Shown here piece after piece: positions 1 to 64,000 of a stretch of DNA of 64,000 bases. Where the stretch lies: positions 13,209-77,208 of the forward strand of contig CAJWQR010000002.1 of NCBI GenBank assembly GCA_913045195.1, given 5' to 3'. The translations under genes were made by a program, and so were the position numbers. The notes under the pieces are model-generated. The model was not told the origin of the DNA. It saw only the letters and a list, made by a program, of their open reading frames with translations, and searched no databases. Positions within the stretch are counted from its first letter, which is position 1; the number at the start of each line of letters is the position of its first letter. The stretch is from an uncultured Legionellales bacterium. Lineage in GTDB: Bacteria; Pseudomonadota; Gammaproteobacteria; Eutrophobiales; Eutrophobiaceae.

Positions 1-318
1 AGTTCTGCGCGTGATGAAATTATAAAAGATAAATTTGTAACTGATGCATTGTTCCCGAGCATAAGAGGTAAAGCAATGACGCGGCAGACTTTCTGGCATA
101 TGATTAAACGCTATACGATAAGTGCTGGTATTAAAAAGTCAATATCCCCGCATATTCTAAGACACGCGTTTGCAACACACTTAATTAATCATGGCGCTGA
201 TCTTAGGGTTGTGCAGATGCTGCTTGGACATAGCGATATATCGACCACTCAAATCTATACGCATGTCGCAAGAGAGCGGCTAAAAGATATACATGCAGAA
301 CATCACCCACGCGGTTAG
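1..318 (+). CDS. xerD: Tyrosine site-specific recombinase XerD, C-terminal part (gene starts upstream of window)
   Basis: Frame 1 is open from base 1. The C-terminal catalytic motifs [37 protein letters not shown] are almost identical to E. coli XerD. It is followed by dsbC, as in enterobacterial xerD-dsbC synteny. Confidence 0.85.
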
Positions 319-445
319 CATTGCACGGAAGACTTCGACTTATTCAGTAATTTTTGGAGCATCATGCAGGTACTGGTGTATAATAAAATAATTCATTAAT
401 ATTAAAATTAATTTTGAAAAAAGTTAAATTAATTAAGGAAAAACT

Positions 446-1168
446 TTGATGAAGTTTAGATTTTATTTTTTGTTTTTAATTTTTATTTCAGCATTTGTTG
501 TTGCTGATGAAGATCTTAGAAATCAGCTTATGTTAGAATTTCACGAATCCTTGTCGAGAATATCTTCCGATTTTGAGATAACGGATGTTAAAAAAACACC
601 TATTGATGGCTTGTATCAAGTTATGATTGGTTCTGATGTGATTTACATGACTCGCGATGGTAATTATGTATTAAAAGGAGAAATTTTGGATATAGGAGAT
701 CGTAAAAATCTAACGGAAGATGCTCTTGCTGAGAATAGAATAAATTTACTGAATACTATTACTAAAGATGAATATATCGAGTTTGCTTCTAATTCAACTG
801 AAAGCTATATCTATGTTTTTACTGATGTTGACTGTGGTTATTGTAGAAAGCTCCATCGCGATGTTCCAGAACTAAATGCAAAAGGAATAGCTGTACGTTA
901 CTTAGCCTACCCACGCGCAGGTATTGACTCAACTGTTGGCGAAGAAATGAGAAATGTTTGGTGTGCGAAAGATAGGCAATCGGCATTAACACGAGCAAAA
1001 AATCGCAAACAAGTAGAATCTAAAATATGTGATGCGCCAATTGCTAGACAGTATGCGCTTGGTAAAGAGCTCGGCGTGACCGGAACCCCCGCTATTTTTT
1101 TAGAGAACGGAAGAAAACTACCGGGCTATATTCCACCAGATGAATTAATTCAGCAAATTTATAATTAA
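446..1168 (+). CDS. dsbC: Thiol:disulfide interchange protein DsbC (periplasmic disulfide isomerase)
   Basis: Signal peptide and an N-terminal dimerisation region, then a thioredoxin fold with the CGYC active site (DVDCGYCRKLH) and a second Cys pair. It sits directly downstream of xerD. Confidence 0.85.
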   Translation: MMKFRFYFLFLIFISAFVVADEDLRNQLMLEFHESLSRISSDFEITDVKKTPIDGLYQVMIGSDVIYMTRDGNYVLKGEILDIGDRKNLTEDALAENRINLLNTITKDEYIEFASNSTESYIYVFTDVDCGYCRKLHRDVPELNAKGIAVRYLAYPRAGIDSTVGEEMRNVWCAKDRQSALTRAKNRKQVESKICDAPIARQYALGKELGVTGTPAIFLENGRKLPGYIPPDELIQQIYN

Positions 1169-1187
1169 ACTAATCAAAGATATAATT

Positions 1188-1925
1188 TTAATCTAACTTA
1201 TCATGGCCATATTTAAATCCCTTTACAGATTTAATAATTGCTTTTGATAAACGACCATCTTTTTCTGTTGTTATTACTTTAATAGGTAAAAAATCTAATT
1301 CATATGCACACCAAAAATATGTTTCTTGCTTATTTTTTTTATAACGTGCAAGTTTTATTGTGTTGAAGTTCCCAAGGGGTGTTTTTATTATTTCGTCTTT
1401 GATTTTTTTAAAAGCGTACTCTTTTATTTTCCCCCCATCAGCAATTATATATTTTTCAGGAATATTCCCTAATTTAAGATCGATCATAATCATAAACTGA
1501 GATAATAATTTATCTAAAATTCCATTTTTTGTTTCCATTTTCCAGATCGAGTCATTAACGCGATTAATTATTTCTTTTTTATTCCATTTGAAATTGATTT
1601 CTACATCTCTGTCTTTTTTGCCACCGGTATGCTGATATTTGTAGAGTAGCGGGATAATATTTGAATTAGAGAAATTCCAGTTACTAACTTCAATAATATG
1701 GTCTTTTCTGAACAATGAAATTAAACCCGTTGTTTTAGTTTCAGAGCGGAAAACATAATTATTTTCTTGATCTTTATAGAAACGTCTTTCCATAAGAGCG
1801 ATTTTAGTATTATCGCTGTATAGCTTGTAGCTAACCTCAAAAAAGGGTGGAATATTATCCTGAGCCACAGAAATTTGCATACAAATGAGTAAGTAAAGTA
1901 GAAATAGATACGTTTTAATCAACAT
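1188..1925 (-). CDS. Hypothetical secreted protein (DUF3108-like?)
   Basis: 245-aa ORF with an N-terminal signal peptide and no recognisable catalytic motif. Confidence 0.35.
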   Translation of the reverse strand: MLIKTYLFLLYLLICMQISVAQDNIPPFFEVSYKLYSDNTKIALMERRFYKDQENNYVFRSETKTTGLISLFRKDHIIEVSNWNFSNSNIIPLLYKYQHTGGKKDRDVEINFKWNKKEIINRVNDSIWKMETKNGILDKLLSQFMIMIDLKLGNIPEKYIIADGGKIKEYAFKKIKDEIIKTPLGNFNTIKLARYKKNKQETYFWCAYELDFLPIKVITTEKDGRLSKAIIKSVKGFKYGHDKLD

Positions 1926-1997
1926 ATTGAATACTATGATAATTATCGTGTGTTAGAATCTGTAATATACATAATATAATCTGAACTCATTTTTTCA

Positions 1998-3431
1998 ATG
2001 CAAGACGTAATTTTTAAAACCATAAATTCGGCCAAAGTATTAGTTGTTGGCGATATTATACTTGATCAATATATTTATGGTGAAACCAATCGAATTTCTC
2101 CTGAAGCTCCTGTACCTATTGTTAGAGTCAAAAATACTGAGGAGAGGCCGGGTGGGGCTGCAAATGTTGCCTTGAATGTCGCGTCACTTGGGCTGAATGT
2201 GCAATTATTAGGTATAACGGGTAATGATGAATCCTCAACGCGTTTAGAAAATATTCTTAAGAAAAAAAAAGTAAATTGTTATTTTATACGCAAAGATAAT
2301 TTTCCAACAATAATCAAAAGAAGAGTGCTTAGTCGGCATCAACAATTAATACGGCTTGATTACGAAAATGATTTAAATACGATAAAAATAAATGGTCTTG
2401 TAGAAAAATATATTGAGTTACTAGAATCAACTGATGTTGTTATTCTTTCTGATTATGCAAAAGGCGGGTTAGCTGAGGTAGAGAGCCTTATAAAACATGC
2501 TAATGAAAAAGAAATTCCTATACTTGTTGATCCAAAATCTAAGGATTTTGGATGCTATAAGAGCGCAAATGTTTTAACTCCAAATGAAAAAGAATTTGAA
2601 GCTATTGTTGGGGATTGCGAAACAGATGATGAATTAATAGAAAAGAGTAAATCACTTCGTGAAGAACTTGAACTGGATGCATTATTAGTAACACGTGGTG
2701 AAAAAGGGATGGCTCTAATACAAAAGAATAAACCAATAATACATCATAAGTCAGCAGCTCACGAAGTTTTTGATGTAACAGGTGCTGGCGATACTGTAAT
2801 CGCTGTATTAGCTGCTTCGATAGCGAGTAAACTACCTCTGGAAATTGCAACCTTATTCGCCAATACCGCAGCAGGCCTTGTTGTCGAAAAACTTGGTACT
2901 GCAACAATTACTACTGATGAAATCAATAAAAATCTTAATACCGAAGGAAATTTATCGGCAATAACAGACAGGAATCAAGCCTTAGAAATTATCAATAAAG
3001 CAAAGGACCGTGGCGATCGGATAATAATGACAAATGGTTGTTTCGACATAATTCATACTGGCCATGTGCGCTATTTATCTCAAGCAAAGTCGCTCGGTAA
3101 CTTTCTCGTTATCGCAATCAATGATGATGATTCTGTAAAGCGATTAAAAGGAAGCAACCGACCTATTAATTCTCTCGAAAACAGAGCGACAGTATTGAGT
3201 GGATTAGCTAGCGTTAATCTGATTGTTCCTTTTACTGAAGATACACCTGAAAAACTCATCAGATTTTTAGAACCAGATACACTTGTAAAAGGCGGGGATT
3301 ATGATGAAGAGCACATTGCCGGGGCTAAATCAGTCAGAGAATCAGGTGGAGATGTCGTAATTGTGCCTTTCGAAGAAGGATATTCGACTTCCCATATATT
3401 GAAAAAAATCAAAGATAAAAAGCAGGATTAG
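1998..3431 (+). CDS. hldE: Bifunctional D-beta-D-heptose 7-phosphate kinase / D-beta-D-heptose 1-phosphate adenylyltransferase
   Basis: 477 aa. The N-terminal half is a ribokinase-like sugar kinase (GAGD motif). The C-terminal half is a cytidylyltransferase (NGCFDIIHTGHVRYL). It lies next to hldD. Confidence 0.9.
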   Translation: MQDVIFKTINSAKVLVVGDIILDQYIYGETNRISPEAPVPIVRVKNTEERPGGAANVALNVASLGLNVQLLGITGNDESSTRLENILKKKKVNCYFIRKDNFPTIIKRRVLSRHQQLIRLDYENDLNTIKINGLVEKYIELLESTDVVILSDYAKGGLAEVESLIKHANEKEIPILVDPKSKDFGCYKSANVLTPNEKEFEAIVGDCETDDELIEKSKSLREELELDALLVTRGEKGMALIQKNKPIIHHKSAAHEVFDVTGAGDTVIAVLAASIASKLPLEIATLFANTAAGLVVEKLGTATITTDEINKNLNTEGNLSAITDRNQALEIINKAKDRGDRIIMTNGCFDIIHTGHVRYLSQAKSLGNFLVIAINDDDSVKRLKGSNRPINSLENRATVLSGLASVNLIVPFTEDTPEKLIRFLEPDTLVKGGDYDEEHIAGAKSVRESGGDVVIVPFEEGYSTSHILKKIKDKKQD

Positions 3432-3432
3432 T

Positions 3433-4374
3433 ATGATTGTTGTTACTGGTGGGGCGGGTTTTATTGGGAGTCATCTTGTTTTAGAACTTAATAAAACAGG
3501 CACAAATAAAATAGTTGTGGTCGACAACCTAAAAAATAAAGAAAAAAATAAGAATTTAATTGAAGCTAAAATTGTAGACTATATCGATAAAATTGATTTT
3601 TTAAAATTAATCGAAAAACGCGATCCATTTTGTGAAGATATTGATTTTGTATTCCATCAAGGTGCATGTACTGTCACCACAGAATGGGATGGTCGATATA
3701 TGTTGGAGAATAATTTTAGATATTCGAAAGTCTTACTTAATTTTTGTCTTGAACGCTCAATCCCTTTTATCTATGCATCAAGCGCAGCAGTTTATGGTAT
3801 TAATTCTAATTTTGCTGAGAAACGGAAAAATGAAGGCCCAGTAAATATATATGGATATTCAAAATGGTTATTTGATCAATATGTGCGTAGCTTGAAAAAT
3901 AAAATTAAATCACAAGTAGTAGGCCTTCGTTATTTTAATGTTTTTGGGCCAGGTGAGGCGCATAAAAATAATATGGCGAGTGTTGTTTATCATTTCGATA
4001 ATCAAATTAATGAAATGGGGGAACTAAAATTATTTAAAGGAAGTCATGGCTATGCTGATGGTGAGCAACGCAGAGACTTTATTTTTGTCGATGATGTTAT
4101 TAAGGTCAATCTATGGATGATGAATAATTCTAATATTTCTGGTATTTATAATGTTGGCACAGGCAAAGCACATAGTTTTAATGATATAGCGAATGCAGTT
4201 ATAAAAAGACGCGAAACAGGAAGAATTAAATATATTCCATTTCCAAAGGAATTAGAGGAAAGTTACCAAAGTTATACTGAAGCTAATTTAGAAAACTTAC
4301 GAACAGCTGGTTACAAGAAAGAATTTATCGGATTAGATGAAGGTGTGATCGCTTATCTTGACGCGATTTATTAA
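3433..4374 (+). CDS. hldD: ADP-L-glycero-D-manno-heptose 6-epimerase
   Basis: Begins MIVVTGGAGFIGSH, an SDR/Rossmann fold about 313 aa long, with the conserved YxxxK region. Classic rfaD placement next to hldE and waaA. Confidence 0.9.
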   Translation: MIVVTGGAGFIGSHLVLELNKTGTNKIVVVDNLKNKEKNKNLIEAKIVDYIDKIDFLKLIEKRDPFCEDIDFVFHQGACTVTTEWDGRYMLENNFRYSKVLLNFCLERSIPFIYASSAAVYGINSNFAEKRKNEGPVNIYGYSKWLFDQYVRSLKNKIKSQVVGLRYFNVFGPGEAHKNNMASVVYHFDNQINEMGELKLFKGSHGYADGEQRRDFIFVDDVIKVNLWMMNNSNISGIYNVGTGKAHSFNDIANAVIKRRETGRIKYIPFPKELEESYQSYTEANLENLRTAGYKKEFIGLDEGVIAYLDAIY

Positions 4375-4410
4375 ACTTTTTTATATTAATAACAATATTT
4401 TTAAAATCAA

Positions 4411-5685
4411 TTGCAATATTTTTATACATCCGTAATTTACTTTTTAATACCATTTGTTCTCATAAGGCTATTATTGATTAGCATTAAATATCCATCTTAT
4501 AGAGCAAAATGGCATGAGAGATTTGGGTTTATTAATTGGAAGAATTCTAATAAACCCCTTATTTGGATTCATGCTGTTTCGGTCGGAGAGGTCAATGCAG
4601 CAAAGCCTATTGTTAGTTTTCTTTTAAAGAAATACCCCCATTACCAAATCATCATCACAACAGTAACACCATCAGGAGCAAATACTGTTTTACAGTGCTA
4701 CGATGACAACGTTAAAAATTTTTATCTACCTTATGACGTACCTTTCTGTGTAAGGAAATTTATACAAAAAATTAACCCTAGTATTTTAATAACAATGGAG
4801 ACTGAAATTTGGCCAAATCTCTATCAAACCTGTCATTACGCTAATGTGCCAATATTTATAGTCAACGCCAGATTAAGCCAAAAATCAATGAAAGGATATC
4901 AATTGGTTTCAACCCTAACAAAGAATACGCTTAAATTTGTGGATAAAATTGCAGCACAAACTGAGGTTGATGCGGAACGCTTTATTGCGCTTGGCGCTCA
5001 ACATGAAAAAGTTTCGGTAGTCGGTAATTTAAAATTTGATATTGCTATTCCTCAAAGCATTAAAGAAGAGGCAGAACCTCTGAGGCATTATTTTTCAGTT
5101 AATCGTCCAGTATGGATGGCTGCAAGCACTCATCCGGGAGAAGAGGAAATTATTCTGAATGCACATAAAAGAATTCTATCTAAATATCCAGACGCAATTC
5201 TAATCTTAGCGCCACGACATCCAGAAAGATCAGAAAAATTATCATTACTGTGTAAAAAGATGAATTTTTCTTTAGTAAGGCGTACCGAAGAAATATCATT
5301 CGATAGCAATCATAATGTTTTTTTGCTAGATACATTGGGAGAGCTCCAACTATATTATGCAGCATCAGAAGTTGCTTTTGTTGGTGGAAGTCTTGTTAAT
5401 ACTGGCGGGCAAAACATGTTAGAGCCCGCTAGCTTGAATTTACCAATTATTACTGGTCCATATACATATAATTTCTTTGAGGTAAGCAGATTACTTTTAG
5501 AAAATGAAGCATTGCTTTTGGCTGCAAATGATGAACAATTAGCTTTAAATGTTATAGAATTATTGAGTGATGCTAATCGAAGACATGTAATGGGGGAACG
5601 GGCAAAAGCCGTTATTCTTGTAAATAGAGGCTCATCTGAGCGAGCTGCCGCATTAATAGAGCCTTATTTATCCAGTTCAATATGA
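4411..5685 (+). CDS. waaA: 3-deoxy-D-manno-octulosonic acid (Kdo) transferase
   Basis: 424 aa with an N-terminal TM anchor and the glycosyltransferase-30 family motifs (HAVSVGE, EIWPN). It sits in the LPS core cluster. Confidence 0.85.
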   Translation: MQYFYTSVIYFLIPFVLIRLLLISIKYPSYRAKWHERFGFINWKNSNKPLIWIHAVSVGEVNAAKPIVSFLLKKYPHYQIIITTVTPSGANTVLQCYDDNVKNFYLPYDVPFCVRKFIQKINPSILITMETEIWPNLYQTCHYANVPIFIVNARLSQKSMKGYQLVSTLTKNTLKFVDKIAAQTEVDAERFIALGAQHEKVSVVGNLKFDIAIPQSIKEEAEPLRHYFSVNRPVWMAASTHPGEEEIILNAHKRILSKYPDAILILAPRHPERSEKLSLLCKKMNFSLVRRTEEISFDSNHNVFLLDTLGELQLYYAASEVAFVGGSLVNTGGQNMLEPASLNLPIITGPYTYNFFEVSRLLLENEALLLAANDEQLALNVIELLSDANRRHVMGERAKAVILVNRGSSERAAALIEPYLSSSI

Positions 5686-5774
5686 ACTTTTTAAGTAGAT
5701 GTCGCTTCTAATGAATTCTAATTGAGCAAATAAATTTCATTTTTAGATATACTAAAACTAAAGAGGTAAAGGTA

Positions 5775-6152
5775 ATGAAAAAAACAGCAATTAGTTTAGC
5801 TATTCTTCTTTTTGGTACGATGCCAAGCATGGCGTATGAATATCCAACAGAAGAAACCATTCGCTATGCACTCAATTGTATGACGACACTCGGCGGACAA
5901 ACGGATCAGAATCTTTATACTTGTTCATGTCGATACGATTCAATCAGAGAGGTTTTACCCTTCGATGATTATGCAGACGGGAAAACATACGAAAGAAATA
6001 GAGCAATGCCCGGCAAAAAAGGTGGCTTTTTTAGGGATAATGAGCGTGGCGAAGAATTATATGGTGTCTTGGTCAGTGCAAGAGAGCAAGCTGATGAACA
6101 GTGTATCGTCGTGAAACAAGTTCAAATGATAGAACCAACCAGCAGTGAATAG
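5775..6152 (+). CDS. Hypothetical small secreted Cys-containing protein
   Basis: 125 aa with a signal peptide (cleavage near SMA-YE) and 5 Cys residues. No family recognised. Confidence 0.35.
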   Translation: MKKTAISLAILLFGTMPSMAYEYPTEETIRYALNCMTTLGGQTDQNLYTCSCRYDSIREVLPFDDYADGKTYERNRAMPGKKGGFFRDNERGEELYGVLVSAREQADEQCIVVKQVQMIEPTSSE

Positions 6153-6211
6153 ACGTATTTGTAATTCATTTTTACAAACAAAAATATAGAGTTTTATATA
6201 TTCTTTATTTT

Positions 6212-7072
6212 CTATGAGTCCAAAGATACCTTGTATGTATCACTGAACGCATTCTTTTTGGTATCTGTGCCTTTTACAAGCATAGTCCCTTCTTTTTCAG
6301 GGACGAAGTAGAAGCGTAAGGCAGGGTCCATACTGACAGAAAATGTTAACGATGCTTTAACGATAAGTTTCCCATTGTAGTTGATCTCAATACTATCGAC
6401 AAAAAAAGCGGGCGGTCTTACTCGTGAACCAATTTTTAACGGAGCCATACCAGTAATATTAGGATGACGTATTTTTAACTGCATCAAATTAGGTTTGCCA
6501 AGCACCAAATCGCCTACCACTTTCATTCTCATCTTTCCAAGTAACTTTTTTGACTCTTCGCTACCTGGCGGAGGTGGTGCAGAGCATGCCCCCTTTGCTT
6601 TTATAAAAGATTTTGTCATGTAAAGTTCACCGGTATTTAATTCAGCAATTGCACGTACATAATTATGAGCATCAACACGTATACGCAACGCTAAATCAGC
6701 TTTACCACTATCGGGCGTGAACTCAAAAGCGCCAACCAACGGAATCGGGTTCTTATCAATGAAGATATGCATTTTCTTTATATAGAGATCGTCCGTCTGT
6801 GGAATTTTAGTGTGTACCGAAATTGGAACAAAGCTTGCATCTTCTGCCAAAATCGGGGCTTTCAGTTCAAGAATTGTTTGTTCTGCACCCTCAATGATTT
6901 CTCTATCTTGGAAAAACTGTTTTCTAATATTTTTTTCCCAGGCTTGGTCAGATAAATTCTGTCTCCAAACAGTTGTGTCTCCGGTTGGCCGAAGATTCGC
7001 TGGAGCGACATCAGCTTGCGCAATTGAAGCAATTAGCAAACTAGTAATTACTGCTAAACTATGAATATTCAT
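6212..7072 (-). CDS. SoxY-SoxZ-like fused sulfur-carrier-type protein (quinoprotein-dehydrogenase-associated SoxYZ-like carrier)
   Basis: 286 aa with a signal peptide. The N-terminal half is SoxY-like and ends in a Cys-bearing swinging-arm-type motif (KAKGACSAPPPPG). The C-terminal half is SoxZ-like (IRHPNITGM...PPAFFVDSIEINYNGK). It is divergently placed next to xoxF. Confidence 0.65.
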   Translation of the reverse strand: MNIHSLAVITSLLIASIAQADVAPANLRPTGDTTVWRQNLSDQAWEKNIRKQFFQDREIIEGAEQTILELKAPILAEDASFVPISVHTKIPQTDDLYIKKMHIFIDKNPIPLVGAFEFTPDSGKADLALRIRVDAHNYVRAIAELNTGELYMTKSFIKAKGACSAPPPPGSEESKKLLGKMRMKVVGDLVLGKPNLMQLKIRHPNITGMAPLKIGSRVRPPAFFVDSIEINYNGKLIVKASLTFSVSMDPALRFYFVPEKEGTMLVKGTDTKKNAFSDTYKVSLDS

Positions 7073-7875
7073 AAAAACTCGCTATTATTTTCATACTTTC
7101 ATTCATATCGATTTTTTAATAATGTAGCTCCGATACTCATGATTATTATCAAAACTATTGATTATTACCAATATTTTCGTTATATATATTACACCAAAAT
7201 AAAGATAAAAATGTTTTATTAATTGGTCATTTTAGTAGCAATAATCCTGTAACGCAAAAATACGCAATAAAACCCAATAAAGCTCATAATCCTATGTATA
7301 GATATTGCCCAATATATTGTTTCTTATGGTAAAAAAAGACCTTGCAAGGGGCGGGAAAATTTCCTACACTCGCATCTGAAGTAATGAGTTTGATGAGCCG
7401 ATTAGGGCTGGGTTTTAAGGAATAAAAAACCCTTAAATTCTTCAATAAGAATTAAAGATTTTTCGGCATCAATAGTACTTACATAAAAAAATTGTTTTGA
7501 CATCTATTTTGATGATAACAATAAAAATAGTTGATGTAGTTTTTCTTTCTTAAAGTTTATATTTTTCGAAAGTTATTTGATAAAACTACCTCGATTGAAC
7601 TGTTAGGGAAAATCCTAATTTCACAAATGGGTAATAGGATTGATAAAACTTAAAAGCATGCGTCTTACTGCAAGTTATTTTTCTTTCTCTATGAGAGCGA
7701 TTAGCAAGTCTAGTCTTAAATTATTTATTCCCCTTTCAAAAGTTCAATCAATTTCTTCTCCATTACATTTACCGATTTTTAAAGCTCAATAGTTCTTTAT
7801 GATCTCGAGGAACTGCTGGGTTGTTTATCACATTATGAGATCACACATGATCAACCAATTATAGAGGAGGAGGTC

Positions 7876-9813
7876 ATGAGTAAATTATCATTAAAGAAAT
7901 GGCTCATAGCTATTTTAGCATTAGGGATTTCTGCATCAGTAGTTGCGAATGATGAAGTTCGTAAACTGAATGCTAACCCTAACTATTGGGCTTTTCCTGG
8001 TGGCGACTACAACAACTGGCGTTATACTGAGTTGAATCAAATCAACACAAAAAATGCTAGCAAGTTAGTTACTGCTTGGACTTTTTCAACTGGCCGTTTA
8101 CAAGGTCATGAAGGTGGACCATTAGTATTACCATCAAGCGCAACTGGCTTAGGTGGCGATACTCTTTATATCCATTCTTCATTCCCTAATGACGTTTTTG
8201 CTATCAGTTTGGATACGCTTGAAATCGTTTGGTATTTCGAGCCACAACAAGACGAAGCAGAAACCGTACCTGTAATGTGCTGCGATATTGTTAATCGCGG
8301 TTTAGGTTACAGTATGGGTCAAATTTATCTTCAACAAGCCGACACAACCTTGGTTGCGTTAGACGCTGGTACCGGTAAAGTAAACTGGACAGCAGAGAAT
8401 GGTCGTGATATCGGTTATGGTCCTGCTGCTGGTGATACCAATACCAACGCTCCACACCCAATTAAAGACAAAGTCTTTACTGGTTGTTCAGGTGCTGAGT
8501 TTGGTGTTCGTTGCTGGATGGCTGCTTTCAATGCGAAAGACGGTTCTCTTGCATGGCGTGCATTTAGCATGGGTCCAGACGAAGATATTCGTTTCGACGC
8601 TAACACCACTTCATTGGGCAAGAAAGTTGGCAAAAATTCTTCACTAAATTCTTGGTGTTCGAATGCTGACTGGAAGGCTCCATCTACTGGTCCTAACAAA
8701 TGTAGTGGACTAAGTGATGCATGGAAGTCTGGTGGTGGTTCAACTTGGGGTTGGTGGCCTGCTGACTTCGACGAAAACTTGATGTACTACGGAAATGGTA
8801 ACCCATCTACGTGGAACCCTGTTGTTCGTCCTGGAGACAACAAATGGTCAATGACTATATTCGCTCGTGATATCGATACCGGTGTTGCGCGTTGGGTATA
8901 TCAAATGACTCCACATGATGAGTGGGATTACGATGGTGTTAACGAAATGATCCTAGCTGACATTAAAGTTAAGGGTAAAATGACCAAAGCTTTAGTTCAC
9001 TTTGATCGTAACGGTTATGGATACACCATGAATCGTGTAAACGGTGCTTTACTTGTAGCTGAAAAGTATGACCCAGCTGTTAACTGGTCAACTCACGTTG
9101 ACATGAAGACGGGTTATCCTCAAACGCTTCCACAGTACTCAACTCATTTTAACGGTGAAGACGTAGTTTCAAAGGATATTTGTCCTGCAGCACTTGGTAC
9201 CAAGGATCAGCAGCCTGCTGCTTTCTCTCCACGTACCAATCTGTTCTATGTTCCAACTAACCACGTATGTATGACCTACGAACCAGTAAGTTATGCTGCA
9301 GGTGGTAACCAATACACAGCTGGTGCGGCTTATGTTAACGCTGCTCTAACTATGTATCCTGCTGGTGCTGTTTGCCCAGATTGTCCAAATAATAATAGTC
9401 AAAAGGACAACATGGGTAACTTCATCGCTTGGGATGCAGGTAAAGGTAAAATTGTTTGGAATATTGTCGAACAATGGTCTGTATGGTCTGGTGTTCTTAC
9501 CACAGCTGGCGATGTAGTGTTCTACGGAACTCTTGACGCTTATGCTAAGGCCGTTGATGCGAAGACTGGTAAATTGCTATGGAAGTTCAAAGCTCCATCA
9601 GGCATTATCGGCAACTTCAACTCTTGGGCTCACAAGGGTAAGCAATACGTTGGTGTTCTTTCGGGCATCGGCGGTTGGGCAGGTGCAGTTGTGTCTATTG
9701 AAGGCCTAGCTGCAGCTCCTGATGATGCTGCTCTTGGTGCTGTTGGTGGTTATCGTAAACTTCTCAATTCTTCACGTAATAGTGGCGTATTGATGGTGTT
9801 TAGCCTACCTTAA
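7876..9813 (+). CDS. xoxF: Lanthanide-dependent PQQ methanol dehydrogenase, XoxF type
   Basis: 645 aa with a signal peptide and an 8-bladed PQQ propeller. It carries the XoxF-diagnostic DYDG (WDYDGVNEM) lanthanide-ligand Asp in place of the MxaF Ala, and a vicinal Cys-Cys (VMCCD). Strong RBS GAGGAGGAGG. Confidence 0.9.
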   Translation: MSKLSLKKWLIAILALGISASVVANDEVRKLNANPNYWAFPGGDYNNWRYTELNQINTKNASKLVTAWTFSTGRLQGHEGGPLVLPSSATGLGGDTLYIHSSFPNDVFAISLDTLEIVWYFEPQQDEAETVPVMCCDIVNRGLGYSMGQIYLQQADTTLVALDAGTGKVNWTAENGRDIGYGPAAGDTNTNAPHPIKDKVFTGCSGAEFGVRCWMAAFNAKDGSLAWRAFSMGPDEDIRFDANTTSLGKKVGKNSSLNSWCSNADWKAPSTGPNKCSGLSDAWKSGGGSTWGWWPADFDENLMYYGNGNPSTWNPVVRPGDNKWSMTIFARDIDTGVARWVYQMTPHDEWDYDGVNEMILADIKVKGKMTKALVHFDRNGYGYTMNRVNGALLVAEKYDPAVNWSTHVDMKTGYPQTLPQYSTHFNGEDVVSKDICPAALGTKDQQPAAFSPRTNLFYVPTNHVCMTYEPVSYAAGGNQYTAGAAYVNAALTMYPAGAVCPDCPNNNSQKDNMGNFIAWDAGKGKIVWNIVEQWSVWSGVLTTAGDVVFYGTLDAYAKAVDAKTGKLLWKFKAPSGIIGNFNSWAHKGKQYVGVLSGIGGWAGAVVSIEGLAAAPDDAALGAVGGYRKLLNSSRNSGVLMVFSLP

Positions 9814-9839
9814 GCAATAAACAGACGTAAGTTTGTTAG

Positions 9840-9872
9840 ATCCCTGGTACTTCGGTATCAGGGATTTTTTTT
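9840..9872 (+). terminator. Rho-independent terminator after xoxF (11-bp stem with UUCG tetraloop plus T8)
   Basis: ATCCCTGGTAC-TTCG-GTATCAGGGAT followed by TTTTTTTT. Confidence 0.7.
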
Positions 9873-9982
9873 AGTGGTTTACGGTTTAATGTATTATTAT
9901 CAGAAAGTATTATTATAAAAAAATAATGAGAATATTTAGGTTCAATTAATAAGAACTTGTTCCAAATTATTAAGTCTTATAT

Positions 9983-10456
9983 ATGAAGATTAAAGGGGTG
10001 ATTGCAATGATAACAACACGATATATCGGAATAATTTTAAGCGCATTGGTGTATATGCTTCCAAATTTAGTTAATGCGGAAGAGCATATAGTGAATGCTG
10101 CTGCAAGAGAATTTAAGCCTGCTATTATTTATGTTCAGCCAGGCGATACTGTGAAATTTACTAATATGACCTCTCATAATTCTGTGACTTACTTAGTGCC
10201 TGAAGGCGGTACAGGTTGGGGTGAAAAAGGAAAAATGGCTGGCGGAACTTTCATAACACCAGCAATAGATGCAGAAGGTATTTATGGGTATGTTTGTGAA
10301 CCGCATATTGGTTTCGGAATGGTTGGGGTTGTCGTTGTTGGCGGTGTTAGTGCCGATGATAAAGCGGCAATGAAGGAAAGAGCGATGGCAGAGTTACAAG
10401 GCCCTTTTAAAAGACTTATTGGTAAAATTAATAAGATTAAACCGACATTAAAATAA
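9983..10456 (+). CDS. Pseudoazurin (type-1 blue copper protein / cupredoxin)
   Basis: Signal peptide. Contains PGDTVKF...SHN and GIYGYVCEPHIGFGMVGVVVVG, which give the Cu ligands His, Cys, His, Met with pseudoazurin spacing. Confidence 0.75.
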   Translation: MKIKGVIAMITTRYIGIILSALVYMLPNLVNAEEHIVNAAAREFKPAIIYVQPGDTVKFTNMTSHNSVTYLVPEGGTGWGEKGKMAGGTFITPAIDAEGIYGYVCEPHIGFGMVGVVVVGGVSADDKAAMKERAMAELQGPFKRLIGKINKIKPTLK

Positions 10457-10494
10457 TTCACTAATCTAAATTTTAGGATAATTATTAACCCACA

Positions 10495-11355
10495 GTGTAT
10501 GTGGGTTTAAAACATTTTATGAACAGAAGAATATTATTTTTACTACTCACATTAATTGCTAGACCAGTTTTAGCTGATGGCCATTTACCTGATTCAGAAT
10601 ATTTTAAGGTATGCGCTGACCCTTATATGTTGCCCATGTCCAATCAAGACGGCGAAGGATATGAGAATAAAATTGCTGAACTTTTAGCCAACAAGCTGGG
10701 TTTAAAACTAAAGTATGAGTTTTTTCCACAACGCATCGGTTTTATCAGAAATACCCTAAGAGCAGAATCAGATAGCGGGTCAGGTTATAAATGCGATATC
10801 GTTATTAACGTTCCTTCCAGTTTTGAGTTAGCCGCTACAACTGACCCTTATTACACAACATCATACGCGCTTATCTACGCAAAGGGACGTAATTTAGATT
10901 CAGTTACAGACCCGATGATGCTATTAGATGTTGTAAAGACAAGTAAAGATAAAATAAAAATTGGATTAAGTGATATAGGCGCTGCTCAATTATGGGTATT
11001 TTATAATGGATTAATGTCTTATATGACTCCTTATCAAGGGCAGCCAGGAGACCCAAAGGCTAATCCTAATAAAAAACTAATTGATGAAGTTGTAGCAGGT
11101 AATATCGATGCAACTGTTGTTATGGGCCAAGCAGCGGGATATTGGGCAAAACAATACAAAGACAAGGTTGAACTGATTGTATTACCCTTGAAAGATGACC
11201 CGAAAAAGAAGTTACGGCTTACCTATAGTTTTTCGATGGCTGTGCGACACAGAGAAAAAGCCTGGAAAGAAACGATTAATAAATTGATTAAAGAAAATAA
11301 AACAGAGATTGATGATATTTTAATTGATTACAACATACCACTAATAAAGCAGTAG
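10495..11355 (+). CDS. xoxJ: Quinoprotein-dehydrogenase-associated periplasmic binding protein (MxaJ/XoxJ family)
   Basis: PBP type-3-like with the conserved KVCADPYMLPMSNQDGEGYENKIAELLANKLG...YKCDIVI pattern of MxaJ/XoxJ. The real start is probably the internal Met at about 10519 (MNRRILFLLL signal peptide). Confidence 0.65.
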   Translation: MYVGLKHFMNRRILFLLLTLIARPVLADGHLPDSEYFKVCADPYMLPMSNQDGEGYENKIAELLANKLGLKLKYEFFPQRIGFIRNTLRAESDSGSGYKCDIVINVPSSFELAATTDPYYTTSYALIYAKGRNLDSVTDPMMLLDVVKTSKDKIKIGLSDIGAAQLWVFYNGLMSYMTPYQGQPGDPKANPNKKLIDEVVAGNIDATVVMGQAAGYWAKQYKDKVELIVLPLKDDPKKKLRLTYSFSMAVRHREKAWKETINKLIKENKTEIDDILIDYNIPLIKQ

Positions 11356-11365
11356 GATTGAATAT

Positions 11366-12184
11366 ATGAAATTTTTAATGAATTTTTTATTTATTGTGAG
11401 CTTATTATTAACATACTCAGTTGAAATTATTGCAGAAGAGGGTGTTGAAGAGGCGCCAGAAAAATCGAATGTAATAAAGGGCGCAAATGCATTAACCGAA
11501 GAAGAATTAAGTAAGAGTATTGGTCGTTATGGCGAAGTTGATGAAATTCCGGAAGATTTTGAATTTGCATCTGCTGAGAATAAATTATGGTTAGATAATC
11601 ACCTTGGCAATATTACTCAGCCAACAAGCCTATACTATGAGTTTGTTAAATCAGGTACATATGAAGAAGGTTTTAGTGATTCAGTTTATTTAAAAATTCT
11701 AGAATTAAATGATGATGGCACTAAAAACACACTATTGGATTTTTTTACAGCCGAGAGAAAACAAACGATACCAGAAGGCAATACTACACATATAAGAGGT
11801 AACCCGGTACTGGGTATTTATATGAATGGTGATGTCTATGAGATGGCGCGAATGACAGGCGGAAAAGCAAATCGATATCGGTATTTTTTAAAACAAATAA
11901 AAGTTGCACTAAGAGAAACTGCAAAAGTCGAAGCCACGACTTTCAGCTACAATGGAAAAGAATATAAAGGAGAAAAGGTATTCTTCACTCCTTATGTTGG
12001 AGACCCACACCGACGTGATTTTGAAATATTTGCAGATAAATACTATGAAATTATATTTTCTGATGAAATTCCGGGTAAGCTCTACCAAATTACAACGATT
12101 ATTCCTGATAAAAGTAATGAATCGGCAGAGCCTTTGGTTATGGAGACTTTAAGACTGGTTGATGTAAAAAATCAAGATTCTTAA
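11366..12184 (+). CDS. Hypothetical secreted protein
   Basis: 272 aa with a signal peptide and no recognised domain. Co-oriented with xoxF and xoxJ. Confidence 0.35.
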   Translation: MKFLMNFLFIVSLLLTYSVEIIAEEGVEEAPEKSNVIKGANALTEEELSKSIGRYGEVDEIPEDFEFASAENKLWLDNHLGNITQPTSLYYEFVKSGTYEEGFSDSVYLKILELNDDGTKNTLLDFFTAERKQTIPEGNTTHIRGNPVLGIYMNGDVYEMARMTGGKANRYRYFLKQIKVALRETAKVEATTFSYNGKEYKGEKVFFTPYVGDPHRRDFEIFADKYYEIIFSDEIPGKLYQITTIIPDKSNESAEPLVMETLRLVDVKNQDS

Positions 12185-12192
12185 ATATAAAA

Positions 12193-15021
12193 CTATGACC
12201 CGTATAGATATTTAACATCCGACACTCTATTTCCCTTATTTTTATTATTAATCAAATCGCCTGGGCGTTGACCTTTTCGTAATTTTACAGCGCAGTATTT
12301 AAATTCTGGAATTTTTCCAATAGGGTCTAATGCTTCGTTTGTAAGCAGATTAGCCGCTGCCTCATTAAATGAAAATGGCATCATGACAACACCTTTTTGC
12401 ATGCCTTCATCTGCACGTGTTGTCGCTGCAATTTTTCCTCTTCGAGACTCAATGACAAGCATATCCCCAGATTTTAGTGAAAATAATTTAAGATCTTCAG
12501 GATTAATTAATATACATGGCCCTGGTTCGATAGCATCAAGCACTCGTGAATGACGAGTCATTGTTCCGGTGTGCCAATGTTCAAGCTGTCTTCCTGTGAT
12601 AAATACAAATGGGAAATCATTATTGGGAAGTTCAGCAGGTTCCGTGTAATCTGCAGCAATAAAACTTCCCTTTCCGTCTTGAGTTGGAAATATACCATCT
12701 TTAAAAATAATGGGTTCACCAGGGTCGCCAACATTGGTTAATGGGTAGGTGAGTGAGTCAACCTTTTCTAGTCTTTCCCAGGTAATTCCAGCCATACTTG
12801 GTGTCGCAACCCTTATCTCATTAAATACATCTTTTGTAGCCTTATAATTCCAATTAAGACCCATACGATTAGCAATTTCTTGAATGATCCATAAATCTTG
12901 TTTTGCCTCACCAGGTGGCTCAACAGCTTGCCTTCCTAATTGAACACGTCGATCAGTATTTGTAAACGTGCCATCTTTTTCAGGAAATGCAGAAGCAGGT
13001 AATATTACATCGGCATAACCACATGTTTCCGTAAAGAAGATATCTTGAACAACCATATGATCAAGTTTTGAGAGTGCATTTCTAGCGTGATTCAGATTAG
13101 GATCAGACATTGCTGGATTCTCACCCATGACATAAAGCCCATTAATATCTTTGTTGTAAATCGCGTGCATAATTTCCACAATTGTTTTTCCATTATTTGG
13201 GTCTAGTTTTTGACCCCAAAGTTTTTCAAATTTCTTTCTAATTGTAGAATCAGTAACAGGTTGGTAGTCGGGGTAGACCATAGGAATTAAACCTACATCA
13301 GACGCTCCTTGAACATTATTTTGTCCTCGTAAGGGATGTAGCCCCGTACTTTCACGACCAATTTGTCCGGTCATCAGCGCAAGTGAAATTAAACAGCGTG
13401 CATTATCAGTACCATGAATATGTTGGGATATACCCATACCCCAAAATATAATTGATGACCCTGATGTTGCATAAAGTCGAGCGACTTCCTTAATTACATT
13501 TACATCAATTCCACAAATCGGAGATACTTTTTCAGGTGAATAATTTTTAACTGTTTCAATAATTTTTTCAAAGCCATTGGTATGTTCATCAATGAATTTT
13601 TTATTGTGTAAGTTTTCATTGATAATAACGTGCATCATTGCATTTAGTAAAAGCACATCTGTGCCTGGTCGTAATTGTAAGAAATGACTTGAGTGCAGGG
13701 CAATATCAGAGTTATAGGGCTCAATAATAATAAGCTTGCTACCGCGTTCAGATGCATTTTTTAAAAATGTTGCAGCTACTGGATGATTTTCGTGCGGTCT
13801 TGCACCAATAACAATAATAACGTCAGCGTATGAACCGTCTGAAACTTGATTTGATACAGCCCCCGAGCCAATAGTTTCTAGCAAAGCAGCAACAGATGAA
13901 GCATGGCATAATCTTGTACAGTGATCGACGTTATTTGTTCCAAAACCTGATCTAACTAATTTCTGCACTAAATAAGCTTCTTCATTACTTCCTTTAGCAC
14001 AACCAAAACCCGCAAGAGATTGCGAGCTTTTATTATTTTTAATTTTATTAAAACCTTCAGCTGCAAAATTTAATGCTTCATCCCATGTTACCTCACGAAA
14101 AAACTTATGCATATTTTCACGCGTAACTAATTCGGATGTTTTTTTAGAATTTTCTCGCCTAATCATTGGTTTCTTTAAACGATCAGGGTGATGGATATAA
14201 TCAAATCCATAGCGTCCTTTAACGCATAATCGACTTTTATTCGCAGGACCATCTCTACCATCCACATATTGAATGCGATTATTTTTTATATTAAACGAGA
14301 GCAAGCAGCCAACACCACAATAAGGACAAACAGAATCAACTTTTTTATCAGTTTTGACCAAACCAACATTTTTTGCAGGCATTAGTGCACCTGTTGGACA
14401 GGCTTGGACGCATTCACCGCAGGCCACACAGGTACTTTCGCCCATAGGCGCATCCATATCAAAAACAATCTTTGAATGTTTGCCTCGAAAAGCATAACCA
14501 ATAACATCATTTACTTGTTCTTCACGGCATGCGCGTACGCAACGGGTACATTGAATACAGGCGTCGAGATTTACAGCAATTGCAGGATGTGACACATCAT
14601 TACGGATTTTCTCTCTTTCTTCGAAACGAGGATTGTAAAGGGAAAGTTTTTCTGCCCAGTGATCTAGCTCTGAATTAATTTTATAGGGTGACTTTCCTTG
14701 TTGTGGCATGTCTGAAAGCAGTAACTCTAATACCATTTTTTGAGATAAACGAGCTCTCTTATTTGCGCTATTAACCTTCATGCCTTCAGTTGGTTTTCGA
14801 CAGCATGATGGTGCTAGAACACGTTCACCTTCAATTTCAACAACACAGGCACGACAATTACCATCAGAGCGATATCCGTTCTTATAACAAAGATGAGGGA
14901 TTTCTACATTATTGCGTTTAGCAGCTTGGAGAATTGTTTCATCACCAAAAGAGGTGATTTCTTTATTGTCTAAACTAAAGCTTATTATTGTTTCGTTTTC
15001 TTGTTCTGGGTTGGCGGCCAC
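12193..15021 (-). CDS. fdsA: NAD-dependent formate dehydrogenase alpha subunit (molybdopterin, FdsA)
   Basis: 942 aa. N-terminal 2Fe-2S and 4Fe-4S NuoG-like domains (HLCY...CRACVVE; CIQCTRCVRAC). Then a molybdopterin oxidoreductase domain and a C-terminal MGD-binding domain. GTG start; overlaps fdsB by 37 nt. Confidence 0.9.
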   Translation of the reverse strand: MAANPEQENETIISFSLDNKEITSFGDETILQAAKRNNVEIPHLCYKNGYRSDGNCRACVVEIEGERVLAPSCCRKPTEGMKVNSANKRARLSQKMVLELLLSDMPQQGKSPYKINSELDHWAEKLSLYNPRFEEREKIRNDVSHPAIAVNLDACIQCTRCVRACREEQVNDVIGYAFRGKHSKIVFDMDAPMGESTCVACGECVQACPTGALMPAKNVGLVKTDKKVDSVCPYCGVGCLLSFNIKNNRIQYVDGRDGPANKSRLCVKGRYGFDYIHHPDRLKKPMIRRENSKKTSELVTRENMHKFFREVTWDEALNFAAEGFNKIKNNKSSQSLAGFGCAKGSNEEAYLVQKLVRSGFGTNNVDHCTRLCHASSVAALLETIGSGAVSNQVSDGSYADVIIVIGARPHENHPVAATFLKNASERGSKLIIIEPYNSDIALHSSHFLQLRPGTDVLLLNAMMHVIINENLHNKKFIDEHTNGFEKIIETVKNYSPEKVSPICGIDVNVIKEVARLYATSGSSIIFWGMGISQHIHGTDNARCLISLALMTGQIGRESTGLHPLRGQNNVQGASDVGLIPMVYPDYQPVTDSTIRKKFEKLWGQKLDPNNGKTIVEIMHAIYNKDINGLYVMGENPAMSDPNLNHARNALSKLDHMVVQDIFFTETCGYADVILPASAFPEKDGTFTNTDRRVQLGRQAVEPPGEAKQDLWIIQEIANRMGLNWNYKATKDVFNEIRVATPSMAGITWERLEKVDSLTYPLTNVGDPGEPIIFKDGIFPTQDGKGSFIAADYTEPAELPNNDFPFVFITGRQLEHWHTGTMTRHSRVLDAIEPGPCILINPEDLKLFSLKSGDMLVIESRRGKIAATTRADEGMQKGVVMMPFSFNEAAANLLTNEALDPIGKIPEFKYCAVKLRKGQRPGDLINNKNKGNRVSDVKYLYGS

Positions 15022-16688
15022 TTTTCAAATTCCTCAGGAAAATATCTAATCGCACATCTAACTGGGTTTGGCGCCGCCTGCCCTAAACCACATATTGATG
15101 CATCACACATCGCGATAGAAAGTTCTTCTAATAAGTCTTTATCCCATTCCTCTTTTTCCATCAATTGTATCGCTTTTGATGTCCCAACGCGACAAGGAGT
15201 GCATTGGCCGCATGATTCATGCTCAAAAAAGCGCATTGAATTAAGGGCCAGCCCTTTAACTTTGTCTTTATCAGAAAGCACGATTATAGCTGCTGAACCA
15301 ATAAAACAGCCATGTTTTTGTAATGTATCAAAGTCCAATGGCTCATCTCCAAGCGATGCTGGCAAAATTCCGCCCGATGCTCCGCCGGGGTAATAGCCAT
15401 AAAATTTCTGACCATCAAGCATTCCGTCACAATATTCATCTATTAGCTCTTTTATACTGATGCCCGCAGGAGCCAGATGGACTCCAGGTTTTTTAACACG
15501 CCCGCTAACTGAAAATGAGCGGAGACCTTTTCGTTCACGACGACCATTAGATGAAAACCAATTTGGACCTTTTTCAATAATATCTCTAATCCAATGCAGG
15601 GTTTCCATATTCTGTTCTAGAGTAGGGCGTCCAAAAAGTCCAACTTCAGCAACATAGGGAGGACGTAAACGAGGCATACCAGGTTTTCCTTCGATAGATT
15701 CAATCATCGCAGATTCTTCACCACATATGTAAGCCCCTGCTCCTCTTCTTAAATGTATTGTTGGTAGTTTACATGGAGGCATCGTTTTAATTTTATCTAA
15801 TTCTTTTTCTAACAACATCCTGCAGCCCGCATATTCATCTCTTAGATAAATATAAATATCATCTGCTTCAATCGCCCAGTGAGCGATTAGCGTTCCTTCA
15901 ATAAAACGATGCGGATCATTTTCAAGGTAATAACGGTCTTTAAAGGTGCCGGGCTCGCCTTCATCAATGTTAATAGCAATCAATTTAGGTGATTTTTTTT
16001 CACTTAAAATGCGCCATTTTTGACCCGTTGGAAAACCCGCACCACCTAAACCTCTTAACGAAGAGTCCTCAAGTAATTTTATTATATCTTCACGTTTATA
16101 TTTTCCGTCAATACAGTCGATAAGTGTTTTATAGCCACCATTATTTTTGTAAGCATCATAATCAATATAAGATTTAGGTAGTGAGTCCGATAATTTATTT
16201 TTACTAAGCGCAGAAAGAACAGTTTTTACCTCAGCATGTTCTACGGGGTATGTTCCAGTAAGAGCAACCGGTGCCGCAGCACATCTTCCAACACAGGGAA
16301 CAGGTTGAACGCGAATTGTTTTTGAATCTGTTGCTAATTTTAATTCCTTTATTAATTTCTTAGCACCAAACATTTCACAAGTAACCGATTCACAAACACG
16401 TATAGTAATATCTGGAGGAGGAGCTTCTTTTTCATTTATGACATCGAAGTGATGATAAAAAGTTGCTGTTTCATAAACTGCTGCCATAGATAAATTCATT
16501 ATTTTTGCAAGCGCCATAATATGACGACTTGATATGTGGTGATAAGTGTCTTGGATTTTATGCAGGTGTTCTATAAGCATATCTCTCTTAATAGACTCAC
16601 TATCAATTAGTTTTTCTAATTGAGAAATACAATTTTTGTCTATGACTCGACCGGAGATACGACCTTTTTTTCCACGAGTTCTTTTCAT
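14985..16688 (-). CDS. fdsB: Formate dehydrogenase diaphorase subunit, fused FdsG (NuoE-like) + FdsB (NuoF-like)
   Basis: 567 aa. N-terminal thioredoxin-like 2Fe-2S domain (CESVTCEM...CVGRCAAAP). Then a NuoF-like NAD/FMN/4Fe-4S domain (GLRGLGGAGFPTG; ESCGQCTPCR). Confidence 0.85.
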   Translation of the reverse strand: MKRTRGKKGRISGRVIDKNCISQLEKLIDSESIKRDMLIEHLHKIQDTYHHISSRHIMALAKIMNLSMAAVYETATFYHHFDVINEKEAPPPDITIRVCESVTCEMFGAKKLIKELKLATDSKTIRVQPVPCVGRCAAAPVALTGTYPVEHAEVKTVLSALSKNKLSDSLPKSYIDYDAYKNNGGYKTLIDCIDGKYKREDIIKLLEDSSLRGLGGAGFPTGQKWRILSEKKSPKLIAINIDEGEPGTFKDRYYLENDPHRFIEGTLIAHWAIEADDIYIYLRDEYAGCRMLLEKELDKIKTMPPCKLPTIHLRRGAGAYICGEESAMIESIEGKPGMPRLRPPYVAEVGLFGRPTLEQNMETLHWIRDIIEKGPNWFSSNGRRERKGLRSFSVSGRVKKPGVHLAPAGISIKELIDEYCDGMLDGQKFYGYYPGGASGGILPASLGDEPLDFDTLQKHGCFIGSAAIIVLSDKDKVKGLALNSMRFFEHESCGQCTPCRVGTSKAIQLMEKEEWDKDLLEELSIAMCDASICGLGQAAPNPVRCAIRYFPEEFEKWPPTQNKKTKQ

Positions 16689-16701
16689 AATTAGTGGTTG
16701 A

Positions 16702-18084
16702 TTATTTAATTACTGAGAGCATCTCTTCGATGTAAGTGTATTTTTCACGAGGTTTACCTTTAGGTTCTCCGAGTTCTACTTCTTTGTCGTCAATCTGTGA
16801 CCACTCAGAAAAATTGACATGGCGTACATTTCTATTGTTTAGTTTTGCATATATTTCTTTAGTGCCATACTTTTTTTCTCCAGTATCTAATTTTTCTATA
16901 TCATTTAGTAGATTTGCAACTGTTTCTACGCTACAAGCACGGTTAGTTCCGATAATGCCACTTGGCCCACGCTTTATCCAGCCACCAGTATAGAGTTGAT
17001 TAACTATAGTACCGTCATTTTCAGTGACTCTTCCTTTTTCATTTGGGATTGTGCCCCAGCTTTCATGGAAGGGTACACCTGATATTGGAACGCCATGATA
17101 GCCAATGCTACGAAATAATATACCTGTATTAATTTCAAATATTTCATTAGTTCCTTTAGCTGATTGCTTAAAAGGTTCACCGGATAATTCATTTTTTTCG
17201 AGGATTAATTTTTCTATTTGAGTATTTCCAATTATTTCTTGCGGCCCCATTAGAAATCTAAAAAAGCATTTTTTTGATTTACTGGAATCTAACTCGCGTT
17301 TAGAAAATTCACAAAATTGATCATAGACTTTTCTATTAGTCCTATTAGTTTTTTCTTCTAATTCTTTTTTGCTTTCATCATTTAACTGTAAATCATCTTC
17401 AAGAATAATTGGATTACAATCAGATAATTCTCCGAATTCACGTAATTCTTTAGGTGTAAATTTTGCTTGCGCAGGTCCGCGACGTCCGATTACATGGATT
17501 TCTTTTAATTTGCTTTCTGCTAAAACATCTAATGCATGTTGTGCAATATCAGTATGCTTTAATTCGTCAACAGTTTTCGAAAGTATTCTACTAACATCAG
17601 CTGCAACATTACCTTGTCCTATTATGACAGCAACATCTTGAGAGAGGTTAAATTTTAATTCTCTATAATCAGGATGACCATTATACCAACCAACAAATTC
17701 TGTTGCGGTGTGACTCCCTTTGAGATCTTCGCCAGGTACACCAAGTTTTCTATCTGTTTCAGCGCCATATGCAAGAATGACTGCATGATGTGTTTTACGT
17801 AATTCTTCAATAGAAATATCTCTTCCGACCGCTACGTTTGCGATAAGATTAAAATGGGGGCTGTCTGCAATTTTTTTATAGAGATTGATAGCGGTTTTTA
17901 GTTTTGGATGATCTGGTGCAACACCACTTCGAACAAGGCCATAAGGGGAGGGGAGACGTTCAATAATATCCACATCTACTTCAAATTCTGATTTTATCAG
18001 TGCTTCTGCGGCATAAAACCCGCTCGGACCAGAACCTACTATCGCTACTAATAATGGATTTTCACTAGTTCCAAGTTTAGCCAT
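16702..18084 (-). CDS. FprA-type (adrenodoxin-reductase family) NADPH:ferredoxin oxidoreductase
   Basis: 460 aa with an N-terminal FAD Rossmann motif VAIVGSGPSGFYAA and a second NADP motif IIGQGNVAADV. Overall similar to mycobacterial FprA / glutamate-synthase-beta-like reductases. Confidence 0.75.
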   Translation of the reverse strand: MAKLGTSENPLLVAIVGSGPSGFYAAEALIKSEFEVDVDIIERLPSPYGLVRSGVAPDHPKLKTAINLYKKIADSPHFNLIANVAVGRDISIEELRKTHHAVILAYGAETDRKLGVPGEDLKGSHTATEFVGWYNGHPDYRELKFNLSQDVAVIIGQGNVAADVSRILSKTVDELKHTDIAQHALDVLAESKLKEIHVIGRRGPAQAKFTPKELREFGELSDCNPIILEDDLQLNDESKKELEEKTNRTNRKVYDQFCEFSKRELDSSKSKKCFFRFLMGPQEIIGNTQIEKLILEKNELSGEPFKQSAKGTNEIFEINTGILFRSIGYHGVPISGVPFHESWGTIPNEKGRVTENDGTIVNQLYTGGWIKRGPSGIIGTNRACSVETVANLLNDIEKLDTGEKKYGTKEIYAKLNNRNVRHVNFSEWSQIDDKEVELGEPKGKPREKYTYIEEMLSVIK

Positions 18085-18087
18085 AAC

Positions 18088-18335
18088 TTAGAAATCCACC
18101 CATAGAAAAGCGATTTCATTAATACTAAAACTTAAAGTTATTATTTTACTTTTTTGTTGTGAATTGGCGGCCATTTATAAATTTCCAAAAAAATTTTAGA
18201 TTGTACATTATCGGTTTGGCGCCGCCTGTCCTAAACCGAAAATTAATGTTTCAAATTATTATGATTGATGGTTCTTTTATACGGTATTCCTTTATTTTTT
18301 CATTAATTGTATCGCTTTTGATGTTTGAACGCGAC
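18088..18335 (-). pseudogene. Decayed remnant of an fdsB 3' end plus fdsA 5' end (duplicate of the 14985-15200 junction)
   Basis: Nucleotide blocks TTGGCGGCCA, GGTTTGGCGCCGCCTGyCCTAAACC and AATTGTATCGCTTTTGATGT..AACGCGAC are shared with 15001-15200. The minus-strand translation gives RVQTSKAIQLMKK* / GLGQAAPNR* (compare FdsB RVGTSKAIQLMEKE / GLGQAAPNPVR) and MAANSQQKSKIITLSFSINEI...* (compare FdsA MAANPEQENETIISFSLDNKEI). Several in-frame stops. Confidence 0.6.
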
Positions 18336-18336
18336 T

Positions 18337-18642
18337 TTATAAACCTAGTTCTGCTTTACGTTCCTCGGCCCCAGGCAAAGGGTCCATTTGTTCTTCAATG
18401 ACCGGAAGTTCTGCTGCCTTTTGAGCATTGATTTCTATCCAGTGTTCTTGATCCTCAGGGATATCATCACCCTCATAAATCGCCTCAACGGGGCATTCTG
18501 GAACACATGCACTACAGTCAATACAAACTTCTGGGTCAATGTATAACATCTCGTCATCATAGTGAAAGCAAGCAACCGGACACACAGATACACAATCAGT
18601 GAATCGACAGCCTTTACAATTATCAGTTACGATTGTTGTCAT
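18337..18642 (-). CDS. fdxA: 7Fe ferredoxin ([3Fe-4S][4Fe-4S], FdxA/FdI type)
   Basis: 101 aa. The motifs TDNCKGCRFTDCVSVCPVACF and CIDCSACVPECP match Azotobacter FdI-type ferredoxins. Confidence 0.8.
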   Translation of the reverse strand: MTTIVTDNCKGCRFTDCVSVCPVACFHYDDEMLYIDPEVCIDCSACVPECPVEAIYEGDDIPEDQEHWIEINAQKAAELPVIEEQMDPLPGAEERKAELGL

Positions 18643-18692
18643 CGTTTCCTCCTCTACCTCATTGGGTAGTTCCTCTAGGTGATAGTACTATT

Positions 18693-19511
18693 TTATTTGC
18701 TTTTATTTGTTGATAAAAGGATTTCTCCACGATTTAATTCAACTGAATCACCGCTCCAACGCTCAAAGGAATTATTCAAATATGACGAATCAATTGAAAA
18801 ACCATTTTTTTCTAGATAACTAACATAAAATTTAATAAATGAAGGCTGGTATTCACAATTACGAGAAAATGTGGGAAGTAATTTGGCTTTATTAAAACTA
18901 ATAATAGAACCACGCTTCATTCCAGCCCCCGTCCGTATACCCATCCTACCTAAAACAATGATTGTCCCAGCCAACATGTTAACTCCTGTGAAATCACCGG
19001 AATCTCCTCCAACAGCAATCAAACCTCGACGCATAACATGACCGGTTTCATTTTTCACATTACCATGAACAATGATTTCGCCTCCTTGCATACCAATGGC
19101 GCTTCCACGGTATCCACTACCAGTCATATGACCTGCATTTCCTTTAACTACAATTTTTCCACCTTGCATTTCTGCAGCTAACCAATCAGAAGCATTACCC
19201 TCAATTATAATTTCACCACCCCGCATTCCAGCTCCAGTATGCAAACCAATATTACCTTCCACTGTAATTTTACCAAATGACATTGAAGCACCCACATGTT
19301 TAATATTTGATAAATCACCATCAATATTTATCTCGCCATCGAAGCTTCCATTACATTCAAAAAATTCACCGAGTTCTACTTGTCGATTTCCATGAAAAAC
19401 AGTCATAGCAGTGATTTCATTATTTTTCAAAGATTGTACTATGTCAGGACAAATACAGTCAGCTTCTAATGGTACTTCGGGTTGGGTATGTAATTTAAGA
19501 TGAAGTGGCAT
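18693..19511 (-). CDS. fhcC: Formyltransferase/hydrolase complex subunit C (FwdC homologue)
   Basis: 272 aa of repeated GxxG / G-rich beta-helix repeats (GNIGLHTGAGMRGGEIIIEGNASDW...), typical of FwdC/FhcC and the glutamate-synthase C-terminal domain. Confidence 0.85.
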   Translation of the reverse strand: MPLHLKLHTQPEVPLEADCICPDIVQSLKNNEITAMTVFHGNRQVELGEFFECNGSFDGEINIDGDLSNIKHVGASMSFGKITVEGNIGLHTGAGMRGGEIIIEGNASDWLAAEMQGGKIVVKGNAGHMTGSGYRGSAIGMQGGEIIVHGNVKNETGHVMRRGLIAVGGDSGDFTGVNMLAGTIIVLGRMGIRTGAGMKRGSIISFNKAKLLPTFSRNCEYQPSFIKFYVSYLEKNGFSIDSSYLNNSFERWSGDSVELNRGEILLSTNKSK

Positions 19512-20413
19512 TAGTTTTGACTCTTTTTCATTAATTCGTGTAAGTGAATTTGATACTGACCCAATCCACCACCGTAATTTCCTGCAGTAATTTTTTTAAC
19601 ACCAGGTTTTATGGCAGCTTTAATACCAGCATGCATTGCTTCTTCAACAGCTTGTAATGTTAATCCGTCAATGACTATCTCAAGAACACTATTTATATCA
19701 GCATCAATTTCTGTTTTTTCAACTATACTGGTTAGCGTCGGGCAATAAGCATCATTAGTTGACGCAATCAATGCCTTATATTTGGAGCCAACTTTACTTC
19801 CACTCCTGACGACGCCATTAGGAAAGGGTAATATTATATTTGGTATCTCCCTCATTGCTTTGACAGCTGACTTTGCTGCTTTTAATGCGGTATTTTGATC
19901 TGTTGCCAGAATTAGTATATTACCTCCACCGACTGCTTCTTTTGATTTGAAAATGTCATCAACCAGAAATTCACCGTCCATAACTGGTATACGCCACAAT
20001 CTTTTGTCAGCTATTTTCTTACTGATTTGATAACCATCACCAAAATACCGTAGCTGACCACCAACCACGATTTCACTACCCTCATCTATTCCGCTGTAGC
20101 ATGCCGTACTTGGACAAGTCATAACGCATTGACCAATTCGTTCCACCAAACGCTTTCCTAAATTGTCACTATCCATAGCAAAGAATAAAACGCTGACACC
20201 AGGCCTTAGATCTGGTGAATCTTCTGATGGAATTTCTGTTTCAATACCAGCTTCACATTTACAACCTATTACGGAAGTTGCAAAACCAGTAACAGATTGC
20301 GCAGCCGCCATTGCCCACTCTTTTGTTTCAGCAGTTATAATGATTCGACTTCCGTGCATTTTGAATGCTTCAGCAAATGTGTCGACAATCTCGGTTGATT
20401 TTATCTTCATCAT
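19511..20413 (-). CDS. fhcD: Formylmethanofuran:tetrahydromethanopterin formyltransferase (Ftr/FhcD)
   Basis: 300 aa. Near-colinear match to Ftr (VDTFAEAF, TSVIGC, KYFGDG, VAGGN, PFPGG..SGSK, CPT, GVKKITAGNYGG.LG.Y). Confidence 0.9.
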   Translation of the reverse strand: MMKIKSTEIVDTFAEAFKMHGSRIIITAETKEWAMAAAQSVTGFATSVIGCKCEAGIETEIPSEDSPDLRPGVSVLFFAMDSDNLGKRLVERIGQCVMTCPSTACYSGIDEGSEIVVGGQLRYFGDGYQISKKIADKRLWRIPVMDGEFLVDDIFKSKEAVGGGNILILATDQNTALKAAKSAVKAMREIPNIILPFPNGVVRSGSKVGSKYKALIASTNDAYCPTLTSIVEKTEIDADINSVLEIVIDGLTLQAVEEAMHAGIKAAIKPGVKKITAGNYGGGLGQYQIHLHELMKKSQN

Positions 20414-20418
20414 TAAAT

Positions 20419-22062
20419 TTAACCTGTTTTAATAATTTCGTGATGATCATGTAAATAACGATCATCAACGGCATAATTGGAGAATTCAATCGAATAATAA
20501 CTTTCAAAGAAAGGTTTGAGGGTCTCTTCAATTTTATTATCATATTCTGGTGTTATGTGATAAACCTTACCTTTAGAATCAGTTTTAAATTCATGATTTT
20601 CAATCATTGTATTTCCAGATTTAATGACATAACGAGGTGTGCTGAACATCATTTCCTTGTCATCCATTACATCGTAGATTGTGATATCGGCATCAGCACC
20701 CACACCTAGGTGACCTTTTGTTTCTAGTCCTAAAGCTTTGGCAGGACCCGCTCTTGTAATAATTGCAATTTCATTTAATGTATATTCTCGTTTTAATTCG
20801 GGTAGTGAACACTTCAATAGGGCTTTTTGATTTACTCGCTTCATTTCTTCATGACGAAATTTTTCATCCATTAGGAGTTTAATAAGTTTAGGGTAGGCCA
20901 TAAAAGAACCACCATTCGGATGATCTGTTGATAAAATTATTCTCCAAGGATCTTCCGACAGTAAAAATAATTCCAATCCAATTGCCCATTGAAGCGTGTG
21001 CATATAAATATGTTCCTGATAGGCGAAAGGTAAAATTCCACAACCACTTTCACATTCTGTATCAGCGTTGACCCATTTACCTTTAGAGTGACCCCTTAGA
21101 AGATAGGCTAAGGGAGCATCGGCAGTCATAATTGTTGAGTTACCGAACATTACTTGCCCAACATCACAGGTGATATTTGGATGATTATTTACATACTCAG
21201 CAATTTCAGCAGCCTTTGAGATCGGATTTTTACCAAGCTCTCCCCCATAACTATGAAATTGAATATGGGCAATATGTGCACGTAGGTCGCCTGCTGTTTT
21301 CATAGTCTCAAGTGTTGTCTTATAATTGCCGCTGTGCCCAAGGTTATTACAATGGATGTGGGGCGGATGAGGGTAACCCTGTTTGTTTACGGTTTTTACA
21401 AAAGCTTCAATTATTTGTCGCGGTGATAAATCACCTGCTTCACCAGTTTTTTCATCAATATCAGATACATTGGAATTTCTTTCTCCTTTCCATGGTTCAT
21501 CACCGCCTGGGTTAACTAGTTTAACGGTATATGCTTTGGTAGCGCATACCCACCAAGCAACCGCTTGTTCGAATTCTTCCATGCGCTTCTCACGTATTAA
21601 ATTATGAAGAAAGATATTGTTCCCTAAAAGAACATAAAAGCCCTTATCAATAATTGGTGTGTCCTCGAATTCTTCTAATACATGGCGTGCACCAATTGGC
21701 GAGACAGCTGCTTCCATTGCCGTGGTGTATCCCAATGTTGCATAACGGTAACCCGCAGCAAATGTTGAAGGCGTTGTTCCACCGGAACCCGAACGGGTAA
21801 AAGGAGTTGATGGATGAACATCATGACGACGAGCTTCGGGCATTAATTTTCTAGCGAGATTGACCTTAGGTCCTGCAATATGGCAGTGAATATCAACACC
21901 ACCAGGCATAATAGCCATGCCTTTAGCATCAATAATTGTTGCTTCGTCTGATACAGAATCAACAATCTTTCCGTTTTCTATGCAAATTTCTTTTATTTCA
22001 CCGTTAATATTGTTTTTTGGATCGTATACTTCGCCATTAACGATGCGCATTGACGCAGACAT
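20419..22062 (-). CDS. fhcA: Formyltransferase/hydrolase complex subunit A (FwdA-like amidohydrolase)
   Basis: 547 aa metal-dependent amidohydrolase fold (GGVDIHCHIAGPKVN; HxH and downstream His/Asp ligands), the FwdA/FhcA family. Confidence 0.85.
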   Translation of the reverse strand: MSASMRIVNGEVYDPKNNINGEIKEICIENGKIVDSVSDEATIIDAKGMAIMPGGVDIHCHIAGPKVNLARKLMPEARRHDVHPSTPFTRSGSGGTTPSTFAAGYRYATLGYTTAMEAAVSPIGARHVLEEFEDTPIIDKGFYVLLGNNIFLHNLIREKRMEEFEQAVAWWVCATKAYTVKLVNPGGDEPWKGERNSNVSDIDEKTGEAGDLSPRQIIEAFVKTVNKQGYPHPPHIHCNNLGHSGNYKTTLETMKTAGDLRAHIAHIQFHSYGGELGKNPISKAAEIAEYVNNHPNITCDVGQVMFGNSTIMTADAPLAYLLRGHSKGKWVNADTECESGCGILPFAYQEHIYMHTLQWAIGLELFLLSEDPWRIILSTDHPNGGSFMAYPKLIKLLMDEKFRHEEMKRVNQKALLKCSLPELKREYTLNEIAIITRAGPAKALGLETKGHLGVGADADITIYDVMDDKEMMFSTPRYVIKSGNTMIENHEFKTDSKGKVYHITPEYDNKIEETLKPFFESYYSIEFSNYAVDDRYLHDHHEIIKTG

Positions 22063-22139
22063 CTAATACCCCTCTAGTGATTACTTGCTTATATAAACTA
22101 ATTATTTTCTTAATGCAGTTTAACGCTGGTACATAAGAC

Positions 22140-23540
22140 TTAGAGCGGGTTTACTGCTGCTACTTTTGCTTCGCCAGAAGCACCTCCTGGATGAATTTTC
22201 TTTAAAGTTAATTCGTGCACACGTTTTTTTATTTTTTTAAGTATTGTTTCATCATCAGGGAAAGGTGATTCGAACGCAGGCCTCAATGTAATTGAGACAT
22301 CATCCATACGGTACACCGTTCCACCAGTATTAATACCATAGGTCGCAGTTTTAAATGCGACGTGTGACAATTTTGAAGTTACGGTACTTTTGGTGTCAAG
22401 AGTAATTACAGGAATATTTTTTAAGTGATCGATTGCTTTTTTAGGAAAATTTGATCCTGGATCGCTTGCAATAATTAATGCTGCATCAGCATCACCATTG
22501 GACAGTGTATCAACTGTTGTAAATTCGCCCGGATTAAAACGTGGATAGCCGCGACTAAAATTTACACCAAAAGGATACCCTGTTTGCCAGGCGACCACAT
22601 TATCAGCGCCCGTAACATTCCCATGCCCACGAACTGGTTTTGCTACAAAATGCGTATACTTATTTAGATCAGTAGCAAGTGCGAGCAGGGCGCCTGAGTT
22701 GAAGTGACGTCCTCGGGTCATTGTTAGTCCCATTCCAAAAAACAATACGCCAAAACGACAATTTTTCATACGTTCTGCTAAGTCAGTTAATGTTTCGAGT
22801 GAAACACCAGTTTCTTCTTCTATATTGACACCCCAAAACCATTCTCCTTCATTAGCTGACAATTTATTTCCTTTAACCAAGGCGCGAAGTGCCCAGAGTA
22901 TTTCAAAGTCTTTTCCAGGCTTTGGACGTATTAAAATATCCGCAACACCTGCACTTTTTGTTTTTCTAACATCAACCAATACAACAGTTCGATCTTTTTT
23001 TCCGTTTGGTGTGAACATACCTTTTGGGGTAACTGCATAACGCCCAAAATGCCGAGGATGTGATTCGGCTGGATTACCTCCCCAGTAGATAACTAGATCT
23101 GCACGATTTTTCACTTCTCCTAATGTGCTTGTACTTTCACCGACACCTTGAAAAGCAAGGCCGCTTGGCCCATGACAGACCGAGGTAGTGGTATCAATAT
23201 TACCTTTAATATAGTCCGTGATTGCAACTGCTTCTCGTTGCGCTTCAGAAGTAGTGTCGCTCAGACCATAGGTTATTGGAAATTTCGCTTTTACTAAAGT
23301 TTGCGCAGCTTCTTCAATCGCTTCTTCTATTGTGACTTCTTTACCGTCAATCATTGCAGCAGGCGCATCTTCAATTGTGTGTTCAGCAAACCAAGCACGA
23401 CCTAGAACACAAGCATTTTTAGCTTTTGTGATTCTTTTTTCATCTAGATCAACGTGAAGTTCCATGTCATCACAAACACAACCACAAAATGTACAAGTTG
23501 CATCCTTAACAATCTTAATATTTTCGTTTTCATTTGCCAT
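22140..23540 (-). CDS. fhcB: Formyltransferase/hydrolase complex subunit B (FwdB homologue, molybdopterin-oxidoreductase fold)
   Basis: 466 aa with an N-terminal Cys cluster CTFCGCVCDD, then a molybdopterin oxidoreductase-like fold lacking the MGD C-terminal domain. Confidence 0.85.
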   Translation of the reverse strand: MANENENIKIVKDATCTFCGCVCDDMELHVDLDEKRITKAKNACVLGRAWFAEHTIEDAPAAMIDGKEVTIEEAIEEAAQTLVKAKFPITYGLSDTTSEAQREAVAITDYIKGNIDTTTSVCHGPSGLAFQGVGESTSTLGEVKNRADLVIYWGGNPAESHPRHFGRYAVTPKGMFTPNGKKDRTVVLVDVRKTKSAGVADILIRPKPGKDFEILWALRALVKGNKLSANEGEWFWGVNIEEETGVSLETLTDLAERMKNCRFGVLFFGMGLTMTRGRHFNSGALLALATDLNKYTHFVAKPVRGHGNVTGADNVVAWQTGYPFGVNFSRGYPRFNPGEFTTVDTLSNGDADAALIIASDPGSNFPKKAIDHLKNIPVITLDTKSTVTSKLSHVAFKTATYGINTGGTVYRMDDVSITLRPAFESPFPDDETILKKIKKRVHELTLKKIHPGGASGEAKVAAVNPL

Positions 23541-23573
23541 TAAGCGATCTACCTTTAATAATCCTATCTTTTA

Positions 23574-23918
23574 TTATTTAACTTTTTCAATTTCAACCAT
23601 CATATGTTTTGATAATGGCATACCAGTTCCAGCTGTATCACTTGCCATTAACTGACTTGAGGGCGGCCCATAAGGAATAAACAACAACCCCGCGGATAAA
23701 TCTTCGGGTTTTTTACCAACGCAACTTACTATTGTTTCGCCAATTTCATTCCACATTCGCACTTTATCACCATCAACTAGATCCCTTTTAGCCATATCAT
23801 CTTTATTCATCTCTAATGTTGAGGTGATCTTTTGATACTCATCTTTGAGTTTACCTTGATTCAGAGATGTTCCTTGTTTGCTTGAACGTCCCGGTATAAG
23901 CATCATTTTATCTACCAC
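23574..23918 (-). CDS. FwdD-like small molybdopterin-dinucleotide-binding-domain protein
   Basis: 114 aa. LIPGRS.KQG...GK...Y....LEMNKDDMAKRDLVDGDKV......GE....C......L..GLLFIPYGP......A.DT.GTGMP..K matches the FwdD / MopB C-terminal barrel pattern. It lies immediately upstream of fhcB on the same strand. Confidence 0.6.
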   Translation of the reverse strand: MVDKMMLIPGRSSKQGTSLNQGKLKDEYQKITSTLEMNKDDMAKRDLVDGDKVRMWNEIGETIVSCVGKKPEDLSAGLLFIPYGPPSSQLMASDTAGTGMPLSKHMMVEIEKVK

Positions 23919-24027
23919 AAAGAGCTCTCCTTAATGTCTGTTATTATAACTTCGGTATCTCAATGCCACAACATTCTGTATAATAAGGATTTTTTCTGCT
24001 GAGACTGAGAGTCTCTAATTATATCTT

Positions 24028-25062
24028 ATGGTTACCGATAATAGAAAATTAAATGCTAAATCAAGATATGTCAGCGTAAGAGCTCCAGCACGCCTACATT
24101 TAGGTTTTTTGGATATGCATGGTGGTTTGGGTAGGAAATTTGGTAGTTTAGGTTTATCTATTACCAACGTAGAAACATCAGTTACTGCTAATTATTCCGA
24201 TAACATTGATATTACGGGAATTTTTTTAAAAAGAGCTGAAAATTATGCGGAACAAATCTTATCTCATTTTGGTATTGATGGTGGCGTAGGATTATCGATT
24301 CATTCTGCTATTCCTGAACATGTGGGTCTTGGTTCAGGCACGCAATTATCATTAGCTATTGCAAATGCAATTGTTCATTTGTATCAATTACCAGACTACC
24401 ATCCAGCACATTTAGCAGCAATATTGCATCGGGGTGCCAGATCCGGAATTGGTATTGGTACTTTTATGTATGGCGGATTTGTTGTTGATGGTGGACGAGG
24501 CGAAAAGACCGAAGTTCCGCCAGTAGTCACTCATTTATCTTTTCCTGAGCATTGGAGAATTATCTTAGCGTTTGATGATGGAGTTGAGGGAATTAATGGA
24601 GCGGAAGAGAGACGAGCGTTTAATACACTACCAACAATGAAAAAAGATATATCAGCAACCTTATGCAGACTTACAATGATGAGGGCACTCCCAGCAATTG
24701 CTGAACAAGATTGCAGTCAATTCGGTAGTGCTATAACAGAAATTCAAAATATTATTGGTGATTATTTTTCTATTGCTCAAGGAGGCCGTTACACTTCGCC
24801 ATTTTTAAAATCAATATTAGATGCTATGGGAAATATGGGCGCAACAGGTATGGGGCAAAGCTCATGGGGACCAACTGGTTTTGCAATCTTTCCTAATGAG
24901 ACGATTGCATTTCGGGCACTTAAAAAAATTCGCGATAAATGGAAAGCAGAACCACGTTTGCGGTTTGTTTTAAGTGAAGGGTTTAACCGTCAGGCAGAAA
25001 TTTCCGTAAGTGAGCAACAACCATCTATAAAAAATGAAAATATGAAGGTAAAAAATTTATAG
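24028..25062 (+). CDS. mptG: Beta-ribofuranosylaminobenzene 5'-phosphate synthase (H4MPT biosynthesis, GHMP-kinase-like)
   Basis: 344 aa with a GHMP-kinase-like fold (VRAPARLHLGFLDM...GSLGLSI) typical of beta-RFAP synthase. Lies in the H4MPT gene cluster. Confidence 0.7.
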   Translation: MVTDNRKLNAKSRYVSVRAPARLHLGFLDMHGGLGRKFGSLGLSITNVETSVTANYSDNIDITGIFLKRAENYAEQILSHFGIDGGVGLSIHSAIPEHVGLGSGTQLSLAIANAIVHLYQLPDYHPAHLAAILHRGARSGIGIGTFMYGGFVVDGGRGEKTEVPPVVTHLSFPEHWRIILAFDDGVEGINGAEERRAFNTLPTMKKDISATLCRLTMMRALPAIAEQDCSQFGSAITEIQNIIGDYFSIAQGGRYTSPFLKSILDAMGNMGATGMGQSSWGPTGFAIFPNETIAFRALKKIRDKWKAEPRLRFVLSEGFNRQAEISVSEQQPSIKNENMKVKNL

Positions 25063-25136
25063 CAACCAAAGAACAATATAATAATGGACTTAATGAGCGT
25101 ATTGAATACCTCATAATTGCTAGTTCTGGCAGGGCA

Positions 25137-26219
25137 TTGGCAAATTCTGCAAAAAAAGCAGGCTACAAAGTAGGTGTTATTGATGCATTTCTTGACGAAG
25201 AAACTGTTTCTGTATCTTCATTAGCATTCAAAGCAACTTATAGTTATCAATTTGGTTTTGATATAGTTGAACTTGAAAGGCTAATCAAACAAAAATTCTT
25301 GGATTCTATCGTTGTTGTTGGTTCTGGCTTTGAAATAAATCCAGGACAAATTGACTATATTAGCAAATACGCCTCTGTATTAAGTAATAGCACTGAAACA
25401 ATTAATACTGTTAAGCACCCAAAGTCTTTGGAAAATTTATTAAATGAGGAATTTATTCGCTATCCATTTACAACTTTTCAACGAAATGAATGCGGCGATA
25501 ATAAAACATTCCTATTAAAAGAGATTGGAGCAATGGGAGGTGGACATGTTCAAAGAAAATCTCGACTGTCAAATATACAACCCTTAGTAAATAAAAATTT
25601 TTATTATCAGAAATTTATTGAGGGCAATGTTTTTAGCGCTGTCTTTTTAGCAAATAGAGATAGAGCATCACTAATAGGGCTAAATCAACATTTAAAGTCA
25701 AACCAGTTTTCTGATCAGCCATTTTTGTATGAAGGCGCTATTAGTGTTGTTTTAAAGAATCAAAAAGATGTTAATAAAGTTAATGCAATTATCAATAAAA
25801 TAACAAAAAAAATAAGTTTGGTTGGTCTATGTGGTGTCGATTTTATTATCGATGAGTATGGTGTTATGTTTGTGATTGACGTGAATCCACGCCCGCCATC
25901 AACATTTGAGCTGCATGAATCCAAACAGTCTTTATTTGCAGCGCACCTTGCGTGTTTTCAGGGGGATTTAATTCATTATCTTTCTGATAATAATAAGTAT
26001 TCGAGGGGGCATGCAATTTATTATGCAAAGGAAGATACAATAATTAATGAAGAACTTAATTGGCCGGAATGGGTTAAAGACAGGCCATTAAGAAAGCAAA
26101 CAATAGCTGCCAAAAATCCAATATGCAGTATATTTGCTGAAGGTGATTCAGAAACTCAAGTTGAAAATATACTATATAAACGTTTAGAGGAAATCGAACT
26201 CTTTGTGAAATCAAGATAG
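25137..26219 (+). CDS. ATP-grasp domain protein (H4MPT/methylofuran pathway-associated); 5' boundary uncertain
   Basis: ATP-grasp fold. The annotated TTG start truncates a conserved pre-ATP-grasp N-terminal motif (..EYLIIASSGRALANSAKKAGYKV) that is open in the same frame back to 25038 with no ATG. An ATG at 25084 is in the +1 frame. Confidence 0.6.
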   Translation: MANSAKKAGYKVGVIDAFLDEETVSVSSLAFKATYSYQFGFDIVELERLIKQKFLDSIVVVGSGFEINPGQIDYISKYASVLSNSTETINTVKHPKSLENLLNEEFIRYPFTTFQRNECGDNKTFLLKEIGAMGGGHVQRKSRLSNIQPLVNKNFYYQKFIEGNVFSAVFLANRDRASLIGLNQHLKSNQFSDQPFLYEGAISVVLKNQKDVNKVNAIINKITKKISLVGLCGVDFIIDEYGVMFVIDVNPRPPSTFELHESKQSLFAAHLACFQGDLIHYLSDNNKYSRGHAIYYAKEDTIINEELNWPEWVKDRPLRKQTIAAKNPICSIFAEGDSETQVENILYKRLEEIELFVKSR

Positions 26220-26264
26220 AATAGGATGTAATAGTAATTAAATTTAATTTTTGAGGGACATTAG

Positions 26265-27236
26265 GTGAGTCAACATTTAAATCCAAGCCTTAATAAATTA
26301 ACAGTACCATTAGTTGAAAATCTAATTGCAAATGCAAAATCATTGCGATTGGCAGTATCAAATCTTGATAATGATGTCTGTGTAATTGACGCAGGCATTA
26401 ATACAAAAGGCGGTATTGAGGCAGGGCGGTTAATTGCAGAGATATGCATGGGCGGCCTCGGGACTGTTAAATTACGCGCATCAACAAATTTTCGTCATTG
26501 GTCATGGCATATAGATGTGTATAGTTCTAACCCAGTCCTTGCGTGTCTTGCAAGCCAATATGCGGGATGGAGTCTGAATTATGGGAAAGGTGAGCAGGCA
26601 TTTAATGCATTGGGTTCTGGGCCTGCTCGAGCTTTAGGTAGTAATGAGCCCTTGTTCGATGAACTTGGATATCGTGATTCAGCTAACAGCGCATGCATAG
26701 TTGTCGAGGTTGATAAAGTGCCGCCAATTGAAGTGACCACGAAGATAGCTGAAATGTGCGGCATAGCAAATAAGAAACTAACAGTTATTCTTACTCCAAC
26801 ATCGAGCTTAGCCGGGGCTGTTCAAATTGTTAGTCGAGTTCTAGAAACATCATTACATAAAGCGCATGCATTACATTTTCCCTTGAATAAAATTATTGAT
26901 GGCACTGGAAGCGCACCTTTATGCCCGCCGTCACATGATTTTTTAACTGCGATGAGTCGCAGTAATGATGCAATATTATTTGCGGGTCAAATTCAATTAT
27001 TTGTTGAGGCAAGCGATGAAGATACACAAGAGCTTGCTAATGCCTTGCCAAGTAGCGCCTCTAAAGATTACGGCAAACCCTTCGGTGAAATATTTAAAGA
27101 CGTTGAATATGACTTTTATAAGATTGATCCTATGTTATTTAGTCCGGCTTGTGTTGCGGTAACTTCTTTAACAACAGGGCATACATTCCATGCAGGTAAA
27201 ATAGATCTTGATCTATTAGATGAATCATTTAATTAG
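26265..27236 (+). CDS. mch: Methenyltetrahydromethanopterin cyclohydrolase
   Basis: 323 aa. N-terminal LNKLTVPLVENLIANAKSLRLAV...DAGINTKGGIEAGRLIAEICMGGLG is colinear with Mch. Confidence 0.9.
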   Translation: MSQHLNPSLNKLTVPLVENLIANAKSLRLAVSNLDNDVCVIDAGINTKGGIEAGRLIAEICMGGLGTVKLRASTNFRHWSWHIDVYSSNPVLACLASQYAGWSLNYGKGEQAFNALGSGPARALGSNEPLFDELGYRDSANSACIVVEVDKVPPIEVTTKIAEMCGIANKKLTVILTPTSSLAGAVQIVSRVLETSLHKAHALHFPLNKIIDGTGSAPLCPPSHDFLTAMSRSNDAILFAGQIQLFVEASDEDTQELANALPSSASKDYGKPFGEIFKDVEYDFYKIDPMLFSPACVAVTSLTTGHTFHAGKIDLDLLDESFN

Positions 27237-27241
27237 AACTT

Positions 27242-28165
27242 GTGGATGATATTTTTAGAAAAGTTGCAATAATTACAGACGATCCTGGCTGGCATGGTAA
27301 ACAACTAACCACCTCCCTTAAGGACCGCGGGCTGGAGAGTTGTTATTTGTCACTGACTGATTGTTTAATAGAAATAACTGAAGATGCTTGTGATATTAGT
27401 CTGCCAGGATTTGAAAATCTTCCTTTGGGTATATTTGTTCGAGGAATTCCGGGGGGTAGCTTAGAGCAGGTTATTTTTCGACTTGATGTATTACATGCGC
27501 TACAGGACTTAGGAATTGCTATTTATAATTCACCAAAAGCAATTGAACGGACTGTTGATAAACCACTAACAAGTCTTTTGTTAGGCCGATCAGGTTTACC
27601 CACCCCAAAAACATGGATTTGTGAGACAACAAAACGCGCAAATGAAATCCTTGAAAATGAATCTAGTAATAGTAAAAAATTAGTACTCAAACCATTATTT
27701 GGCTCGCAAGGCATTGGTATACATCTGGTCAATAAAGCAACCGGTCTTGTGCATGATGAGAAATTTGCGGGTATTTATTACTTGCAAGAATTTATCGAAC
27801 GTAAAAATAATGATTTTTCTGATATACGCGTTCTTGTGATTGATGGAATCGCAAAGGCGGCAATGACAAGACGTAGTGAAAGCTGGATTACAAATCGTGC
27901 TCAAGGCGCTAACTGTGAATTTTTAGAACTTAATCAAGATTTATCTTCTCTCAGTGAAGCAGCATGTAAAATTCTAGATATTAACTATGCTGGTGTTGAT
28001 ATTATCCAAGATAAGCATGGTTTGTTTTATGTTATAGAGGTAAATAGTATTCCTGCCTGGTATGGCCTGCAGAAGGTAGTGAGTTTTAATATTGCTGATT
28101 GTCTGGTTGAGTCATTTATTAAAAATATTGCTAAGAATAACGCTCTATTGGCCTGTTCGAATTAA
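27242..28165 (+). CDS. RimK-family ATP-grasp ligase (likely H4MPT:alpha-L-glutamate ligase, MptN-like)
   Basis: 307 aa RimK-like ATP-grasp with a GTG start. It sits directly downstream of mch, as orf5 does in methylotroph H4MPT clusters. Confidence 0.6.
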   Translation: MDDIFRKVAIITDDPGWHGKQLTTSLKDRGLESCYLSLTDCLIEITEDACDISLPGFENLPLGIFVRGIPGGSLEQVIFRLDVLHALQDLGIAIYNSPKAIERTVDKPLTSLLLGRSGLPTPKTWICETTKRANEILENESSNSKKLVLKPLFGSQGIGIHLVNKATGLVHDEKFAGIYYLQEFIERKNNDFSDIRVLVIDGIAKAAMTRRSESWITNRAQGANCEFLELNQDLSSLSEAACKILDINYAGVDIIQDKHGLFYVIEVNSIPAWYGLQKVVSFNIADCLVESFIKNIAKNNALLACSN

Positions 28166-28168
28166 ATT

Positions 28169-29008
28169 ATGAGAAAAAAAGTGATTGAGAGTGCTGTAAT
28201 GGCAAGTTTTATCGGGGAAATTGAAGCATTTAAACCAGGTAATGTTAGCTCTTATGCCGATGGACATAATATGACTGCCGAAGATTTTCTCATTAGTGCA
28301 GAAGTTTCAGCCCCACTATTATGTGAAAAAAACTGTAGTTTAGGCGCGCGCGTCCTAAATTGCGTCAAAGCAACAAAGAAATCTGTTGCCTGCAATACAA
28401 ATTTAGGGATGTTACTTCTTTTTACCCCAATTATCATGGCGGCAGAGTTAGGTTTTGAGAGTATTGAGAAATTAAAGAAAAACCTCGAAATTACTTTAAC
28501 TTCATTAACTAAAAATGATGCTAATCAGGTATTTGAAGCGATTTTTATTGCTAATCCTGGTGGGTTAGGAAAAACAGCGGAGCAGGACGTAACCCATCAA
28601 CCTGATTGTTCATTGCTACATGCTATGGAGCTTGCGAGCCATAGGGATTCCGTTGCATTACAATATTCAAACAACTTTAGTGAGGTATTTAAGCTAGGTT
28701 TTCCAGCCATTAAAGACTTTGACAAACGCTGGAATAGTGTAAAATGGTCAACCGTTTCGTGTTATCTGACTTTTATGGCGTCAATTAAGGACTCTCATAT
28801 TGAGCGGAAGTATGGAAGTGAGATAGCCGAACAGATAAAAATAAAAAGCGGGATTATTGTTGAAAAATTTAATAATTCTATAGACCCCGAAGCATCAGTA
28901 GAGCTATTGCGGGGTTTTGATAGGGAACTTAAGGCAAGAAACTATAACCCGGGTACAAGTGCTGATTTAACAGCAACAAGTCTCTTGGTGTACAACTTAA
29001 TTAACTAA
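28169..29008 (+). CDS. Triphosphoribosyl-dephospho-CoA synthase (CitG/MdcB)-like protein of H4MPT clusters
   Basis: 279 aa. KPGNVS...D motif and an all-helical CitG-like pattern. Conserved neighbour of mch and fae in methylotrophs (orf9-like). Confidence 0.65.
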   Translation: MRKKVIESAVMASFIGEIEAFKPGNVSSYADGHNMTAEDFLISAEVSAPLLCEKNCSLGARVLNCVKATKKSVACNTNLGMLLLFTPIIMAAELGFESIEKLKKNLEITLTSLTKNDANQVFEAIFIANPGGLGKTAEQDVTHQPDCSLLHAMELASHRDSVALQYSNNFSEVFKLGFPAIKDFDKRWNSVKWSTVSCYLTFMASIKDSHIERKYGSEIAEQIKIKSGIIVEKFNNSIDPEASVELLRGFDRELKARNYNPGTSADLTATSLLVYNLIN

Positions 29009-29170
29009 GAGTCTACATAGTATGCAGTTGATGAGATTCATTTAGTCTCTCAGCGGTATTTAGAGTGAGGTTGAGGTAACTCTCTACCTTTAGAAATTAA
29101 CCTTAGCAAACACAGGGTGGCAGAAATGTCGATATTAGGAAAACTCTTTGGCTTTTTAGGAGGAGATAAA

Positions 29171-29683
29171 ATGGCGGTCATTGACAGAGTATTAGTAGGT
29201 GAATCATTGGTGGGTGATGGGAATGAAGTTGCTCACGTTGATTTGATTATGGGCCCACGTGGCAGCGCAGCTGAATCAGCATTTTGCAATGCATTAACAA
29301 ATAATAAAGATGGTTTTACGTCTTTATTGGCAGTTGTCGCACCAAATCTAGCATGTAAACCAAACACAATACTTTTTAATAAAGTAACGATAAAAGGGTC
29401 TAAGCAGGCCGTTCAGATGTTTGGTCCAGCACAGCGTGCCGTATCTATGGCGGTTATGGATTGCGTAGAAGACGGTACAATTCCTGCGAATGAAGCTGAC
29501 GATATCTTTATTTCGGTTGGTGTTTTCATTCATTGGCTTGCTGAAGATGATGCCAAGATTCAGGATTACAATTATCAAGCAGTGAAGGAATCAATTCAAC
29601 GAGCCGTAGCTCGTGAACCAAAAGCTGCTGAAGTTGTTAGTCAGAAAGGTTCAGCATCACATCCATTTGCAGCACACGATTAA
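29171..29683 (+). CDS. fae: Formaldehyde-activating enzyme
   Basis: 170 aa from the RBS-supported ATG (AGGAGGagataaaATG). About 70% identical by eye to Methylobacterium Fae ([24 protein letters not shown]..., FGPAQ, VGVFIHW, PFAA). The ORF-track start at 29117 adds an unsupported 18-aa extension. Confidence 0.9.
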
Positions 29684-29732
29684 TTAAGAAAAGTGTCTGC
29701 TGAAGCTGAATCTTGATTCAGCAATAAACTAA

Positions 29733-29761
29733 ATGCCTCGGATCTCGGGGCATTTTTTTTA
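29733..29761 (+). terminator. Rho-independent terminator after fae (shared with convergent HisA-like gene)
   Basis: ATGCCTCGG-ATC-TCGGGGCAT stem-loop followed by TTTTTTTT. Confidence 0.65.
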
Positions 29762-30463
29762 TCTGTTAAAAAATAAATTTAATTCTTTTTTAGTAATTTT
29801 TTGTTGATGTAGAGCGGTTGCTATTAAACATCCTTTAATATTTTTCGAATTTAGAATTTTAATGTCATTGGAATTTTTTATGCCTCCTGCAACATAAATT
29901 TCAGAATTTTTATTAAGAGCTACAATATTTTCAAGATGTTTTGTATCGACACCATCATTTGAGCCAACTCTATGCAGCATCATCACGATCACTTTTTTTG
30001 GCCAAATAGATGAGTTATTAAGTAGATAAGAGTTATTAATTAATCCATTTTCATTAAAATCTAGTGATAATAATATGCTTGGGTTACTCTTTATTGTTTC
30101 TTCATAGTCATGTAACGCAATATTATTTTCGGAGCCTAAAATATATTTTATGTTTTTACTCATGTCATCTAATTTTCTGGTTAATATTTGCTGGATTCCA
30201 GCGTCTACCCAGAATTCACATTCTTTATATTTTGTGGCGAATTTATTTATTAATTTTGATTGATTTCCATTTCCTTGAATGGCATCGAGATCAGCAATAT
30301 AAATAATTTTAAAAGGATATAATTTAAAAAAAGCAGACAAGATTGTTTCTGGTTTACAATTACTTGATATTGCAGATGTAATTGGCTGATATGATTTACG
30401 TTTACCGCGAATAGCGCGAACAACTATACCTTGACTAAGATCTATTACAGGAATTATTAACAT
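29759..30463 (-). CDS. HisA/HisF-family TIM-barrel protein (H4MPT/methylofuran-cluster associated)
   Basis: 234 aa. N-terminal IIPVIDL..G.VVRA..G and C-terminal VAGGI...D phosphate-binding motifs of the HisA/HisF family. Confidence 0.55.
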   Translation of the reverse strand: MLIIPVIDLSQGIVVRAIRGKRKSYQPITSAISSNCKPETILSAFFKLYPFKIIYIADLDAIQGNGNQSKLINKFATKYKECEFWVDAGIQQILTRKLDDMSKNIKYILGSENNIALHDYEETIKSNPSILLSLDFNENGLINNSYLLNNSSIWPKKVIVMMLHRVGSNDGVDTKHLENIVALNKNSEIYVAGGIKNSNDIKILNSKNIKGCLIATALHQQKITKKELNLFFNR

Positions 30464-30470
30464 TTAATCT

Positions 30471-31448
30471 ATGAATCATTTTTTATTTGAGTTTATCACA
30501 GGGGGCGGGTTAATCAGAGAAACTTTACCCGATTCCTTAGCACGAGAAGCAAGAACTATGGTTCAAACGTTAATAAAAGAACTTATCGCGTGTGGCCATC
30601 ATAAAATTACTATTACAAGAGATAGTAGAGTTGATTTATTTGGCTCTGATGTTGTACAACATATTATCAACACTCCATGTAAAAAAGTTCTTCCAAAACT
30701 TATCCGAAAAGCTGATGTATGCTGGCTGATTGCTCCTGAAACAGAGAATTGTCTTTATAATTTAACAGATTTATTTATGCAAAATGCCAGTATATTTATT
30801 GGATCTGATTTAAATGCAGTACATGCTACATCAAGAAAATTAATAACGTTTGATATTTTAGAAAATGCAAATATTTGTACGCCTGAAACAAAATTACTCA
30901 AAGATGTAATTCCTGATAGTAAATCTGGGTGGATAATAAAACCGGATGATGGTGTAGGCGCAGAAAATTGTATTTACGTTTCTGACAGATTTGCGTTACG
31001 AGAGAATATGGAAATAAAAGAAAATGATAATTATATAATTCAGCCTTTTATTGAAGGAGAACATATGAGTATGTCTTTATTTGTATATAATAAAAATATA
31101 CAGCTTCTTTCATGTAATAAACAAGAAATAACATTAAAGAACAATTTAATCAGTTTAACAGGTATTGGTGTCAATGAATTTTTATTGCATAAGGATCAAA
31201 TGAGAGAATTAGCTGAAAGCATCGTATCAGCAATACCTGGTTTTTCCGGTTATATAGGCATTGATTTGATTAGATCTAATAATAAATTTTTTGTAATAGA
31301 TATAAATCCTAGGTTTACAACATCTTATGCAGGAATTTCTGAGTCATTAGGAATCAATATAACCGAAAAGATATTGGATACATTTTTAAGGAAAGAAATA
31401 CAAGATATTAATTTAAAAAAGGCAGTACCAATAAAATTAAAATTTTAA
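30471..31448 (+). CDS. ATP-grasp ligase, candidate tyramine-glutamate ligase (MfnD-like)
   Basis: 325 aa. N-terminal FLFEFITGGG and an ATP-grasp core (IIKPDDGVGAENC...). Lies in the cofactor-biosynthesis block. Confidence 0.5.
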   Translation: MNHFLFEFITGGGLIRETLPDSLAREARTMVQTLIKELIACGHHKITITRDSRVDLFGSDVVQHIINTPCKKVLPKLIRKADVCWLIAPETENCLYNLTDLFMQNASIFIGSDLNAVHATSRKLITFDILENANICTPETKLLKDVIPDSKSGWIIKPDDGVGAENCIYVSDRFALRENMEIKENDNYIIQPFIEGEHMSMSLFVYNKNIQLLSCNKQEITLKNNLISLTGIGVNEFLLHKDQMRELAESIVSAIPGFSGYIGIDLIRSNNKFFVIDINPRFTTSYAGISESLGINITEKILDTFLRKEIQDINLKKAVPIKLKF

Positions 31449-31455
31449 TAGAAAA

Positions 31456-32505
31456 ATGAATATATCTAATTTCATAGGATGGGATATTGGCGGAGCACAT
31501 CTTAAATTTGCCAATATAAATAATAATGGGAAAATTTTATCGGTTGGCCAATGGGCAACTCCACTTTGGAAGGGATTATCAATACTTGAAAATGCACTTA
31601 TAAATGCCATGAGAAGAATTTCAATGAAAAAGCAATCTCACGCATTAACGATGACTGCTGAATTAATTGATATTTTTAAAGATAGAGAAGAGGGTGTTAA
31701 TTCAATAATTGGCTTATGCCATGATATTTTAGGAAACAATATCTCATTCTATACAATGGATCATGGGCTAAAAAAAATAAATATTAAGGAATTGGATTTC
31801 AGTCAAATTGCTTCTGCAAATTGGCATGCAACAAGTACATACACAGCATCATTGGTTAAATCTGGATTATTTATCGATGTGGGTAGTACTACAACAGATA
31901 TTATTCCATTTTATGATCATAAAATTCACGCGCGTGGTATTAATGATCAAACTAGATTACGTTTTGATGAATTAGTTTATACAGGCGTTATTAGAACGCC
32001 AATTATGGCATTAACGTCGAAAGCAATTTTCAATGATCAACTACAAAATATCGTTGCTGAAAATTTTGCAACTACTGCGGATATTTATCGTATTCTCGGT
32101 TATTTAAAAGACTCAAATGATTTGATGGAAACTCCAGATGGCGAAGATAAGAGTATATCAAGTAGTATCCGCCGTCTTGCTAGAATGTTAGGCGCTGATT
32201 CAAACACTGACAACAAAAAAAATAATTGGCATGAACTTGCCAAATATTTTCATGAAGCACAAATAGGAATACTGACAAATGCTACTAAAAGAGTGCTATC
32301 AACATTGCCAAATAGTAATAATAATGTACTAATTGGTGCGGGTGTGGGACGATTTTTAGTTGAAATAATTGCGCGAAGAATGAATATTGCCTATACCGAA
32401 TTTAGTGAATTATTTGAATGTGACAATATATCTCAAAATGGTAGTAATGTCTGCGCACCGGCAATTGCAATTGCACAATTAAATCGTCTTTCAAAAATCA
32501 AATGA
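31456..32505 (+). CDS. H4MPT-linked C1-transfer-pathway protein (hydantoinase/ASKHA-like fold)
   Basis: 349 aa. N-terminal GWDIGGAHLKFA and a later DVGSTTTD (ASKHA-like phosphate loops). This family is conserved in H4MPT clusters. Confidence 0.5.
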   Translation: MNISNFIGWDIGGAHLKFANINNNGKILSVGQWATPLWKGLSILENALINAMRRISMKKQSHALTMTAELIDIFKDREEGVNSIIGLCHDILGNNISFYTMDHGLKKINIKELDFSQIASANWHATSTYTASLVKSGLFIDVGSTTTDIIPFYDHKIHARGINDQTRLRFDELVYTGVIRTPIMALTSKAIFNDQLQNIVAENFATTADIYRILGYLKDSNDLMETPDGEDKSISSSIRRLARMLGADSNTDNKKNNWHELAKYFHEAQIGILTNATKRVLSTLPNSNNNVLIGAGVGRFLVEIIARRMNIAYTEFSELFECDNISQNGSNVCAPAIAIAQLNRLSKIK

Positions 32506-33866
32506 AAATATCAAAACTACCATATAATCGCGATTCAGAAAAATTATTTTCTTTTGTAGTTAACGAGCCTTGGAGTATTTTTCTTGATAGCGGATATCCT
32601 AGGATTGATACGGGGCGTTACGATATTATTACTGCAAAACCATCGGTAACGTTAGAGACATATGGTAAAAAAACCTATATTACATCTACCAATGGAAAAA
32701 TTATTTCAGAAGATGATCCATTTTACTTGGTAAGAGAATATCTGGGAAAAAAGATATCTAATTTAAGTGGATTACCATTTTGTGGCGGCGCGCTAGGTTA
32801 TTTTTCATATGACCTAAGTCGAAGATTAGAAAATATAGTTGATAGCACAAAACAAACAATTGGTATGCCTGACATGGCAATTGGCATATATGATTGGGCA
32901 GTAATAATTGATCATCATATACAAAAAACATGGTTAGTTAGTTTCAATCGGTTTGATACAACAAAAATAATATGGCAAGAATTACATGACTTATTTTTAG
33001 GTGTTCCAATAAATAATGATAAAATTTTTAAAATCAAGTCAAAATTAAAATCAAATCTATCAAAAGACGAATATGCAAAAGCATTTAATCGTATAAAAAA
33101 CTACATTCATGATGGCGACTGCTACCAAGTTAATTTTGCACAACACTTTTCTGCAGAATTTGAAGGCGACACATGGTCTGTATATAAAAAATTAAGAGAA
33201 TTTAACCCGGCCCCTTTTTCTGCCTATATTAATCTTCCAACTGGCGCAATATTAAGCTCATCACCAGAACGTTTCTTATGTCTAACAGGAAATCAAGTTG
33301 AAACAAAACCCATAAAAGGAACTAAACATCGTTCTGTGTTTGCCTACGAAGACAAGGAGCTTGCAGTTTCATTACTTGAAAGCGAAAAAGATCGTGCTGA
33401 AAATTTGATGATTGTGGATTTATTAAGAAATGATATCAGTAAATCATGTGAATCAGGCTCTGTTAATGTTCCAAAATTATTTGCATTGGAGACTTATTCA
33501 ACCGTACACCACTTAGTAAGCACAATTTCCGGTACATTAGCTAAAAATAAAGATGGCATTGATCTGATCCGAGAATGTTTCCCTGGGGGATCTATAACAG
33601 GAGCCCCAAAATTAAGATCTATGGAGATTATAGAGGAATTAGAGCCTGATAGGCGTTCCATATATTGCGGTTCCATAGCCTATATTGGATTTGATGGAAA
33701 TATGGATAGTAGTATATGTATAAGAACATTAATTTATTCCAAGAATAAAATTCACTTTTTTGTAGGAGGTGGAATTGTATGGGATTCAACCGTAGATGCT
33801 GAGTATAAGGAATGCTTTGACAAAGCCTCAGCAATGTTAAAGATATTTGAACGAAAGAGCAGTTAA
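32502..33866 (+). CDS. Chorismate-utilising enzyme, aminodeoxychorismate synthase component I-like (PabB family)
   Basis: 454 aa. Motifs SPERF, NLMIVDLLRND, PGGSITGAPK and GG(I/V)VWDS of the anthranilate / pABA synthase component I family. pABA is the precursor of the methanopterin arylamine moiety. Confidence 0.75.
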   Translation: MKISKLPYNRDSEKLFSFVVNEPWSIFLDSGYPRIDTGRYDIITAKPSVTLETYGKKTYITSTNGKIISEDDPFYLVREYLGKKISNLSGLPFCGGALGYFSYDLSRRLENIVDSTKQTIGMPDMAIGIYDWAVIIDHHIQKTWLVSFNRFDTTKIIWQELHDLFLGVPINNDKIFKIKSKLKSNLSKDEYAKAFNRIKNYIHDGDCYQVNFAQHFSAEFEGDTWSVYKKLREFNPAPFSAYINLPTGAILSSSPERFLCLTGNQVETKPIKGTKHRSVFAYEDKELAVSLLESEKDRAENLMIVDLLRNDISKSCESGSVNVPKLFALETYSTVHHLVSTISGTLAKNKDGIDLIRECFPGGSITGAPKLRSMEIIEELEPDRRSIYCGSIAYIGFDGNMDSSICIRTLIYSKNKIHFFVGGGIVWDSTVDAEYKECFDKASAMLKIFERKSS

Positions 33867-34448
33867 TTGCCTGTAATTGTATTAAAGCTTGGCGGAAGCC
33901 TTATGCAGAGCGAAGAGTTATTTTTTTGGCTTGATAATATTTTTTCTCGCCCCAAAGAAAGTATTTGTATTGTTGTTCCAGGTGGCGGCAAATTTGCAGA
34001 GCATATTCGAGTAAGTCAGAAGCATTTTAATTTTAGTGATGAAGTTGCCCATAAAATGGCGTTATTGGCAATGTCACAATATGGGTATTTTTTAACAGGG
34101 ATTAATAAGAATATAAATATTATTAAAAATATAAAAAAAATATATGAAAATAAAAATAAAAACTCATTTTTATGGTTACCAGATAATTCGTTAGAAAATA
34201 ATATTGAACTGCCACAAACCTGGGATTTTACATCTGATAGTATTGCCCTGTGGCTGGCTACATTCTTGCAAGCAGATAAACTAATCATGGTTAAGTCAAA
34301 AAAGATTATTTTTAATCGATCTAATATAGACGATCATATTAATAAAAATGATATAGATAAAGGGTTTAAAGAATTAATTGATATGTATAAAGGGGAATTA
34401 ATTTTCCTAGAGAAGAAACAGTATAATAAATTAAAAGAAATAATGTAA
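33867..34448 (+). CDS. Amino-acid-kinase-family protein (MfnE-like small kinase); low-complexity Asn/Lys-rich insertion
   Basis: 193 aa. N-terminal VLKLGGSL...VVPGGG is the aspartate/glutamate/uridylate kinase family P-loop region. Confidence 0.55.
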   Translation: MPVIVLKLGGSLMQSEELFFWLDNIFSRPKESICIVVPGGGKFAEHIRVSQKHFNFSDEVAHKMALLAMSQYGYFLTGINKNINIIKNIKKIYENKNKNSFLWLPDNSLENNIELPQTWDFTSDSIALWLATFLQADKLIMVKSKKIIFNRSNIDDHINKNDIDKGFKELIDMYKGELIFLEKKQYNKLKEIM

Positions 34449-34551
34449 ACCCGGATCAAATGATATCGATGTATAAGGCAATCGAGGTAATGGTCTTAAT
34501 TTTCTTTAGAATAAAAACAAATTAGATCAGGTAATAAACTAGGTAGTCTCT

Positions 34552-34596
34552 AAAAAAAATAAAAACTGATCCAGACTCTTTTTTAGAGTCTGGATC
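34552..34596 (-). terminator. Rho-independent terminator for nrdAB (12-bp perfect stem GATCCAGACTCT / AGAGTCTGGATC, U-run on minus strand)
   Basis: Perfect inverted repeat 34568-34579 / 34585-34596 with an A-run 34552-34567 on the plus strand, which is a U-run for minus-strand transcripts. Confidence 0.6.
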
Positions 34597-34694
34597 TTTC
34601 AGAATAAGAAGGCCTGGTATCCGGAAGAGGCTGGAGATACCAGGCAATAGTCGAGCGTCCAGCTCGACTTCCGCTTACGCGGTCACTAAAATCT

Positions 34695-35876
34695 TTAATC
34701 CCAATTTAGCGCGCCTCCTGCTTGATACTCAGTCACGCGCGTCTCGAAGAAGTTCTTCTCTTTTCTTAAGTTAGCTTGCTCATCTAACCAGGGCAAAGTT
34801 AATTCAGCACCAGGAAATGGTTCTTCATCTAAACCAAGTTGTGCTGCACGCCTATTAGCAATAAATTGAAATTGACCTAAGTGCATTTCTGCAGAGTAAC
34901 CAAGTATAGGATCGCGTAATATATAATTTGCATATGTTTTTTCAGCCTCATACGCCTCATCCCACATATTACGAATATCTTTTTTATTTATTTTTAAATT
35001 CTCTTCTTGAATAATTTGTTTTACGACGCGTATACCAAAGGCTGCATGCATTACTTCATCTCGCATAATGTATTGAAATTGCTCAGCAGTTCCTTTCATA
35101 AGCCCTCTGCGTTGCAATGCAAATACAGGACTGAAGCCATTGTAGAACCAACATCCTTCAAATATTGCAGCAAAAAAGATATAAGAAATGACAAAATTAT
35201 GAAGTACATCAGGATCTTTTAAGTCAATATCTGAGCGTAAGATAGAGTCTAAACGTTGATTAGCCATAGCTATTTTTTGGTTAATTTCTGGTACTACACG
35301 ATAACGATTATAAATTTCACTTTGGTTGAGTCCTAAGGTTTCAATACAATGTTGATAAGTCCAGGTATGTAATGATTCTTCGTAAACTTGGCGTGCTTGA
35401 TAAATTTGTAATTCTGGCGCGCTCATTTTTTCCATTACAGCAAGTCCTATATTACGCATAGCCAAAATATCTGAAGTTGTTAAATAGGATAGTACATTCT
35501 CATAAACATGCTTTTCTTCTAATGTAAGTTTATGTCGATAGTCCGTTACATCTTGAGCCATATTGATATCTAAAGGCGTCCAGTGATTTTTATTTGCATT
35601 AAGAAAGAAAGCCCATGCCCACGGGTATTTAAAAGGCGCAAGTTGGTTGATATCAGTTTGTCCATTTACAACACGTTTATCATCCGGATTAACTGGGGTG
35701 AATTTATCTGAAACTACTTTTAATTTTGTAGCAGATGATTCGCCATGATGAGTGTCTGTTATTGTTTCATTATTATTTTTTAATGATGTTTCTTTTAAGG
35801 ACTGACTAACAACAGTAAGTTCCATATCATCTCTATTGTTATTTTGATTTTCTAGCGGGTTGTCCCAGTTTAACAT
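34695..35876 (-). CDS. nrdB: Ribonucleotide reductase class Ia beta subunit (with about 80-aa N-terminal extension)
   Basis: 393 aa with the ferritin-like di-iron ligands and radical Tyr region (EE..H pattern, FFAAIFEGCWFYNGF). Confidence 0.9.
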   Translation of the reverse strand: MLNWDNPLENQNNNRDDMELTVVSQSLKETSLKNNNETITDTHHGESSATKLKVVSDKFTPVNPDDKRVVNGQTDINQLAPFKYPWAWAFFLNANKNHWTPLDINMAQDVTDYRHKLTLEEKHVYENVLSYLTTSDILAMRNIGLAVMEKMSAPELQIYQARQVYEESLHTWTYQHCIETLGLNQSEIYNRYRVVPEINQKIAMANQRLDSILRSDIDLKDPDVLHNFVISYIFFAAIFEGCWFYNGFSPVFALQRRGLMKGTAEQFQYIMRDEVMHAAFGIRVVKQIIQEENLKINKKDIRNMWDEAYEAEKTYANYILRDPILGYSAEMHLGQFQFIANRRAAQLGLDEEPFPGAELTLPWLDEQANLRKEKNFFETRVTEYQAGGALNWD

Positions 35877-35911
35877 TATGGTTATTACCTCACTTAAAAT
35901 TTATATGTAAT

Positions 35912-38845
35912 TTACTGACATGCTTCACAGTCAGGATCGATAATTGAGCAAGCTTTTTGCCCATTTTCAAACTCATTATTTATTTCTTCTTTAGTATTAT
36001 TTGCGTTTTTTTCCATATGTGTTGCGCCCAATGAGCGTAAGTAATAAGTTGTTTTCAAACCGCGGACCCAGGCAAGCTTGTAAAGGTTGTCTAATTTTTT
36101 ACCGCTAGGCTCAGCCATATAAAGATTTAATGATTGCCCCTGATCGATCCATTTTTGTCTTCGAGCTGCGGATTCAACCAACCATCGCGGATCGATTTCA
36201 AATGCTGTGGCATATATTTCTTTTAATTCATCAGGTATCCGATCAATTTCTTGGACACTGCCATCGAAGTACTTGAGATCATTAACCATGACCTCATCCC
36301 AAACTCCTCGCTCTTTAAGATCTCTTACAAGATAGGGGTTAACAACCGTAAATTCTCCGGAAAGATTAGATTTTACGAATAGGTTTTGGTATGTAGGTTC
36401 TATTGATTGGCTAACACCACAGATATTTGAGATTGTTGCTGTTGGCGCAATTGCCATACAGTTTGAATTACGCATACCTGTTTTGATTACACGATCTCGT
36501 AAGTCATCCCAATCCATCGTAGTGTCGTAATTAACTTGCAGGTAATCTCCACGCTCATCCCCTAATATACGTAATGAATCGATTGGCAGAATTCCCTGAC
36601 TCCATAACGAGCCATTATATGTTGAGTAGACACCTCTTTCTTCGGCTAAGTTAGTTGATGCTTTAATAGCAAAATAACTTATTGTCTCCATGCTCGTGTC
36701 TGCAAAGCTAACCGCTTCCAGAGAAGTATAGGGCAAGCGTAATTTATATAAACTATCCTGAAAACCCATAACACCAAGCCCAACAGGTCTATGCCGTAGA
36801 TTAGAGCGTCTTGCTTTAGCAACACTATAATAATTGTAGTCAATTACGTTATCTAACATTCGCATTGCAGTGTTGATCGTTTTTTCTAGTTTTTCTAAAT
36901 TTAAACCTTCATTATTTAGATGCTTAGGAAGATTAATCGATCCTAAATTACAAACAGCAATTTCATCTTCCGACGTATTTAACGTTATTTCGGTACAAAG
37001 ATTTGATGAGTGAACTACACCAGCATGTGATTGAGGGGAACGAATATTACAAGGGTCCTTAAATGTTATCCATGGGTGGCCTGTCTCAAATAACATCGAT
37101 AGCATTTTACGCCATAACTCAACAGCCTGAATAATTTTGAAATTTTTAATACTACCATCAGTAGTTTTGTGCTCATATTCAGAATAACGTTGTTCAAATT
37201 TATCGCCGTAAAGATCATGGAGATCACTAGTTTCGTGGGGCGAGAATAATGTCCATTGACCATCCTCAGCAACACGTTTCATGAAAAGATCTGGTATCCA
37301 ATTAGCAGTATTCATGTCGTGGGTACGTCGTCGTTCATCACCAGTGTTCTTTCGTAAATCTAGAAATTCTTCAATATCTAGGTGCCAAGTTTCAAGGTAA
37401 GCGCACATTGCGCCTTTACGTTTTCCGCCTTGATTCACAGCCACGGCAGTATCATTTGCTACTTTAAGAAAAGGGACAACACCTTGAGATTTCCCGTTAG
37501 TGCCTTTTATATGAGTTCCTAAAGCACGAACTGGTGTCCAGTCATTACCTAATCCTCCAGCAAATTTAGATAACAAAGCATCATCTTTGATAGCTGAAAA
37601 AATACCATCAAGATCATCTGGGACGGTTGTTAGGTAGCAGCTTGATAATTGTGGACGACGAGTGCCAGAATTAAATAATGTAGGAGTTGAGCTCATGAAA
37701 TTAAATGATGAAAGTAATTCATAGAATTCTATAGCGCGTCGATTGCGATCTAACTCATTGATAGCTAAACCCATAGCAACACGCATAAAAAAAGCCTGCG
37801 GTAACTCAAAACGAATATCCGTCGAATGAATAAAGTAACGGTCATAAAGTGTCTGTAAACCAAGATAGGTAAATTGTCGATCCCCATCGGGATTTAGTGC
37901 TTTACTTAGACGATTTAAATCATATTTTGTTAACTCTCGATCGAGTAGTTCTAATTCTGCGCCGCGCTCAATATATTTTTGAAAATAATCTTGGTAACGC
38001 TCTTTCATTTCCTTTTGAGTTGCTTGTGTTTTCTCACCCTCAATAAAAGTCAAGGCTTCTTGACGTAATTGATCCATTAACAAACCCGCTGCCACATAAC
38101 TATAGTCCGGATCTTGCTCGATCAATGTTCTGGCGCTCATCACTAATGCTTTCGCAACATCTATTTCATCAATACCATCAAATAGGTTATTTTGTATTTC
38201 TTTAATAACAGCTTTTGTTTCAACCCCAGGAAAACCTTCGCAGGCTTCTGTAACTATTAAATTTAAACGCGCCATGTCTAATGGTCTTTTCGCGCCATCT
38301 ACTCGAGTCACACTTAAGTTAAGGGGGTCAGTTTTCTCCTGATTCTCTAAATTTATTTTTGTATCAGCAGCACGTTCCCGTGATCTTTCTTCACGATATA
38401 GCACATATGCTCTAGCTACTTTCTGCTCACCATTACGCATCAAGGCGAGTTCAACCTGATCTTGGATGTCTTCGATGTGCAAAGTCCCGCCATCTGGCAT
38501 GCGACGTGTAAATGCATTTAAAACAAGTTCGGTAAGTGATTCAACAGCCTGGTGTATACGGGTAGAGGCAGCTGCAGTGCCGCCTTCAACGCTAATAAAA
38601 GCTTTGGTTAGGGCAATTGAGATTTTACTGGTGTCAAACGCTGTGACCTTCCCGTTACGGCGAATGATTTGGTAGTTGTTGAGCTGACTTGATAAAAATT
38701 CTTTTTGAACGTGATCAGCTGCAGTTTTTGCAAAAATTTCTTCTTGGGAAACTAGGTCTTCTTTACTGTCATTTTTGATCGCATCTTCTAATTCACTGAT
38801 TGCAGACTCAATATCCGTTGTTGCTTCAGTTGTTTCTGCTCCCAT
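35912..38845 (-). CDS. nrdA: Ribonucleotide reductase class Ia alpha subunit (duplicated N-terminal ATP-cone)
   Basis: 977 aa with N-terminal ATP-cone repeats, the active-site Cys/Asn/Glu region (SNLCTEI) and a C-terminal CxxC redox tail (CEAC). Confidence 0.9.
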   Translation of the reverse strand: MGAETTEATTDIESAISELEDAIKNDSKEDLVSQEEIFAKTAADHVQKEFLSSQLNNYQIIRRNGKVTAFDTSKISIALTKAFISVEGGTAAASTRIHQAVESLTELVLNAFTRRMPDGGTLHIEDIQDQVELALMRNGEQKVARAYVLYREERSRERAADTKINLENQEKTDPLNLSVTRVDGAKRPLDMARLNLIVTEACEGFPGVETKAVIKEIQNNLFDGIDEIDVAKALVMSARTLIEQDPDYSYVAAGLLMDQLRQEALTFIEGEKTQATQKEMKERYQDYFQKYIERGAELELLDRELTKYDLNRLSKALNPDGDRQFTYLGLQTLYDRYFIHSTDIRFELPQAFFMRVAMGLAINELDRNRRAIEFYELLSSFNFMSSTPTLFNSGTRRPQLSSCYLTTVPDDLDGIFSAIKDDALLSKFAGGLGNDWTPVRALGTHIKGTNGKSQGVVPFLKVANDTAVAVNQGGKRKGAMCAYLETWHLDIEEFLDLRKNTGDERRRTHDMNTANWIPDLFMKRVAEDGQWTLFSPHETSDLHDLYGDKFEQRYSEYEHKTTDGSIKNFKIIQAVELWRKMLSMLFETGHPWITFKDPCNIRSPQSHAGVVHSSNLCTEITLNTSEDEIAVCNLGSINLPKHLNNEGLNLEKLEKTINTAMRMLDNVIDYNYYSVAKARRSNLRHRPVGLGVMGFQDSLYKLRLPYTSLEAVSFADTSMETISYFAIKASTNLAEERGVYSTYNGSLWSQGILPIDSLRILGDERGDYLQVNYDTTMDWDDLRDRVIKTGMRNSNCMAIAPTATISNICGVSQSIEPTYQNLFVKSNLSGEFTVVNPYLVRDLKERGVWDEVMVNDLKYFDGSVQEIDRIPDELKEIYATAFEIDPRWLVESAARRQKWIDQGQSLNLYMAEPSGKKLDNLYKLAWVRGLKTTYYLRSLGATHMEKNANNTKEEINNEFENGQKACSIIDPDCEACQ

Positions 38846-38991
38846 TTATTTTCCTCTAAATTATTGTTTTTATTATGAATAATTATTAGCTTTCAATAAC
38901 TATTTCTTCTAGAGCTATCTTCAAGTATTACAAATCCGTGAAAATAGCTCGAAATTTGTTTAAATTTTTCTCGTAAACGAATGTATAACAC

Positions 38992-39039
38992 CACAATAAG
39001 ATGTGGTCAAGCGCTAATTAAACCACAATATCTTGTGGA
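38992..39039. promoter_or_regulatory. Tandem NrdR boxes upstream of nrdA
   Basis: CCACAATAAGATGTGG (38992-39007) and CCACAATATCTTGTGG (39024-39039) are two 16-bp imperfect palindromes. Their centres are 32 bp (3 helical turns) apart, about 150-190 bp upstream of the nrdA start. Confidence 0.55.
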
Positions 39040-39326
39040 ATGTGCTGTGATTTTATTTTGGATATCTTGTGGATAAGATGTGAGAAATTTAAAAATTGAT
39101 TAGAATTATAAATAATATTTTTTATATTCAATGCCTTAGAGAGTAATAGTTCTTTCACGGATATTTGATTTTTAAGCTAATCGTCGAATATGCTATATAT
39201 TTGATTTTACTATAATTTGTGAGATATATTTTCATTGTATTTTTGTGAGTTTGGTTGATAGCTAATGTATAATCGGCAGCCCACATTAGATGTAAATCAA
39301 TAATTTTGGAGTTTTTGTGATCTCTT

Positions 39327-40247
39327 ATGAAGAAGAAGTATCTTAACGTTGCATTTTATAAGTTTGTTCGTCTCTCTAATTACACTTCGTATCAGTCAAA
39401 AATATTAAATTTTTGTATTGAGAGAAATATAAAAGGAACAATATTGCTGGCTGAAGAAGGAATTAATGGAGCGGCTGCAGGCACAAAGAAAAATATTTAT
39501 GAATTACTAAACTTTCTAAAAATAGATAATAAATTTTCTGATATTGGGCATAAAGAATCATACTCAGAAGAGATTCCTTTTCATCGCATGAGGGTGAAAT
39601 TGAAAAAAGAGATTGTGAGTTTAGGGCAACCAAATATAAATCCGTGCGAGCGTTCAGGGATTCGCGTCGACCCCAAAAACTGGAATATTTTATTAGCCGA
39701 CCCAGATGTAGTGCTAGTTGATACACGGAATGACTATGAATATCAAATAGGAACGTTTAAGAATGCGATTTCACCAAAAACTACAAATTTTCGTGAATTT
39801 CCCGCTTTTATTAAAGAAAAGTTAAATACAAAGAAAAATAAAAAGATTGCTATCTTTTGTACAGGCGGTATTCGCTGCGAGAAAGCAAGTTCCTACATGC
39901 TTAGTAAGGGGTTTGAAAATGTGTATCAGTTAAATGGTGGTATTTTAAAATATATAGAGGAAATTGAAACAGATAAAAGTCTTTGGGAAGGTGAGTGCTT
40001 TGTTTTTGATTCTCGAGTGGCGGTAGATTCTGAACTGGCGGAAGGAAACTACGAGCAGTGTTATGCTTGTCGACGACCATTATCAGAACAAGATCTACTA
40101 TCAAACTTATATCAAAAGGGTGTTTCCTGCCCATACTGCATAAATGAGACAAGCGATGCTCAACGTGCCAGTTTTCGTGAACGTCAGCATCAAGTTGAGT
40201 TAGCCGAAAAGCGCAATGAAAAACATATTGGCATTAGAATAAATTAA
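39327..40247 (+). CDS. trhO: Rhodanese-domain tRNA uridine(34) hydroxylase (UPF0176/YceA)
   Basis: 306 aa with a rhodanese domain carrying the active-site CTGGIRCEKAS and a C-terminal Cys-rich tail. Immediately upstream of cmoA-cmoB. Confidence 0.8.
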   Translation: MKKKYLNVAFYKFVRLSNYTSYQSKILNFCIERNIKGTILLAEEGINGAAAGTKKNIYELLNFLKIDNKFSDIGHKESYSEEIPFHRMRVKLKKEIVSLGQPNINPCERSGIRVDPKNWNILLADPDVVLVDTRNDYEYQIGTFKNAISPKTTNFREFPAFIKEKLNTKKNKKIAIFCTGGIRCEKASSYMLSKGFENVYQLNGGILKYIEEIETDKSLWEGECFVFDSRVAVDSELAEGNYEQCYACRRPLSEQDLLSNLYQKGVSCPYCINETSDAQRASFRERQHQVELAEKRNEKHIGIRIN

Positions 40248-40281
40248 TAAGGCTTTTACTAATCGAGCGTTTAAAGCAGTA

Positions 40282-41004
40282 ATGAAAGACACTATATACC
40301 GATCAAATAATATTTCTATCCAGCCATTTGAATTCAATGAAGGAGTTGTGGGTGTTTTTCCGGACATGATAGAGCGTTCTATTCCCGGATATCCTCTTAC
40401 AATTTCTATGATTAGTGTAATGGGCGACAAATTTGTTCAAGCCAATAGTAATATTTATGATCTAGGGTGTTCTCTCGGAGCAGTAAGCTTTGCTATTCAG
40501 CAGACAATTCAGAATAAAAAATGCAGGATCGTAGCTGTTGATAATTCAGAAGCAATGATTAAAAAATGCTGTAAAAATAATGCTCATAAGAAAGAAAGCA
40601 TTGAAATTGATTTTGTTTTGAATGATATATTAAATATAAAAATTATTAATGCGTCAGTTATTGTTATGAATTTTACTTTACAATTTATTCCATTAGAAGA
40701 ACGTAAACGGTTAATAAAAAGAATATACGAAGGATTGTTGCCTGGAGGCGTACTTATTTTGTCGGAAAAAGTTTTTTTTAATGATAAGAATGAAGATGAA
40801 GCAATGATCAAGTTACATCACCATATGAAGGAGTTAAATGGATATGAAAAGCTCGAAATTGCAGGAAAAAGAAAGTCGTTGGAGAATGTGCTAGTTCCTG
40901 AAAAAATTGAATCACATCTTGACCGATTAAAGAAAGCTGGTTTCGAAAATACATTAATTTGGTTAAAATGCTTTAATTTCGTCTCAATGATTGCCTTTAA
41001 ATAA
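40282..41004 (+). CDS. cmoA: Carboxy-S-adenosyl-L-methionine synthase
   Basis: 240 aa, colinear with E. coli CmoA (VFPDMIERS.PGY, YDLGCSLGA, DNS.AMI, NFTLQF). Confidence 0.85.
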   Translation: MKDTIYRSNNISIQPFEFNEGVVGVFPDMIERSIPGYPLTISMISVMGDKFVQANSNIYDLGCSLGAVSFAIQQTIQNKKCRIVAVDNSEAMIKKCCKNNAHKKESIEIDFVLNDILNIKIINASVIVMNFTLQFIPLEERKRLIKRIYEGLLPGGVLILSEKVFFNDKNEDEAMIKLHHHMKELNGYEKLEIAGKRKSLENVLVPEKIESHLDRLKKAGFENTLIWLKCFNFVSMIAFK

Positions 41005-41013
41005 ATTTTTAAC

Positions 41014-41988
41014 TTGATGCAGTACCAGAAGCTATTAGAAAGCCTTAATGAAAATTCGATGGGCAATTGGTCTAACTTACTCAAAAAACAAATCCCCGAT
41101 CTTTTTAAGAACATTAATCATGGTGATTTTTCTAAATGGTTAAATGTTATTCGTAATTTGCCTTTTATTTCTGCTTCTGAAATTCATTTGGATTTAGAGA
41201 GTGTCACTATTGGCAATAAAATTGATTGTAACGATGAAGAGCGTGGGTATATAAAAAGACAATTAAAACGTCTAATGCCCTGGCGGAAAGGACCCTATAA
41301 TTTATTTGGTTTAGTTTTAGATGCTGAATGGCGGTCTAATATGAAGTGGGCACGACTTGAGGGGCAGATTAAACCACTTAAAGATAAATTAGTACTGGAT
41401 ATCGGCTGCGGTAATGGCTACTACTGTTGGCGGATGTTAGGGAAAAAAGCAAAATATGTTGTTGGCATTGATCCATCGCTCTTATTTTATTCTCAATTTA
41501 GGGCAATTAAAAAATATTCACCAAATTGTAATATTGATTTGATACCTTTTGGAATTGAATCATTGCCAGATAAGGACTTGTATTTTGATACTGTCTTTTC
41601 TATGGGCGTCATATACCATCGCCGTGAGCCAATTGAGCATTTAAGGCGATTATCAAAATGCCTTAAATCTGGTGGGGAGATAATTATTGAATCTCTTGTA
41701 ATCGATTCTGATAATCTCGATGCATTGATCCCAAGTACACGTTATGCAAAAATGAATAATGTTTGGTCTATTCCAAGCATCAAATTATTAGTCAAGTGGA
41801 TCACTGATGCCGGTTTTAAAAATACTAAAATTATTGATACAACTCAAACAACAATAAGAGAGCAGCGTGTAACAGAATGGATGCAGTTTGAGTCTCTTGA
41901 GAATTTTTTAAATCAAAGCGATATTAATAAAACAATTGAGGGTTATCCTGCCCCAATACGAGCAATAGTTACTTCCGAAAAACCTTAG
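41014..41988 (+). CDS. cmoB: tRNA U34 carboxymethyltransferase
   Basis: 324 aa with the CmoB-family motifs (MPWRKGP, DIGCGNGYY..RM, GVIYHRR.P). Confidence 0.85.
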   Translation: MMQYQKLLESLNENSMGNWSNLLKKQIPDLFKNINHGDFSKWLNVIRNLPFISASEIHLDLESVTIGNKIDCNDEERGYIKRQLKRLMPWRKGPYNLFGLVLDAEWRSNMKWARLEGQIKPLKDKLVLDIGCGNGYYCWRMLGKKAKYVVGIDPSLLFYSQFRAIKKYSPNCNIDLIPFGIESLPDKDLYFDTVFSMGVIYHRREPIEHLRRLSKCLKSGGEIIIESLVIDSDNLDALIPSTRYAKMNNVWSIPSIKLLVKWITDAGFKNTKIIDTTQTTIREQRVTEWMQFESLENFLNQSDINKTIEGYPAPIRAIVTSEKP

Positions 41989-42008
41989 AATTTTATTTAA
42001 TTTGGAGT

Positions 42009-42902
42009 TTGTTAATGGTATTAAAAAAAATGAAATACGATATTTGTTTTTTGCTTCTATCTGTAGTGTTAATTCATTCGGTTAATGCTGATCCAAGTAG
42101 TCTTCAATTAAATTGGGAGCTTGAGGGCCTAAGTAATCCAGAATCAGTTATCTATGATAAAAAACTTAATCATCTTTACATATCTAATGTTAATGGTTCA
42201 CCGGTTGAAAAAGATGGCAATGGTTTTATTTCGATTATTTCATTAGACGGAAAAATGATTCAAGAAAAATGGGTGATTGGATTGAATGCTCCGAAAGGGC
42301 TTGCGATTTTCGGTCGAACGTTATTCGTATCAGATATTGATGAATTGATTGCTATTGATATTGATAGCGGACGTGTTACTAATAGATTCAAAGTTAGTGA
42401 CGCAAAATTCTTAAATGATGTGGCGGTTAGTAGAAATGGTGATGTTTATGTTTCAGATATGGTGCTTAACAGAATTCATCGTTTAACTGAAGATAATTTT
42501 AGCGTATGGCTAGAAAATGAAAAATTAGAATCGCCTAATGGTTTGCTGGTTATAGGGGACGACATTATTCTTGGTAGTTGGGGTAAGATGACCGATGGAT
42601 TTGCCACTGAAATTCCAGGCCATTTAAAACGAATCTCGATTAAAGATAAAACTATTAAATCTATTGGTGATGGATCTTCAGTTGGAAACCTTGATGGAGT
42701 GGAAATGGATAACGATGGTGATTTCTATGTTACCGACTGGATGAATGGAAAATTACTGCACATAGAATATTCAGGGGAAGTATCAGTTTTATTGGATTTG
42801 CCACAAGGAAGCGCTGATCATGAATTTATTATTGAGAAAAGCCTAATTTTCATACCATTAATGATAGATAACAAACTACTTTCTTATACGGTTCAGCATT
42901 AG
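42009..42902 (+). CDS. Secreted six-bladed beta-propeller protein (SMP-30/gluconolactonase/NHL-like)
   Basis: 297 aa with a signal peptide. Repeated ...GLA/...VSD(I/M) strand motifs suggest a propeller. Family uncertain. Confidence 0.4.
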   Translation: MLMVLKKMKYDICFLLLSVVLIHSVNADPSSLQLNWELEGLSNPESVIYDKKLNHLYISNVNGSPVEKDGNGFISIISLDGKMIQEKWVIGLNAPKGLAIFGRTLFVSDIDELIAIDIDSGRVTNRFKVSDAKFLNDVAVSRNGDVYVSDMVLNRIHRLTEDNFSVWLENEKLESPNGLLVIGDDIILGSWGKMTDGFATEIPGHLKRISIKDKTIKSIGDGSSVGNLDGVEMDNDGDFYVTDWMNGKLLHIEYSGEVSVLLDLPQGSADHEFIIEKSLIFIPLMIDNKLLSYTVQH

Positions 42903-42907
42903 GTTAA

Positions 42908-44038
42908 ATGAAAATTCCATCAACGAATAAAAAAATAATTACATTAATTTTTCTATTTTCTCTTTTTAATTTTGTTTTTGCCGATGAGATTTATAGATCG
43001 GAAAAACATTCATTCTCAATCGAGACAGTAGTTGATGGATTAGAGTACCCGTGGTCAATGGAATTTGCTTCTGACGGAAAAATATTGATTACAGAACGTC
43101 CTGGCAGATTAAGAATCTTTGAGAATGGCGAATTGTCTGCCCCAGTAAAAGGGTTACCTAAAATCAAGAGCGAGGGACAAGGAGGGTTGCTAGATATTGC
43201 ACTCGATGCTGATTTTATCAATAACAAGATTCTTTTTCTTTCGTATACCGCTGGAAATTTTTCAGGAATTGGTACGGAGGTATCTTCAGCAAAATTAGTT
43301 AATAATCAACTGAGAGAACTCAAGCTTTTGTTCAAGGCTTTGCCAAAATCAAGGGGTGGCCGTCACTTTGGCTCACGTCTTTTGTTAACAAATGATAATA
43401 GTCTTTATATAACTTTGGGCGATCGCGGTGAAATGAAACGTGCTCAAAACATCAATGATCATGCAGGTTCGCTAATTCGAATTGGTAAAGACGGCGAAAT
43501 CCCTAACGATAATCCTTTTATTAAACGCTCAGACGCAAAAAAAGAAATCTATACTTATGGGAATCGTAATATTCAAGGTATAGCTTTAAATCCAGCGACA
43601 CATGATATTTGGACGGTTGAGCATGGCCCGCAAGGCGGAGATGAGCTTAATTTAATGAAGTCTGGCACTAATTATGGTTGGCCGGTTATCACTTATGGTG
43701 TTAATTATGGCACTGGCACCCAGATTGGCGAAGGAACTCATAAGGACGGAATGGTTCAACCTGTTTATTATTGGATACCTTCAATTGCGACATCAAGCCT
43801 ACTATTTTATAGCGGTAAAAAATTTCCCAACTGGAAGGAGAATATTTTTGTTAGTTCTTTAAAATTTGGCCAACTAGCCAGACTTGTAATGACTGACAAT
43901 ATTGTAATGATAGAGGAAAGACTGATAAATGGCGCTTTTGGCCGAATCAGAGAGATAAAAGAGGGGCCTGATGGGCTACTTTATATTCTTATAGACGACG
44001 CAAACGGTAAAATACTAAAACTTAAACCTGTTGAATAA
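42908..44038 (+). CDS. PQQ-dependent soluble sugar (glucose/sorbosone) dehydrogenase
   Basis: 376 aa with a signal peptide and the sGDH-family motifs (GLEYPWSMEF, HFGSRL, EHGPQGGDELN, NYGWPVITYG). Confidence 0.8.
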   Translation: MKIPSTNKKIITLIFLFSLFNFVFADEIYRSEKHSFSIETVVDGLEYPWSMEFASDGKILITERPGRLRIFENGELSAPVKGLPKIKSEGQGGLLDIALDADFINNKILFLSYTAGNFSGIGTEVSSAKLVNNQLRELKLLFKALPKSRGGRHFGSRLLLTNDNSLYITLGDRGEMKRAQNINDHAGSLIRIGKDGEIPNDNPFIKRSDAKKEIYTYGNRNIQGIALNPATHDIWTVEHGPQGGDELNLMKSGTNYGWPVITYGVNYGTGTQIGEGTHKDGMVQPVYYWIPSIATSSLLFYSGKKFPNWKENIFVSSLKFGQLARLVMTDNIVMIEERLINGAFGRIREIKEGPDGLLYILIDDANGKILKLKPVE

Positions 44039-44128
44039 ATAAAGTTATTCAATATTAATTATTTACATTAGATATTTAATTTAAGTATTTGATTATAATA
44101 GAATATATCTAGTTCGCTTTTTAGAATA

Positions 44129-45259
44129 TCAATGCCAGGCATATTGCCAGCCAATCGTTACAACGTAATCATTTTCCATTTGCGGACCATTTAGGTCCTG
44201 ATGTATTGGGATAGCTGCTTCAAGAGCAAGTCGATGCCCTTGAAAGATACCTGTTTGCCCCGCTAAATTTAATCCTAAATAGAGATTTACCGTATTTCCT
44301 CCATAATTATTTGGATCTGCAGTTTGAACGGGAAGGGAAATTCTCTCATCTATGCCATCTATTCTATCTTCGTGCTTATAAGCTGCTCTTGCAGATACAC
44401 TAATTGCGGGGCGTGGTTGATAGCTTAACCATGAGGTAACTTCATGGATATCACCTAAGCTATACCCTTTGTGATCATTAACCCGAAGTATACTCATATA
44501 TTGCCCGCCCCAACTCACCTTATCTAGTTTTCCGGTATAGGTAACCCCTGGTAGTAGATCGAAAGTGCCAGAACCTAATTGCATACTATAAGGTAAAATG
44601 ACGTTTGATCTTGCGCCAGCGGGCGTAAGAATAGTATCTCTTTTATTGGTGTCGCCAGTAGGTAGACTTACGCCTGCATTAATATGTATTTTATGCGTAT
44701 TATTTTTTGATAACCGAAACATGCCAGCGATCTTTGTATCTCCCATACCGCTTGATGTTGTTGTAAATATACCTCTTCTAGTAGTACCCGTGCCGCCTTG
44801 AAAGGTTATATGATCCATGGATTTTTCCATATACATACCCATAAACATTAGCGTCAACCAATCAGTAGGCGCATACATTGTTCCAAGCATATGCATATTC
44901 ATTGTCATTTTAGTCGGAACAACGCGTAATGTTGCTGGCGGTGAAAATCGATTTGCAATATTTGTAACGATAAATTCTGGCGATACTTTAGTTGTTCCGA
45001 TTCGATTGCCTTCCATACTCATATGCTGAAAACGATAAGATGCCATCCATCCGCCTTGGCTATGCATATGTTCACCCATTACACCAATAGGCGCATGAGC
45101 ACTCGCATTGATTCGTTTCAATTTACCGTTTTCTAGATTAAGACTAATATTATTATGATTCTCATCGGCAAAAACATTAGCCCAGAGCAATAATAATGCG
45201 AATGTATAGATAAATTTTTTATTATTTAAAAACATATAATTTCCCAAAAATAAAAACAC
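44129..45259 (-). CDS. Outer-membrane beta-barrel protein with Met/His-rich N-terminal region (MetA-pathway/'transporter' OMP family-like)
   Basis: 376 aa with a signal peptide. Alternating amphipathic beta strands end in the C-terminal aromatic ...GWQYAWH. There are clusters of HM/MxM (GEHMHSQGGWM, KMTMNMHMLGTMY, MFMGMYMEKSMDH) and GDT motifs. Confidence 0.5.
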   Translation of the reverse strand: MFLFLGNYMFLNNKKFIYTFALLLLWANVFADENHNNISLNLENGKLKRINASAHAPIGVMGEHMHSQGGWMASYRFQHMSMEGNRIGTTKVSPEFIVTNIANRFSPPATLRVVPTKMTMNMHMLGTMYAPTDWLTLMFMGMYMEKSMDHITFQGGTGTTRRGIFTTTSSGMGDTKIAGMFRLSKNNTHKIHINAGVSLPTGDTNKRDTILTPAGARSNVILPYSMQLGSGTFDLLPGVTYTGKLDKVSWGGQYMSILRVNDHKGYSLGDIHEVTSWLSYQPRPAISVSARAAYKHEDRIDGIDERISLPVQTADPNNYGGNTVNLYLGLNLAGQTGIFQGHRLALEAAIPIHQDLNGPQMENDYVVTIGWQYAWH

Positions 45260-45314
45260 AAATAGATCAAATCAGCAGATTTTGATCTGAATTAAGAATG
45301 TAAAAAATGTGAAA

Positions 45315-45716
45315 TTAAATTAGGGTAGGGGGTGCGCGTGCATACTGCGATGCATGCATAAAAGAGGTATCGAATGAACCTTTATATAAAATCAATTCAC
45401 CATCTGAAAATTGATTCTTATAATCTAGAACAAATTGCTCAATAACAAGAGACGTGCTGCTTGATGTCCATAAGTTGCAATTTGTTTGTTTTTTATGGTC
45501 GCTAGATACAGGTTCGTTAAGTTTATTAGGTTTTTCAAGGCCCGGTAATTGATTGATATTGTTCGGGCCATGACATAGCGTAACTGCAAACAAATTACCA
45601 TTTGTAGTTTTTGTATTAAGCATAAAACCAGGCGCGACAAAAGATCGCGCTAGCATGCCCAACGCAATAATACAAACGTATAGGTACTGTTTATGGAGTT
45701 GACGAAAATAATTCAT
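45315..45716 (-). CDS. Hypothetical secreted protein
   Basis: 133 aa with a signal/TM segment and two Cys. No family recognised. Confidence 0.3.
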   Translation of the reverse strand: MNYFRQLHKQYLYVCIIALGMLARSFVAPGFMLNTKTTNGNLFAVTLCHGPNNINQLPGLEKPNKLNEPVSSDHKKQTNCNLWTSSSTSLVIEQFVLDYKNQFSDGELILYKGSFDTSFMHASQYARAPPTLI

Positions 45717-45737
45717 ATGAGCCCTAATAATGTCTAT

Positions 45738-46985
45738 TTATTTTAGTGTTGAATTTATAATTAATTTAGTTGTATTTCTTGAAGTTGTTGAAACTGCATC
45801 AACCACACCTATTATATCTCCTTTTTCAGATTTAGCATTACCACTTTTAGAGATTCTTGCCGAAACTTGAACAGACTTATAATCAGACAGCTTATTAGAT
45901 GGAAGCATAGACATTGAATCATCCATTTCCACCAATAATGGTAGGTCAGCGACTATTTTACGCAAAACAATAATTGGCATGTTGTTTGAGCCATGCATCG
46001 GTTTCGCATAGATAAATATTACATTATTTTTATCTATATCAGTAAAATTAGGTGATAATTCAATACTTAATTTAAGTGAGTATTCAGTTTCTTCTTGCGT
46101 AATCGAATTATTGTTTTGAATTGAAATATTATTATTTTCTTTAGCAAATTGTATATATTTTCTTATATTTTTTTCTTCCTCGGATCCTATTTCTAATTTA
46201 GGCAGCACATTTTGCCAATAATTAATGGCCTTATTTATTTTGCCCTCTTCGTAAGCCACTAGACCGGCTAGCCAAAGGCCCATTGTATTTTGAGGATCTA
46301 ACTGTAGTGCTTTTTTGATTAGTTCAGAGGGCTTACCAGCAAAAATTCCAGAATTTGCCATGGCTAAAACATCTGCATATCGAAATAAAAGTAACGGATC
46401 ATCGCCTTTTAGACGGTATAGATTGTCAAACGCCCTAATTGCTTCAGGATAGCGTTTGAGTACAACATAAGAATTAGCCAACATTAACCAATCATCGCTA
46501 TTATTCGGATCATCAAGCAATCGTTTTTCAACACGGTTTAGCATTTGCTTCACAGAAACTAGTTTTTCGTTATTGTTTTTTGTATTTTTTAAGTCTGAAA
46601 CTAGGACTAATTTTTCTATTGAATTAGGATGACCAATAAAACTGTATACAGATATAACAAAAACAGGAATAACCAATACAAGAATTACCGAAATAGTTTT
46701 TTTTGATTTTAGATTTGAGAAGTATAGTTTTGAGTTTAGTATATCTATATTTTTATTATCCTTAATTAATGAATGTTCTAATTCCTTGGTAGTATTGTTG
46801 GCTTCATTTTCTGTAATTAAGTGATTTTCAATATCGAAATTAATCTCATTTAACTTTTGATTATAGATGTCCATACTATTTTGATTAGAATTTATTCCCT
46901 CATTATTTTTTTTCAACAATGTTTTTATTATCACAATAATAGATATTAGCAATAAAGATGATGCTGATAGTAAGAATAAAGTCAT
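45738..46985 (-). CDS. ccmI: Cytochrome c-type biogenesis protein CcmI (TPR-containing)
   Basis: 415 aa. N-terminal TM segments and C-terminal TPR-like repeats. Terminal position in the ccm operon. Confidence 0.6.
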   Translation of the reverse strand: MTLFLLSASSLLLISIIVIIKTLLKKNNEGINSNQNSMDIYNQKLNEINFDIENHLITENEANNTTKELEHSLIKDNKNIDILNSKLYFSNLKSKKTISVILVLVIPVFVISVYSFIGHPNSIEKLVLVSDLKNTKNNNEKLVSVKQMLNRVEKRLLDDPNNSDDWLMLANSYVVLKRYPEAIRAFDNLYRLKGDDPLLLFRYADVLAMANSGIFAGKPSELIKKALQLDPQNTMGLWLAGLVAYEEGKINKAINYWQNVLPKLEIGSEEEKNIRKYIQFAKENNNISIQNNNSITQEETEYSLKLSIELSPNFTDIDKNNVIFIYAKPMHGSNNMPIIVLRKIVADLPLLVEMDDSMSMLPSNKLSDYKSVQVSARISKSGNAKSEKGDIIGVVDAVSTTSRNTTKLIINSTLK

Positions 46986-47037
46986 TAGTTTTTTTTATAT
47001 TTATTTATAATTATTTGAAATAATTTTGTCTTAGTGA

Positions 47038-47454
47038 TTAATTATCAATAGTATTATTTTGAGATTGTTTTTTTATAAAAATGATTGCTGTGGTTATGGC
47101 TATTATTAAAAATAGAAAAGGGCCAAACCAGAGCAACCAAGTATTATCATTTAAGGGGGGGCGATACAGAACAAAGTCACCATATCGCTCTACTAGGAAT
47201 TCTGTAATCTGATTATTACTCTTTTCTGATTTAATCATTTTAAAAATTTCATTCCTTAAATCTTGGGCTAGCGGAGCATTAGAATCAGCAAGCGATTGGT
47301 TTTGACAAACTAAACATCTAATTTCTTCAATTAGTAAATAGTAGCGTTGTTCCTGATTTTTATCGGTAAAATATACAGGCTCATCATTTGGATAACTTTT
47401 ATGTGTAGTGAGTATGACTAAAGCGAACACTATAGATTGATATAATATTTTCAT
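47038..47454 (-). CDS. ccmH: Cytochrome c-type biogenesis protein CcmH
   Basis: 138 aa with a signal peptide, the LRCLVCQNQS CxxC motif and a C-terminal TM. Confidence 0.8.
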   Translation of the reverse strand: MKILYQSIVFALVILTTHKSYPNDEPVYFTDKNQEQRYYLLIEEIRCLVCQNQSLADSNAPLAQDLRNEIFKMIKSEKSNNQITEFLVERYGDFVLYRPPLNDNTWLLWFGPFLFLIIAITTAIIFIKKQSQNNTIDN

Positions 47455-47456
47455 AA

Positions 47457-47987
47457 TTATTTTTCTTGTTCTAATTCTTTTATGAGCGGCATAATAATAT
47501 CATCAAGCTGCCTTTTATCAATTGGGCCAATATGTTTGTAGCGAATAACCCCTTTTTTATCAAGAAGGAATGTTTCTGGCACACCATAAACACCATAATC
47601 TATACCAGTATTTCCATACTCATCGTATGCGCTTTCTATATATGGATTTCCTAAGTTCTCAAGCCATATAAGCGCATTAGTTCTTTTATCTTTATAGTTA
47701 AGCCCATACAGAGTTAGGTGATATTTTTTTACTGCTTCATTAAGTACGGAGTGCTCAAGCCGGCATGCTATACACCAGGAAGCCCATACATTTATTAGCG
47801 ATACTGTGCCTTTGATATCATTTATACTAATATTAGATTCTGGGTTATGAAGGGTCGGCAGAGTAAATTTAGGAGCTATTTTATTTATTAGTGGTGAGGG
47901 AACATATCTCGGATCATTTTGTAGTCCATAAATAAATAGTACTGTGAGTCCAATAAAAATTGTAAGCGGAAATAGATAACGGATCAT
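47457..47987 (-). CDS. ccmG: Thiol:disulfide interchange protein DsbE/CcmG
   Basis: 176 aa with an N-terminal anchor and a thioredoxin fold carrying WASWCIACR. Confidence 0.85.
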   Translation of the reverse strand: MIRYLFPLTIFIGLTVLFIYGLQNDPRYVPSPLINKIAPKFTLPTLHNPESNISINDIKGTVSLINVWASWCIACRLEHSVLNEAVKKYHLTLYGLNYKDKRTNALIWLENLGNPYIESAYDEYGNTGIDYGVYGVPETFLLDKKGVIRYKHIGPIDKRQLDDIIMPLIKELEQEK

Positions 47988-47992
47988 TTAAT

Positions 47993-49966
47993 TTATGGGA
48001 TAGCTTCATTATTGATAGTAATTATTTTCTTTTTTAATATTCTTAGGCGATAACGCTTATCTAAAACAGCTAACAAACCTCCAATTGCCATTAATATTGC
48101 ACCAAGCCATATCCAGCGCACAAAGGGTTTGTGGTAAAGTCTCACGCTCCAAGATTCATTATCTAGCGGCTCACCTAAAGCCATATAAATATCTCTAGTA
48201 AATCCCGCGTCTATTCCTGCTTCCGTCATAGGCATGTTACGAACAGTATAGGTTCTTTTTTGCGAGCGAAGCGTTGTAATAAGACTTTCGTTTTTTATTA
48301 CATCAACGATTGCTTCAGTTGCTTCATAGTTTGGTCCCGATACTGCCTTTAAGTCTTTAAGATGAAATTGGTAATTAGAGAATTCAATAACATCACCAAT
48401 TTTCATACGTTGATGAATATCGACACTATGTTGACTCGTTATAGTTATTCCCACAATACAAACCGCAAAACCTATATGAGCAACTAACATTCCATAGAAA
48501 CTACGGGAAATAATTCGCATTGCTGCGAGTTTATTTTTTTTATTTTTTATCTTAACGAATAATGAATAAAGACTAGTAGTACTTATCCATAAGGCAGCAA
48601 CGATTCCCGCAATGCTTTTTAATTGATTATTCTCAAAGAATATTAATCCTATACTGATACCAATGAATAAACTTGCAATTAATAAATTACGTAATTGTTT
48701 TAGTAATAATGAAAAGTCGTCTTGTTTCCATTTTGTAAGAACTCCCAACCCAAGGAATATTATGAGTGGGGCCATTATTGGAACAAATACCGCATTAAAG
48801 TAGGGGGCACCTACAGATAATTTACCAAGATTAAGTGCTTCTATAATCAAAGGATAAATAGTTCCAAGCAGTACTGTTAACATTGCCACTAGAAATAAAA
48901 TACTATTAAATAGCAGAAATGTTTCACGAGATAATAATTTGAACTTGCCTCCGCTTTTGGTTGATGGCGCACGAAATGCATAAAGCACTAGTGAACCACC
49001 AACAAAGATTGCTAATAAGGCAAGAATAAAAATTCCACGTGTTGGATCTGTCGCAAATGCATGAACTGAAGTTATCACACCTGAACGCACCAAGAACGTG
49101 CCTAATAAACTAAGCGCAAATGCACAAATAGCGAGAAGAATCGTCCAATTTTTAAAAATTTCTCTTTTGTCTGTTGCGGCAAGCGAATGAATTAATGCGG
49201 TTCCAATTAGCCAGGGCATAAACGATGCATTTTCAACAGGGTCCCAAAACCACCAACCACCCCAACCTAATTCATAGTAAGCCCACCAACTACCTAGTGC
49301 GATCCCTATTGTTAGGAATATCCAGGCAAGTAATGTCCATGGCCGAGACCATCTAGCCCAGGTTGTATCTAAATTACCCCCCAATAAAGCAGCTATAGCA
49401 AAGCCAAAGGCCACAGAAAACCCCACATACCCCATATATAATATTGGCGGGTGAATAATCAATCCGGGGTCTTGTAATAGTGGATTTAAATCTGCACCAT
49501 CTAATGGAATAGGGAAGATGCGCTCAAAGGGATTAGAAGTGAATAGCATAAAAAGTAGAAAACCAATACTTACCAATCCCATCACCCCAATAACACGAGA
49601 TAAAAAATATTCAGGTAAGCGATGACTAAAATAAGTCACAGCTATTGTCCAAATACTCAAAATTAATATCCATAATAATAAAGAGCCTTCATGTGCGCCC
49701 CACACAGCTGAAAATCGATATATCCAGGGAAGGAGTGTATTTGAGTTATTAGCGACATAAGATATAGAAAAATCATTAATTAGAAATGAATAAACTAAAA
49801 TTCCAAAAGAAATAGACACAAATAGAAATTGTAGACGTGCCGCAGGCCGGGCTAACGACATGTATGTTAGATTTCCCATGGCTGCACCCATAATTGGAAA
49901 GGTACTTTGTATGATTGCCATCGCCAAAGCTAAAACTAATGAGAAGTGTCCTAATTCTGCTATCAT
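47993..49966 (-). CDS. ccmF: Cytochrome c-type biogenesis protein CcmF (haem lyase)
   Basis: 657 aa polytopic membrane protein with a WGGWWFWDPVEN Trp-rich motif. Confidence 0.9.
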   Translation of the reverse strand: MIAELGHFSLVLALAMAIIQSTFPIMGAAMGNLTYMSLARPAARLQFLFVSISFGILVYSFLINDFSISYVANNSNTLLPWIYRFSAVWGAHEGSLLLWILILSIWTIAVTYFSHRLPEYFLSRVIGVMGLVSIGFLLFMLFTSNPFERIFPIPLDGADLNPLLQDPGLIIHPPILYMGYVGFSVAFGFAIAALLGGNLDTTWARWSRPWTLLAWIFLTIGIALGSWWAYYELGWGGWWFWDPVENASFMPWLIGTALIHSLAATDKREIFKNWTILLAICAFALSLLGTFLVRSGVITSVHAFATDPTRGIFILALLAIFVGGSLVLYAFRAPSTKSGGKFKLLSRETFLLFNSILFLVAMLTVLLGTIYPLIIEALNLGKLSVGAPYFNAVFVPIMAPLIIFLGLGVLTKWKQDDFSLLLKQLRNLLIASLFIGISIGLIFFENNQLKSIAGIVAALWISTTSLYSLFVKIKNKKNKLAAMRIISRSFYGMLVAHIGFAVCIVGITITSQHSVDIHQRMKIGDVIEFSNYQFHLKDLKAVSGPNYEATEAIVDVIKNESLITTLRSQKRTYTVRNMPMTEAGIDAGFTRDIYMALGEPLDNESWSVRLYHKPFVRWIWLGAILMAIGGLLAVLDKRYRLRILKKKIITINNEAIP

Positions 49967-50421
49967 TTAGCTACTTTATTTTCTTGATAGGGATTTAGAG
50001 CGCCTGCATCTTCAAGAGCTTTTGCTACTTCCGGTGGCATATAATTTTCATCATGCTTAGCTAATACTTCATCAGCAACGAAGACATTGTCAGGCTTCAT
50101 TTTTCCATTAGCAACTATACCCTGACCCTCGCGAAATAGGTCAGGAAGAATTCCATCATATATTACTTTAATTTCATTAACTGTATCAGTTAGTACAAAA
50201 GTAACTTTAAGATCATTAGGATTTCGTTTAACACTATTGGTTAATACTAGTCCGCCAATACGAAATGCACGGACTTTTGGCGCTTCGCCATTAGCAATTT
50301 CTGTTGGGCTATAAAAGTACATTAAATTTTCTTCAAATGCTGTCAAAATTAATGTTGCAGCAATACTTATACCAATTAGAATGAAACTAACAATAAGTAT
50401 ACGTTTTTTTCTCGAAGTCAT
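49963..50421 (-). CDS. ccmE: Cytochrome c-type biogenesis haem chaperone CcmE
   Basis: 152 aa with an N-terminal anchor and the conserved haem-binding region ...VLAKHDENYMPPE. Confidence 0.85.
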   Translation of the reverse strand: MTSRKKRILIVSFILIGISIAATLILTAFEENLMYFYSPTEIANGEAPKVRAFRIGGLVLTNSVKRNPNDLKVTFVLTDTVNEIKVIYDGILPDLFREGQGIVANGKMKPDNVFVADEVLAKHDENYMPPEVAKALEDAGALNPYQENKVAK

Positions 50422-50433
50422 TGTTATTTATGC

Positions 50434-50586
50434 TTACTCTTTAATCTTTTTTAATTCATCTATTGTTTTGCGTTCATTTCTAATGGCCAGATAAATATTT
50501 AGAAATAGAACAATGAAGCTAATACCGTATGCCGACCAAACATAAGCTGCGTAACCGCCCATTGAGAAAAAATTATTTAATATCAT
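50434..50586 (-). CDS. ccmD: Haem exporter protein CcmD (50 aa; below ORF-track size cut-off)
   Basis: Minus-strand ORF MILNNFFSMGGYAAYVWSAYGISFIVLFLNIYLAIRNERKTIDELKKIKE with a single TM. It sits exactly between ccmC and ccmE. Confidence 0.6.
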   Translation of the reverse strand: MILNNFFSMGGYAAYVWSAYGISFIVLFLNIYLAIRNERKTIDELKKIKE

Positions 50587-50591
50587 ATATT

Positions 50592-51326
50592 TTAATTACC
50601 TAATATTTTTTTTACCCATGAAGAATTACATTCATATTTAAGTATTTCACTTCTTGTCTTAATCAGAACTGTCGTAATGTAAAAAGTTTTAAATGCTATT
50701 ACCATTAATATTAAAGGGATTAACATAGTGAAATGAATTGAGGGTTTGTCTAACTTTGTAATTGTTGGGCCCTGATGTAGTGTGCTCCACCATTCGACTG
50801 AATAATGAATTATCGGTATATTTATTATACCTATTAATGCAAGTACTGCTCCTGCGCGTGCCGCAATTCTTTTATCATCAAAAGCTGATTGTAGTGCCAT
50901 ATAGCCTAGATATAAAAATAACAATATTAGTTCTGACGTTAATCTTGCATCCCATACCCAGTAGGTACCCCACATAGGCTTTCCCCAGATAGCGCCTGTC
51001 GATAAGGCTAAAAAAGTATATGATGCGCCAATTGGCGCGCTAACTCTTGCTATGATATCTGAAATCTTAATGTGCCAAATAAGACTAATTGCGCCTGAAG
51101 CGGCAAGGACTATATATATAAAAAGAGACATCCATGCAGCAGGCACATGCACATAAATAATTCTAAAACTATCTCCTTGTTGATAATCTGCTGGCGCTAA
51201 AACTAGGCCTCCATAAAGCCCACTTATAAAGCAAACAATGCAGACAATAGTGACCCATTTAGATAAGCATAAGGAAATATCATAAAAATATTTAGGTGAG
51301 CCAAATTGATGAATCCACTTGTACAT
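50592..51326 (-). CDS. ccmC: Haem exporter protein CcmC
   Basis: 244 aa membrane protein with the WGxxWxWD motif (GKPMWGTYWVWDARL). Confidence 0.85.
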   Translation of the reverse strand: MYKWIHQFGSPKYFYDISLCLSKWVTIVCIVCFISGLYGGLVLAPADYQQGDSFRIIYVHVPAAWMSLFIYIVLAASGAISLIWHIKISDIIARVSAPIGASYTFLALSTGAIWGKPMWGTYWVWDARLTSELILLFLYLGYMALQSAFDDKRIAARAGAVLALIGIINIPIIHYSVEWWSTLHQGPTITKLDKPSIHFTMLIPLILMVIAFKTFYITTVLIKTRSEILKYECNSSWVKKILGN

Positions 51327-51330
51327 TTTA

Positions 51331-52005
51331 TTAACTTAATCGTATTCTCAAAGCAGCAGCGGTTGCTAATGGCGCTAAGGTGATTGTTAGTACAAGTATA
51401 CCGGCTAGAAAATAGACCTCGGCAATCATGGATTGGTTTGATGCTGCATTTTGTATTGCAACTGTAGAAAAAATAAGAACAGGCATTGATAAAGGCAGAA
51501 TCAAAAGATTAAGTAGCATACCACCACGTAAACCAATTGTTAAGGCAACCATAACAGATCCAAGGAGACTTAAGATTGGCGTTCCAAGAATCAATGTAAT
51601 GAAAAGCGCCATTATTATTTCATTTGATAATGAAAGAAGTATACCCATCAGTAATGAAATTATTATTAGAGGTATACCAAATGTTATCCAATGTGCAAAT
51701 ATTTTTGCCGACACAAGTAATGTAAGAGGATAGCGAGATAAAGTTAGTTGCTCGATGCTGCCGTCTTCAAAATCAGAACGAAAAATCGTTTCAAGCGTTA
51801 GACAGGTTGCTAATAAAGCGCTAATCCAGATCATTCCAGGTATTATTTCATTTACTATTGTTGATTTTGTGCCGAAGGATAATGGGAATAGCGTAATGAC
51901 AATAATAAAAAAAAATAATGAATTAATAAAATCTGTTTTATCTCGAAAAGCGAGAATTAGATCACGCCTTAAAATAACATTAAAAATATTTATATATTCA
52001 GACAT
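51331..52005 (-). CDS. ccmB: Haem exporter permease CcmB
   Basis: 224 aa, 6-TM ABC-2-type permease. Position in the operon. Confidence 0.8.
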   Translation of the reverse strand: MSEYINIFNVILRRDLILAFRDKTDFINSLFFFIIVITLFPLSFGTKSTIVNEIIPGMIWISALLATCLTLETIFRSDFEDGSIEQLTLSRYPLTLLVSAKIFAHWITFGIPLIIISLLMGILLSLSNEIIMALFITLILGTPILSLLGSVMVALTIGLRGGMLLNLLILPLSMPVLIFSTVAIQNAASNQSMIAEVYFLAGILVLTITLAPLATAAALRIRLS

Positions 52006-52627
52006 TATTATTTCCTAGATTAATGCTTTGTAATGGACGACCATTAATTTCCATTCTTTGGTGCGTAGTAAAGATAGTTATCCCACCATTATCGCAATGA
52101 CTAATAATTAAATTTTCAATTATTTTTTTTCCTTCTTTATCTAATGCATTAAACGGTTCATCAAGGAACCATAATTTTGACTTTGCCATAAATAATCTTA
52201 TAAGTCCTAAACGTCTTTTTTGTCCAGCAGACATATTGTATGCAAATATTTTGTTCATGCCCGACATACCAATTTTTTTAAGAATTGCAGAATAATTAAT
52301 TTTTGATTTTGATCCTGTTAAAGAATGAATAATTGTCATATTTTCTTCTACAGTTAACGTTGCTTTTATGGCATTAGCATGACCAATATATAAAATATTA
52401 CTTTGGAACTCATAACGCTGTTGATTAATATTTATATTATTCCATAATACTTCACCAGTGGTTATCTGTATTAGTCCAGCACAAATCTGTAATAAACTAC
52501 TTTTTCCACTGCCGTTTGCACCGTTAATCTGAAGTAACGCGCCATCTTCCATAGTCAGGCTCAGCCCTTTAAATAGAATATTATTTTGGCGGACGCATTC
52601 AAGATTATTGATACTAAATTTCGACAT
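51998..52627 (-). CDS. ccmA: Haem exporter ATP-binding protein CcmA
   Basis: 209 aa ABC ATPase with Walker A GANGSGKSSLL, the signature LSAGQKRR and Walker B LWFLDEP. Confidence 0.85.
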   Translation of the reverse strand: MSKFSINNLECVRQNNILFKGLSLTMEDGALLQINGANGSGKSSLLQICAGLIQITTGEVLWNNININQQRYEFQSNILYIGHANAIKATLTVEENMTIIHSLTGSKSKINYSAILKKIGMSGMNKIFAYNMSAGQKRRLGLIRLFMAKSKLWFLDEPFNALDKEGKKIIENLIISHCDNGGITIFTTHQRMEINGRPLQSINLGNNNV

Positions 52628-52698
52628 TTGTTTATTGTTTAATTATATTATTTTATTATAGTCGATATTCTACAGAATCTATGTAAGCTTATAAAATT

Positions 52699-53613
52699 AT
52701 GAAATCTTTATTTCTCATATTTTGCTTTATAATTTTTATTTCTGCTTGCGGCCAATCAAATTATGAACTAGCAAATACCGCTTATATGGCAGGCGATTAT
52801 GAGAAAGCATTTAGAGGATTCACTTTTCTGGCTAATGATGGTGATGCCAAGGCGCAATATTATATAGGTTTTATGCATGAAAATGGATTACATATAAACC
52901 AGGATTTTCAAGAAGCAGCTAAATGGTATAAGAAGTCTGCAAAAAAAGGTTATCCTAATTCTCAAATCAGGCTAGCTCAATTATATATTCAAGGAGCAGG
53001 AGTTGAGAGAGATTATTTGATGGCAATGAAATGGTCTCGCATGGCGGCAGTTCAGGGCAACGAAGAAGCAGAAGCAAGTATCGGTTATATGTTTCATGAT
53101 GGGATAGGCGTTAACCAGAATTACAGTGAAGCAGTAAAATGGTATAGAAAAGCTGCGGAAAAAGGATGGGCTAGGGCACAGCATGATCTTGGCGTTATGT
53201 TTCAAAATGGACGTGGCTTAGAAAAAAATAACAATAAGGCTATAGAATGGTATCGAAAAGCATCTGATCAAGGTTTTTTAGCCTCACAAGCCAATTTAAT
53301 TAATATGTATCATGAAGGAATTGGTGTACCAAAGGAGGATTTAAAAGCAATAGAATGGTTTTATGATTTAGCTGAAAACAAACATATTATGGCTCAATAC
53401 AAACTTGCTGAAATCTATTACTTAGGAACTAAAACTAAGCAAGATTATACGCAAGCCTACGCCTGGGCAGGTATTGCGGCAGCCCGAGGATTTAAGCCTG
53501 CTCAAGAAATTCGAGATAATGTGGAAATCAAATTAAACGCAAAGGAATTGGAAAAAGCTCGAAAATTAGCGAGAGAATACTGGAGTAAATATGGAAAGCC
53601 TAAAGAGGAATAA
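52699..53613 (+). CDS. Sel1-repeat (TPR-like) lipoprotein
   Basis: 304 aa. Signal peptide with a lipobox (ISAC) and about 7 Sel1 repeats (AQYxxGxMxxxGxGVxQDxxEAxKWYRKAAEQG...). Confidence 0.8.
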   Translation: MKSLFLIFCFIIFISACGQSNYELANTAYMAGDYEKAFRGFTFLANDGDAKAQYYIGFMHENGLHINQDFQEAAKWYKKSAKKGYPNSQIRLAQLYIQGAGVERDYLMAMKWSRMAAVQGNEEAEASIGYMFHDGIGVNQNYSEAVKWYRKAAEKGWARAQHDLGVMFQNGRGLEKNNNKAIEWYRKASDQGFLASQANLINMYHEGIGVPKEDLKAIEWFYDLAENKHIMAQYKLAEIYYLGTKTKQDYTQAYAWAGIAAARGFKPAQEIRDNVEIKLNAKELEKARKLAREYWSKYGKPKEE

Positions 53614-53994
53614 GCATTTACAAACAAGTCCTATAGAATTTTATGGTCGAATTATTAATGTACAAAATGAAAAAATAATAGAGAAATTAAGCTGAGAGTT
53701 GACCCGATTCGCTAATTGATAATAAAGGCAATGATTGGCGATTCGAACATTTTGAACTTTCTCTCTAATTAAAGGACTAAATGGTAGAAAAACCTAGAAA
53801 TTTTTAGTTATCTAGTAGTAAATGACTTGACATTAATTTGAAATACGAGGAGTATCGCGCACCCATGATTCTAAATTATATGACAAAACAGGTATTTATA
53901 TGGCACCGCAACGACCTATGCGGTAGCTACAGGCACCTGTGCGTCAATGGATTTTTAATGATCTAATAGTTTAAGAAACAAATATACCAATCCA

Positions 53995-54032
53995 AAAAGG
54001 CCGTAGGTGATTCACCAGCGGCCTTTTTTTTT
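53995..54032 (+). terminator. Strong intrinsic terminator (GC stem plus T9) with no upstream ORF
   Basis: AAAAAGGCCGTAGGTGATTCACCAGCGGCC followed by TTTTTTTTT. It lies about 380 nt beyond the Sel1 gene stop. Confidence 0.6.
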
Positions 54033-54077
54033 GCTTAAACATAACTGGAGGCTCATAAGAAAACATGAGATATTAAA

Positions 54078-54461
54078 ATGAGAAGTTTAATTGTCTATTC
54101 AATATGGTGGTTTATAGTATTATCTAAACCAATTGAGGTTTTGGCTAATGATTATACGACTAGAACCTATCCGGCACATTCTTGCGAATTATTTGCTGAG
54201 GATGCGTATCAGGCTGCTGATACTTATCGTCGAGGCGTTATACTAAAAGATATTCTCGATCTAATCGAGAATGCGTCTGTTGCTGACAGCATGAAGCATC
54301 GTGCATTTCAAGCAGTACAATTAGTTTGGAAAAATCAATTAGACAATCCTGCTTTGGCTTATAGTTTAGCTTTGGGTTTATGTTTGAAACCAAAGCAAGA
54401 GATGGCGCCTATTGATGACTTATGGGTGACCTCTCCAAGGACAAGTAGGGAATTCTTTTAA
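54078..54461 (+). CDS. Hypothetical secreted protein
   Basis: 127 aa with a signal peptide. No family recognised. Confidence 0.35.
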   Translation: MRSLIVYSIWWFIVLSKPIEVLANDYTTRTYPAHSCELFAEDAYQAADTYRRGVILKDILDLIENASVADSMKHRAFQAVQLVWKNQLDNPALAYSLALGLCLKPKQEMAPIDDLWVTSPRTSREFF

Positions 54462-54504
54462 TTAAAAATTAATTTTACACACGGACGTGTAATATTAAGT
54501 TTGG

Positions 54505-57500
54505 TTAATTATTATCTGGGGTATAACCGAGATTCGGAGAAAGCCATTTTTCGATGCTTTTTAAATTTAATCTTTTTCTTTGTGCATAGTTTTTAATTTG
54601 GTCACGGTTAATTTTTCCTAATCCAAAATATCTAGAATCAGGATGTGAAAAATACCATCCTGATACAGCGGCCGTTGGATGCATCGCAAATGACTCAGTA
54701 AGTTTTATTCCTGTATTTTCTTCAACGTCTATTAATTTCCATAGTAGTTCTTTTTCGGTGTGATCAGGACATGCTGGGTACCCTGGGGCAGGACGAATAC
54801 CCTTGTAAGATTCACTGATTAATTTCTCATGACTAAGTGATTCGTTGGGAGCGTACCCCCAATATTCTTTGCGAACCAATTCATGTAATCGTTCAGCAAA
54901 AGCTTCAGCGAAACGATCTGCCAACGCCTTTAGCATTATTGAGCTATAATCATCATGGTCATTTTCAAACTGTTTTATACGTTCTTCCATACTAAAACCA
55001 GCTGCAACAGCGAATGCGCCAATGTAATCATTCTTTTTGGTTTCTTTTGGAGCAATAAAATCGGCTAGAGCAAAATTACATTGTCCAGGTGGTTTTTGGG
55101 TTTGCTGTCTCAGAGAATGTATTGTAGTTAATAGATTATTTCTTTTTTCATTAGTATAGATTTCAATATCATCATAATTTACCGAATTTGCTGGAAATAA
55201 ACCGTAGACGCCTTTAGCAGTAAACCATTTTTCATTGATAATTTTTGATAACATAATTTGAGCATCATCATAAAGACGAGTAGCTTCTAGACCGACTATT
55301 TTATTGCTTAATATTTTTGGAAATTTTCCCGCAAGTTCCCATGCAACAAAAAATGGTGTCCAGTCGATATATTCTACTAACGCATTTAGTGGGTAATCAT
55401 GAAAAGCATTAATACCAAGTCTATTTGGTGTTATTGGCGAATAATCAGGCCATGTAATTTTTTTATGATTATTACGAGCTTCTTCGATTGTTAGCCAATT
55501 TATTTTAGCTTGTTTTCCTTTATGACGTTCCCGTAATATATTGTATTCCGATTGTATTTCTTTTGAGTAAGATTTTTTCATATCGGTATTAAGTAATTTT
55601 GTTGAAACACCAACAGCACGTGAAGCATCTTTTACATGAACGACAAGATAATCATAGTCAGGATCGATTTTAACGGCAGTGTGAGTTCTTGACGTAGTAG
55701 CCCCGCCAATCATTAACGGAATTTGGAATTCCTGGCGTTTCATTTCTTTTGCCACATGAACCATCTCATCAAGCGACGGAGTAATTAAACCACTTAAACC
55801 AATAATGTCTGCATTTTGCTCACGCGCAGTATCTAAAATTTTTTGTGCTGGCACCATAACCCCGAGGTCAATGATTTCATAATTATTACATTGCAATACA
55901 ACCCCAACTATATTCTTACCGATATCGTGCACATCACCTTTTACTGTCGCTAATACAATTTTGCCGTTACTTTTAATTTTTTCTCCACCTTTCTCAGCTT
56001 CAATAAAAGGGATGAGATAACCAACCGCTTTTTTCATTACACGCGCACTTTTCACCACTTGCGGTAAAAACATTTTACCGGCACCAAATAAATCACCCAC
56101 AACATTCATTCCATCCATTAATGGCCCTTCAATTACCTCAATTGGTTTTTTCACTTGTTTTCGTGCTTCTTCCGTATCTTCTACTATGTAATCCGTAATT
56201 CCTTTTACTAAAGCATGAATTAATCTTTTAGTAACCGTATCTTCACGCCATCTAGTATTCGTCTTCCTTTGTTTTGCTTTTCCAGTTGTTACTGTTTCAG
56301 CAAAGTCAACTAAGCGTTCAGTTGAATCATCACGACGATTTAATACAACATCTTCAATGTATTCGAGTAATTCTGTTGGTATTTCATCATATATACCCAA
56401 CTGACCAGCATTTACAATCCCCATATCCATACCTGATTGAATGCCATGGAATAAAAAAGCTGTATGCATTGCTTCACGAACAGGATTATTTCCACGAAAT
56501 GAAAATGACACATTACTTAGCCCCCCACTAACTAACGCATAGGGCAAATGTTTTTTTATCATTCGTGTTGCCTCAAAAAATGAAACCGCATAGTTGTTGT
56601 GTTCTTCCATGCCGGTAGCAATAGTTAAAATATTTGGATCAAAGATAATGTCTTCCGGTGGAAAGTTAACTTTATTTACTAAGATATTATATGAGCGCTT
56701 GCAAACCTCAAATCGTCTTTCAGTTGTATCTGCCTGACCTTTTTCATCGAATGCCATCACAACGGTTGCAGCACCGTAGCGTTTTACTAGTTTTGCATGC
56801 TTAATGAATACTTCTTCACCTTCTTTTAGACTTATTGAATTAACAATTCCTTTGCCTTGTATACATTGCAACCCAGCTTCAATTACACTCCATTTTGAAG
56901 AGTCAATCATAATTGGTACTCGACTAATATCAGGTTCTGAGCTAATTAATTTTAAAAAGTCAGCCATTAGGTGCTCTGATTCAAGCATACCTTCATCCAT
57001 ACAGATATCGATAATTTGCGCACCATTCTCAACTTGTTGACGTGCAATATCGAGGGCGGCCTCCATGTTCTCGTCTTCTTTAATTAATTTTAGAAATTTT
57101 GGAGAGCCAGCAACATTTGTTCTTTCTCCAATATTGATAAAATTAACATTACTTGTGATATTAAATGCCTCAAGACCACTTAATCGTTGCGAAATTTGCA
57201 CATTTGGGGGTTTTCTGGGGTTAATTCTTCCGACAGTCCCAGATATTTTTCTTATGTGATCCGGTGTAGTACCACAGCACCCGCCAACAATATTTAAGAA
57301 TCCTGAATTAGCCCATTCCTCAATATGTTTTGCCATTGAATCGGCATCCAAATCATATTCGCCAAACTCATTTGGTAGTCCAGCATTAGGATGGGCGCTT
57401 ATAAAGCAACTTGAAAAGCTAGAAAGCTCTTCAATATATTGACGTAAGTCATTAGGACCTAAGGCACAATTAAGTCCAACTGAAAGAGGTTTTGCGTGCT

Positions 57501-58203
57501 TAACTGAATTCCAAAAAGCTTCTGTAGTTTGGCCTGTTAGTGTACGCCCAGAAGCATCAGTTATTGTGCCTGAAATCATAATGGGGAGATTAATACTATT
57601 TTTTTCAAAATATTCGTCAATAGCAAATAATGCAGCCTTTGCATTCAACGTATCAAAAATAGTTTCCACTAAAATCAAATCGGCTTGACCATCAATAAGT
57701 CCTTTTAACGCCTCTGTGTATGTTGAAACAAGTTCCTCGAAATTTATATTTCGGTAGCCTGGATTATTAACATCTGGAGATATTGAGCAAGTTCGGTTTG
57801 TTGGACCAAGAACTCCTGCCACAAAGCGAGGTTTTGCATCATTTTCTTCGAAGTCATCAGCGACATATCGGGCTAGGGCAGCACCCTGCTTATTTAACTC
57901 GTAGACTAAATCTTCCATTTGGTAGTCAGCCATAGCAATAGAAGTAGAATTAAATGTATTGGTTTCTACAATGTCTGCACCGGCTTCAAAATATGCGCTA
58001 TGAATTGCTTTGATAATATCTGGCTGTGTTACTGAGAGCAGGTCATTATTGCCCTTTAAATCACATGGGTGTTTTTTAAATCGTTCTCCACGATAGTCTG
58101 CTTCTTCTAATTTGTAAGACTGTATCATTGTACCCATCGCACCGTCTAAAACTAGAATTCGCTCATTCATAAGCTCTTTTATTTGTTTAGATTTATTAAC
58201 CAT
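54505..58203 (-). CDS. metH: Cobalamin-dependent methionine synthase
   Basis: 1232 aa. Homocysteine-binding, pterin-binding, B12-binding (DxHxx[11 protein letters not shown]) and AdoMet-activation domains in canonical order. Confidence 0.92.
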
Positions 58204-58375
58204 GGTTTTTTATAATTTGATTTATCTTGATTTTAGTTGAGCTGCAATAGGATATCAGTTTCAAACATGAACTGTTAAGAGTTGTCTCATTTGGATATTT
58301 GTTGATACCGCGCTACGACAACACCATAACTGAGAAGTGCGGCTAAAGAAATTTTATTTTACTAGCTATTCAGGG

Positions 58376-58639
58376 TTATTCGACAATTGCGTGTGAGCTT
58401 TTTGGCCTAAGCGCAAACCAACCAATATAACCAACAGGCCAAGCAATCAGTGCTATTATTATACCCTTGGTTAACGCTAGTGCTGCCGCAATTACAAATA
58501 TAAGAGGCAGGATAGTTCCCTTTATTCCCATATCTCGGGTAGCTGCGTCACCATATATCCACAATATACTGCAGACGTAAACCGAACAAAGAATTATAAA
58601 AATAAAAACTTCTGTTGAATTGCCAAATGAAATAGACAC
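58376..58639 (-). CDS. Small two/three-TM membrane protein downstream of the MFS transporter
   Basis: 87-aa hydrophobic ORF, 17 bp downstream of and co-oriented with the OFA transporter. Confidence 0.4.
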   Translation of the reverse strand: MSISFGNSTEVFIFIILCSVYVCSILWIYGDAATRDMGIKGTILPLIFVIAAALALTKGIIIALIAWPVGYIGWFALRPKSSHAIVE

Positions 58640-58656
58640 GTAAATCTCCTTAGAAG

Positions 58657-60342
58657 TTATTCTTTCATATGATGTTTAGCATCAACAGGACGCATTGTTG
58701 CGTTCATTATTAATGCCACAAATAGGACTACCGCCATTAAATACATTGTCGTATTGTAGAGCCCCGAAGTTGGATCGACAGTGCCCGAAGGCGCTATTTC
58801 CATTAATTTATTTATGGTTACTGTTTTTGCAGTAACTAACTGGTCAAGCTGATTTACACCTGCTCCGAATTTTTCTTGAAATGTAGCTGGGTCAATTTTT
58901 CCCACCAGATCATCAATTGCATTTTTAACTGATATTTCTCTTAGGGATGTTATGGCAAGCGGCCCAAAAACTCCAGCGCTTGCCCATGCGGTTAATAGTC
59001 GACCATGTATACCGCCAACATACTTAGTGCCAAAAATATCAGCGAGATATGCAGGTATTGTAGCAAAACCGCCACCGTACATAGTGAATATCAGCATGGT
59101 TGCAGCGTAAAAATAAACTAACCAGACAACGCTAGGATTTACGCTGACTTGTTGTGCTGTATAGGGTATTGAGCAGTACAAAATAATCCCTAGTGTAAAA
59201 AATATCCAATAGGTATTTCTACGTCCAAGATAGTCAGAGGAGCTTGCCCAGAAGATACGACCGATCATATTGAAAAGGCTAATCATTAATACATAAGTTG
59301 ATGCAAAGGCAGCATCCACAATATGGGGGAGGGTGCTACCAAAAATCTCACTCATCATTGTTTTAGCTACACCTAAAACACCGATACCTGCCGTTACGTT
59401 AAAACATAAAATGACCCATAATTGATAAAATTGACGAGTTTTTAATGCCTCATCGATATGCACATGATGTTGAGTAATCATACTTTTCTGTTTATCTTCG
59501 GTTGGTGGTTCCCATCCTGCGGGCTTCCACCCTTCACGTGGAATACGATAACCAAATGCGGCACACAACATAATAACGAAGTAGATAGCGCCCAATGTAA
59601 AGAAAGCCTGAGCAACACCAACAGTGCCTGTACCAACAAGGTAGACTCCTTCAGGTCCGGGGGCATACATACCAGCCAGATCATTAGCTCCAACCACAAC
59701 AACTTCTCGTAGTTCTCCAGCAATTTCAACAAGACGTCTACCGCTCTCTGTAATTAATTCAACAGCATCAACAGCACCAAGATATTCTGGAGCTTTGTAA
59801 TATATTTTAATAAATGGCTCGATCATAAATTTAGCTATCATGGCGCCACCACCAAAACCCATAATAGCGATCCCCGTTGCCATTCCACGTCTGTCAGGAA
59901 ACCATCTGATTAGTGTTCCAACTGGCGAAACATAACCAAGCCCCAGCCCACAACCTCCAATCACACCGTAACCAAGGTACAATAACCAAAGTTCCCCGGT
60001 TAATATACCTATACCCCCAACAATAAAACCACCACCCCAACAAATGGCAGACACAGTTCCAACCATGCGAGGACCAACTTTTTCAAGCCATTTACCCCCA
60101 ACGGCGGCAGATAATCCGAGGAATACAATTGCAACAGTAAAAATCCAAACGACACTTTTTAATGTCCAATCATCAGCGGCGCTTGTGACAACACCAAGAC
60201 GTTTTATTAATGCAGGATTAAATAGGCTCCAGGCGTAAACAGAGCCTATACATAAATGAATGCCTAATGCAGCAGGGGCAATCAACCAACGATTGAAGCC
60301 TTCTTTGGCTACGATATGCTTTTTTGACAAAATATCTAGCAT
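58657..60342 (-). CDS. MFS transporter, oxalate/formate antiporter (OFA) family, with large central loop insertion
   Basis: 561 aa with 12 predicted TM segments and OFA-like N-terminal motifs (RWLIAPAALGIHLCIGSVYAWS). There is an insertion of about 130 aa between the two 6-TM halves. Confidence 0.7.
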   Translation of the reverse strand: MLDILSKKHIVAKEGFNRWLIAPAALGIHLCIGSVYAWSLFNPALIKRLGVVTSAADDWTLKSVVWIFTVAIVFLGLSAAVGGKWLEKVGPRMVGTVSAICWGGGFIVGGIGILTGELWLLYLGYGVIGGCGLGLGYVSPVGTLIRWFPDRRGMATGIAIMGFGGGAMIAKFMIEPFIKIYYKAPEYLGAVDAVELITESGRRLVEIAGELREVVVVGANDLAGMYAPGPEGVYLVGTGTVGVAQAFFTLGAIYFVIMLCAAFGYRIPREGWKPAGWEPPTEDKQKSMITQHHVHIDEALKTRQFYQLWVILCFNVTAGIGVLGVAKTMMSEIFGSTLPHIVDAAFASTYVLMISLFNMIGRIFWASSSDYLGRRNTYWIFFTLGIILYCSIPYTAQQVSVNPSVVWLVYFYAATMLIFTMYGGGFATIPAYLADIFGTKYVGGIHGRLLTAWASAGVFGPLAITSLREISVKNAIDDLVGKIDPATFQEKFGAGVNQLDQLVTAKTVTINKLMEIAPSGTVDPTSGLYNTTMYLMAVVLFVALIMNATMRPVDAKHHMKE

Positions 60343-60490
60343 GGCTAGAGAACCCCCTAAAAAATATATTGAAGATTTTTATTATTTATTATGTTTTTTT
60401 GAATCAGTTCTAATTGTTGTATATTAAATGACCGAGAAAGCACTTTATTTGATTGGAGATAGGATAAACAGTATTATCATTAATTGAAAG

Positions 60491-60700
60491 CACTAGGTGC
60501 CAACTGTTTTTTTAAATATGACAGTTGTGTTAAACGGGAAGTCAGTCAAATCCTGACGCTGCCCCCGCAACGGTAGACGAGTTAAAAATCATTCAAAATG
60601 TCACTGTACTAGTTGAAGTAAGAGAGTATGGGAAGACGAATGATTTATGTAAAACATACTCGTAAGCCCGGAGACCGGCCTTAAATTTCAGAAAAAACAT
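60491..60700 (+). promoter_or_regulatory. Cobalamin (B12) riboswitch
   Basis: AAACGGGAAGTCAGTCAAATCCTGACGCTGCCCCCGCAACGGTAGAC matches the conserved core (GGGAA...AAaTCC...GCnGnCCCCGCnAC.GTA). AAGCCCGGAGACCGGCC matches the B12 box (AGCCAGGAGACCTGCC) with compensatory changes. It sits in the 5' leader of a TonB-dependent receptor. Confidence 0.75.
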
Positions 60701-60837
60701 TCTGCGGGCGGCAGTATGGGATCTACTTATAAATTCTAGCAATAGACAATAGATTCAATACCTACCAGATTCTACTTATACCCGCATTAAATATCTACTT
60801 AACATTACACGGGCGGTGTATAGGAGAAGTTTTAAAC

Positions 60838-62907
60838 ATGTCGTCTCCAAGTTATTTTGTTTTATTTATATTCGTATATTTTATTTCTTATAATACTTTT
60901 GCTGTGAATCTAAAACGATTTGAAGGGTTGATTGTCAATGGTACAAGATTAAATCAAAATAATATTGAGGATTTACCATTAAATATTTCCATTATAACCG
61001 CTGAAGAAATTAAATTAAGTTCAGCACAAACACTCCCCGAGTTACTTTCACAGGAACCAGGTATTCAGAAAAGTAGTCAATTTGGTAATCATGCCGTTAG
61101 AAGCGATATTGACATTCGGGGGTTTGGAGCAAGAGGCACTCAAAATACGTTAATTTTATTGGATGGCAAACGTCTTAACGATAATGATCAATCGACAATT
61201 AATTTTAGTGCCATACCGATGGAGAATATTGAGAGAATAGAGATTATAAAAAGTGCAGGCGGTGTGCTCTACGGCGATGGCGCAGTAGGTGGCGCTATTA
61301 ATATCATTACCAAAACACCATCTTATAAAACTAAGAAATATTTAATTGAGCAAAGAGTGGGTTCGTACGATTCAATCAAGACAGATGTGGCAGCTGAATA
61401 CAGTAACGAGAAAATTTCACTTAATCTCTTTAGTAATCTTATTCATTCAGATGGTTATCGAGTTAATAATAAATTAGAGCAACGGTCTTTATCTACAAAT
61501 TTCAGTTATTTTATTAGCAATACAGAAATATTTCTAAAATTTGGAATATCTGAGCAAAATTTAAGACTTCCTGGTGATAGGGCGGTTAATTTTGTTACAG
61601 GTGTAGATGAATTTTCTTCTGATAGGAAAGGAACAGATGACCCGTTTGATTTTGCTATCGAAGTGGGATCTTTCTTAACGTTAGGCTTCATACATTCTTT
61701 TGCAGATAATATCGAATTACTAGTAGATGGCGGATATAAAACCAAAGAAAGCGATATTTTTGTAGAGAATAGCCAAGAATTTCGAAATACAAATCATGCA
61801 AATCTATATTTTAGCCCCCAGCTAAAATGGAAATTTGACTTATTTCATAGTGAACACAATATTGATATAGGCTTTGATCTTTACCATTATCAGTTTGATT
61901 TAGATATCGAAAATACCACCGCAGCTGATACAAATCATGTGATAGTTCAACCACAGCATAGACTTGATATCGAACAGGAAAACTATTCATTTTATTTAAA
62001 TGATTTTGTCAATATAAACCCTAACACTTCATTCCAGGTAGGAGCTCGTATACAACATAGCAATGTAGATGCATTTGATCAGTTTGATTCGACTGCTAGA
62101 ACTGCTGGTTTCGCGAGCAGCCAAAGGCCTTCACTTAATAAATCGGACAAAGGGTATATGGCTAACTTTGGAATTAAACAGCGGTTTAATCGAAATATTT
62201 CTGGCTATGTAACAACAGGTCAAAGTATGCGTTTTGCAAATAATGATGATTTTAATCAATTAGACGCAACTTTTGCGCCTAGTTTTTCTAATATAAAACC
62301 ACAGCGCGGCAGATATTTTGATGGTGGGGTTATATATTCTAGCGAATATCTTAATACTTCGCTGAGCGTATATTTAATGGAAATGACAAATCAAATTGAT
62401 TTTGATCCAGCACGTTCTACAAATAGAAATTTTGAACCAATTAAAAGAGAGGGGCTAGAGTATAGTATTTTACTTAAACCCACTGACGAAATTACAACAA
62501 ATTTTAATTATGCCTTAACTAAAGCAGTTTTTGATGAAGGATTAAATAAAGGCAATGACGTTCCACTTGTTGCGAAACATACAGCAAATTTTATTTTTAA
62601 TTATAATCTGTTTAGGAGTATGAATTTATCGGCAACATGGAATTATGTTGGAGATAAAGTTTTTGATAATGATCAGGATAATACATTTTTTGCCAAAATT
62701 CCTTCGCACTCGTCCATTGATATGAAATTGGGTTATGAGCGAGGTAATTTTGATGTAAATTTTTCAGTTAACAATTTGTTAAATAAAGAATATTTCGAGA
62801 CCGGAACCACTAATAGCCTGCTTTTTGATACCGCACATACGCGATTTAATGCATCACCCATGCCAGAGAGAAACTTTTCATTTACAATACGATATAAGTT
62901 TGACTAA
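60838..62907 (+). CDS. TonB-dependent outer-membrane receptor (BtuB-like, B12-riboswitch controlled)
   Basis: 689 aa with a signal peptide, a TonB-box / plug domain (DLPLNISIITAEEI) and a 22-strand barrel ending in the terminal aromatic ...IRYKFD. Confidence 0.8.
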   Translation: MSSPSYFVLFIFVYFISYNTFAVNLKRFEGLIVNGTRLNQNNIEDLPLNISIITAEEIKLSSAQTLPELLSQEPGIQKSSQFGNHAVRSDIDIRGFGARGTQNTLILLDGKRLNDNDQSTINFSAIPMENIERIEIIKSAGGVLYGDGAVGGAINIITKTPSYKTKKYLIEQRVGSYDSIKTDVAAEYSNEKISLNLFSNLIHSDGYRVNNKLEQRSLSTNFSYFISNTEIFLKFGISEQNLRLPGDRAVNFVTGVDEFSSDRKGTDDPFDFAIEVGSFLTLGFIHSFADNIELLVDGGYKTKESDIFVENSQEFRNTNHANLYFSPQLKWKFDLFHSEHNIDIGFDLYHYQFDLDIENTTAADTNHVIVQPQHRLDIEQENYSFYLNDFVNINPNTSFQVGARIQHSNVDAFDQFDSTARTAGFASSQRPSLNKSDKGYMANFGIKQRFNRNISGYVTTGQSMRFANNDDFNQLDATFAPSFSNIKPQRGRYFDGGVIYSSEYLNTSLSVYLMEMTNQIDFDPARSTNRNFEPIKREGLEYSILLKPTDEITTNFNYALTKAVFDEGLNKGNDVPLVAKHTANFIFNYNLFRSMNLSATWNYVGDKVFDNDQDNTFFAKIPSHSSIDMKLGYERGNFDVNFSVNNLLNKEYFETGTTNSLLFDTAHTRFNASPMPERNFSFTIRYKFD

Positions 62908-62935
62908 ATAGGCATATTACTCGGAGTTTAGAATT

Positions 62936-63487
62936 ATGTTTAACCAAAATATAAAAGTAGATAAGAATATTACGATCATTTTAAGTTTGATTTTATTTGC
63001 TATTGTCTTAAGGTTACTTCCTCATCCGCCAAATTTCTCACCTATAGGCGCAATTGGTTTATTTGCCGGATGCTATCTAAGTTTAAAAAGATTCTGGTTA
63101 ATACCTATTGCTGCGCTATTTGTTAGTGATTTTGTACTGGGTTTTTATCATCCAATTTCAATGCTTAGTGTTTATTTTTCCTTTGGGATATCGGCACTAT
63201 TGGGTAGCTTTTTTTTAAAAGATAAAATAACACCATTCAGAATTACTGGGACTGCAATTTTCTCCGCTACACAATTTTTTATTCTCAGTAATTTAGGTGT
63301 TTGGATTTCAGGATTAATTTACCCAATAAATATTACGGGTCTTATTAGTTGCTATGTAATGGCAATTCCATTTTATGGAAATACACTATTAAGCGAGCTC
63401 TTTTATGCATTTATTCTTTTTGCAACTTATTATTTTCTAACTAATTTTGTCAAAAAGGGTAATACACATAATACAAAAAGTATTTAG
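62936..63487 (+). CDS. Small polytopic inner-membrane protein, candidate BtuM / ECF-S-component-like cobalamin transporter
   Basis: 183 aa with about 6 TM segments and conserved-looking His30 / Cys46 (LLPHPPNF...GLFAGCY). It lies between the riboswitch-controlled TonB receptor and the pduO-type adenosyltransferase. Confidence 0.45.
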   Translation: MFNQNIKVDKNITIILSLILFAIVLRLLPHPPNFSPIGAIGLFAGCYLSLKRFWLIPIAALFVSDFVLGFYHPISMLSVYFSFGISALLGSFFLKDKITPFRITGTAIFSATQFFILSNLGVWISGLIYPINITGLISCYVMAIPFYGNTLLSELFYAFILFATYYFLTNFVKKGNTHNTKSI

Positions 63488-63565
63488 TAATATTTCTTAA
63501 TTCTATTCTTTAGATTTTCTCAAATATTATTAAAATATCTATATGCAATTTAAGTGATATAAATA

Positions 63566-64000
63566 ATGTCTAATCGTTTAACAAAAATTTATACACGTAC
63601 TGGCGATGATGGAACGACGGGGCTCGCGAATTCCAATCGAATTGATAAGTTCAGCACACGAATAGAAGCCATGGGTGAGATAGATGAGCTTAATAGTCTA
63701 ATCGGTGTTCTTGTGGCGAATGAACTACCTAACGATATTTCAGGGTATTTATTAAATATTCAACATAGATTGTTTGATGTTGGCGCAGAATTGGCAATAC
63801 CGGGAAATGCTTTAATATCGCCAGATTGCGTAAAAAGATTAGAAGATTTAATTGATTCTTATAACAATGAACTTCCAGTACTTAAGGAATTTGTTTTACC
63901 TGGAGGTTCGATGCCTGCCTCGCTATGTCACCTCAGTAGAACAGTTTGTCGTCGCGCCGAAAGGACGCTTGTTAAATTAGCACGAAACGAATCTTTTAAT
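63566..64000 (+). CDS. PduO-type ATP:cob(I)alamin adenosyltransferase (3' end beyond window)
   Basis: MSNRLTKIYTRTGDDGTTGL...EAMGEIDELNS matches the canonical PduO/MMAB N-terminus. Confidence 0.85.
   Translation, partial: MSNRLTKIYTRTGDDGTTGLANSNRIDKFSTRIEAMGEIDELNSLIGVLVANELPNDISGYLLNIQHRLFDVGAELAIPGNALISPDCVKRLEDLIDSYNNELPVLKEFVLPGGSMPASLCHLSRTVCRRAERTLVKLARNESFN

What the first reader, a model, noticed from the sequence alone, without database searches (positions are those of the whole stretch)
6212..7072. SoxY-SoxZ fusion carrier protein divergently paired with xoxF
The N-terminal half is SoxY-like and ends in a Cys-containing GAC-type arm (KAKGACSAPPPPG). The C-terminal half is SoxZ-like (IRHPNITGM...PPAFFVD...NYNGK). 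There are no other sox genes in the window. A periplasmic thiol carrier dedicated to a quinoprotein alcohol dehydrogenase has no established function. It could shuttle an aldehyde or formaldehyde adduct, a persulfide, or a metal.
Basis: partly seen in the sequence, partly recalled or inferred. Interest (0 to 1): 0.55.

Follow-up and report, generated by a model that had tools for sequence, protein, structure and literature searches.

The report
Known SoxYZ-like carrier beside xoxF
The gene is a real periplasmic one-cysteine carrier made of fused SoxY-like and SoxZ-like domains next to a lanthanide methanol dehydrogenase, but this family and its link to such dehydrogenases are already curated and published, and only its biochemical job is still unknown.

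Summary
ORF 6212-7072(-) encodes a 286-aa exported protein with a SoxY-like half (residues 51-163) and a SoxZ-like half (192-280). Its only cysteine, C163, lies in the arm KAKGACSAPPPPG. It diverges from a genuine lanthanide-type xoxF (7876-9813) across an 803-bp gap, and the window holds no other sox genes.

It is not new. [quoted passage not shown] The same family is PP_2677 in the Pseudomonas putida ped cluster. A 2024 paper describes "SoxYZ-S4" clustered with xoxF and fdhAB, as here. No experiment has established a function.

The Cys is conserved in 109 of 111 divergent representatives. In 116 genomes the gene usually follows a SoxH-like zinc hydrolase (92 loci), which this window lacks. 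It also neighbours lanthanide-type PQQ dehydrogenases, a MoxJ-like protein and two unannotated periplasmic families that are present here.

My best guess (about 0.35-0.4) is that C163 covalently captures reactive sulfur species and so keeps the dehydrogenase active. An aldehyde relay, enzyme maturation and metal binding remain possible. Side observation: a cupredoxin sits where xoxG normally lies.

The parts
6212..7072 (-). Gene for the SoxY-SoxZ fusion carrier (286 aa), a member of TIGR04557
   Evidence: ORF. TIGR04557 at 220.7 bits against a cutoff of 140. Pfam SoxY plus SoxZ. AF2 pLDDT 92.5 with SoxY/SoxZ fold hits.
7013..7072 (-). N-terminal Sec-type signal peptide (about residues 1-20, MNIHSLAVITSLLIASIAQA|DV)
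   Evidence: By inspection of the translation. Helix 3-17 in the model. No dedicated predictor was run. There is no twin-arginine motif.
6584..6922 (-). SoxY-like domain (residues 51-163)
   Evidence: Pfam PF13501, E 4.7e-31. PDB SoxY hits.
6563..6601 (-). Carrier arm KAKGACSAPPPPG. The C163 codon is at 6584-6586. C163 is the only Cys in the protein.
   Evidence: Invariant in 18 close homologues. Cys present in 109 of 111 divergent representatives, family consensus K-A-[S/A]-G-G-C-S-A-P. pLDDT falls to about 69 here, so the loop is probably flexible.
6233..6499 (-). SoxZ-like domain (residues 192-280) with near-invariant H203-P204-N205 and G208
   Evidence: Pfam PF08770, E 3.3e-16. Conservation. 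Fold hits to SoxZ.
7073..7875 (.). 803-bp divergent intergenic region with conserved blocks at 7337-7385 (palindrome GGAAAATTTCC at 7354-7364), 7606-7641 (inverted repeat ATCCTA..TAGGAT) and 7772-7875 (directly upstream of xoxF)
   Evidence: Alignment with relatives whose proteins are about 80% identical. No credible ORF, no Rfam hit, no MBL remnant. The leader is not unusually structured, z -1.0.
7876..9813 (+). xoxF, lanthanide-type PQQ methanol dehydrogenase (645 aa)
   Evidence: TIGR03075 at 615.9 bits. Best PDB hits 6dam and 6oc5, both XoxF. WDYDG and MCCD motifs. Terminator-like hairpin at 9838-9867.
9983..10456 (+). Pseudoazurin-like type-1 copper protein in the position usually held by xoxG
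   Evidence: Pfam Copper-bind, E 1.2e-10. Pseudoazurin model at 65.5 bits, below its cutoff. C-x-P-H-x3-G-M ligand motif by inspection. Conserved next to xoxF in relatives. No CXXCH anywhere in the window.
10495..11355 (+). MoxJ-like periplasmic binding protein (TIGR03871, quinoprotein dehydrogenase-associated)
   Evidence: 229.1 bits against a cutoff of 212. Found in 32 of 116 family loci.
11366..12184 (+). ORF272: unannotated conserved periplasmic partner
   Evidence: No Pfam or NCBIfam hit. Homologues in 30 of 116 family loci. Alignment A5. No PDB relative.
5775..6152 (+). ORF125: unannotated small periplasmic protein with four invariant Cys, convergent with the carrier gene
   Evidence: Homologues adjacent to the carrier gene in 66 of 116 loci. 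Invariant C35, C50, C52 and C110. No family, PDB or fold match. AF2 predicts a four-helix protein, pLDDT 81.
12193..16688 (-). Formate dehydrogenase alpha and beta subunits (fdhAB), the synteny partner reported for the SoxYZ-S4 clade
   Evidence: Translations. Pfam domains of the orthologues in L001. Synteny described in PMC11237559.

Best explanation
[quoted passage not shown] It is a SoxY-like domain fused to a SoxZ-like domain. Its single cysteine, C163, sits on a flexible loop at the junction between the two domains. The protein belongs to a conserved accessory module of lanthanide-type PQQ alcohol/methanol dehydrogenases. In this window the module comprises xoxF, a cupredoxin, a MoxJ-like protein, ORF272 and ORF125. 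All of that is shown here.

The mechanism is inferred by homology with SoxYZ. I propose that the C163 thiolate forms a covalent adduct with a small reactive species in the periplasm, and that the free thiol is then regenerated. In most genomes regeneration would fall to the SoxH-like di-zinc hydrolase encoded just upstream. That hydrolase is absent from this window, so here the step would need another route, possibly the four-Cys ORF125 or general Dsb proteins.

The cargo I consider most likely (probability about 0.35-0.4) is a reactive sulfur species such as persulfide/sulfane sulfur, thiosulfate or sulfite. Under this reading the carrier scavenges nucleophilic sulfur that would otherwise attack PQQ or the strained vicinal disulfide of the Ln-dependent dehydrogenase. 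It would be a protective or servicing factor, not part of the main carbon flux.
For: Family membership: TIGR04557 at 220.7 bits against a cutoff of 140, the two domains, and the fold.

Carrier Cys: it is the only Cys in the protein. It is invariant in close homologues and present in 109 of 111 divergent representatives within a SoxY-like G-G-C motif.

Module membership: in 116 confirmed genome loci the seeded counts are MBL 92, ORF125 66, PQQ dehydrogenase 39, MoxJ2 32 and ORF272 30. These are lower bounds because the tiles are short. All 32 neighbouring dehydrogenases whose active-site stretch was captured carry the Ln-type D-x-D signature. The partner hydrolase is TIGR04559, 'quinoprotein relay system zinc metallohydrolase 2'.

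Sulfur cargo: every recognisable partner comes from the sulfur toolkit. These are SoxH-like, rhodanese-like and thioredoxin-like proteins (PMC12997753) and YeeE-like transporters (PMC11582611). Some family members sit directly beside a bona fide soxC: P0121, 51% identical with the same GAC arm, is followed by TIGR04555 at 569 bits plus a cytochrome, and L058 reads MBL>SoxYZ>SoxC. Methylophaga thiooxydans has soxCDH plus two soxYZ fusions but no soxAB (PMC6548844). Thiosulfate inhibits growth of H. denitrificans on methanol but not on formate, and a protective role for SoxYZ-S4 has been proposed (PMC11237559; PMC12997753).

Independence from the hydrolase: marine phages carry stand-alone copies that pass the family cutoff, which fits a protein that can act without it.
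Against: No experiment supports any cargo. RB-TnSeq in P. putida showed minimal phenotype, although it was done without rare earths (PMC12997753).

This window has no SoxH-like hydrolase, no SoxC and no rhodanese of the PQQ-associated type. A sulfur adduct here would therefore have no obvious removal route.

The source is a pelagic, oxic-ocean organism (Tara contigs), where thiosulfate and sulfide are scarce.

Ca-dependent enzymes have the same PQQ and the same vicinal disulfide but are reported to lack the trio of partners. A generic 'protect PQQ' role does not explain that.

SoxC adjacency is rare: 1 of 116 loci plus P0121.

The Cys loop is tethered at both ends. It is not a free C-terminal swinging arm like that of SoxY.
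Confidence: 0.4

Rival explanations
1. Aldehyde relay. C163 traps the dehydrogenase product (formaldehyde here) as a hemithioacetal. The adduct is oxidised to a thioester. An MBL-fold hydrolase, acting like glyoxalase II, releases formate, which FdhAB then oxidises. This would be a protein-bound periplasmic analogue of the glutathione-dependent formaldehyde pathway.
For: The family associates specifically with Ln-type dehydrogenases (PMC12997753). From established knowledge, several of these enzymes also oxidise aldehydes. The SoxYZ-S4 clade, like this window, is syntenic with fdhAB. The partner is an MBL-fold hydrolase, a superfamily that includes thioesterases, and it shows a weak GloB hit at E 2.4e-6. 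NCBIfam's own name, 'relay system', implies a handed-over intermediate.
Against: This window has no hydrolase. It does have a full cytoplasmic H4MPT formaldehyde pathway, so a periplasmic relay is not needed. The hydrolase's closest solved relatives are a hydrolytic dehalogenase and class B beta-lactamases, not thioesterases. A stoichiometric protein carrier is ill suited to the main carbon flux. The Cys loop is tethered at both ends and would have to enter a narrow PQQ active site (inference). The rhodanese-like and SoxC neighbours are not explained.
Confidence: 0.17
2. Maturation or redox maintenance factor. Together with the four-Cys ORF125 (and thioredoxin-like or rhodanese-like proteins elsewhere), the carrier forms or repairs the vicinal Cys-Cys disulfide of XoxF, or helps insert PQQ or lanthanide.
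For: The carrier is adjacent to ORF125, with its four invariant cysteines, in 66 of 116 loci and in this window. It co-occurs with MoxJ-like proteins. The ped review proposes disulfide formation or cofactor stabilisation (PMC12997753). A thioredoxin-like gene lies in the M. extorquens operon. Phage-borne copies could raise the yield of active enzyme.
Against: A one-Cys protein cannot complete a dithiol/disulfide exchange alone. Ca-type enzymes make the same disulfide without these genes. ORF125 has no thioredoxin fold or CXXC motif. There is no evidence of physical interaction.
Confidence: 0.15
3. Metal binding or chaperone role. The Cys, together with the conserved His and Asp residues, binds a metal such as Cu, Zn or a lanthanide for the dehydrogenase or its electron acceptor.
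For: The SoxY fold resembles the metal-binding domain of superoxide reductase (hits 4brj, 4brv and 4bk8). Invariant H203, D106, N108 and D270 are available. Cupredoxin genes lie next to family members here and in L168. The family tracks lanthanide-type enzymes.
Against: Lanthanides prefer oxygen ligands, not thiolates (established chemistry). A cupredoxin neighbour is rare across the family, 1 of 116 loci. The retained G-G-C arm is the hallmark of covalent carriage. The sulfur-toolkit partners are unexplained.
Confidence: 0.05
4. It is an ordinary SoxYZ working in thiosulfate oxidation by the Sox pathway.
For: Domain homology to SoxY and SoxZ. JGI annotation of homologues as 'sulfur-oxidizing protein SoxY'.
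Against: The scores are far below the equivalog cutoffs: SoxY 73.5 against 125, SoxZ 37.2 against 76. There is no C-terminal GGCGG. No soxXA, soxB or soxCD occurs in the window, and no c-type cytochrome at all. Many organisms carrying the family cannot oxidise thiosulfate (PMC11237559).
Confidence: 0.02

Closest known systems
[quoted passage not shown] Thiodiazotropha, Bathymodiolus methanotroph symbionts and H. denitrificans)
   Same: Scores above the curated cutoff. Same fused architecture and same conserved Cys position. Same neighbourhood of Ln-type PQQ dehydrogenase plus MoxJ_2. Same xoxF-fdhAB synteny as reported for S4.
   Different: The arm reads G-A-C instead of G-G-C, seen in 3 of 111 representatives. 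No SoxH-like hydrolase is adjacent or anywhere in the 64 kb, against 92 of 116 loci. A cupredoxin replaces the c-type cytochrome in the module.
Canonical SoxYZ thiosulfate-oxidation carrier (SoxY TIGR04488 plus SoxZ TIGR04490; PDB 2ox5, 2oxg, 4uwq)
   Same: Both Ig-like folds. A Gly-flanked Cys at the end of the SoxY domain. The HPN/HPM-type motif in the SoxZ half. Periplasmic location.
   Different: One polypeptide rather than a heterodimer. The Cys is internal, on a loop that leads into a Pro-rich linker, rather than at a free GGCGG C-terminus. Scores are below both equivalog cutoffs. There is no SoxXA, SoxB or SoxCD. The signal peptide is Sec-like rather than twin-arginine (by inspection).
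Viral 'soxYZ' auxiliary metabolic genes of marine phages
   Same: Same family: 7 of 8 tested pass the TIGR04557 cutoff. Same fused architecture and G-G-C arm. No hydrolase alongside, as in this window.
   Different: Only 24-43% identical to the window protein. No close GAC-arm relatives were found on viral contigs. The viral copies have no xoxF or other module genes nearby.

Membership tests
[quoted passage not shown] | Whole-protein score above the curated NCBIfam cutoff (140 bits) | tested here: met
   220.7 bits, E 1.4e-65, covering profile positions 1-226 of 226.
[quoted passage not shown] | SoxY-like and SoxZ-like domains fused in one polypeptide | tested here: met
   Pfam SoxY 51-163 and SoxZ 192-280. 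AF2 model with SoxY and SoxZ fold hits.
[quoted passage not shown] | Conserved Cys at the end of the SoxY-like domain (family motif K-A-[S/A]-G-G-C-S-A-P) | tested here: met
   C163 lies in KAKGACSAP. The column is Cys in 109 of 111 representatives. G162A is a rare substitution, 3 of 111.
[quoted passage not shown] | Genomic association with a PQQ-dependent (Ln-type) dehydrogenase and its accessory genes | tested here: met
   xoxF lies 803 bp away, divergent. TIGR03871 MoxJ_2 is in the same module. The synteny is conserved in relatives.
[quoted passage not shown] | Adjacent SoxH-like 'quinoprotein relay system' zinc metallohydrolase (TIGR04558/TIGR04559). Typical of the family but not obligatory. 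| tested here: not met
   No hit at E<=1 in the six-frame translation of the 64 kb, and no remnant in the gap. Present in 92 of 116 other loci. Absent also from L028, L035, L048 and L099.
[quoted passage not shown] | Export to the periplasm | tested here: inconclusive
   The N-terminus MNIHSLAVITSLLIASIAQA|DV looks like a Sec signal peptide, by inspection only. No signal-peptide predictor was available.
Canonical SoxYZ (thiosulfate oxidation carrier) | SoxY equivalog score of at least 125 bits and SoxZ equivalog score of at least 76 bits | tested here: not met
   73.5 and 37.2 bits.
Canonical SoxYZ (thiosulfate oxidation carrier) | Free C-terminal GGCGG swinging arm on a separate SoxY subunit | tested here: not met
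   The Cys is internal (residue 163 of 286), within GACSAPPPPG, and the chain continues into the SoxZ-like domain.
Canonical SoxYZ (thiosulfate oxidation carrier) | Partner enzymes SoxXA, SoxB and (SoxCD) encoded with it | tested here: not met
   No CXXCH motif in any frame of the window. No SoxC. No SoxB-like ORF by inspection. The rest of the genome was not available.
XoxF lanthanide-dependent methanol dehydrogenase (the neighbour) | Methanol/ethanol-family PQQ dehydrogenase, closest to characterised XoxF, with the Ln-coordinating Asp two residues after the catalytic Asp and a vicinal Cys pair | tested here: met
   TIGR03075 at 615.9 bits against 480. 6dam at 742 bits and 6oc5 at 706 bits, against MxaF at about 500 bits. 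WDYDG and MCCD are in the translation. The meaning of these motifs comes from established knowledge (Keltjens et al. 2014).
XoxF lanthanide-dependent methanol dehydrogenase (the neighbour) | Dedicated c-type cytochrome xoxG as electron acceptor | tested here: not met
   There is no CXXCH anywhere in the 64 kb. A pseudoazurin-like cupredoxin follows xoxF instead.

The most novel reading that the evidence does not exclude
In this streamlined pelagic methylotroph the accessory system of lanthanide methanol dehydrogenase is stripped to a minimal core. That core is the one-Cys SoxYZ-like carrier, the orphan four-Cys protein ORF125, the orphan ORF272 and a MoxJ-like protein. There is no SoxH-like hydrolase, and a blue-copper protein takes the place of cytochrome XoxG. 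Under this reading the carrier and the two unannotated families form a previously unrecognised periplasmic thiol relay that XoxF needs directly, for example by carrying C1 or sulfur adducts or by resetting its vicinal disulfide. The relay would be a required part of the enzyme system, not an optional detoxifier.
Probability: 0.15. Interest if true: 0.7.

Novelty: already known. Interest (0 to 1): 0.25.

Why it matters
XoxF-type lanthanide methanol dehydrogenases are among the most widespread and most highly expressed enzymes of marine and soil methylotrophy. This carrier family accompanies them in many Proteobacteria and is even carried by marine phages, yet it has no experimentally known function. 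Knowing what C163 carries would show how these enzymes are kept active, or how their toxic products are handled, in the periplasm. It would also correct the routine mis-annotation of these genes, including the viral copies, as sulfur-oxidation 'SoxY'. This particular finding adds no new kind of system. Its value lies in showing a minimal, hydrolase-free version of the module and in pointing to two unannotated partner families.

Tried and rejected
1. The search for related loci with family alignments A2 and A3 failed for lack of a sufficiently conserved stretch. I replaced it with a degenerate DNA pattern for the arm motif.

2. Unbiased single-linkage clustering of neighbouring ORFs was confounded by long spurious ORFs in high-GC genomes. 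I replaced it with seeded profile searches. Because the loci are uncentred 8-kb tiles, the co-occurrence counts are lower bounds. The pattern also selected only G-G-C-arm members.

3. The 803-bp gap was checked for a hidden gene or RNA. It holds no credible ORF, no Rfam family and no decayed MBL gene. The conserved xoxF leader is not unusually structured.

4. No close relatives of the window protein were found on viral contigs. Only distant family members occur there.

5. ORF125 and ORF272 have no Pfam, NCBIfam or PDB sequence match. The ORF125 model has no fold match.

6. The partner hydrolase's nearest solved relatives are a hydrolytic dehalogenase and class B lactamases. That does not indicate which bond it cleaves.

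7. Literature searches for knockout, expression or biochemical data on PP_2677, META1p1703-1705 or the 'relay system' proteins found only genomic descriptions and hypotheses. One search on SoxH and thioesters was uninformative.

8. The canonical Sox role was rejected on scores, arm architecture and the absence of partner enzymes.
Full report
**1. Observation.** Pfam places a SoxY domain at residues 51-163 (E 4.7e-31) and a SoxZ domain at 192-280 (E 3.3e-16). The two halves align separately to solved SoxY chains (4uwq_B, 2nnc) and SoxZ chains (4uwq_C, 1v8h). An AlphaFold2 model built on 52 diverse homologues is confident (pLDDT 92.5, pTM 0.86). Confidence dips to about 69 at residues 161-170, the Cys loop. 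Foldseek matches the model to SoxY chains at target TM 0.78-0.82 and to SoxZ chains at 0.82-0.87. C163, in KAKGACSAPPPPG, is the only cysteine in the protein. The N-terminus looks like a Sec signal peptide; that is by inspection only.

**2. The neighbour and the rest of the window.** The divergent gene 7876..9813(+) is a genuine XoxF. It scores 615.9 bits on TIGR03075. Its best solved relatives are the lanthanide enzymes 6dam (742 bits) and 6oc5 (706 bits), ahead of MxaF at about 500 bits. It has the WDYDG motif with the lanthanide-type Asp and the vicinal MCCD pair (the interpretation of these motifs comes from established knowledge).

Downstream lie a pseudoazurin-like cupredoxin (9983..10456), a MoxJ-like binding protein (TIGR03871, 229 bits against 212), and a 272-aa protein with no family. 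On the other side of the carrier gene, convergent with it, is a 125-aa protein with no family. Formate dehydrogenase genes follow at 12193..16688, and a complete H4MPT formaldehyde-oxidation island at about 18.7-34.4 kb. The organism is therefore a methylotroph.

The claim 'no other sox genes' holds. There is no SoxH-like hydrolase and no SoxC. No CXXCH haem motif occurs in any frame of 70 aa or more across the 64 kb. Nothing resembles SoxB by inspection.

The exact protein recurs on Tara Oceans and other marine metagenome contigs. The whole gene order is conserved in a marine gammaproteobacterial MAG whose carrier is 80% identical.

**3. [quoted passage not shown] It falls well below the equivalog cutoffs for true SoxY (73.5 against 125) and true SoxZ (37.2 against 76). 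NCBI already uses the TIGR04557 name for homologues 68-80% identical in MAGs.

The literature knows the family too.
- A 2026 review of the Pseudomonas ped cluster lists PP_2677 under this name. It says that PP_2666 (rhodanese-like), PP_2677 and PP_2678 (SoxH-like) accompany lanthanide- and PQQ-dependent dehydrogenases, with orthologues META1p1703-1705 near xoxFGJ in M. extorquens. It reports minimal RB-TnSeq phenotypes obtained without rare earths, and offers only hypotheses: disulfide formation or cofactor stabilisation, or protecting PQQ from sulfur nucleophiles (PMC12997753).
- A 2024 study of SoxY diversity describes a fusion clade, 'SoxYZ-S4', clustered with xoxF and fdhAB. The synteny is conserved in lucinid, Kuphus and Bathymodiolus methanotroph symbionts. 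[quoted passage not shown] That is the arrangement seen in this window.
- Work on H. denitrificans notes the same Sox(YZ) fusion plus SoxH beside a PQQ enzyme (PMC11582611).

I found no knockout, expression or biochemical result that assigns a function.

**4. Conservation of the cysteine.** Among 18 close homologues the segment AKGACSAPPP is invariant. In a library clustered at 50% identity the family has 1407 representatives at E<=0.001 and 100 at E<=1e-30. Among 111 full-length representatives 28-60% identical to the query, the column is Cys in 109. The consensus is K-A-[S/A]-G-G-C-S-A-P, which echoes the GGCGG of SoxY. The Ala at position 162 of this protein is rare, 3 of 111. Other invariant positions across 52 diverse members include W45, N108, P109, R132, H203, P204, P250 and D270.

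**5. Genomic context across the family.** A degenerate DNA pattern for the arm motif retrieved 120 loci from named genomes, and 116 encode a family member. They span Alpha-, Beta- and Gammaproteobacteria, including Methylobacterium, Bradyrhizobium, Hyphomicrobium, Methylophaga, Paracoccus, Ruegeria, Variovorax and Ca. Thiodiazotropha.

Seeded profile searches in these uncentred 8-kb tiles give lower-bound counts out of 116 loci:
- SoxH-like metallohydrolase: 92, usually immediately upstream on the same strand
- relative of the 125-aa ORF: 66, usually immediately downstream and convergent
- PQQ dehydrogenase: 39
- MoxJ_2: 32
- relative of the 272-aa ORF: 30
- ABC ATPase: 21
- ABC-2 permease: 13
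- c-type cytochrome: 10

The hydrolase is TIGR04559, 'quinoprotein relay system zinc metallohydrolase 2'. All 32 neighbouring dehydrogenases whose active-site stretch was captured have the lanthanide-type D-x-D signature.

The window matches a minority variant without the hydrolase, also seen in marine loci L028, L035, L048 and L099. The 803-bp gap holds no decayed hydrolase gene, no credible ORF and no known RNA. It does contain conserved blocks, probably regulatory, and the xoxF leader is not unusually structured.

**6. Hints on cargo.** Two results tie family members to real sulfur enzymes. P0121 is the nearest representative outside the window's own cluster: 51% identical, with the same G-A-C arm, and 224.8 bits on TIGR04557. 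It is followed 37 bp downstream by a bona fide soxC (TIGR04555, 569 bits against 420) and a cytochrome. Locus L058 reads hydrolase > carrier > SoxC. Methylophaga thiooxydans is reported to have soxCDH plus two soxYZ fusions but no soxAB (PMC6548844).

Against over-reading this, SoxC adjacency is rare, and the window has none of these enzymes. The hydrolase's closest solved relatives are a Zn-dependent hydrolytic dehalogenase (6uxu) and class B beta-lactamases, which does not show what bond it cleaves. Another G-A-C member, P0126, sits directly after a pseudoazurin-like cupredoxin, echoing the cupredoxin in this window.

**7. Mechanism.**

*Shown.* This is an exported, two-domain, one-Cys protein of a curated family that travels with lanthanide-type PQQ dehydrogenases and their accessory genes.

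*Inferred.* By homology with SoxYZ, C163 carries a covalent adduct, and in most genomes the adjacent hydrolase regenerates the thiol.

*Ranking of cargoes.*
- Reactive sulfur species, with a protective or servicing role for the dehydrogenase: about 0.35-0.4. All recognisable partners are sulfur-toolkit proteins, some members adjoin soxC, and thiosulfate is reported to inhibit methanol but not formate growth in H. denitrificans.
- Aldehyde relay (hemithioacetal to thioester to acid): about 0.17. It is attractive because of the fdhAB synteny and the hydrolase partner. It is weakened by the missing hydrolase here, the presence of a full H4MPT pathway, the tethered loop, and the flux problem for a stoichiometric carrier.
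- Maturation or redox maintenance with the four-Cys ORF125: about 0.15.
- Metal binding: about 0.05.
- A canonical Sox role: effectively excluded.

For this window specifically, any adduct model must explain how the thiol is reset without a hydrolase. ORF125 and general Dsb proteins are candidates, but that is speculation.

**8. Comparison and novelty.** The protein passes every defining test for TIGR04557 that I could run. The typical but non-obligatory hydrolase neighbour is absent. It fails the tests for canonical SoxYZ on scores, free GGCGG arm, separate subunits and partner enzymes.

The finding as stated, a SoxY-SoxZ fusion carrier paired with xoxF and of unknown function, is already known. 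The local peculiarities are minor variants within the known kind: the G-A-C arm, the lack of a hydrolase, and a cupredoxin instead of XoxG.

**9. Side observations.**
- Two conserved partner families, ORF125 and ORF272, have no model in Pfam or NCBIfam and no relative of known structure. ORF125 has four invariant cysteines, and its predicted four-helix fold has no match.
- xoxF is followed by a type-1 copper protein, and the 64 kb contain no c-type cytochrome although they encode the ccm maturation system. The held literature does not describe such a pairing.
- Marine phage contigs carry stand-alone members of this family: 37 of 39 loci, and 7 of 8 tested pass the cutoff. This is already noted in the literature (PMC13500833; PMC11237559).

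**10. Verdict.** Interest is low to moderate. The open question is the biochemical function of the family, and this window does not by itself make that question more testable. It does show a natural minimal version of the module.

Noticed in passing
window 5775-6152 (+): ORF125 is a small exported protein with four invariant cysteines (C35, C50, C52, C110) and a predicted four-helix fold. It has no Pfam, NCBIfam, PDB or fold match and is annotated 'hypothetical' everywhere. Its homologues lie next to the SoxYZ-like carrier gene in 66 of 116 genomes, usually convergent and immediately downstream, as here.
   Followed up: partly
window 11366-12184 (+): ORF272 is an exported protein with a conserved domain of about 190 aa and no family or PDB match. 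Homologues occur in 30 of 116 carrier loci, usually beside ORF125 or the MoxJ-like gene. It was not modelled.
   Followed up: partly
window 9983-10456 (+): A pseudoazurin-like type-1 copper protein (C-x-P-H-x3-G-M ligand motif) directly follows xoxF, where the cytochrome xoxG normally lies. No CXXCH motif exists anywhere in the 64 kb, even though ccmABCEFGHI are present at about 45.7-52.6 kb. The pairing is conserved in relatives (L001-L003, L124, L125), and I found no description of it in the held literature. Another family member (P0126, locus L168) is also directly preceded by such a cupredoxin.
   Followed up: partly
window 7073-7875: The unusually long divergent intergenic region has blocks conserved with a lineage whose proteins are only about 80% identical. 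These are 7337-7385 (palindrome GGAAAATTTCC at 7354-7364, weak sigma-70-like hexamers TTGCAA and TACACT), 7606-7641 (inverted repeat ATCCTA-N17-TAGGAT) and a near-invariant 7772-7875 just upstream of xoxF. They are probably operator or promoter sites. The leader is not unusually structured as RNA.
   Followed up: partly
L166 515-2776; L058 5474-7723: Some TIGR04557 members are followed directly by a bona fide soxC (TIGR04555) and a cytochrome. In L058 the order is SoxH-like hydrolase > carrier > SoxC. So the 'quinoprotein-associated' family also occurs in genuine sulfur-oxidation contexts.
   Followed up: partly
L127-L165 (IMG/VR viral contigs): 37 of 39 viral contigs with about 30% GC carry stand-alone SoxYZ fusion genes. 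They pass the TIGR04557 cutoff in 7 of 8 tested cases and have no dehydrogenase or hydrolase nearby. The phage 'soxYZ' auxiliary genes therefore belong to this family rather than to true SoxY/SoxZ, as recent literature also notes.
   Followed up: partly
window 1-64000 compared with L004-L123: The SoxH-like 'relay system' zinc hydrolase accompanies the carrier in 92 of 116 genomes but is completely absent from this window. It is also absent from the marine loci L028, L035, L048 and L099, which suggests loss in streamlined marine lineages. The rest of this genome could not be checked.
   Followed up: partly
window 42908-44038 (+) and 60838-62907 (+): There is a second PQQ-type enzyme (soluble glucose/sorbosone dehydrogenase family, PF07995, E 2e-123). 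Near the end of the window lies a TonB-dependent receptor followed by a DUF6580 membrane protein. Whether the receptor relates to lanthanide uptake was not examined.
   Followed up: no

What the first reader, a model, noticed from the sequence alone, without database searches (positions are those of the whole stretch)
9983..10456. Pseudoazurin directly downstream of xoxF in the position usually held by cytochrome cL (xoxG)
The canonical cluster is xoxF-xoxG-xoxJ. Here a type-1 copper pseudoazurin (ligands in SHN and CEPHIGFGM) sits between xoxF and xoxJ, and no c-type cytochrome gene is in the cluster. xoxF also has its own strong UUCG-tetraloop terminator, so the pseudoazurin and xoxJ are a separate transcriptional unit. 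This suggests a copper protein as the physiological electron acceptor for this XoxF, or as an alternative acceptor under Cu-replete conditions.
Basis: partly seen in the sequence, partly recalled or inferred. Interest (0 to 1): 0.55.

Follow-up and report, generated by a model that had tools for sequence, protein, structure and literature searches.

The report
Copper protein replaces cytochrome beside XoxF

Summary
The window carries xoxF (7876-9813), a strong UUCG-loop terminator (9838-9875), a pseudoazurin-like gene (real start probably 10007, end 10456), xoxJ (10495-11355) and a conserved unknown gene. No c-type cytochrome gene lies anywhere in the 64 kb.

The arrangement is not a one-off. 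In 80 genome loci found with XoxF, a monophyletic XoxF clade plus a separate Vibrionaceae group has the pseudoazurin in the xoxG slot. No locus has both genes: 16 have the pseudoazurin only, 48 have xoxG only, 16 have neither. Four distant pseudoazurin homologues picked independently all lie between a PQQ dehydrogenase and xoxJ. The four copper ligands are invariant, and the predicted fold matches solved pseudoazurins.

The best reading is an in-place replacement of XoxG by a copper carrier. This rests on comparative genomics only. An unlinked cytochrome, such as XoxG4 of methanotrophs, cannot be excluded, and the window holds a complete ccm operon, so the cell does make c-type cytochromes.

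The terminator argument is weak, because half of the xoxF-xoxG loci have one too. A conserved ECF-sigma-like promoter motif upstream of the pseudoazurin does support a separate transcription unit. I found no description in the searchable literature. I rate it a new variant of a known system, with moderately high interest.

The parts
5775..6152 (+). orf125: a small secreted Cys-containing protein of unknown function, a conserved companion of xoxF clusters
   Evidence: It has no Pfam or NCBIfam hit. Homologues lie near xoxF in most of the 80 related loci, of both the pseudoazurin and the xoxG type.
6212..7072 (-). Fused SoxY-SoxZ-like carrier, divergently transcribed from xoxF
   Evidence: TIGR04557 'quinoprotein dehydrogenase-associated SoxYZ-like carrier' scores 220.7 bits against a cutoff of 140. 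It also hits PF13501 and PF08770.
7876..9813 (+). xoxF: lanthanide-type PQQ methanol dehydrogenase of a distinct XoxF5-related clade, 645 aa
   Evidence: TIGR03075 scores 616 bits. Similarity to 6DAM is 742 bits and to 6OC5 707 bits, above MxaF at about 518. The CC and DYD motifs are present. Clade-specific insertions include PSSATGLG at residues 86-93.
9820..9875 (+). Two hairpins after the xoxF stop codon; the second (9838-9867 plus U8) is an intrinsic terminator with a UUCG loop
   Evidence: The stem has 13 pairs, with dG -25.5 kcal/mol and z = -4.7. Close relatives conserve it with compensatory changes. Similar hairpins follow xoxF in 15 of 18 pseudoazurin-type and 22 of 44 xoxG-type loci.
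9953..9979 (+). ECF/sigmaE-like promoter motif GAACTT-N15-GTCTTA upstream of the pseudoazurin gene (inferred promoter)
   Evidence: AGAACTT and GTC..A are invariant in six relatives. The motif occurs once in the window, against 0.09 expected. The looser motif (GAAC[TC][TA]-N15-17-TCNNA) occurs in 10 of 18 pseudoazurin-type loci plus two other loci of the same XoxF clade, and in 0 of 44 xoxG-type loci. Background is 0.02 per 400 nt.
10007..10456 (+). Pseudoazurin-like type-1 copper protein, 148 aa with a Sec-type signal peptide (cleavage ...VNA/EEH inferred); the longest ORF starts at 9983
   Evidence: PF00127 scores 42 bits; TIGR02375 scores 65.5 bits, below its cutoff. The ligands H57, C97, H100 and M105 are invariant. 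The AlphaFold2 model has pLDDT 91. The top 26 PDB fold matches are all pseudoazurins. The Shine-Dalgarno sequence lies at 9992-10000.
10495..11355 (+). xoxJ: periplasmic binding-protein-like accessory of XoxF (probable start about 10519)
   Evidence: TIGR03871 scores 229 bits against a cutoff of 212. The best PDB hit is 6ONP XoxJ, E 1.7e-34.
11366..12184 (+). orf272: secreted protein of unknown function, third gene of the putative pseudoazurin-xoxJ operon
   Evidence: It has no Pfam, NCBIfam or PDB sequence match. Homologues follow xoxJ in most pseudoazurin-type loci and some xoxG-type loci.

Best explanation
The gene encodes a periplasmic type-1 copper electron carrier of the pseudoazurin family. 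In this lineage of XoxF clusters it has displaced the cytochrome XoxG.

Proposed mechanism:
1. XoxF (Ln3+/PQQ) oxidises methanol to formaldehyde in the periplasm.
2. PQQH2 is re-oxidised in two one-electron steps by Cu(II)-pseudoazurin.
3. The reduced pseudoazurin carries the electrons to a membrane respiratory complex, either a terminal oxidase directly or via another carrier.
4. Formaldehyde is oxidised further by the adjacent H4MPT pathway and the NAD-linked formate dehydrogenase.

The pseudoazurin, xoxJ and orf272 are probably transcribed from their own ECF-sigma-type promoter, downstream of a terminator that ends, or attenuates, the abundant xoxF transcript.

What is shown: the identities of the genes, the copper ligands and fold, the conserved synteny, and the mutual exclusion with xoxG. 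What is inferred: that electrons pass directly from XoxF to this protein, what it reduces, and which promoter and sigma factor are used.
For: 1. **Same slot.** In xoxG-type loci a 140-200 aa mono-haem cytochrome lies 10-250 nt after xoxF and before xoxJ. Here, and in the pseudoazurin-type loci of the genome set, a pseudoazurin lies 130-360 nt after xoxF and before xoxJ.
2. **Mutual exclusion.** Among the 80 genome loci, none has both genes, 16 have the pseudoazurin only, 48 have xoxG only and 16 have neither. One-sided Fisher p is 2e-8, without phylogenetic correction.
3. **Clade-level pattern.** A monophyletic XoxF clade never has xoxG nearby and usually has the pseudoazurin. A second, separate Vibrionaceae group (Grimontia, Enterovibrio) has it too.
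4. **Reciprocal test.** Four distant family members (36-59% identity) on contigs of 0.67-4.9 Mb all lie between a PQQ dehydrogenase gene and a gene in the xoxJ position (recognisable as SBP_bac_3 in three of them).
5. **Co-divergence.** The pseudoazurin tree matches the XoxF tree. Purifying selection is evident: 56 synonymous against 25 non-synonymous codon differences versus L001.
6. **Intact redox site.** The His/Cys/His/Met ligands are invariant. The fold is pseudoazurin with the two C-terminal helices. A signal peptide is present.
7. **Membrane-tethered homologues.** Some carry a lipobox and a long Pro/Ala/Ser-rich tether (L020, L026), as expected for a carrier that delivers electrons to a membrane complex.
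8. **Context.** The window is a methanol-oxidation island with fae, mch, fhcABCD, H4MPT biosynthesis and fdsAB.
9. **Thermodynamics (my own knowledge).** Pseudoazurin potentials of roughly +230 to +280 mV are in the range of cytochrome cL and above XoxG. This makes the protein a suitable acceptor for PQQH2.
Against: - No biochemical or expression data exist for this protein.
- The rest of the genome could not be searched. The nearest characterised XoxF5 enzymes, from Methylococcaceae, have no adjacent cytochrome and use an unlinked XoxG4 (PMC5723320, PMC5874918).
- The window encodes a full cytochrome c maturation system, so a cytochrome acceptor encoded elsewhere is feasible.
- Five full-length loci of the same XoxF clade have neither the pseudoazurin nor xoxG within 6 kb (L012, L018, L019, L025 and the cultured methylotroph Methylohalomonas lacus, L022). 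A sixth, L015, is on a contig too short to judge. The pseudoazurin is therefore not obligatory at this position.
- Net charge of the pseudoazurin varies widely across the family (pI 4.8-9.6) and gives no docking signal.
- The exclusion statistic reflects perhaps only two independent evolutionary events.
Confidence: 0.55

Rival explanations
1. The pseudoazurin belongs to the XoxF pathway but is not the primary acceptor. An unlinked c-type cytochrome (XoxG4-like or other) takes electrons from XoxF, and the pseudoazurin acts downstream as a cytochrome cH analogue. Alternatively, it acts in parallel as a conditional carrier, in a copper-for-iron switch like plastocyanin and cytochrome c6.
For: - Methylococcaceae XoxF5, the sister group in the tree (L068, L082) and the best PDB match (6DAM), has no adjacent cytochrome and uses an unlinked XoxG4 (PMC5723320, PMC5874918).
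- The window has a complete ccm operon.
- Five full-length loci of the same XoxF clade lack the pseudoazurin at the locus.
Against: - The pseudoazurin sits exactly where xoxG sits in other clusters and never together with it.
- No c-type cytochrome gene occurs in 64 kb here, and no XoxG-like gene occurs within 6-10 kb in any of about 30 pseudoazurin-type or same-clade loci.
- No cytochrome cH-type gene is normally found in this slot.
Confidence: 0.27
2. The pseudoazurin has an accessory, non-respiratory role for XoxF. Examples would be redox maintenance of the vicinal Cys-Cys disulfide or of the SoxYZ-like carrier, or copper handling. In that case it is not the route of catalytic electrons.
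For: The cluster holds several accessory proteins of unknown role (SoxYZ-like carrier, orf125, orf272, xoxJ). The pseudoazurin is co-transcribed with xoxJ rather than with xoxF.
Against: The classic type-1 electron-transfer site is intact, and the fold is that of known soluble carriers. The protein excludes xoxG specifically, whereas the other accessory genes occur with both types.
Confidence: 0.1
3. The pseudoazurin is an ordinary denitrification-type carrier (donor to nitrite or nitrous oxide reductase) that lies next to xoxF by chance.
For: All characterised pseudoazurins serve denitrification enzymes or peroxidases (my own knowledge; PMC12423496 summarises this). Canonical pseudoazurins nest within this family in a crude tree.
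Against: Synteny is conserved from 29% to 95% identity, across two XoxF groups and many taxa, and the reciprocal test gave 4 of 4. No denitrification genes occur in the window.
Confidence: 0.03

Closest known systems
xoxF-xoxG-xoxJ cluster of XoxF5 methylotrophs (e.g. Methylorubrum extorquens AM1; XoxG cytochrome, XoxJ 6ONP)
   Same: The same XoxF5-type enzyme and the same xoxJ, with a small periplasmic one-electron carrier gene between them. The same accessory genes (SoxYZ-like carrier, orf125, orf272) occur in many such clusters.
   Different: The carrier is a type-1 copper protein rather than a c-type cytochrome, with no CxxCH and no XoxG-like gene. The XoxF forms a separate clade with its own insertions. 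The downstream genes have an ECF-like promoter motif that is absent from xoxG-type loci.
Amicyanin and methylamine dehydrogenase (mau cluster)
   Same: A cupredoxin encoded inside the gene cluster of a periplasmic quinoprotein dehydrogenase of C1 metabolism, serving as its dedicated acceptor (my own knowledge; PMC12723479 states the amicyanin role).
   Different: The cofactor is TTQ rather than PQQ/Ln. Amicyanin is a different cupredoxin subfamily; in the fold search it ranks well below the pseudoazurins (rank 39). The amicyanin role is proven biochemically, whereas the role proposed here is not.
Canonical pseudoazurins (A. faecalis, A. cycloclastes, Paracoccus, S. meliloti, M. extorquens AM1 1PMY)
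   Same: The fold, the two C-terminal helices, and the His / Cys-x2-His-x4-Met ligand pattern.
   Different: Identity is only 23-36%. The score is below the NCBIfam equivalog cutoff. The genomic partner is XoxF rather than nitrite reductase.
XoxG4 of gammaproteobacterial methanotrophs
   Same: It serves the XoxF5 enzymes closest to this one, and shows that XoxF acceptors are diverse and have been replaced repeatedly (PMC5723320, PMC5874918).
   Different: XoxG4 is a c-type cytochrome encoded away from xoxF. Here the candidate is a copper protein encoded next to xoxF.
Plastocyanin / cytochrome c6 and pseudoazurin / cytochrome c550 interchange
   Same: A copper carrier and a haem carrier are interchangeable in one electron-transfer step (my own knowledge).
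   Different: In those systems both carriers are usually encoded in one genome and switched by metal supply. Here the replacement is fixed at the locus, and no switch is shown.
Azurin as acceptor of quinohaemoprotein alcohol dehydrogenase ADH IIB in Pseudomonas putida HK5
   Same: A cupredoxin accepts electrons from a PQQ alcohol dehydrogenase (my own knowledge; not checked in the library).
   Different: There the electrons leave through the enzyme's own haem c domain. XoxF has no haem domain, so the pseudoazurin would have to take electrons from PQQH2 directly.

Membership tests
Pseudoazurin (cupredoxin; Pfam PF00127, NCBIfam TIGR02375) | Type-1 copper ligands: one His, then Cys-x2-His-x4-Met near the C-terminus of the beta-sandwich | tested here: met
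   SHN and CEPHIGFGM are present. H57, C97, H100 and M105 are invariant in 46 sequences, and they align with the ligands of 3tu6 and 9m62.
Pseudoazurin (cupredoxin; Pfam PF00127, NCBIfam TIGR02375) | Cupredoxin beta-sandwich followed by two C-terminal alpha-helices | tested here: met
   The AlphaFold2 model has pLDDT 91.1 with helices at 116-129 and 132-142. The top 26 Foldseek PDB hits are pseudoazurins, with target-normalised TM-scores of 0.64-0.77.
Pseudoazurin (cupredoxin; Pfam PF00127, NCBIfam TIGR02375) | Score above the curated equivalog cutoff | tested here: not met
   TIGR02375 scores 65.5 bits against a cutoff of 109.85. PF00127 is above its cutoff, 42.1 against 21.2. The protein is therefore a divergent subfamily of the pseudoazurin fold, not an NCBI 'equivalog'.
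Pseudoazurin (cupredoxin; Pfam PF00127, NCBIfam TIGR02375) | Binds copper, has a blue spectrum, and donates electrons to nitrite or nitrous oxide reductase | not testable with these tools
   This needs the protein. No denitrification genes were seen in the window.
XoxF (lanthanide-dependent PQQ methanol dehydrogenase, XoxF5-related) | Methanol/ethanol-family PQQ dehydrogenase, closer to XoxF than to MxaF | tested here: met
   TIGR03075 scores 615.9 bits against a cutoff of 480. Scores are 742 bits for 6DAM and 707 for 6OC5, against about 518 for MxaF.
XoxF (lanthanide-dependent PQQ methanol dehydrogenase, XoxF5-related) | Extra lanthanide-coordinating Asp (DYD) and the vicinal Cys-Cys | tested here: met
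   PHDEWDYDG and VPVMCCD are aligned with 6DAM.
XoxF (lanthanide-dependent PQQ methanol dehydrogenase, XoxF5-related) | Lanthanide-dependent methanol oxidation | not testable with these tools
   A review lists a Grimontia marina XoxF5 as La-Nd dependent (PMC11845868, citing Huang et al. 2019, which is not held). That strain's gene context was not checked here.
Canonical xoxFGJ cluster | A c-type cytochrome (XoxG) gene adjacent to xoxF | tested here: not met
   No CxxCH ORF occurs in the window. The XoxG profile finds nothing in the window or in any pseudoazurin-type locus, but finds a hit in 48 other loci.
Canonical xoxFGJ cluster | xoxJ downstream | tested here: met
   TIGR03871 scores 229 bits against a cutoff of 212. 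The best PDB hit is 6ONP XoxJ, E 1.7e-34.
XoxG / cytochrome cL family (for the gene in the xoxG slot) | Haem c attachment motif CxxCH and the cytochrome c fold | tested here: not met
   The protein is a cupredoxin with a single Cys. It may work like XoxG, but it is not a member of that family.

The most novel reading that the evidence does not exclude
A whole, environmentally abundant clade of lanthanide methanol dehydrogenases uses a dedicated pseudoazurin as its direct physiological electron acceptor. This would be the first PQQ methanol dehydrogenase coupled to copper instead of haem c. It is expressed from an ECF-sigma-controlled operon. It would also point to copper carriers as candidates for the still-debated acceptors of other gammaproteobacterial XoxF5 enzymes.
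Probability: 0.5. Interest if true: 0.72.

Novelty: new variant of a known kind. Interest (0 to 1): 0.6.

Why it matters
Every methanol dehydrogenase acceptor described so far is a c-type cytochrome: MxaG, XoxG1-4 and the verrucomicrobial cGJ. Published work says that the acceptors of some XoxF enzymes are 'not apparent' (PMC6277846).

A copper carrier fixed in the xoxG position gives a concrete, testable candidate for a large XoxF clade. One close homologue cluster of the pseudoazurin alone is recorded on 145 contigs, including Tara Oceans assemblies.

If true, it would link lanthanide-dependent methanol oxidation to copper rather than iron supply, which is relevant in iron-poor seawater. It would add a PQQ enzyme to the short list of quinoproteins served by cupredoxins. 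Cultured Grimontia and Enterovibrio strains with the same arrangement would provide a tractable system.

Tried and rejected
- **Electrostatics.** I looked for charge complementarity between XoxF (mature pI 5.5) and the pseudoazurin (mature pI 8.1). Across the family the pseudoazurin pI ranges from 4.8 to 9.6, so there is no usable signal.
- **Sigma-70 promoter.** The consensus scan found no site between the terminator and the pseudoazurin gene. This led to the ECF-like motif instead.
- **XoxF insertions as docking markers.** The PSSATGLG insertion marks the main clade. It is absent from the Vibrionaceae pseudoazurin-type XoxF and present in clade members without the pseudoazurin, so it is not tied to the partner.
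- **The terminator as evidence for functional separation.** Rejected, because it is equally common in xoxG-type loci.
- **Rfam.** A scan of 7000-10100 gave only a sub-threshold hit on the terminator hairpins.
- **Literature.** Eight full-text searches combined xoxF, xoxG or methanol dehydrogenase with pseudoazurin, azurin, cupredoxin, plastocyanin or copper protein, or combined xoxF with the genera carrying this arrangement. None found a description of this arrangement. Huang et al. 2019 (ISME J), which characterised a Grimontia XoxF5, is not held.
- **Representative-library profile search.** It gave 105 representatives at E <= 1e-30. Many are multi-domain cupredoxin repeat proteins, so it does not measure the size of the XoxF-linked subfamily.
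- **Monophyly of the XoxF-linked pseudoazurins.** In a crude 80-column neighbour-joining tree, canonical pseudoazurins nest inside them. I therefore do not claim a separate family.

Full report
**1. What is in the sequence**

The region holds these genes:
- a divergent SoxYZ-like gene (6212-7072, minus strand);
- an 800-nt spacer;
- a 645-aa PQQ dehydrogenase gene (7876-9813);
- a 157-aa ORF (9983-10456);
- a 286-aa ORF (10495-11355);
- a 272-aa ORF (11366-12184).

The dehydrogenase is a XoxF.
- It scores 616 bits on the methanol/ethanol PQQ dehydrogenase model.
- Its best solved relatives are the XoxF5 enzymes of Methylomicrobium buryatense (6DAM, 742 bits) and M. extorquens (6OC5, 707 bits). 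MxaF proteins score about 518 bits.
- The vicinal Cys-Cys and the lanthanide-binding DYD motif are present.

The 286-aa protein is XoxJ. It exceeds the TIGR03871 cutoff, and its best solved relative is XoxJ 6ONP at E 2e-34.

The 157-aa ORF is a cupredoxin.
- It hits PF00127 above cutoff. Pseudoazurin is its best NCBIfam model, at 65.5 bits against an equivalog cutoff of 109.85.
- Its best solved relatives by sequence are pseudoazurins.
- An AlphaFold2 model built on 46 homologues has pLDDT 91, a beta-sandwich and two C-terminal helices.
- The 26 best PDB fold matches are all pseudoazurins, followed by plastocyanins.

The real start is probably the ATG at 10007. It is preceded by a conserved Shine-Dalgarno sequence, it matches the 146-148 aa length of homologues, and it leaves a typical signal peptide ending in VNA/EEH.

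**2. No cytochrome, but cytochromes can be made**

No real ORF in the 64 kb has a CxxCH motif. A profile built from 21 XoxG cytochromes of related loci finds nothing in the window. The window does carry a complete ccmABCDEFGH operon at 45738-52627. The missing xoxG is therefore not explained by an inability to make c-type cytochromes, and a cytochrome acceptor encoded elsewhere remains possible.

**3. The terminator and the transcription units**

The hairpin at 9838-9867, with a UUCG loop and a U8 tail, is real and strong: 13 pairs, -25.5 kcal/mol, z = -4.7. Close relatives keep it through compensatory changes.

It is not special to this arrangement. By a simple scan, a hairpin with a U-tract follows xoxF in 15 of 18 pseudoazurin-type loci and in 22 of 44 xoxG-type loci. 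It looks like a general device that ends or attenuates the abundant xoxF transcript.

The motif GAACTT-N15-GTCTTA at 9953-9979 is more informative. AGAACTT and GTC..A are invariant in six relatives, while the surrounding spacer has diverged. The motif is unique in the window. A slightly looser version is present after xoxF in 10 of 18 pseudoazurin-type loci and two further loci of the same XoxF clade, at very different G+C contents. It is absent from all 44 xoxG-type loci, and background is 0.02 per 400 nt. It resembles the sigmaE/ECF consensus GGAACTT-N16-TCNNA (my own knowledge).

I infer that pseudoazurin-xoxJ-orf272 is an ECF-sigma-driven operon.

**4. Comparative genomics**

Close pseudoazurin homologues (76-96% identity) are numerous in marine metagenomes, and their contigs show the same gene order over 20 kb.

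A genome-collection scan with XoxF returned 80 loci from different species. I classified the genes around xoxF with phmmer, a CxxCH scan and two profiles. Sixteen loci have a pseudoazurin directly downstream of xoxF and upstream of xoxJ. Forty-eight have a XoxG-like cytochrome. None has both, and 16 have neither. One-sided Fisher p is 2e-8, with no correction for relatedness.

On a neighbour-joining tree of XoxF:
- Thirteen of the genome-scan pseudoazurin-type loci, together with the window and its marine relatives, form one clade. This clade also contains five full-length loci with neither gene, including Methylohalomonas lacus, plus one truncated contig.
- The clade is sister to the methanotroph-type XoxF5 loci, which also lack an adjacent cytochrome.
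- Three Vibrionaceae loci (Grimontia hollisae and two Enterovibrio species) form a second, separate pseudoazurin-type group among xoxG-type enzymes.

A profile search found at least 2024 related proteins. Four distant members on long contigs (36-59% identity) were each flanked by a PQQ dehydrogenase and a gene in the xoxJ position, recognisable as SBP_bac_3 in three of them. The pseudoazurin tree has the same major branches as the XoxF tree, and codon differences are mainly synonymous.

Some homologues have a lipobox and a long Pro/Ala/Ser-rich tether, and one locus has two copies.

Main-clade XoxF proteins share insertions, some with paired cysteines, for example PSSATGLG at residues 86-93. 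These do not track the partner gene strictly.

**5. Context**

Downstream lie NAD-linked formate dehydrogenase genes, fhcABCD, mch, fae and H4MPT/methanofuran biosynthesis genes. The locus is therefore a methanol-to-CO2 oxidation island in a low-G+C (about 36%) uncultured gammaproteobacterium.

**6. Interpretation**

Four observations point to a non-orthologous replacement of XoxG by a pseudoazurin-family carrier: the same slot, strict mutual exclusion, clade-wide conservation with co-divergence, and an intact electron-transfer site. I put 0.55 on the direct-acceptor reading.

The main rival (0.27) is that an unlinked cytochrome is the primary acceptor, and the pseudoazurin acts downstream or conditionally. 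The precedent is XoxG4 of Methylococcaceae, which is unlinked to xoxF (PMC5723320, PMC5874918).

Two minor rivals remain. An accessory, non-respiratory role gets 0.10. Chance adjacency of a denitrification carrier gets 0.03.

What the pseudoazurin reduces is unknown, because no oxidase or reductase gene lies in the window.

**7. Comparison with what is known**

The system works like xoxFGJ but fails the defining 'adjacent cytochrome' feature. The protein is a pseudoazurin by fold and ligands, yet falls below the curated equivalog cutoff. The closest functional analogy is amicyanin in the methylamine dehydrogenase cluster.

Eight full-text searches found no description of a cupredoxin in a xoxF cluster. 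Published work treats all XoxF acceptors as cytochromes and regards some as unresolved (PMC6277846, PMC5874918, PMC5723320, PMC11845868). Subscription literature, including Huang et al. 2019, could not be read, so prior mention cannot be excluded.

**8. Verdict**

The finding is a new variant of a known kind, with interest 0.6.

Noticed in passing
window 9953-9979 (+): An ECF/sigmaE-like promoter motif GAACTT-N15-GTCTTA lies upstream of the pseudoazurin gene. It is conserved in this XoxF clade at very different G+C contents and absent from all 44 xoxG-type loci. This suggests control of pseudoazurin-xoxJ-orf272 by an ECF sigma factor.
   Followed up: partly
window 45738-52627 (-): A complete cytochrome c maturation operon is present (ccmA, B, C, E, F, a thioredoxin-like CcmG, CcmH and CcmI/CycH). 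The organism therefore makes c-type cytochromes, although none is encoded in the 64 kb.
   Followed up: partly
window 12193-34448: A methylotrophy island lies next to the xox genes. It holds NAD-linked formate dehydrogenase (fdsA/B), a GltD-like flavoprotein, a ferredoxin, fhcCDAB plus an FwdD-like gene, mch, fae, and H4MPT/methanofuran biosynthesis genes including pabB.
   Followed up: partly
window 5775-6152 (+) and 11366-12184 (+): Two secreted proteins have no Pfam, NCBIfam or PDB match. They are orf125, with four Cys, and orf272. Both accompany xoxF/xoxJ in many lineages, in both pseudoazurin-type and xoxG-type clusters.
   Followed up: partly
window 6212-7072 (-): A fused SoxY-SoxZ-like 'quinoprotein dehydrogenase-associated carrier' (TIGR04557) is divergently transcribed from xoxF. 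Its role in alcohol oxidation clusters is unknown.
   Followed up: no
window 7799-7853 (+), upstream of xoxF: Conserved repeated and inverted ATGATC/GAGATC elements (ATGATCTCGAGG ... GAGATCACACATGATCA) lie just before the very strong Shine-Dalgarno sequence AGAGGAGGAGG of xoxF. They are invariant in six relatives. They could be an operator or a 5'-UTR structure.
   Followed up: no
window 8131-8154, 8656-8709 and about 9370-9400 (within xoxF): XoxF has clade-specific insertions: PSSATGLG, present in all clade members; CSNADWKAPSTGPNKCSG; and CPDCPNNNS. The last two carry paired cysteines that suggest extra disulfides.
   Followed up: partly
L020 3058-3726; L026 8004-8651 and 8824-9291: Some XoxF-linked pseudoazurins have a lipobox and an N-terminal extension of roughly 60-100 residues, largely a Pro/Ala/Ser-rich tether. 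One locus carries two pseudoazurin genes in tandem, one tethered and one soluble. The representative library also holds forms of 200-230 aa.
   Followed up: no
window 42009-44038 (+): A soluble glucose/sorbosone dehydrogenase-type PQQ enzyme (PF07995, 412 bits) lies next to an SMP-30/NHL beta-propeller protein. No pqq biosynthesis genes were seen in the window.
   Followed up: no
window 60838-62907 (+): A TonB-dependent receptor of unknown substrate lies near the end of the window. Lanthanide or PQQ uptake would fit the context, but this was not tested.
   Followed up: no
window 8001-10000: The xoxF gene has a noticeably higher G+C content (0.43) than its surroundings (0.33-0.37).
   Followed up: no

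What the first reader, a model, noticed from the sequence alone, without database searches (positions are those of the whole stretch)
12193..23918. Co-directional C1-oxidation supercluster with an embedded ferredoxin / FNR pair between fhc and fds
Nine genes on one strand run from formyl-MFR hydrolysis to CO2: fwdD-like, fhcB, fhcA, fhcD, fhcC, a 7Fe ferredoxin, an adrenodoxin-reductase-type NADPH:ferredoxin reductase, fused fdsGB and fdsA. Intergenic gaps are at most about 50 bp, apart from the remnant-containing spacer. In characterised methylotrophs Fhc is a redox-neutral hydrolase and Fds reduces NAD+ directly, so neither needs ferredoxin. A dedicated Fd/FNR pair wedged between them is unexpected. 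It suggests either a ferredoxin-linked electron route for this Fds/Fhc (for example Fd-dependent formate oxidation or CO2 reduction) or simple hitch-hiking from the rearrangement marked by the remnant.
Basis: partly seen in the sequence, partly recalled or inferred. Interest (0 to 1): 0.6.

Follow-up and report, generated by a model that had tools for sequence, protein, structure and literature searches.

The report
Live bacterial formylmethanofuran dehydrogenase with ferredoxin outlet
The ferredoxin and ferredoxin reductase genes are not strays: they form a conserved seven-gene unit with a version of the bacterial "Fhc" one-carbon enzyme that keeps the redox active site of the archaeal formylmethanofuran dehydrogenase, so this marine methanol oxidiser probably burns formyl groups straight to CO2 and passes the electrons through ferredoxin to NADP+.

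Summary
The nine co-directional genes are there as described. Two labels need correcting. The "FhcB" is a full FwdB/FmdB-type catalytic subunit: it keeps the N-terminal 4-Cys motif, the Cys-His dyad and the arginine, and an FwdD gene lies upstream. M. extorquens FhcB has lost all of these. The "Fds" is the M. extorquens tungsten Fdh1AB type.

fwdD-fwdB-fhcA-ftr-fhcC-fdx-fprA is a conserved unit. In uncultured Gammaproteobacteria, 29 of 29 genome loci that extend far enough carry fdx and 27 of 27 carry fprA. In Gemmatimonadales MAGs the same seven genes are linked in another order (fdx-fprA-fwdD-fwdB-fhcA-fhcC-ftr). Most relatives have a second, catalytically dead fhcBADC set between fprA and the formate dehydrogenase. 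The window's clade deleted it, so adjacency to fds is secondary.

The spacer "remnant" is real. It is a clade-specific copy of the fdsGB-3'/fdsA-5' junction and is far younger than the fdx-fprA linkage.

Best reading (about 0.55): an aerobic bacterial formyl-methanofuran dehydrogenase/formyltransferase complex whose electrons leave through a 7Fe ferredoxin and an FprA-type reductase to NADP+. This is a new variant of a known kind. Hitch-hiking and a ferredoxin-dependent Fds are not supported.

The parts
23574..23918 (-). fwdD: the domain-IV (molybdopterin dinucleotide-binding) subunit that caps the pterin site of FwdB
   Evidence: PF01568. Full-length match to archaeal FwdD chains 9sfi_S, 2ki8_A and 5t5i_D, E 1e-13 to 6e-11. 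Conserved upstream of fwdB in all related loci.
22140..23540 (-). fwdB: FwdB/FmdB-type catalytic subunit. It keeps C16/C19/C23/C44 ([4Fe-4S] motif), C122-H123 (SVCHGPS) and R304 (VRGHGN).
   Evidence: TIGR03129, 504 bits. Full-length alignment to 9sfi_Q, 8rja_B and 5t5i_B, E 9e-113 to 6e-103, against E 7e-12 over residues 251-410 for M. extorquens FhcB 6s6y_B. Residue mapping. dN/dS 0.04.
20419..22062 (-). fwdA/fhcA: amidohydrolase subunit (formyl-methanofuran hydrolysis or condensation)
   Evidence: TIGR03121, 688 bits. Closer to archaeal FwdA/FmdA (407-483 bits) than to M. extorquens FhcA (330 bits). The HxH motif is aligned.
19511..20413 (-). ftr/fhcD: formylmethanofuran:H4MPT formyltransferase. 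It lies inside the operon, as in bacterial fhcBADC.
   Evidence: PF01913 + PF02741; NF002554, 441 bits.
18693..19511 (-). fwdC/fhcC: beta-helix (GXGXG) scaffold subunit
   Evidence: TIGR03122, 259 bits.
18337..18642 (-). fdxA: Azotobacter FdI-type 7Fe ([3Fe-4S][4Fe-4S]) ferredoxin. All nine FdI cysteines are present. A GGAGG ribosome-binding site lies upstream.
   Evidence: NF045490, 118 bits (below the cut-off of 135), plus DUF3470. A. vinelandii FdI structures, E about 1e-29. It is among the most conserved genes of the unit (mean 81.5% identity over 25 loci). dN/dS about 0.03. Sequence read.
18085..18336 (-). fdx-fprA spacer. It holds a non-coding copy of the fdsGB-3'/fdsA-5' junction. This includes the exact 20-mer TTTAGGACAGGCGGCGCCAA and a 28-codon ORF (MAANSQQKSKIITLSFSINEIAFLWVDF) whose stop lies 4 nt before the fprA ATG.
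   Evidence: blastn: 71% identity over 224 nt, E 8e-21. Alignment A5. The 20-mer is found twice in the window against 0.02 expected. No Rfam match. Present only in the window's clade.
16702..18084 (-). fprA: adrenodoxin-reductase / M. tuberculosis FprA-type NADPH:ferredoxin oxidoreductase
   Evidence: 1lqt_A E 1.2e-99; bovine AdR 1cjc_A E 2.5e-94; both full length. Sources name the homologues 'ferredoxin--NADP+ reductase'. dN/dS 0.07.
14985..16688 (-). fdh1B (fused NuoE-NuoF, 'fdsGB'): the NAD/FMN/Fe-S subunit of the formate dehydrogenase
   Evidence: PF01257 + PF01512 + PF10589. 7e5z_B, the tungsten FDH beta subunit, E 1e-207.
12193..15021 (-). fdh1A ('fdsA'): Mo/W-bisPGD formate dehydrogenase alpha subunit. 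It has a GTG start that overlaps fdh1B by 37 nt.
   Evidence: TIGR01591, 771 bits. 7e5z_A/7vw6_A, 1183 bits. The same overlap is seen in L001, L003 and L024.
14974..15193 (-). The coding fdsGB-3'/fdsA-5' junction that is the source of the repeated element
23919..24027 (.). 110-bp divergent intergenic region between fwdD and the H4MPT/methanofuran biosynthesis genes (mptG, ATP-grasp, mch, mptN, citG-like, fae at 24028-29683 on the + strand)
   Evidence: The same divergent layout is seen in all gammaproteobacterial relatives.

Best explanation
fwdD-fwdB-fhcA-ftr-fhcC-fdxA-fprA is one functional module. It encodes a bacterial, redox-competent formylmethanofuran dehydrogenase fused in operon logic with the formyltransferase, that is, an 'Fhc' complex whose B/D part is still alive.

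Proposed path:
1. Ftr moves the formyl group from H4MPT to methanofuran.
2. FwdA hydrolyses formyl-methanofuran.
3. The formate is oxidised to CO2 at the Mo/W-pterin site of FwdBD.
4. The two electrons leave through the FwdB [4Fe-4S] cluster to the 7Fe ferredoxin.
5. FprA passes them to NADP+, giving NADPH.

The NAD-linked Fdh1AB next door is a separate formate sink. It became adjacent only because the window's lineage deleted a second, catalytically dead fhcBADC set that lies between fprA and fds in its relatives.

Shown here:
- gene identities
- retention of the catalytic and cluster residues, plus FwdD
- conservation of the seven-gene unit in two phyla and in two gene orders
- purifying selection
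- the deletion history

Inferred, not shown:
- cofactor binding
- physical Fd docking
- direction of electron flow
- NADP+ as the final acceptor
For: (1) FwdB aligns over its full length with archaeal FwdB/FmdB (E 9e-113 to 1.5e-98). It keeps the four N-terminal Cys, plus the equivalents of Cys118-His119 and Arg288 of 5t5i_B (my residue count). Hemmann et al. 2019 list exactly these features, together with the N-terminal cluster domain and FwdD, as lost in the scaffold-only M. extorquens FhcB.

(2) A full-length FwdD gene lies directly upstream.

(3) FhcA is also closer to archaeal FwdA than to M. extorquens FhcA.

(4) The co-resident second-set FhcB2 of relatives lacks the Cys (a 4-residue gap) and has LGGN in place of RGH. 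It is only 25-30% identical to FwdB. The two sets are therefore functionally distinct.

(5) Linkage: 29 of 29 genome loci that reach past fhcC carry fdx, and 27 of 27 carry fprA. The fhcC-fdx gap is 18-61 bp in 28 of 29 loci. The fdx-fprA gap is 4-98 bp in 23 of 29 loci.

(6) All ten metagenome contigs with FprA at 59% identity or more have fdx upstream, and have the Fwd set where the contig is long enough.

(7) Independent arrangement: Gemmatimonadales MAGs (GC 0.70) carry fdx-fprA-fwdD-fwdB(SVCHGPS, VRGHGN)-fhcA-fhcC-ftr-mch (L123, L124). One carries fprA-fwdD-fwdB (L122).

(8) What follows fprA varies: Fhc2 with or without Fds, Fds directly, or unrelated genes. The unit therefore ends at fprA.

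(9) fdx and fwdB are the most conserved genes of the unit. All nine genes have dN/dS of 0.03-0.08 against L003 and L024.

(10) The window's lineage has lost Fhc2 but keeps the Fwd-type set intact. That set must therefore carry the flux.

(11) Established knowledge, not tested here:
- M. tuberculosis FprA exchanges electrons with a 7Fe ferredoxin.
- E0' of CO2/formyl-methanofuran is about -530 mV (quoted in PMC11656701).
- The FdI [3Fe-4S] cluster is at about -420 mV and NADP+ at -320 mV, so the oxidative direction is downhill.

(12) Archaeal fwd clusters place a ferredoxin-like gene next to fwdB (L038/L039). An oxidative archaeal FMD is wired to a higher-potential acceptor, F420 (8rja).
Against: - There are no expression, metal or activity data.
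- No FwdF/FwdG-type subunit is present, so the route out of FwdB's cluster is conjecture.
- FprA is characterised as an NADPH-to-Fd reductase. The reverse direction is inferred from potentials only.
- Archaeal FMDs are oxygen-sensitive, yet the host looks aerobic: PQQ dehydrogenase, cupredoxin, class I ribonucleotide reductase and O2-dependent TrhO.
- One high-GC contig (L057) has fprA directly upstream of a Cys-less FhcB with no FwdD in view. L122 has no fdx called beside fprA.
- A bacterial fwdD plus Cys-FwdB cluster exists without fdx/fprA (L040).
- fdx-fprA pairs occur with no C1 genes in view among FprA homologues at 50-57% identity.
- mtdB is missing from the window, so the upstream pathway is not visibly complete here.
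- If FwdBD oxidises all the formate internally, the need for Fdh1AB is unexplained.
Confidence: 0.55

Rival explanations
1. The Fd/FprA pair belongs to the H4MPT/methanofuran C1 regulon but serves something other than FwdBD. Candidates are a ferredoxin-dependent step of cofactor biosynthesis (for example an archaeal-type dihydromethanopterin reduction), or Fe-S or radical-SAM enzymes. It would be co-located only for co-regulation.
For: - L057 and L068 place fprA beside ATP-grasp/mptN-type biosynthesis genes. In L057 it lies beside a Cys-less FhcB with no FwdD visible.
- fdx-fprA pairs exist outside C1 contexts at 50-57% identity, so this is a general-purpose redox module.
- A bacterial FwdD/FwdB(Cys) cluster lacks it (L040).
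Against: - In both the gammaproteobacterial and the Gemmatimonadales layouts the pair abuts the Fwd structural genes, not the biosynthesis genes, which are divergently transcribed.
- No ferredoxin-dependent biosynthetic enzyme was recognised in the window's C1 island.
- The pair has not been reported beside canonical fhc clusters that lack FwdD, such as M. capsulatus with subunits A, B and C only.
Confidence: 0.2
2. FwdBD keeps its cofactors but the complex still works as a hydrolase feeding Fdh1AB. Fd/FprA run in the NADPH-to-Fd direction, to reductively activate or protect the oxygen-exposed Mo/W or Fe-S site, or to drive CO2 reduction to formyl-methanofuran.
For: - FprA's characterised direction is NADPH to Fd (established knowledge).
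- An NAD-FDH is retained next door.
- The host is aerobic.
Against: - NADPH (-320 mV) cannot drive CO2 to formyl-methanofuran (-530 mV) without bifurcation, and no bifurcating module is present.
- A mere maintenance role would not explain why FwdB and Fdx are the most conserved genes of the unit.
- It would also not explain why the lineage discarded the dedicated hydrolase set.
Confidence: 0.1
3. One reading: the ferredoxin/FNR pair provides a ferredoxin-linked route for the Fds formate dehydrogenase.
For: - Adjacency in the window: the fprA-fdsGB gap is 13 bp.
- A copy of the fds junction lies in front of fprA.
Against: - The adjacency is derived. Relatives have fhcBADC2 between fprA and fds (L036, L045) or no fds at all after fprA (L009, L027, L028, L051).
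- The FDH is a close homologue of NAD-dependent FoDH1 and has its own NuoE/F module.
Confidence: 0.05
4. Hitch-hiking: fdx-fprA were dropped here by the rearrangement that left the remnant and have no functional tie to the C1 genes.
For: - A remnant of the fdsGB/fdsA junction lies in the fdx-fprA spacer.
- The Fhc2 and mtdB deletions show that the locus was remodelled.
Against: - The linkage predates the remnant by far. It holds in 29/29 and 27/27 loci, down to 54% FprA identity, and in a second phylum.
- The remnant is limited to the window's clade.
- Purifying selection acts on both genes.
Confidence: 0.03

Closest known systems
Archaeal tungsten/molybdenum formylmethanofuran dehydrogenase (FwdABCDFG of Methanothermobacter wolfeii, PDB 5T5I; also 9SFI, 9SW6, 7BKB)
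   Same: FwdB has the N-terminal [4Fe-4S] cysteines, Cys-His and Arg. FwdD is a separate domain-IV subunit. The FwdA amidohydrolase and FwdC are present. B, A and D all give full-length matches.
   Different: - There are no FwdF, FwdG or FwdE polyferredoxin subunits. A soluble-type 7Fe FdxA and an FprA flavoprotein take their place.
- An ftr gene lies inside the operon, as in bacterial fhcBADC.
- The host is an aerobic bacterium and the expected direction is oxidative.
- The metal ligand is Cys, not Sec.
Formyltransferase/hydrolase complex FhcABCD of Methylorubrum extorquens (PDB 6S6Y; Hemmann et al. 2019, PMC6926001)
   Same: The gene order is B-A-D(ftr)-C. It sits in a bacterial H4MPT/methanofuran formaldehyde-oxidation island. 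The same four protein families are present.
   Different: M. extorquens FhcB lacks the cluster domain, Cys118 (Ser62), His119, Arg288 and any FwdD, and is a scaffold. Here all of these are retained. The window's B subunit matches 6s6y_B only at E 7e-12 over 160 residues. The canonical dead type is present as a second set in relatives, and there the Cys is lost but the N-terminal Cys motif is kept.
F420-reducing formylmethanofuran dehydrogenase of 'Ca. Ethanoperedens thermophilum' (PDB 8RJA; PMC11493965)
   Same: It is an FMD used in the oxidative direction and wired to an acceptor of higher potential than ferredoxin. This gives a thermodynamic pull. It is the best or near-best structural relative of the window's FwdA and FwdB.
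   Different: Its acceptor module is an F420 reductase bound to the complex. Here the module would be a ferredoxin plus an NADP(H) flavoprotein encoded as separate genes. It comes from an anaerobic archaeon.
M. tuberculosis FprA / mitochondrial adrenodoxin reductase with 7Fe or 2Fe ferredoxins
   Same: Full-length homology (1lqt E 1e-99, 1cjc E 2.5e-94). It is paired with an FdI-type 7Fe ferredoxin.
   Different: The known physiological direction is NADPH to Fd to P450s and similar acceptors. Here the pair is embedded in a C1 oxidation operon and is proposed to run from Fd to NADP+.
Tungsten-containing NAD-dependent formate dehydrogenase Fdh1AB/FoDH1 of M. extorquens (PDB 7E5Z, 7VW6)
   Same: A two-subunit architecture with a fused NuoE-NuoF beta subunit. 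Matches score 1183 and 694 bits.
   Different: Nothing notable apart from the 37-nt overlap of the two genes and the duplication of their junction elsewhere in the cluster.

Membership tests
Fwd/Fmd formylmethanofuran dehydrogenase | B subunit with an N-terminal CxxCxxxC...C [4Fe-4S] motif | tested here: met
   C16, C19, C23 and C44 align with the corresponding cysteines of 5t5i_B (Cys9/12/16/35 by my own count from the printed alignment).
Fwd/Fmd formylmethanofuran dehydrogenase | Catalytic Cys/Sec-His dyad and the conserved Arg (Cys118, His119, Arg288 in M. wolfeii FwdB) | tested here: met
   SVC122H123GPS and VR304GHGN align with 5t5i_B, 8rja_B and 9sfi_Q. The list of residues comes from PMC6926001.
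Fwd/Fmd formylmethanofuran dehydrogenase | A separate FwdD (domain IV) subunit that caps the pterin | tested here: met
   A 114-aa ORF lies upstream. It carries PF01568 and matches archaeal FwdD over its full length. It scores below the NCBIfam FwdD exception cut-off (73 against 175 bits).
Fwd/Fmd formylmethanofuran dehydrogenase | FwdA amidohydrolase and FwdC subunits | tested here: met
   TIGR03121 at 688 bits and TIGR03122 at 259 bits. Alignment to 8rja_A includes the HxH motif.
Fwd/Fmd formylmethanofuran dehydrogenase | Dedicated Fe-S electron-transfer subunits (FwdG, FwdF polyferredoxin) | tested here: not met
   No such ORF lies in the cluster. The only Fe-S protein is an FdI-type 7Fe ferredoxin.
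Fwd/Fmd formylmethanofuran dehydrogenase | Bound Mo/W-bis-pyranopterin and formyl-methanofuran:acceptor oxidoreductase activity | not testable with these tools
   This needs protein chemistry.
Bacterial Fhc formyltransferase/hydrolase complex (M. extorquens type) | fhcB-A-D-C operon that includes the formyltransferase, within an H4MPT island | tested here: met
   The gene order and the neighbours are shown.
Bacterial Fhc formyltransferase/hydrolase complex (M. extorquens type) | Redox-dead B subunit (no catalytic Cys, His or Arg; no FwdD) | tested here: not met
   All of these are retained here. The dead form is the second set found in relatives.
Bacterial Fhc formyltransferase/hydrolase complex (M. 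extorquens type) | Free formate as the product | not testable with these tools
   This needs an enzyme assay.
FprA / adrenodoxin reductase family | Full-length, roughly 460-aa two-domain FAD/NADP flavoprotein homologous to 1LQT and 1CJC, with an N-terminal GxGxxG motif | tested here: met
   E 1.2e-99 and 2.5e-94 over residues 7-458. The motifs GSGPSG and GQGNVA are present.
FprA / adrenodoxin reductase family | NADP(H):ferredoxin oxidoreductase activity with the neighbouring ferredoxin | not testable with these tools
   This needs an assay.
Azotobacter FdI-type 7Fe ferredoxin (FdxA) | Cys pattern C8, C11, C16, C20-P ... C24 ... C39, C42, C45, C49-P, plus the C-terminal DUF3470 extension | tested here: met
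   All nine Cys are present and DUF3470 is matched. The NCBIfam equivalog scores 118 bits, below its cut-off of 135.
Fdh1AB / FoDH1-type NAD-dependent Mo/W formate dehydrogenase | Alpha subunit with 2Fe-2S, 4Fe-4S and molybdopterin domains and a Cys-His active site, plus a fused NuoE-NuoF beta subunit | tested here: met
   Pfam domains. TIGR01591 above its cut-off. 7e5z_A/B score 1183 and 694 bits. The motif 'RLCHAS' is present in the sequence.

The most novel reading that the evidence does not exclude
Aerobic bacteria of at least two phyla possess an oxygen-compatible, catalytically live formylmethanofuran dehydrogenase that is docked to a formyltransferase as in Fhc. The two phyla are the marine and groundwater UBA4486-like Gammaproteobacteria and the Gemmatimonadales. 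This enzyme would be the 'missing link' between archaeal Fwd and bacterial Fhc. It would use a new electron module (7Fe ferredoxin plus FprA) to turn formyl-group oxidation directly into NADPH without a free formate intermediate.
Probability: 0.45. Interest if true: 0.8.

Novelty: new variant of a known kind. Interest (0 to 1): 0.68.

Why it matters
The textbook view is that bacteria inherited the archaeal Fwd machinery only as a redox-dead hydrolase.
[quoted passage not shown] - Lemaire and Wagner 2024 list only a polyferredoxin, an Hdr supercomplex and an F420 reductase as electron modules for FMD.

A live Fwd-type complex with an NADP-linked ferredoxin outlet, in abundant and transcriptionally active marine methanol oxidisers, would have four consequences.
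The UBA4486 group is reported to have highly expressed xoxF.
- It would supply the evolutionary intermediate that Hemmann et al. postulated.
- It would give a candidate oxygen-tolerant FMD for CO2-capture biocatalysis.
- It would make testable why some genomes keep both a live and a dead complex side by side.

Tried and rejected
- An Rfam scan of 11000-25000 at E<=1 gave only two chance-level eukaryotic hits. No riboswitch was found in the spacer.
- The promoter and terminator consensus scans were no better than shuffles and gave no clear operon boundary.
- I looked for a second Fhc set and for mtdB in the window by tblastn. Both are absent.
- The representative search and cluster look-ups gave almost no taxonomy for the nearest non-clade FwdB relatives. 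My first MAFFT run timed out. The fast alignment was too noisy for column-wise residue calls, so I used motif searches instead, and my first regex was too strict.
- RNAalifold on the five spacers gave only weak support: -14.4 kcal/mol with a covariation term of -1.4. The conserved GGCGGC/GCCGCC blocks are invariant and so uninformative about structure.
- TMED127/'Methylaequorales' turned out to be alphaproteobacterial and is not this organism.
- Six literature searches found no description of a proteobacterial Fwd-type complex with Fd/FprA.
- I considered structure prediction of FwdB. I judged it uninformative beyond the sequence evidence, because cofactors and complexes cannot be modelled with the tools given.
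- I rejected a reductive (CO2-fixing) role on thermodynamic grounds.

Full report
**Observation.**
The window (GC about 35%) carries nine uninterrupted minus-strand ORFs between 12193 and 23918. Pfam and NCBIfam identify them as:
- an FwdD-like molybdopterin-dinucleotide-binding protein
- formylmethanofuran dehydrogenase subunit B (TIGR03129, 504 bits)
- subunit A (TIGR03121, 688 bits)
- the formyltransferase (NF002554, 441 bits)
- subunit C (TIGR03122, 259 bits)
- an FdxA-type ferredoxin
- a pyridine-nucleotide flavoprotein
- a fused NuoE-NuoF protein
- a formate dehydrogenase alpha subunit (TIGR01591, 771 bits)

Gaps between successive genes are 33, 77, 5, -1, 50, 252, 13 and -37 bp.

The cluster sits in a C1 island.
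- Upstream of the FDH, on the other strand, lie a PQQ methanol/ethanol-family dehydrogenase, a cupredoxin and a MoxJ-like protein.
- Divergently from fwdD lie mptG, an ATP-grasp gene, mch, mptN, a citG-like gene and fae. Methanofuran-type biosynthesis genes follow.
- Exact-sequence look-ups place the window in Tara Oceans and other marine metagenomes, in an uncultured gammaproteobacterium.

**The B subunit is alive.**
Against the PDB, the 466-aa 'FhcB' aligns end to end with archaeal FwdB/FmdB chains (9sfi_Q E 9e-113, 8rja_B 6e-106, 5t5i_B 6e-103). M. extorquens FhcB (6s6y_B) matches only residues 251-410, at E 7e-12.

Counting along the printed alignment gives these correspondences with 5t5i_B:
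- C16/C19/C23/C44 correspond to its N-terminal cluster cysteines.
- SVC122-H123 corresponds to Cys118-His119.
- R304 (VRGHGN) corresponds to Arg288.

Hemmann et al. 2019 name exactly these residues, the N-terminal [4Fe-4S] domain and the FwdD 'fourth domain' as what M. extorquens FhcB has lost. That loss makes it a scaffold and the complex a hydrolase.

Here the 114-aa upstream ORF is a full-length FwdD homologue (E 1e-13 to 6e-11 against archaeal FwdD structures). The A subunit is likewise closer to archaeal FwdA/FmdA (407-483 bits) than to M. extorquens FhcA (330 bits).

The premise that 'Fhc is redox-neutral, so it needs no ferredoxin' therefore does not apply to this complex.

**The partners.**
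- The ferredoxin has all nine cysteines of Azotobacter FdI and its C-terminal extension (E about 1e-29).
- The flavoprotein is a full-length homologue of M. tuberculosis FprA (E 1e-99) and of bovine adrenodoxin reductase (E 2.5e-94).
- The FDH is the two-subunit tungsten FoDH1/Fdh1AB type of M. extorquens (alpha 1183 bits, beta 694 bits). It has its own NAD/FMN module.

**Comparative genomics: gammaproteobacterial relatives.**
A scan of one genome per GTDB species with FwdB returned 35 loci. Nearly all are uncultured Gammaproteobacteria MAGs, variously labelled Legionellales, Thiotrichaceae (including UBA4486 itself) or Gammaproteobacteria. Mapping the window's proteins onto them shows fwdD-fwdB-fhcA-ftr-fhcC-fdx-fprA in the same order wherever the contig allows.
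- 29 of 29 loci that extend past fhcC carry fdx, and 27 of 27 that extend further carry fprA.
- The fhcC-fdx gap is 18-61 bp in 28 of 29 loci.
- The fdx-fprA gap is 4-98 bp in 23 of 29 loci.
- fdx (mean 81.5% identity) and fwdB (about 80%) are the most conserved genes of the unit.
- All nine genes show dN/dS of 0.03-0.08 against two sister genomes. Synonymous sites are near saturation, so these ratios are approximate.

**What follows fprA varies.**
- In about 20 loci a second, paralogous fhcB-A-D-C set follows. Its proteins are 25-30%, 43-46%, about 51% and about 35% identical to the first set.
- In three loci unrelated genes follow.
- Only in the window's own clade (window, L001, L003, L024, L042) does fdsGB-fdsA follow directly.
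- Long contigs show the fuller order Fwd set - fdx - fprA - Fhc2 - fdsGB - fdsA (L036; L045).

The window has no second set. Its fprA-fds adjacency is therefore the product of a deletion.

The second-set FhcB2 keeps the N-terminal Cys motif. It has a four-residue gap where SVC should be and LGGN in place of RGH. It is the dead, canonical type.

**A second phylum, a second order.**
A metagenome scan with an FprA alignment gave three classes of result.
- FprA at 59% identity or more is always preceded by fdx, and by the Fwd set where that can be seen.
- At 50-57% identity the contexts split. Some are fdx-fprA pairs with no C1 genes in view. Some have fprA beside H4MPT genes. Some are GC-rich contigs with fprA immediately upstream of fwdD and a live fwdB (L055, L060).
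- Below 50% identity, fprA is almost always without an adjacent fdx (two exceptions: L074, L094).

Searching with the L060 FwdB identified that GC-rich lineage as Gemmatimonadales/Gemmatimonadota. Its contigs read as follows:
- L123 and L124: fdx-fprA-fwdD-fwdB-fhcA-fhcC-ftr-mch
- L122: fhcB2-A2-ftr-fprA-fwdD-fwdB-fhcA-fhcC

In both L122 and L123, FwdB has SVCHGPS and VRGHGN. Identity to the window's seven proteins (L123) is 54-67%.

The same seven genes, linked in a different order in a different phylum, is the strongest argument here that ferredoxin and FprA work with FwdDB. Conversely, one bacterial fwdD plus Cys-fwdB cluster lacks them (L040). An archaeal fused FwdDB is followed by an FwdG-like 2x[4Fe-4S] protein instead (L038/L039).

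**The remnant.**
The 252-bp fdx-fprA spacer of the window is 71% identical over 224 nt (E 8e-21) to the coding junction of fdsGB and fdsA at 15193..14974.
- Sister genomes L001, L003 and L033 have a third copy between mptG and fwdD, in the fwdD orientation. L029 has a 24-nt core of it there.
- The alignment (A5) shows blocks that are invariant in coding and non-coding copies alike: GTCGC...AAAGCGATACAAT, GGTTTAGG.CAGGCGGCGCCAA and (A/G)TGGCCGC.
- The exact 20-mer occurs twice in the window (0.02 expected) and three times in L001 and L003.
- In the window spacer the copy opens a 28-codon ORF derived from the FdsA N-terminus. Its stop lies 4 nt before the fprA ATG. The copies upstream of fwdD end in a TGA that overlaps the fwdD GTG.
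- Other relatives have short spacers and no copy.

The remnant is therefore real, young and clade-specific. It cannot explain the much older fdx-fprA linkage.

Invariant 20-nt blocks survive in non-coding copies between genomes whose synonymous sites are saturated. That hints the copies were co-opted as leaders or cis-elements. I have no covariation or Rfam support for this.

**Mechanism proposed.**
1. Fae, Mch and Ftr deliver a formyl group to methanofuran.
2. FwdA hydrolyses it.
3. FwdBD oxidises the formate to CO2.
4. Electrons pass from FwdB's [4Fe-4S] cluster to FdxA, then to FprA's FAD, then to NADP+.

Only the parts list and the conservation are shown. The wiring and the direction are inferred. 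They rest on potentials of about -530 mV for CO2/formyl-methanofuran (quoted), about -420 mV for the FdI [3Fe-4S] cluster and -320 mV for NADP+ (the last two from established knowledge). They also rest on the known FprA-7Fe ferredoxin pairing in mycobacteria (established knowledge).

The nearest functional analogue is the 'Ca. Ethanoperedens' FMD, which in the oxidative direction is wired to F420 rather than to ferredoxin.

Caveats:
- There is no FwdG or FwdF.
- The host is aerobic.
- L057 and L122 are partial exceptions.
- Unlinked fdx-fprA pairs exist among more distant FprA homologues.
- mtdB is absent from the window.
- The retained NAD-FDH is unexplained if no formate escapes.

**Literature.**
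Chistoserdova 2016 states that the fwdD homologue is absent from Proteobacteria and Planctomycetes. Wells et al. 2020 note the absence of bacterial FwdB representatives. Wells et al. 2023 count 149 bacterial 'FwdB' hits without functional analysis and ascribe them to transfer from Archaea. The 2024 FMD review lists a polyferredoxin, an Hdr supercomplex and an F420 reductase as electron modules, and names only the dead Fhc as a bacterial relative.

The UBA4486 group ('Riflewellaceae') is reported to express xoxF strongly in the ocean. I found no description of its Fwd-type complex or of the Fd/FprA pair. That library is incomplete, so prior description elsewhere cannot be excluded.

**Verdict.**
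A ferredoxin-linked route is supported, but for the Fwd-type complex and not for Fds. Hitch-hiking is rejected.
- This is a new variant of a known kind.
- Confidence in the proposed mechanism is about 0.55.
- Interest is 0.68.

Noticed in passing
window 18085-18336 and 14974-15193 (minus strand); L001 4978-5213, 10827-11037, 13985-14192; L003 9288-9491, 15154-15358, 18287-18494; L033 5011-5194: A roughly 215-nt segment equal to the fdsGB-3'/fdsA-5' junction is repeated in front of fprA and, in sister genomes, in front of fwdD. It has invariant 13-21-nt blocks. Each non-coding copy carries a short ORF that ends at or 4 nt before the downstream start codon. It may be a co-opted translational-coupling leader or cis-regulatory element. 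There is no Rfam match and no covariation evidence.
   Followed up: partly
window 24028-26219 (mptG to the ATP-grasp gene), compared with L006 7471-8373, L010 7482-8381, L036 2175-3080: mtdB (methylene-H4MPT dehydrogenase) lies between the ATP-grasp gene and mptG in 21 relatives. It is missing there, and from the whole 64-kb window, in exactly the clade that also lost the second Fhc set. How methylene-H4MPT is oxidised in this lineage is not visible here.
   Followed up: partly
L010 16851-18128, L016 16833-18113, L018 16623-17891, L122 4348-5616: The Cys-less second-set FhcB proteins of relatives still keep the N-terminal CxxCxxxC...C motif, unlike M. extorquens FhcB, which lost that domain. 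Most of the top-150 representatives in the library show the same pattern.
   Followed up: partly
window 6212-12184: The PQQ methanol/ethanol-family dehydrogenase (7876-9813) is followed by a pseudoazurin/plastocyanin-like cupredoxin (9983-10456) rather than a cytochrome c. A MoxJ-like binding protein comes next (10495-11355). Then comes a 272-aa ORF (11366-12184) with no Pfam or NCBIfam hit. A 'quinoprotein dehydrogenase-associated SoxYZ-like carrier' (6212-7072, minus strand) lies upstream.
   Followed up: no
L051 2966-3289: One metagenome contig (GC 0.43, 80 kb) carries a second FdI-like ferredoxin (107 aa, 49% identical to the window's) immediately upstream of fwdD, in addition to the fdx-fprA pair after fhcC. 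Nothing C1-related follows fprA there.
   Followed up: no
window 22140-23540 (FwdB residues about 240-250): The window's FwdB has an insertion of about 9-11 residues (SANEGEWFWGV) relative to its gammaproteobacterial relatives and to archaeal FwdB.
   Followed up: no
L038/L039 10001-12104: Among the nearest non-clade relatives of FwdB are 570-606-aa FwdD-FwdB fusions, with D at the N-terminus, the same order as the separate genes here. The one examined is archaeal and is followed by an FwdG-like ferredoxin.
   Followed up: partly
L011 (labelled Planctomycetota MAG): A contig binned as Planctomycetota carries the gammaproteobacterial-type cluster at 79% FwdB identity. This is probably a binning error rather than a planctomycete occurrence.
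   Followed up: no
window 29759-34448: The C1 island continues with a HisA/F-like gene, MfnD-like, MfnF-like (TIGR03123) and MfnE-like genes, with pabB in the midst of the methanofuran/H4MPT biosynthesis genes.
   Followed up: no
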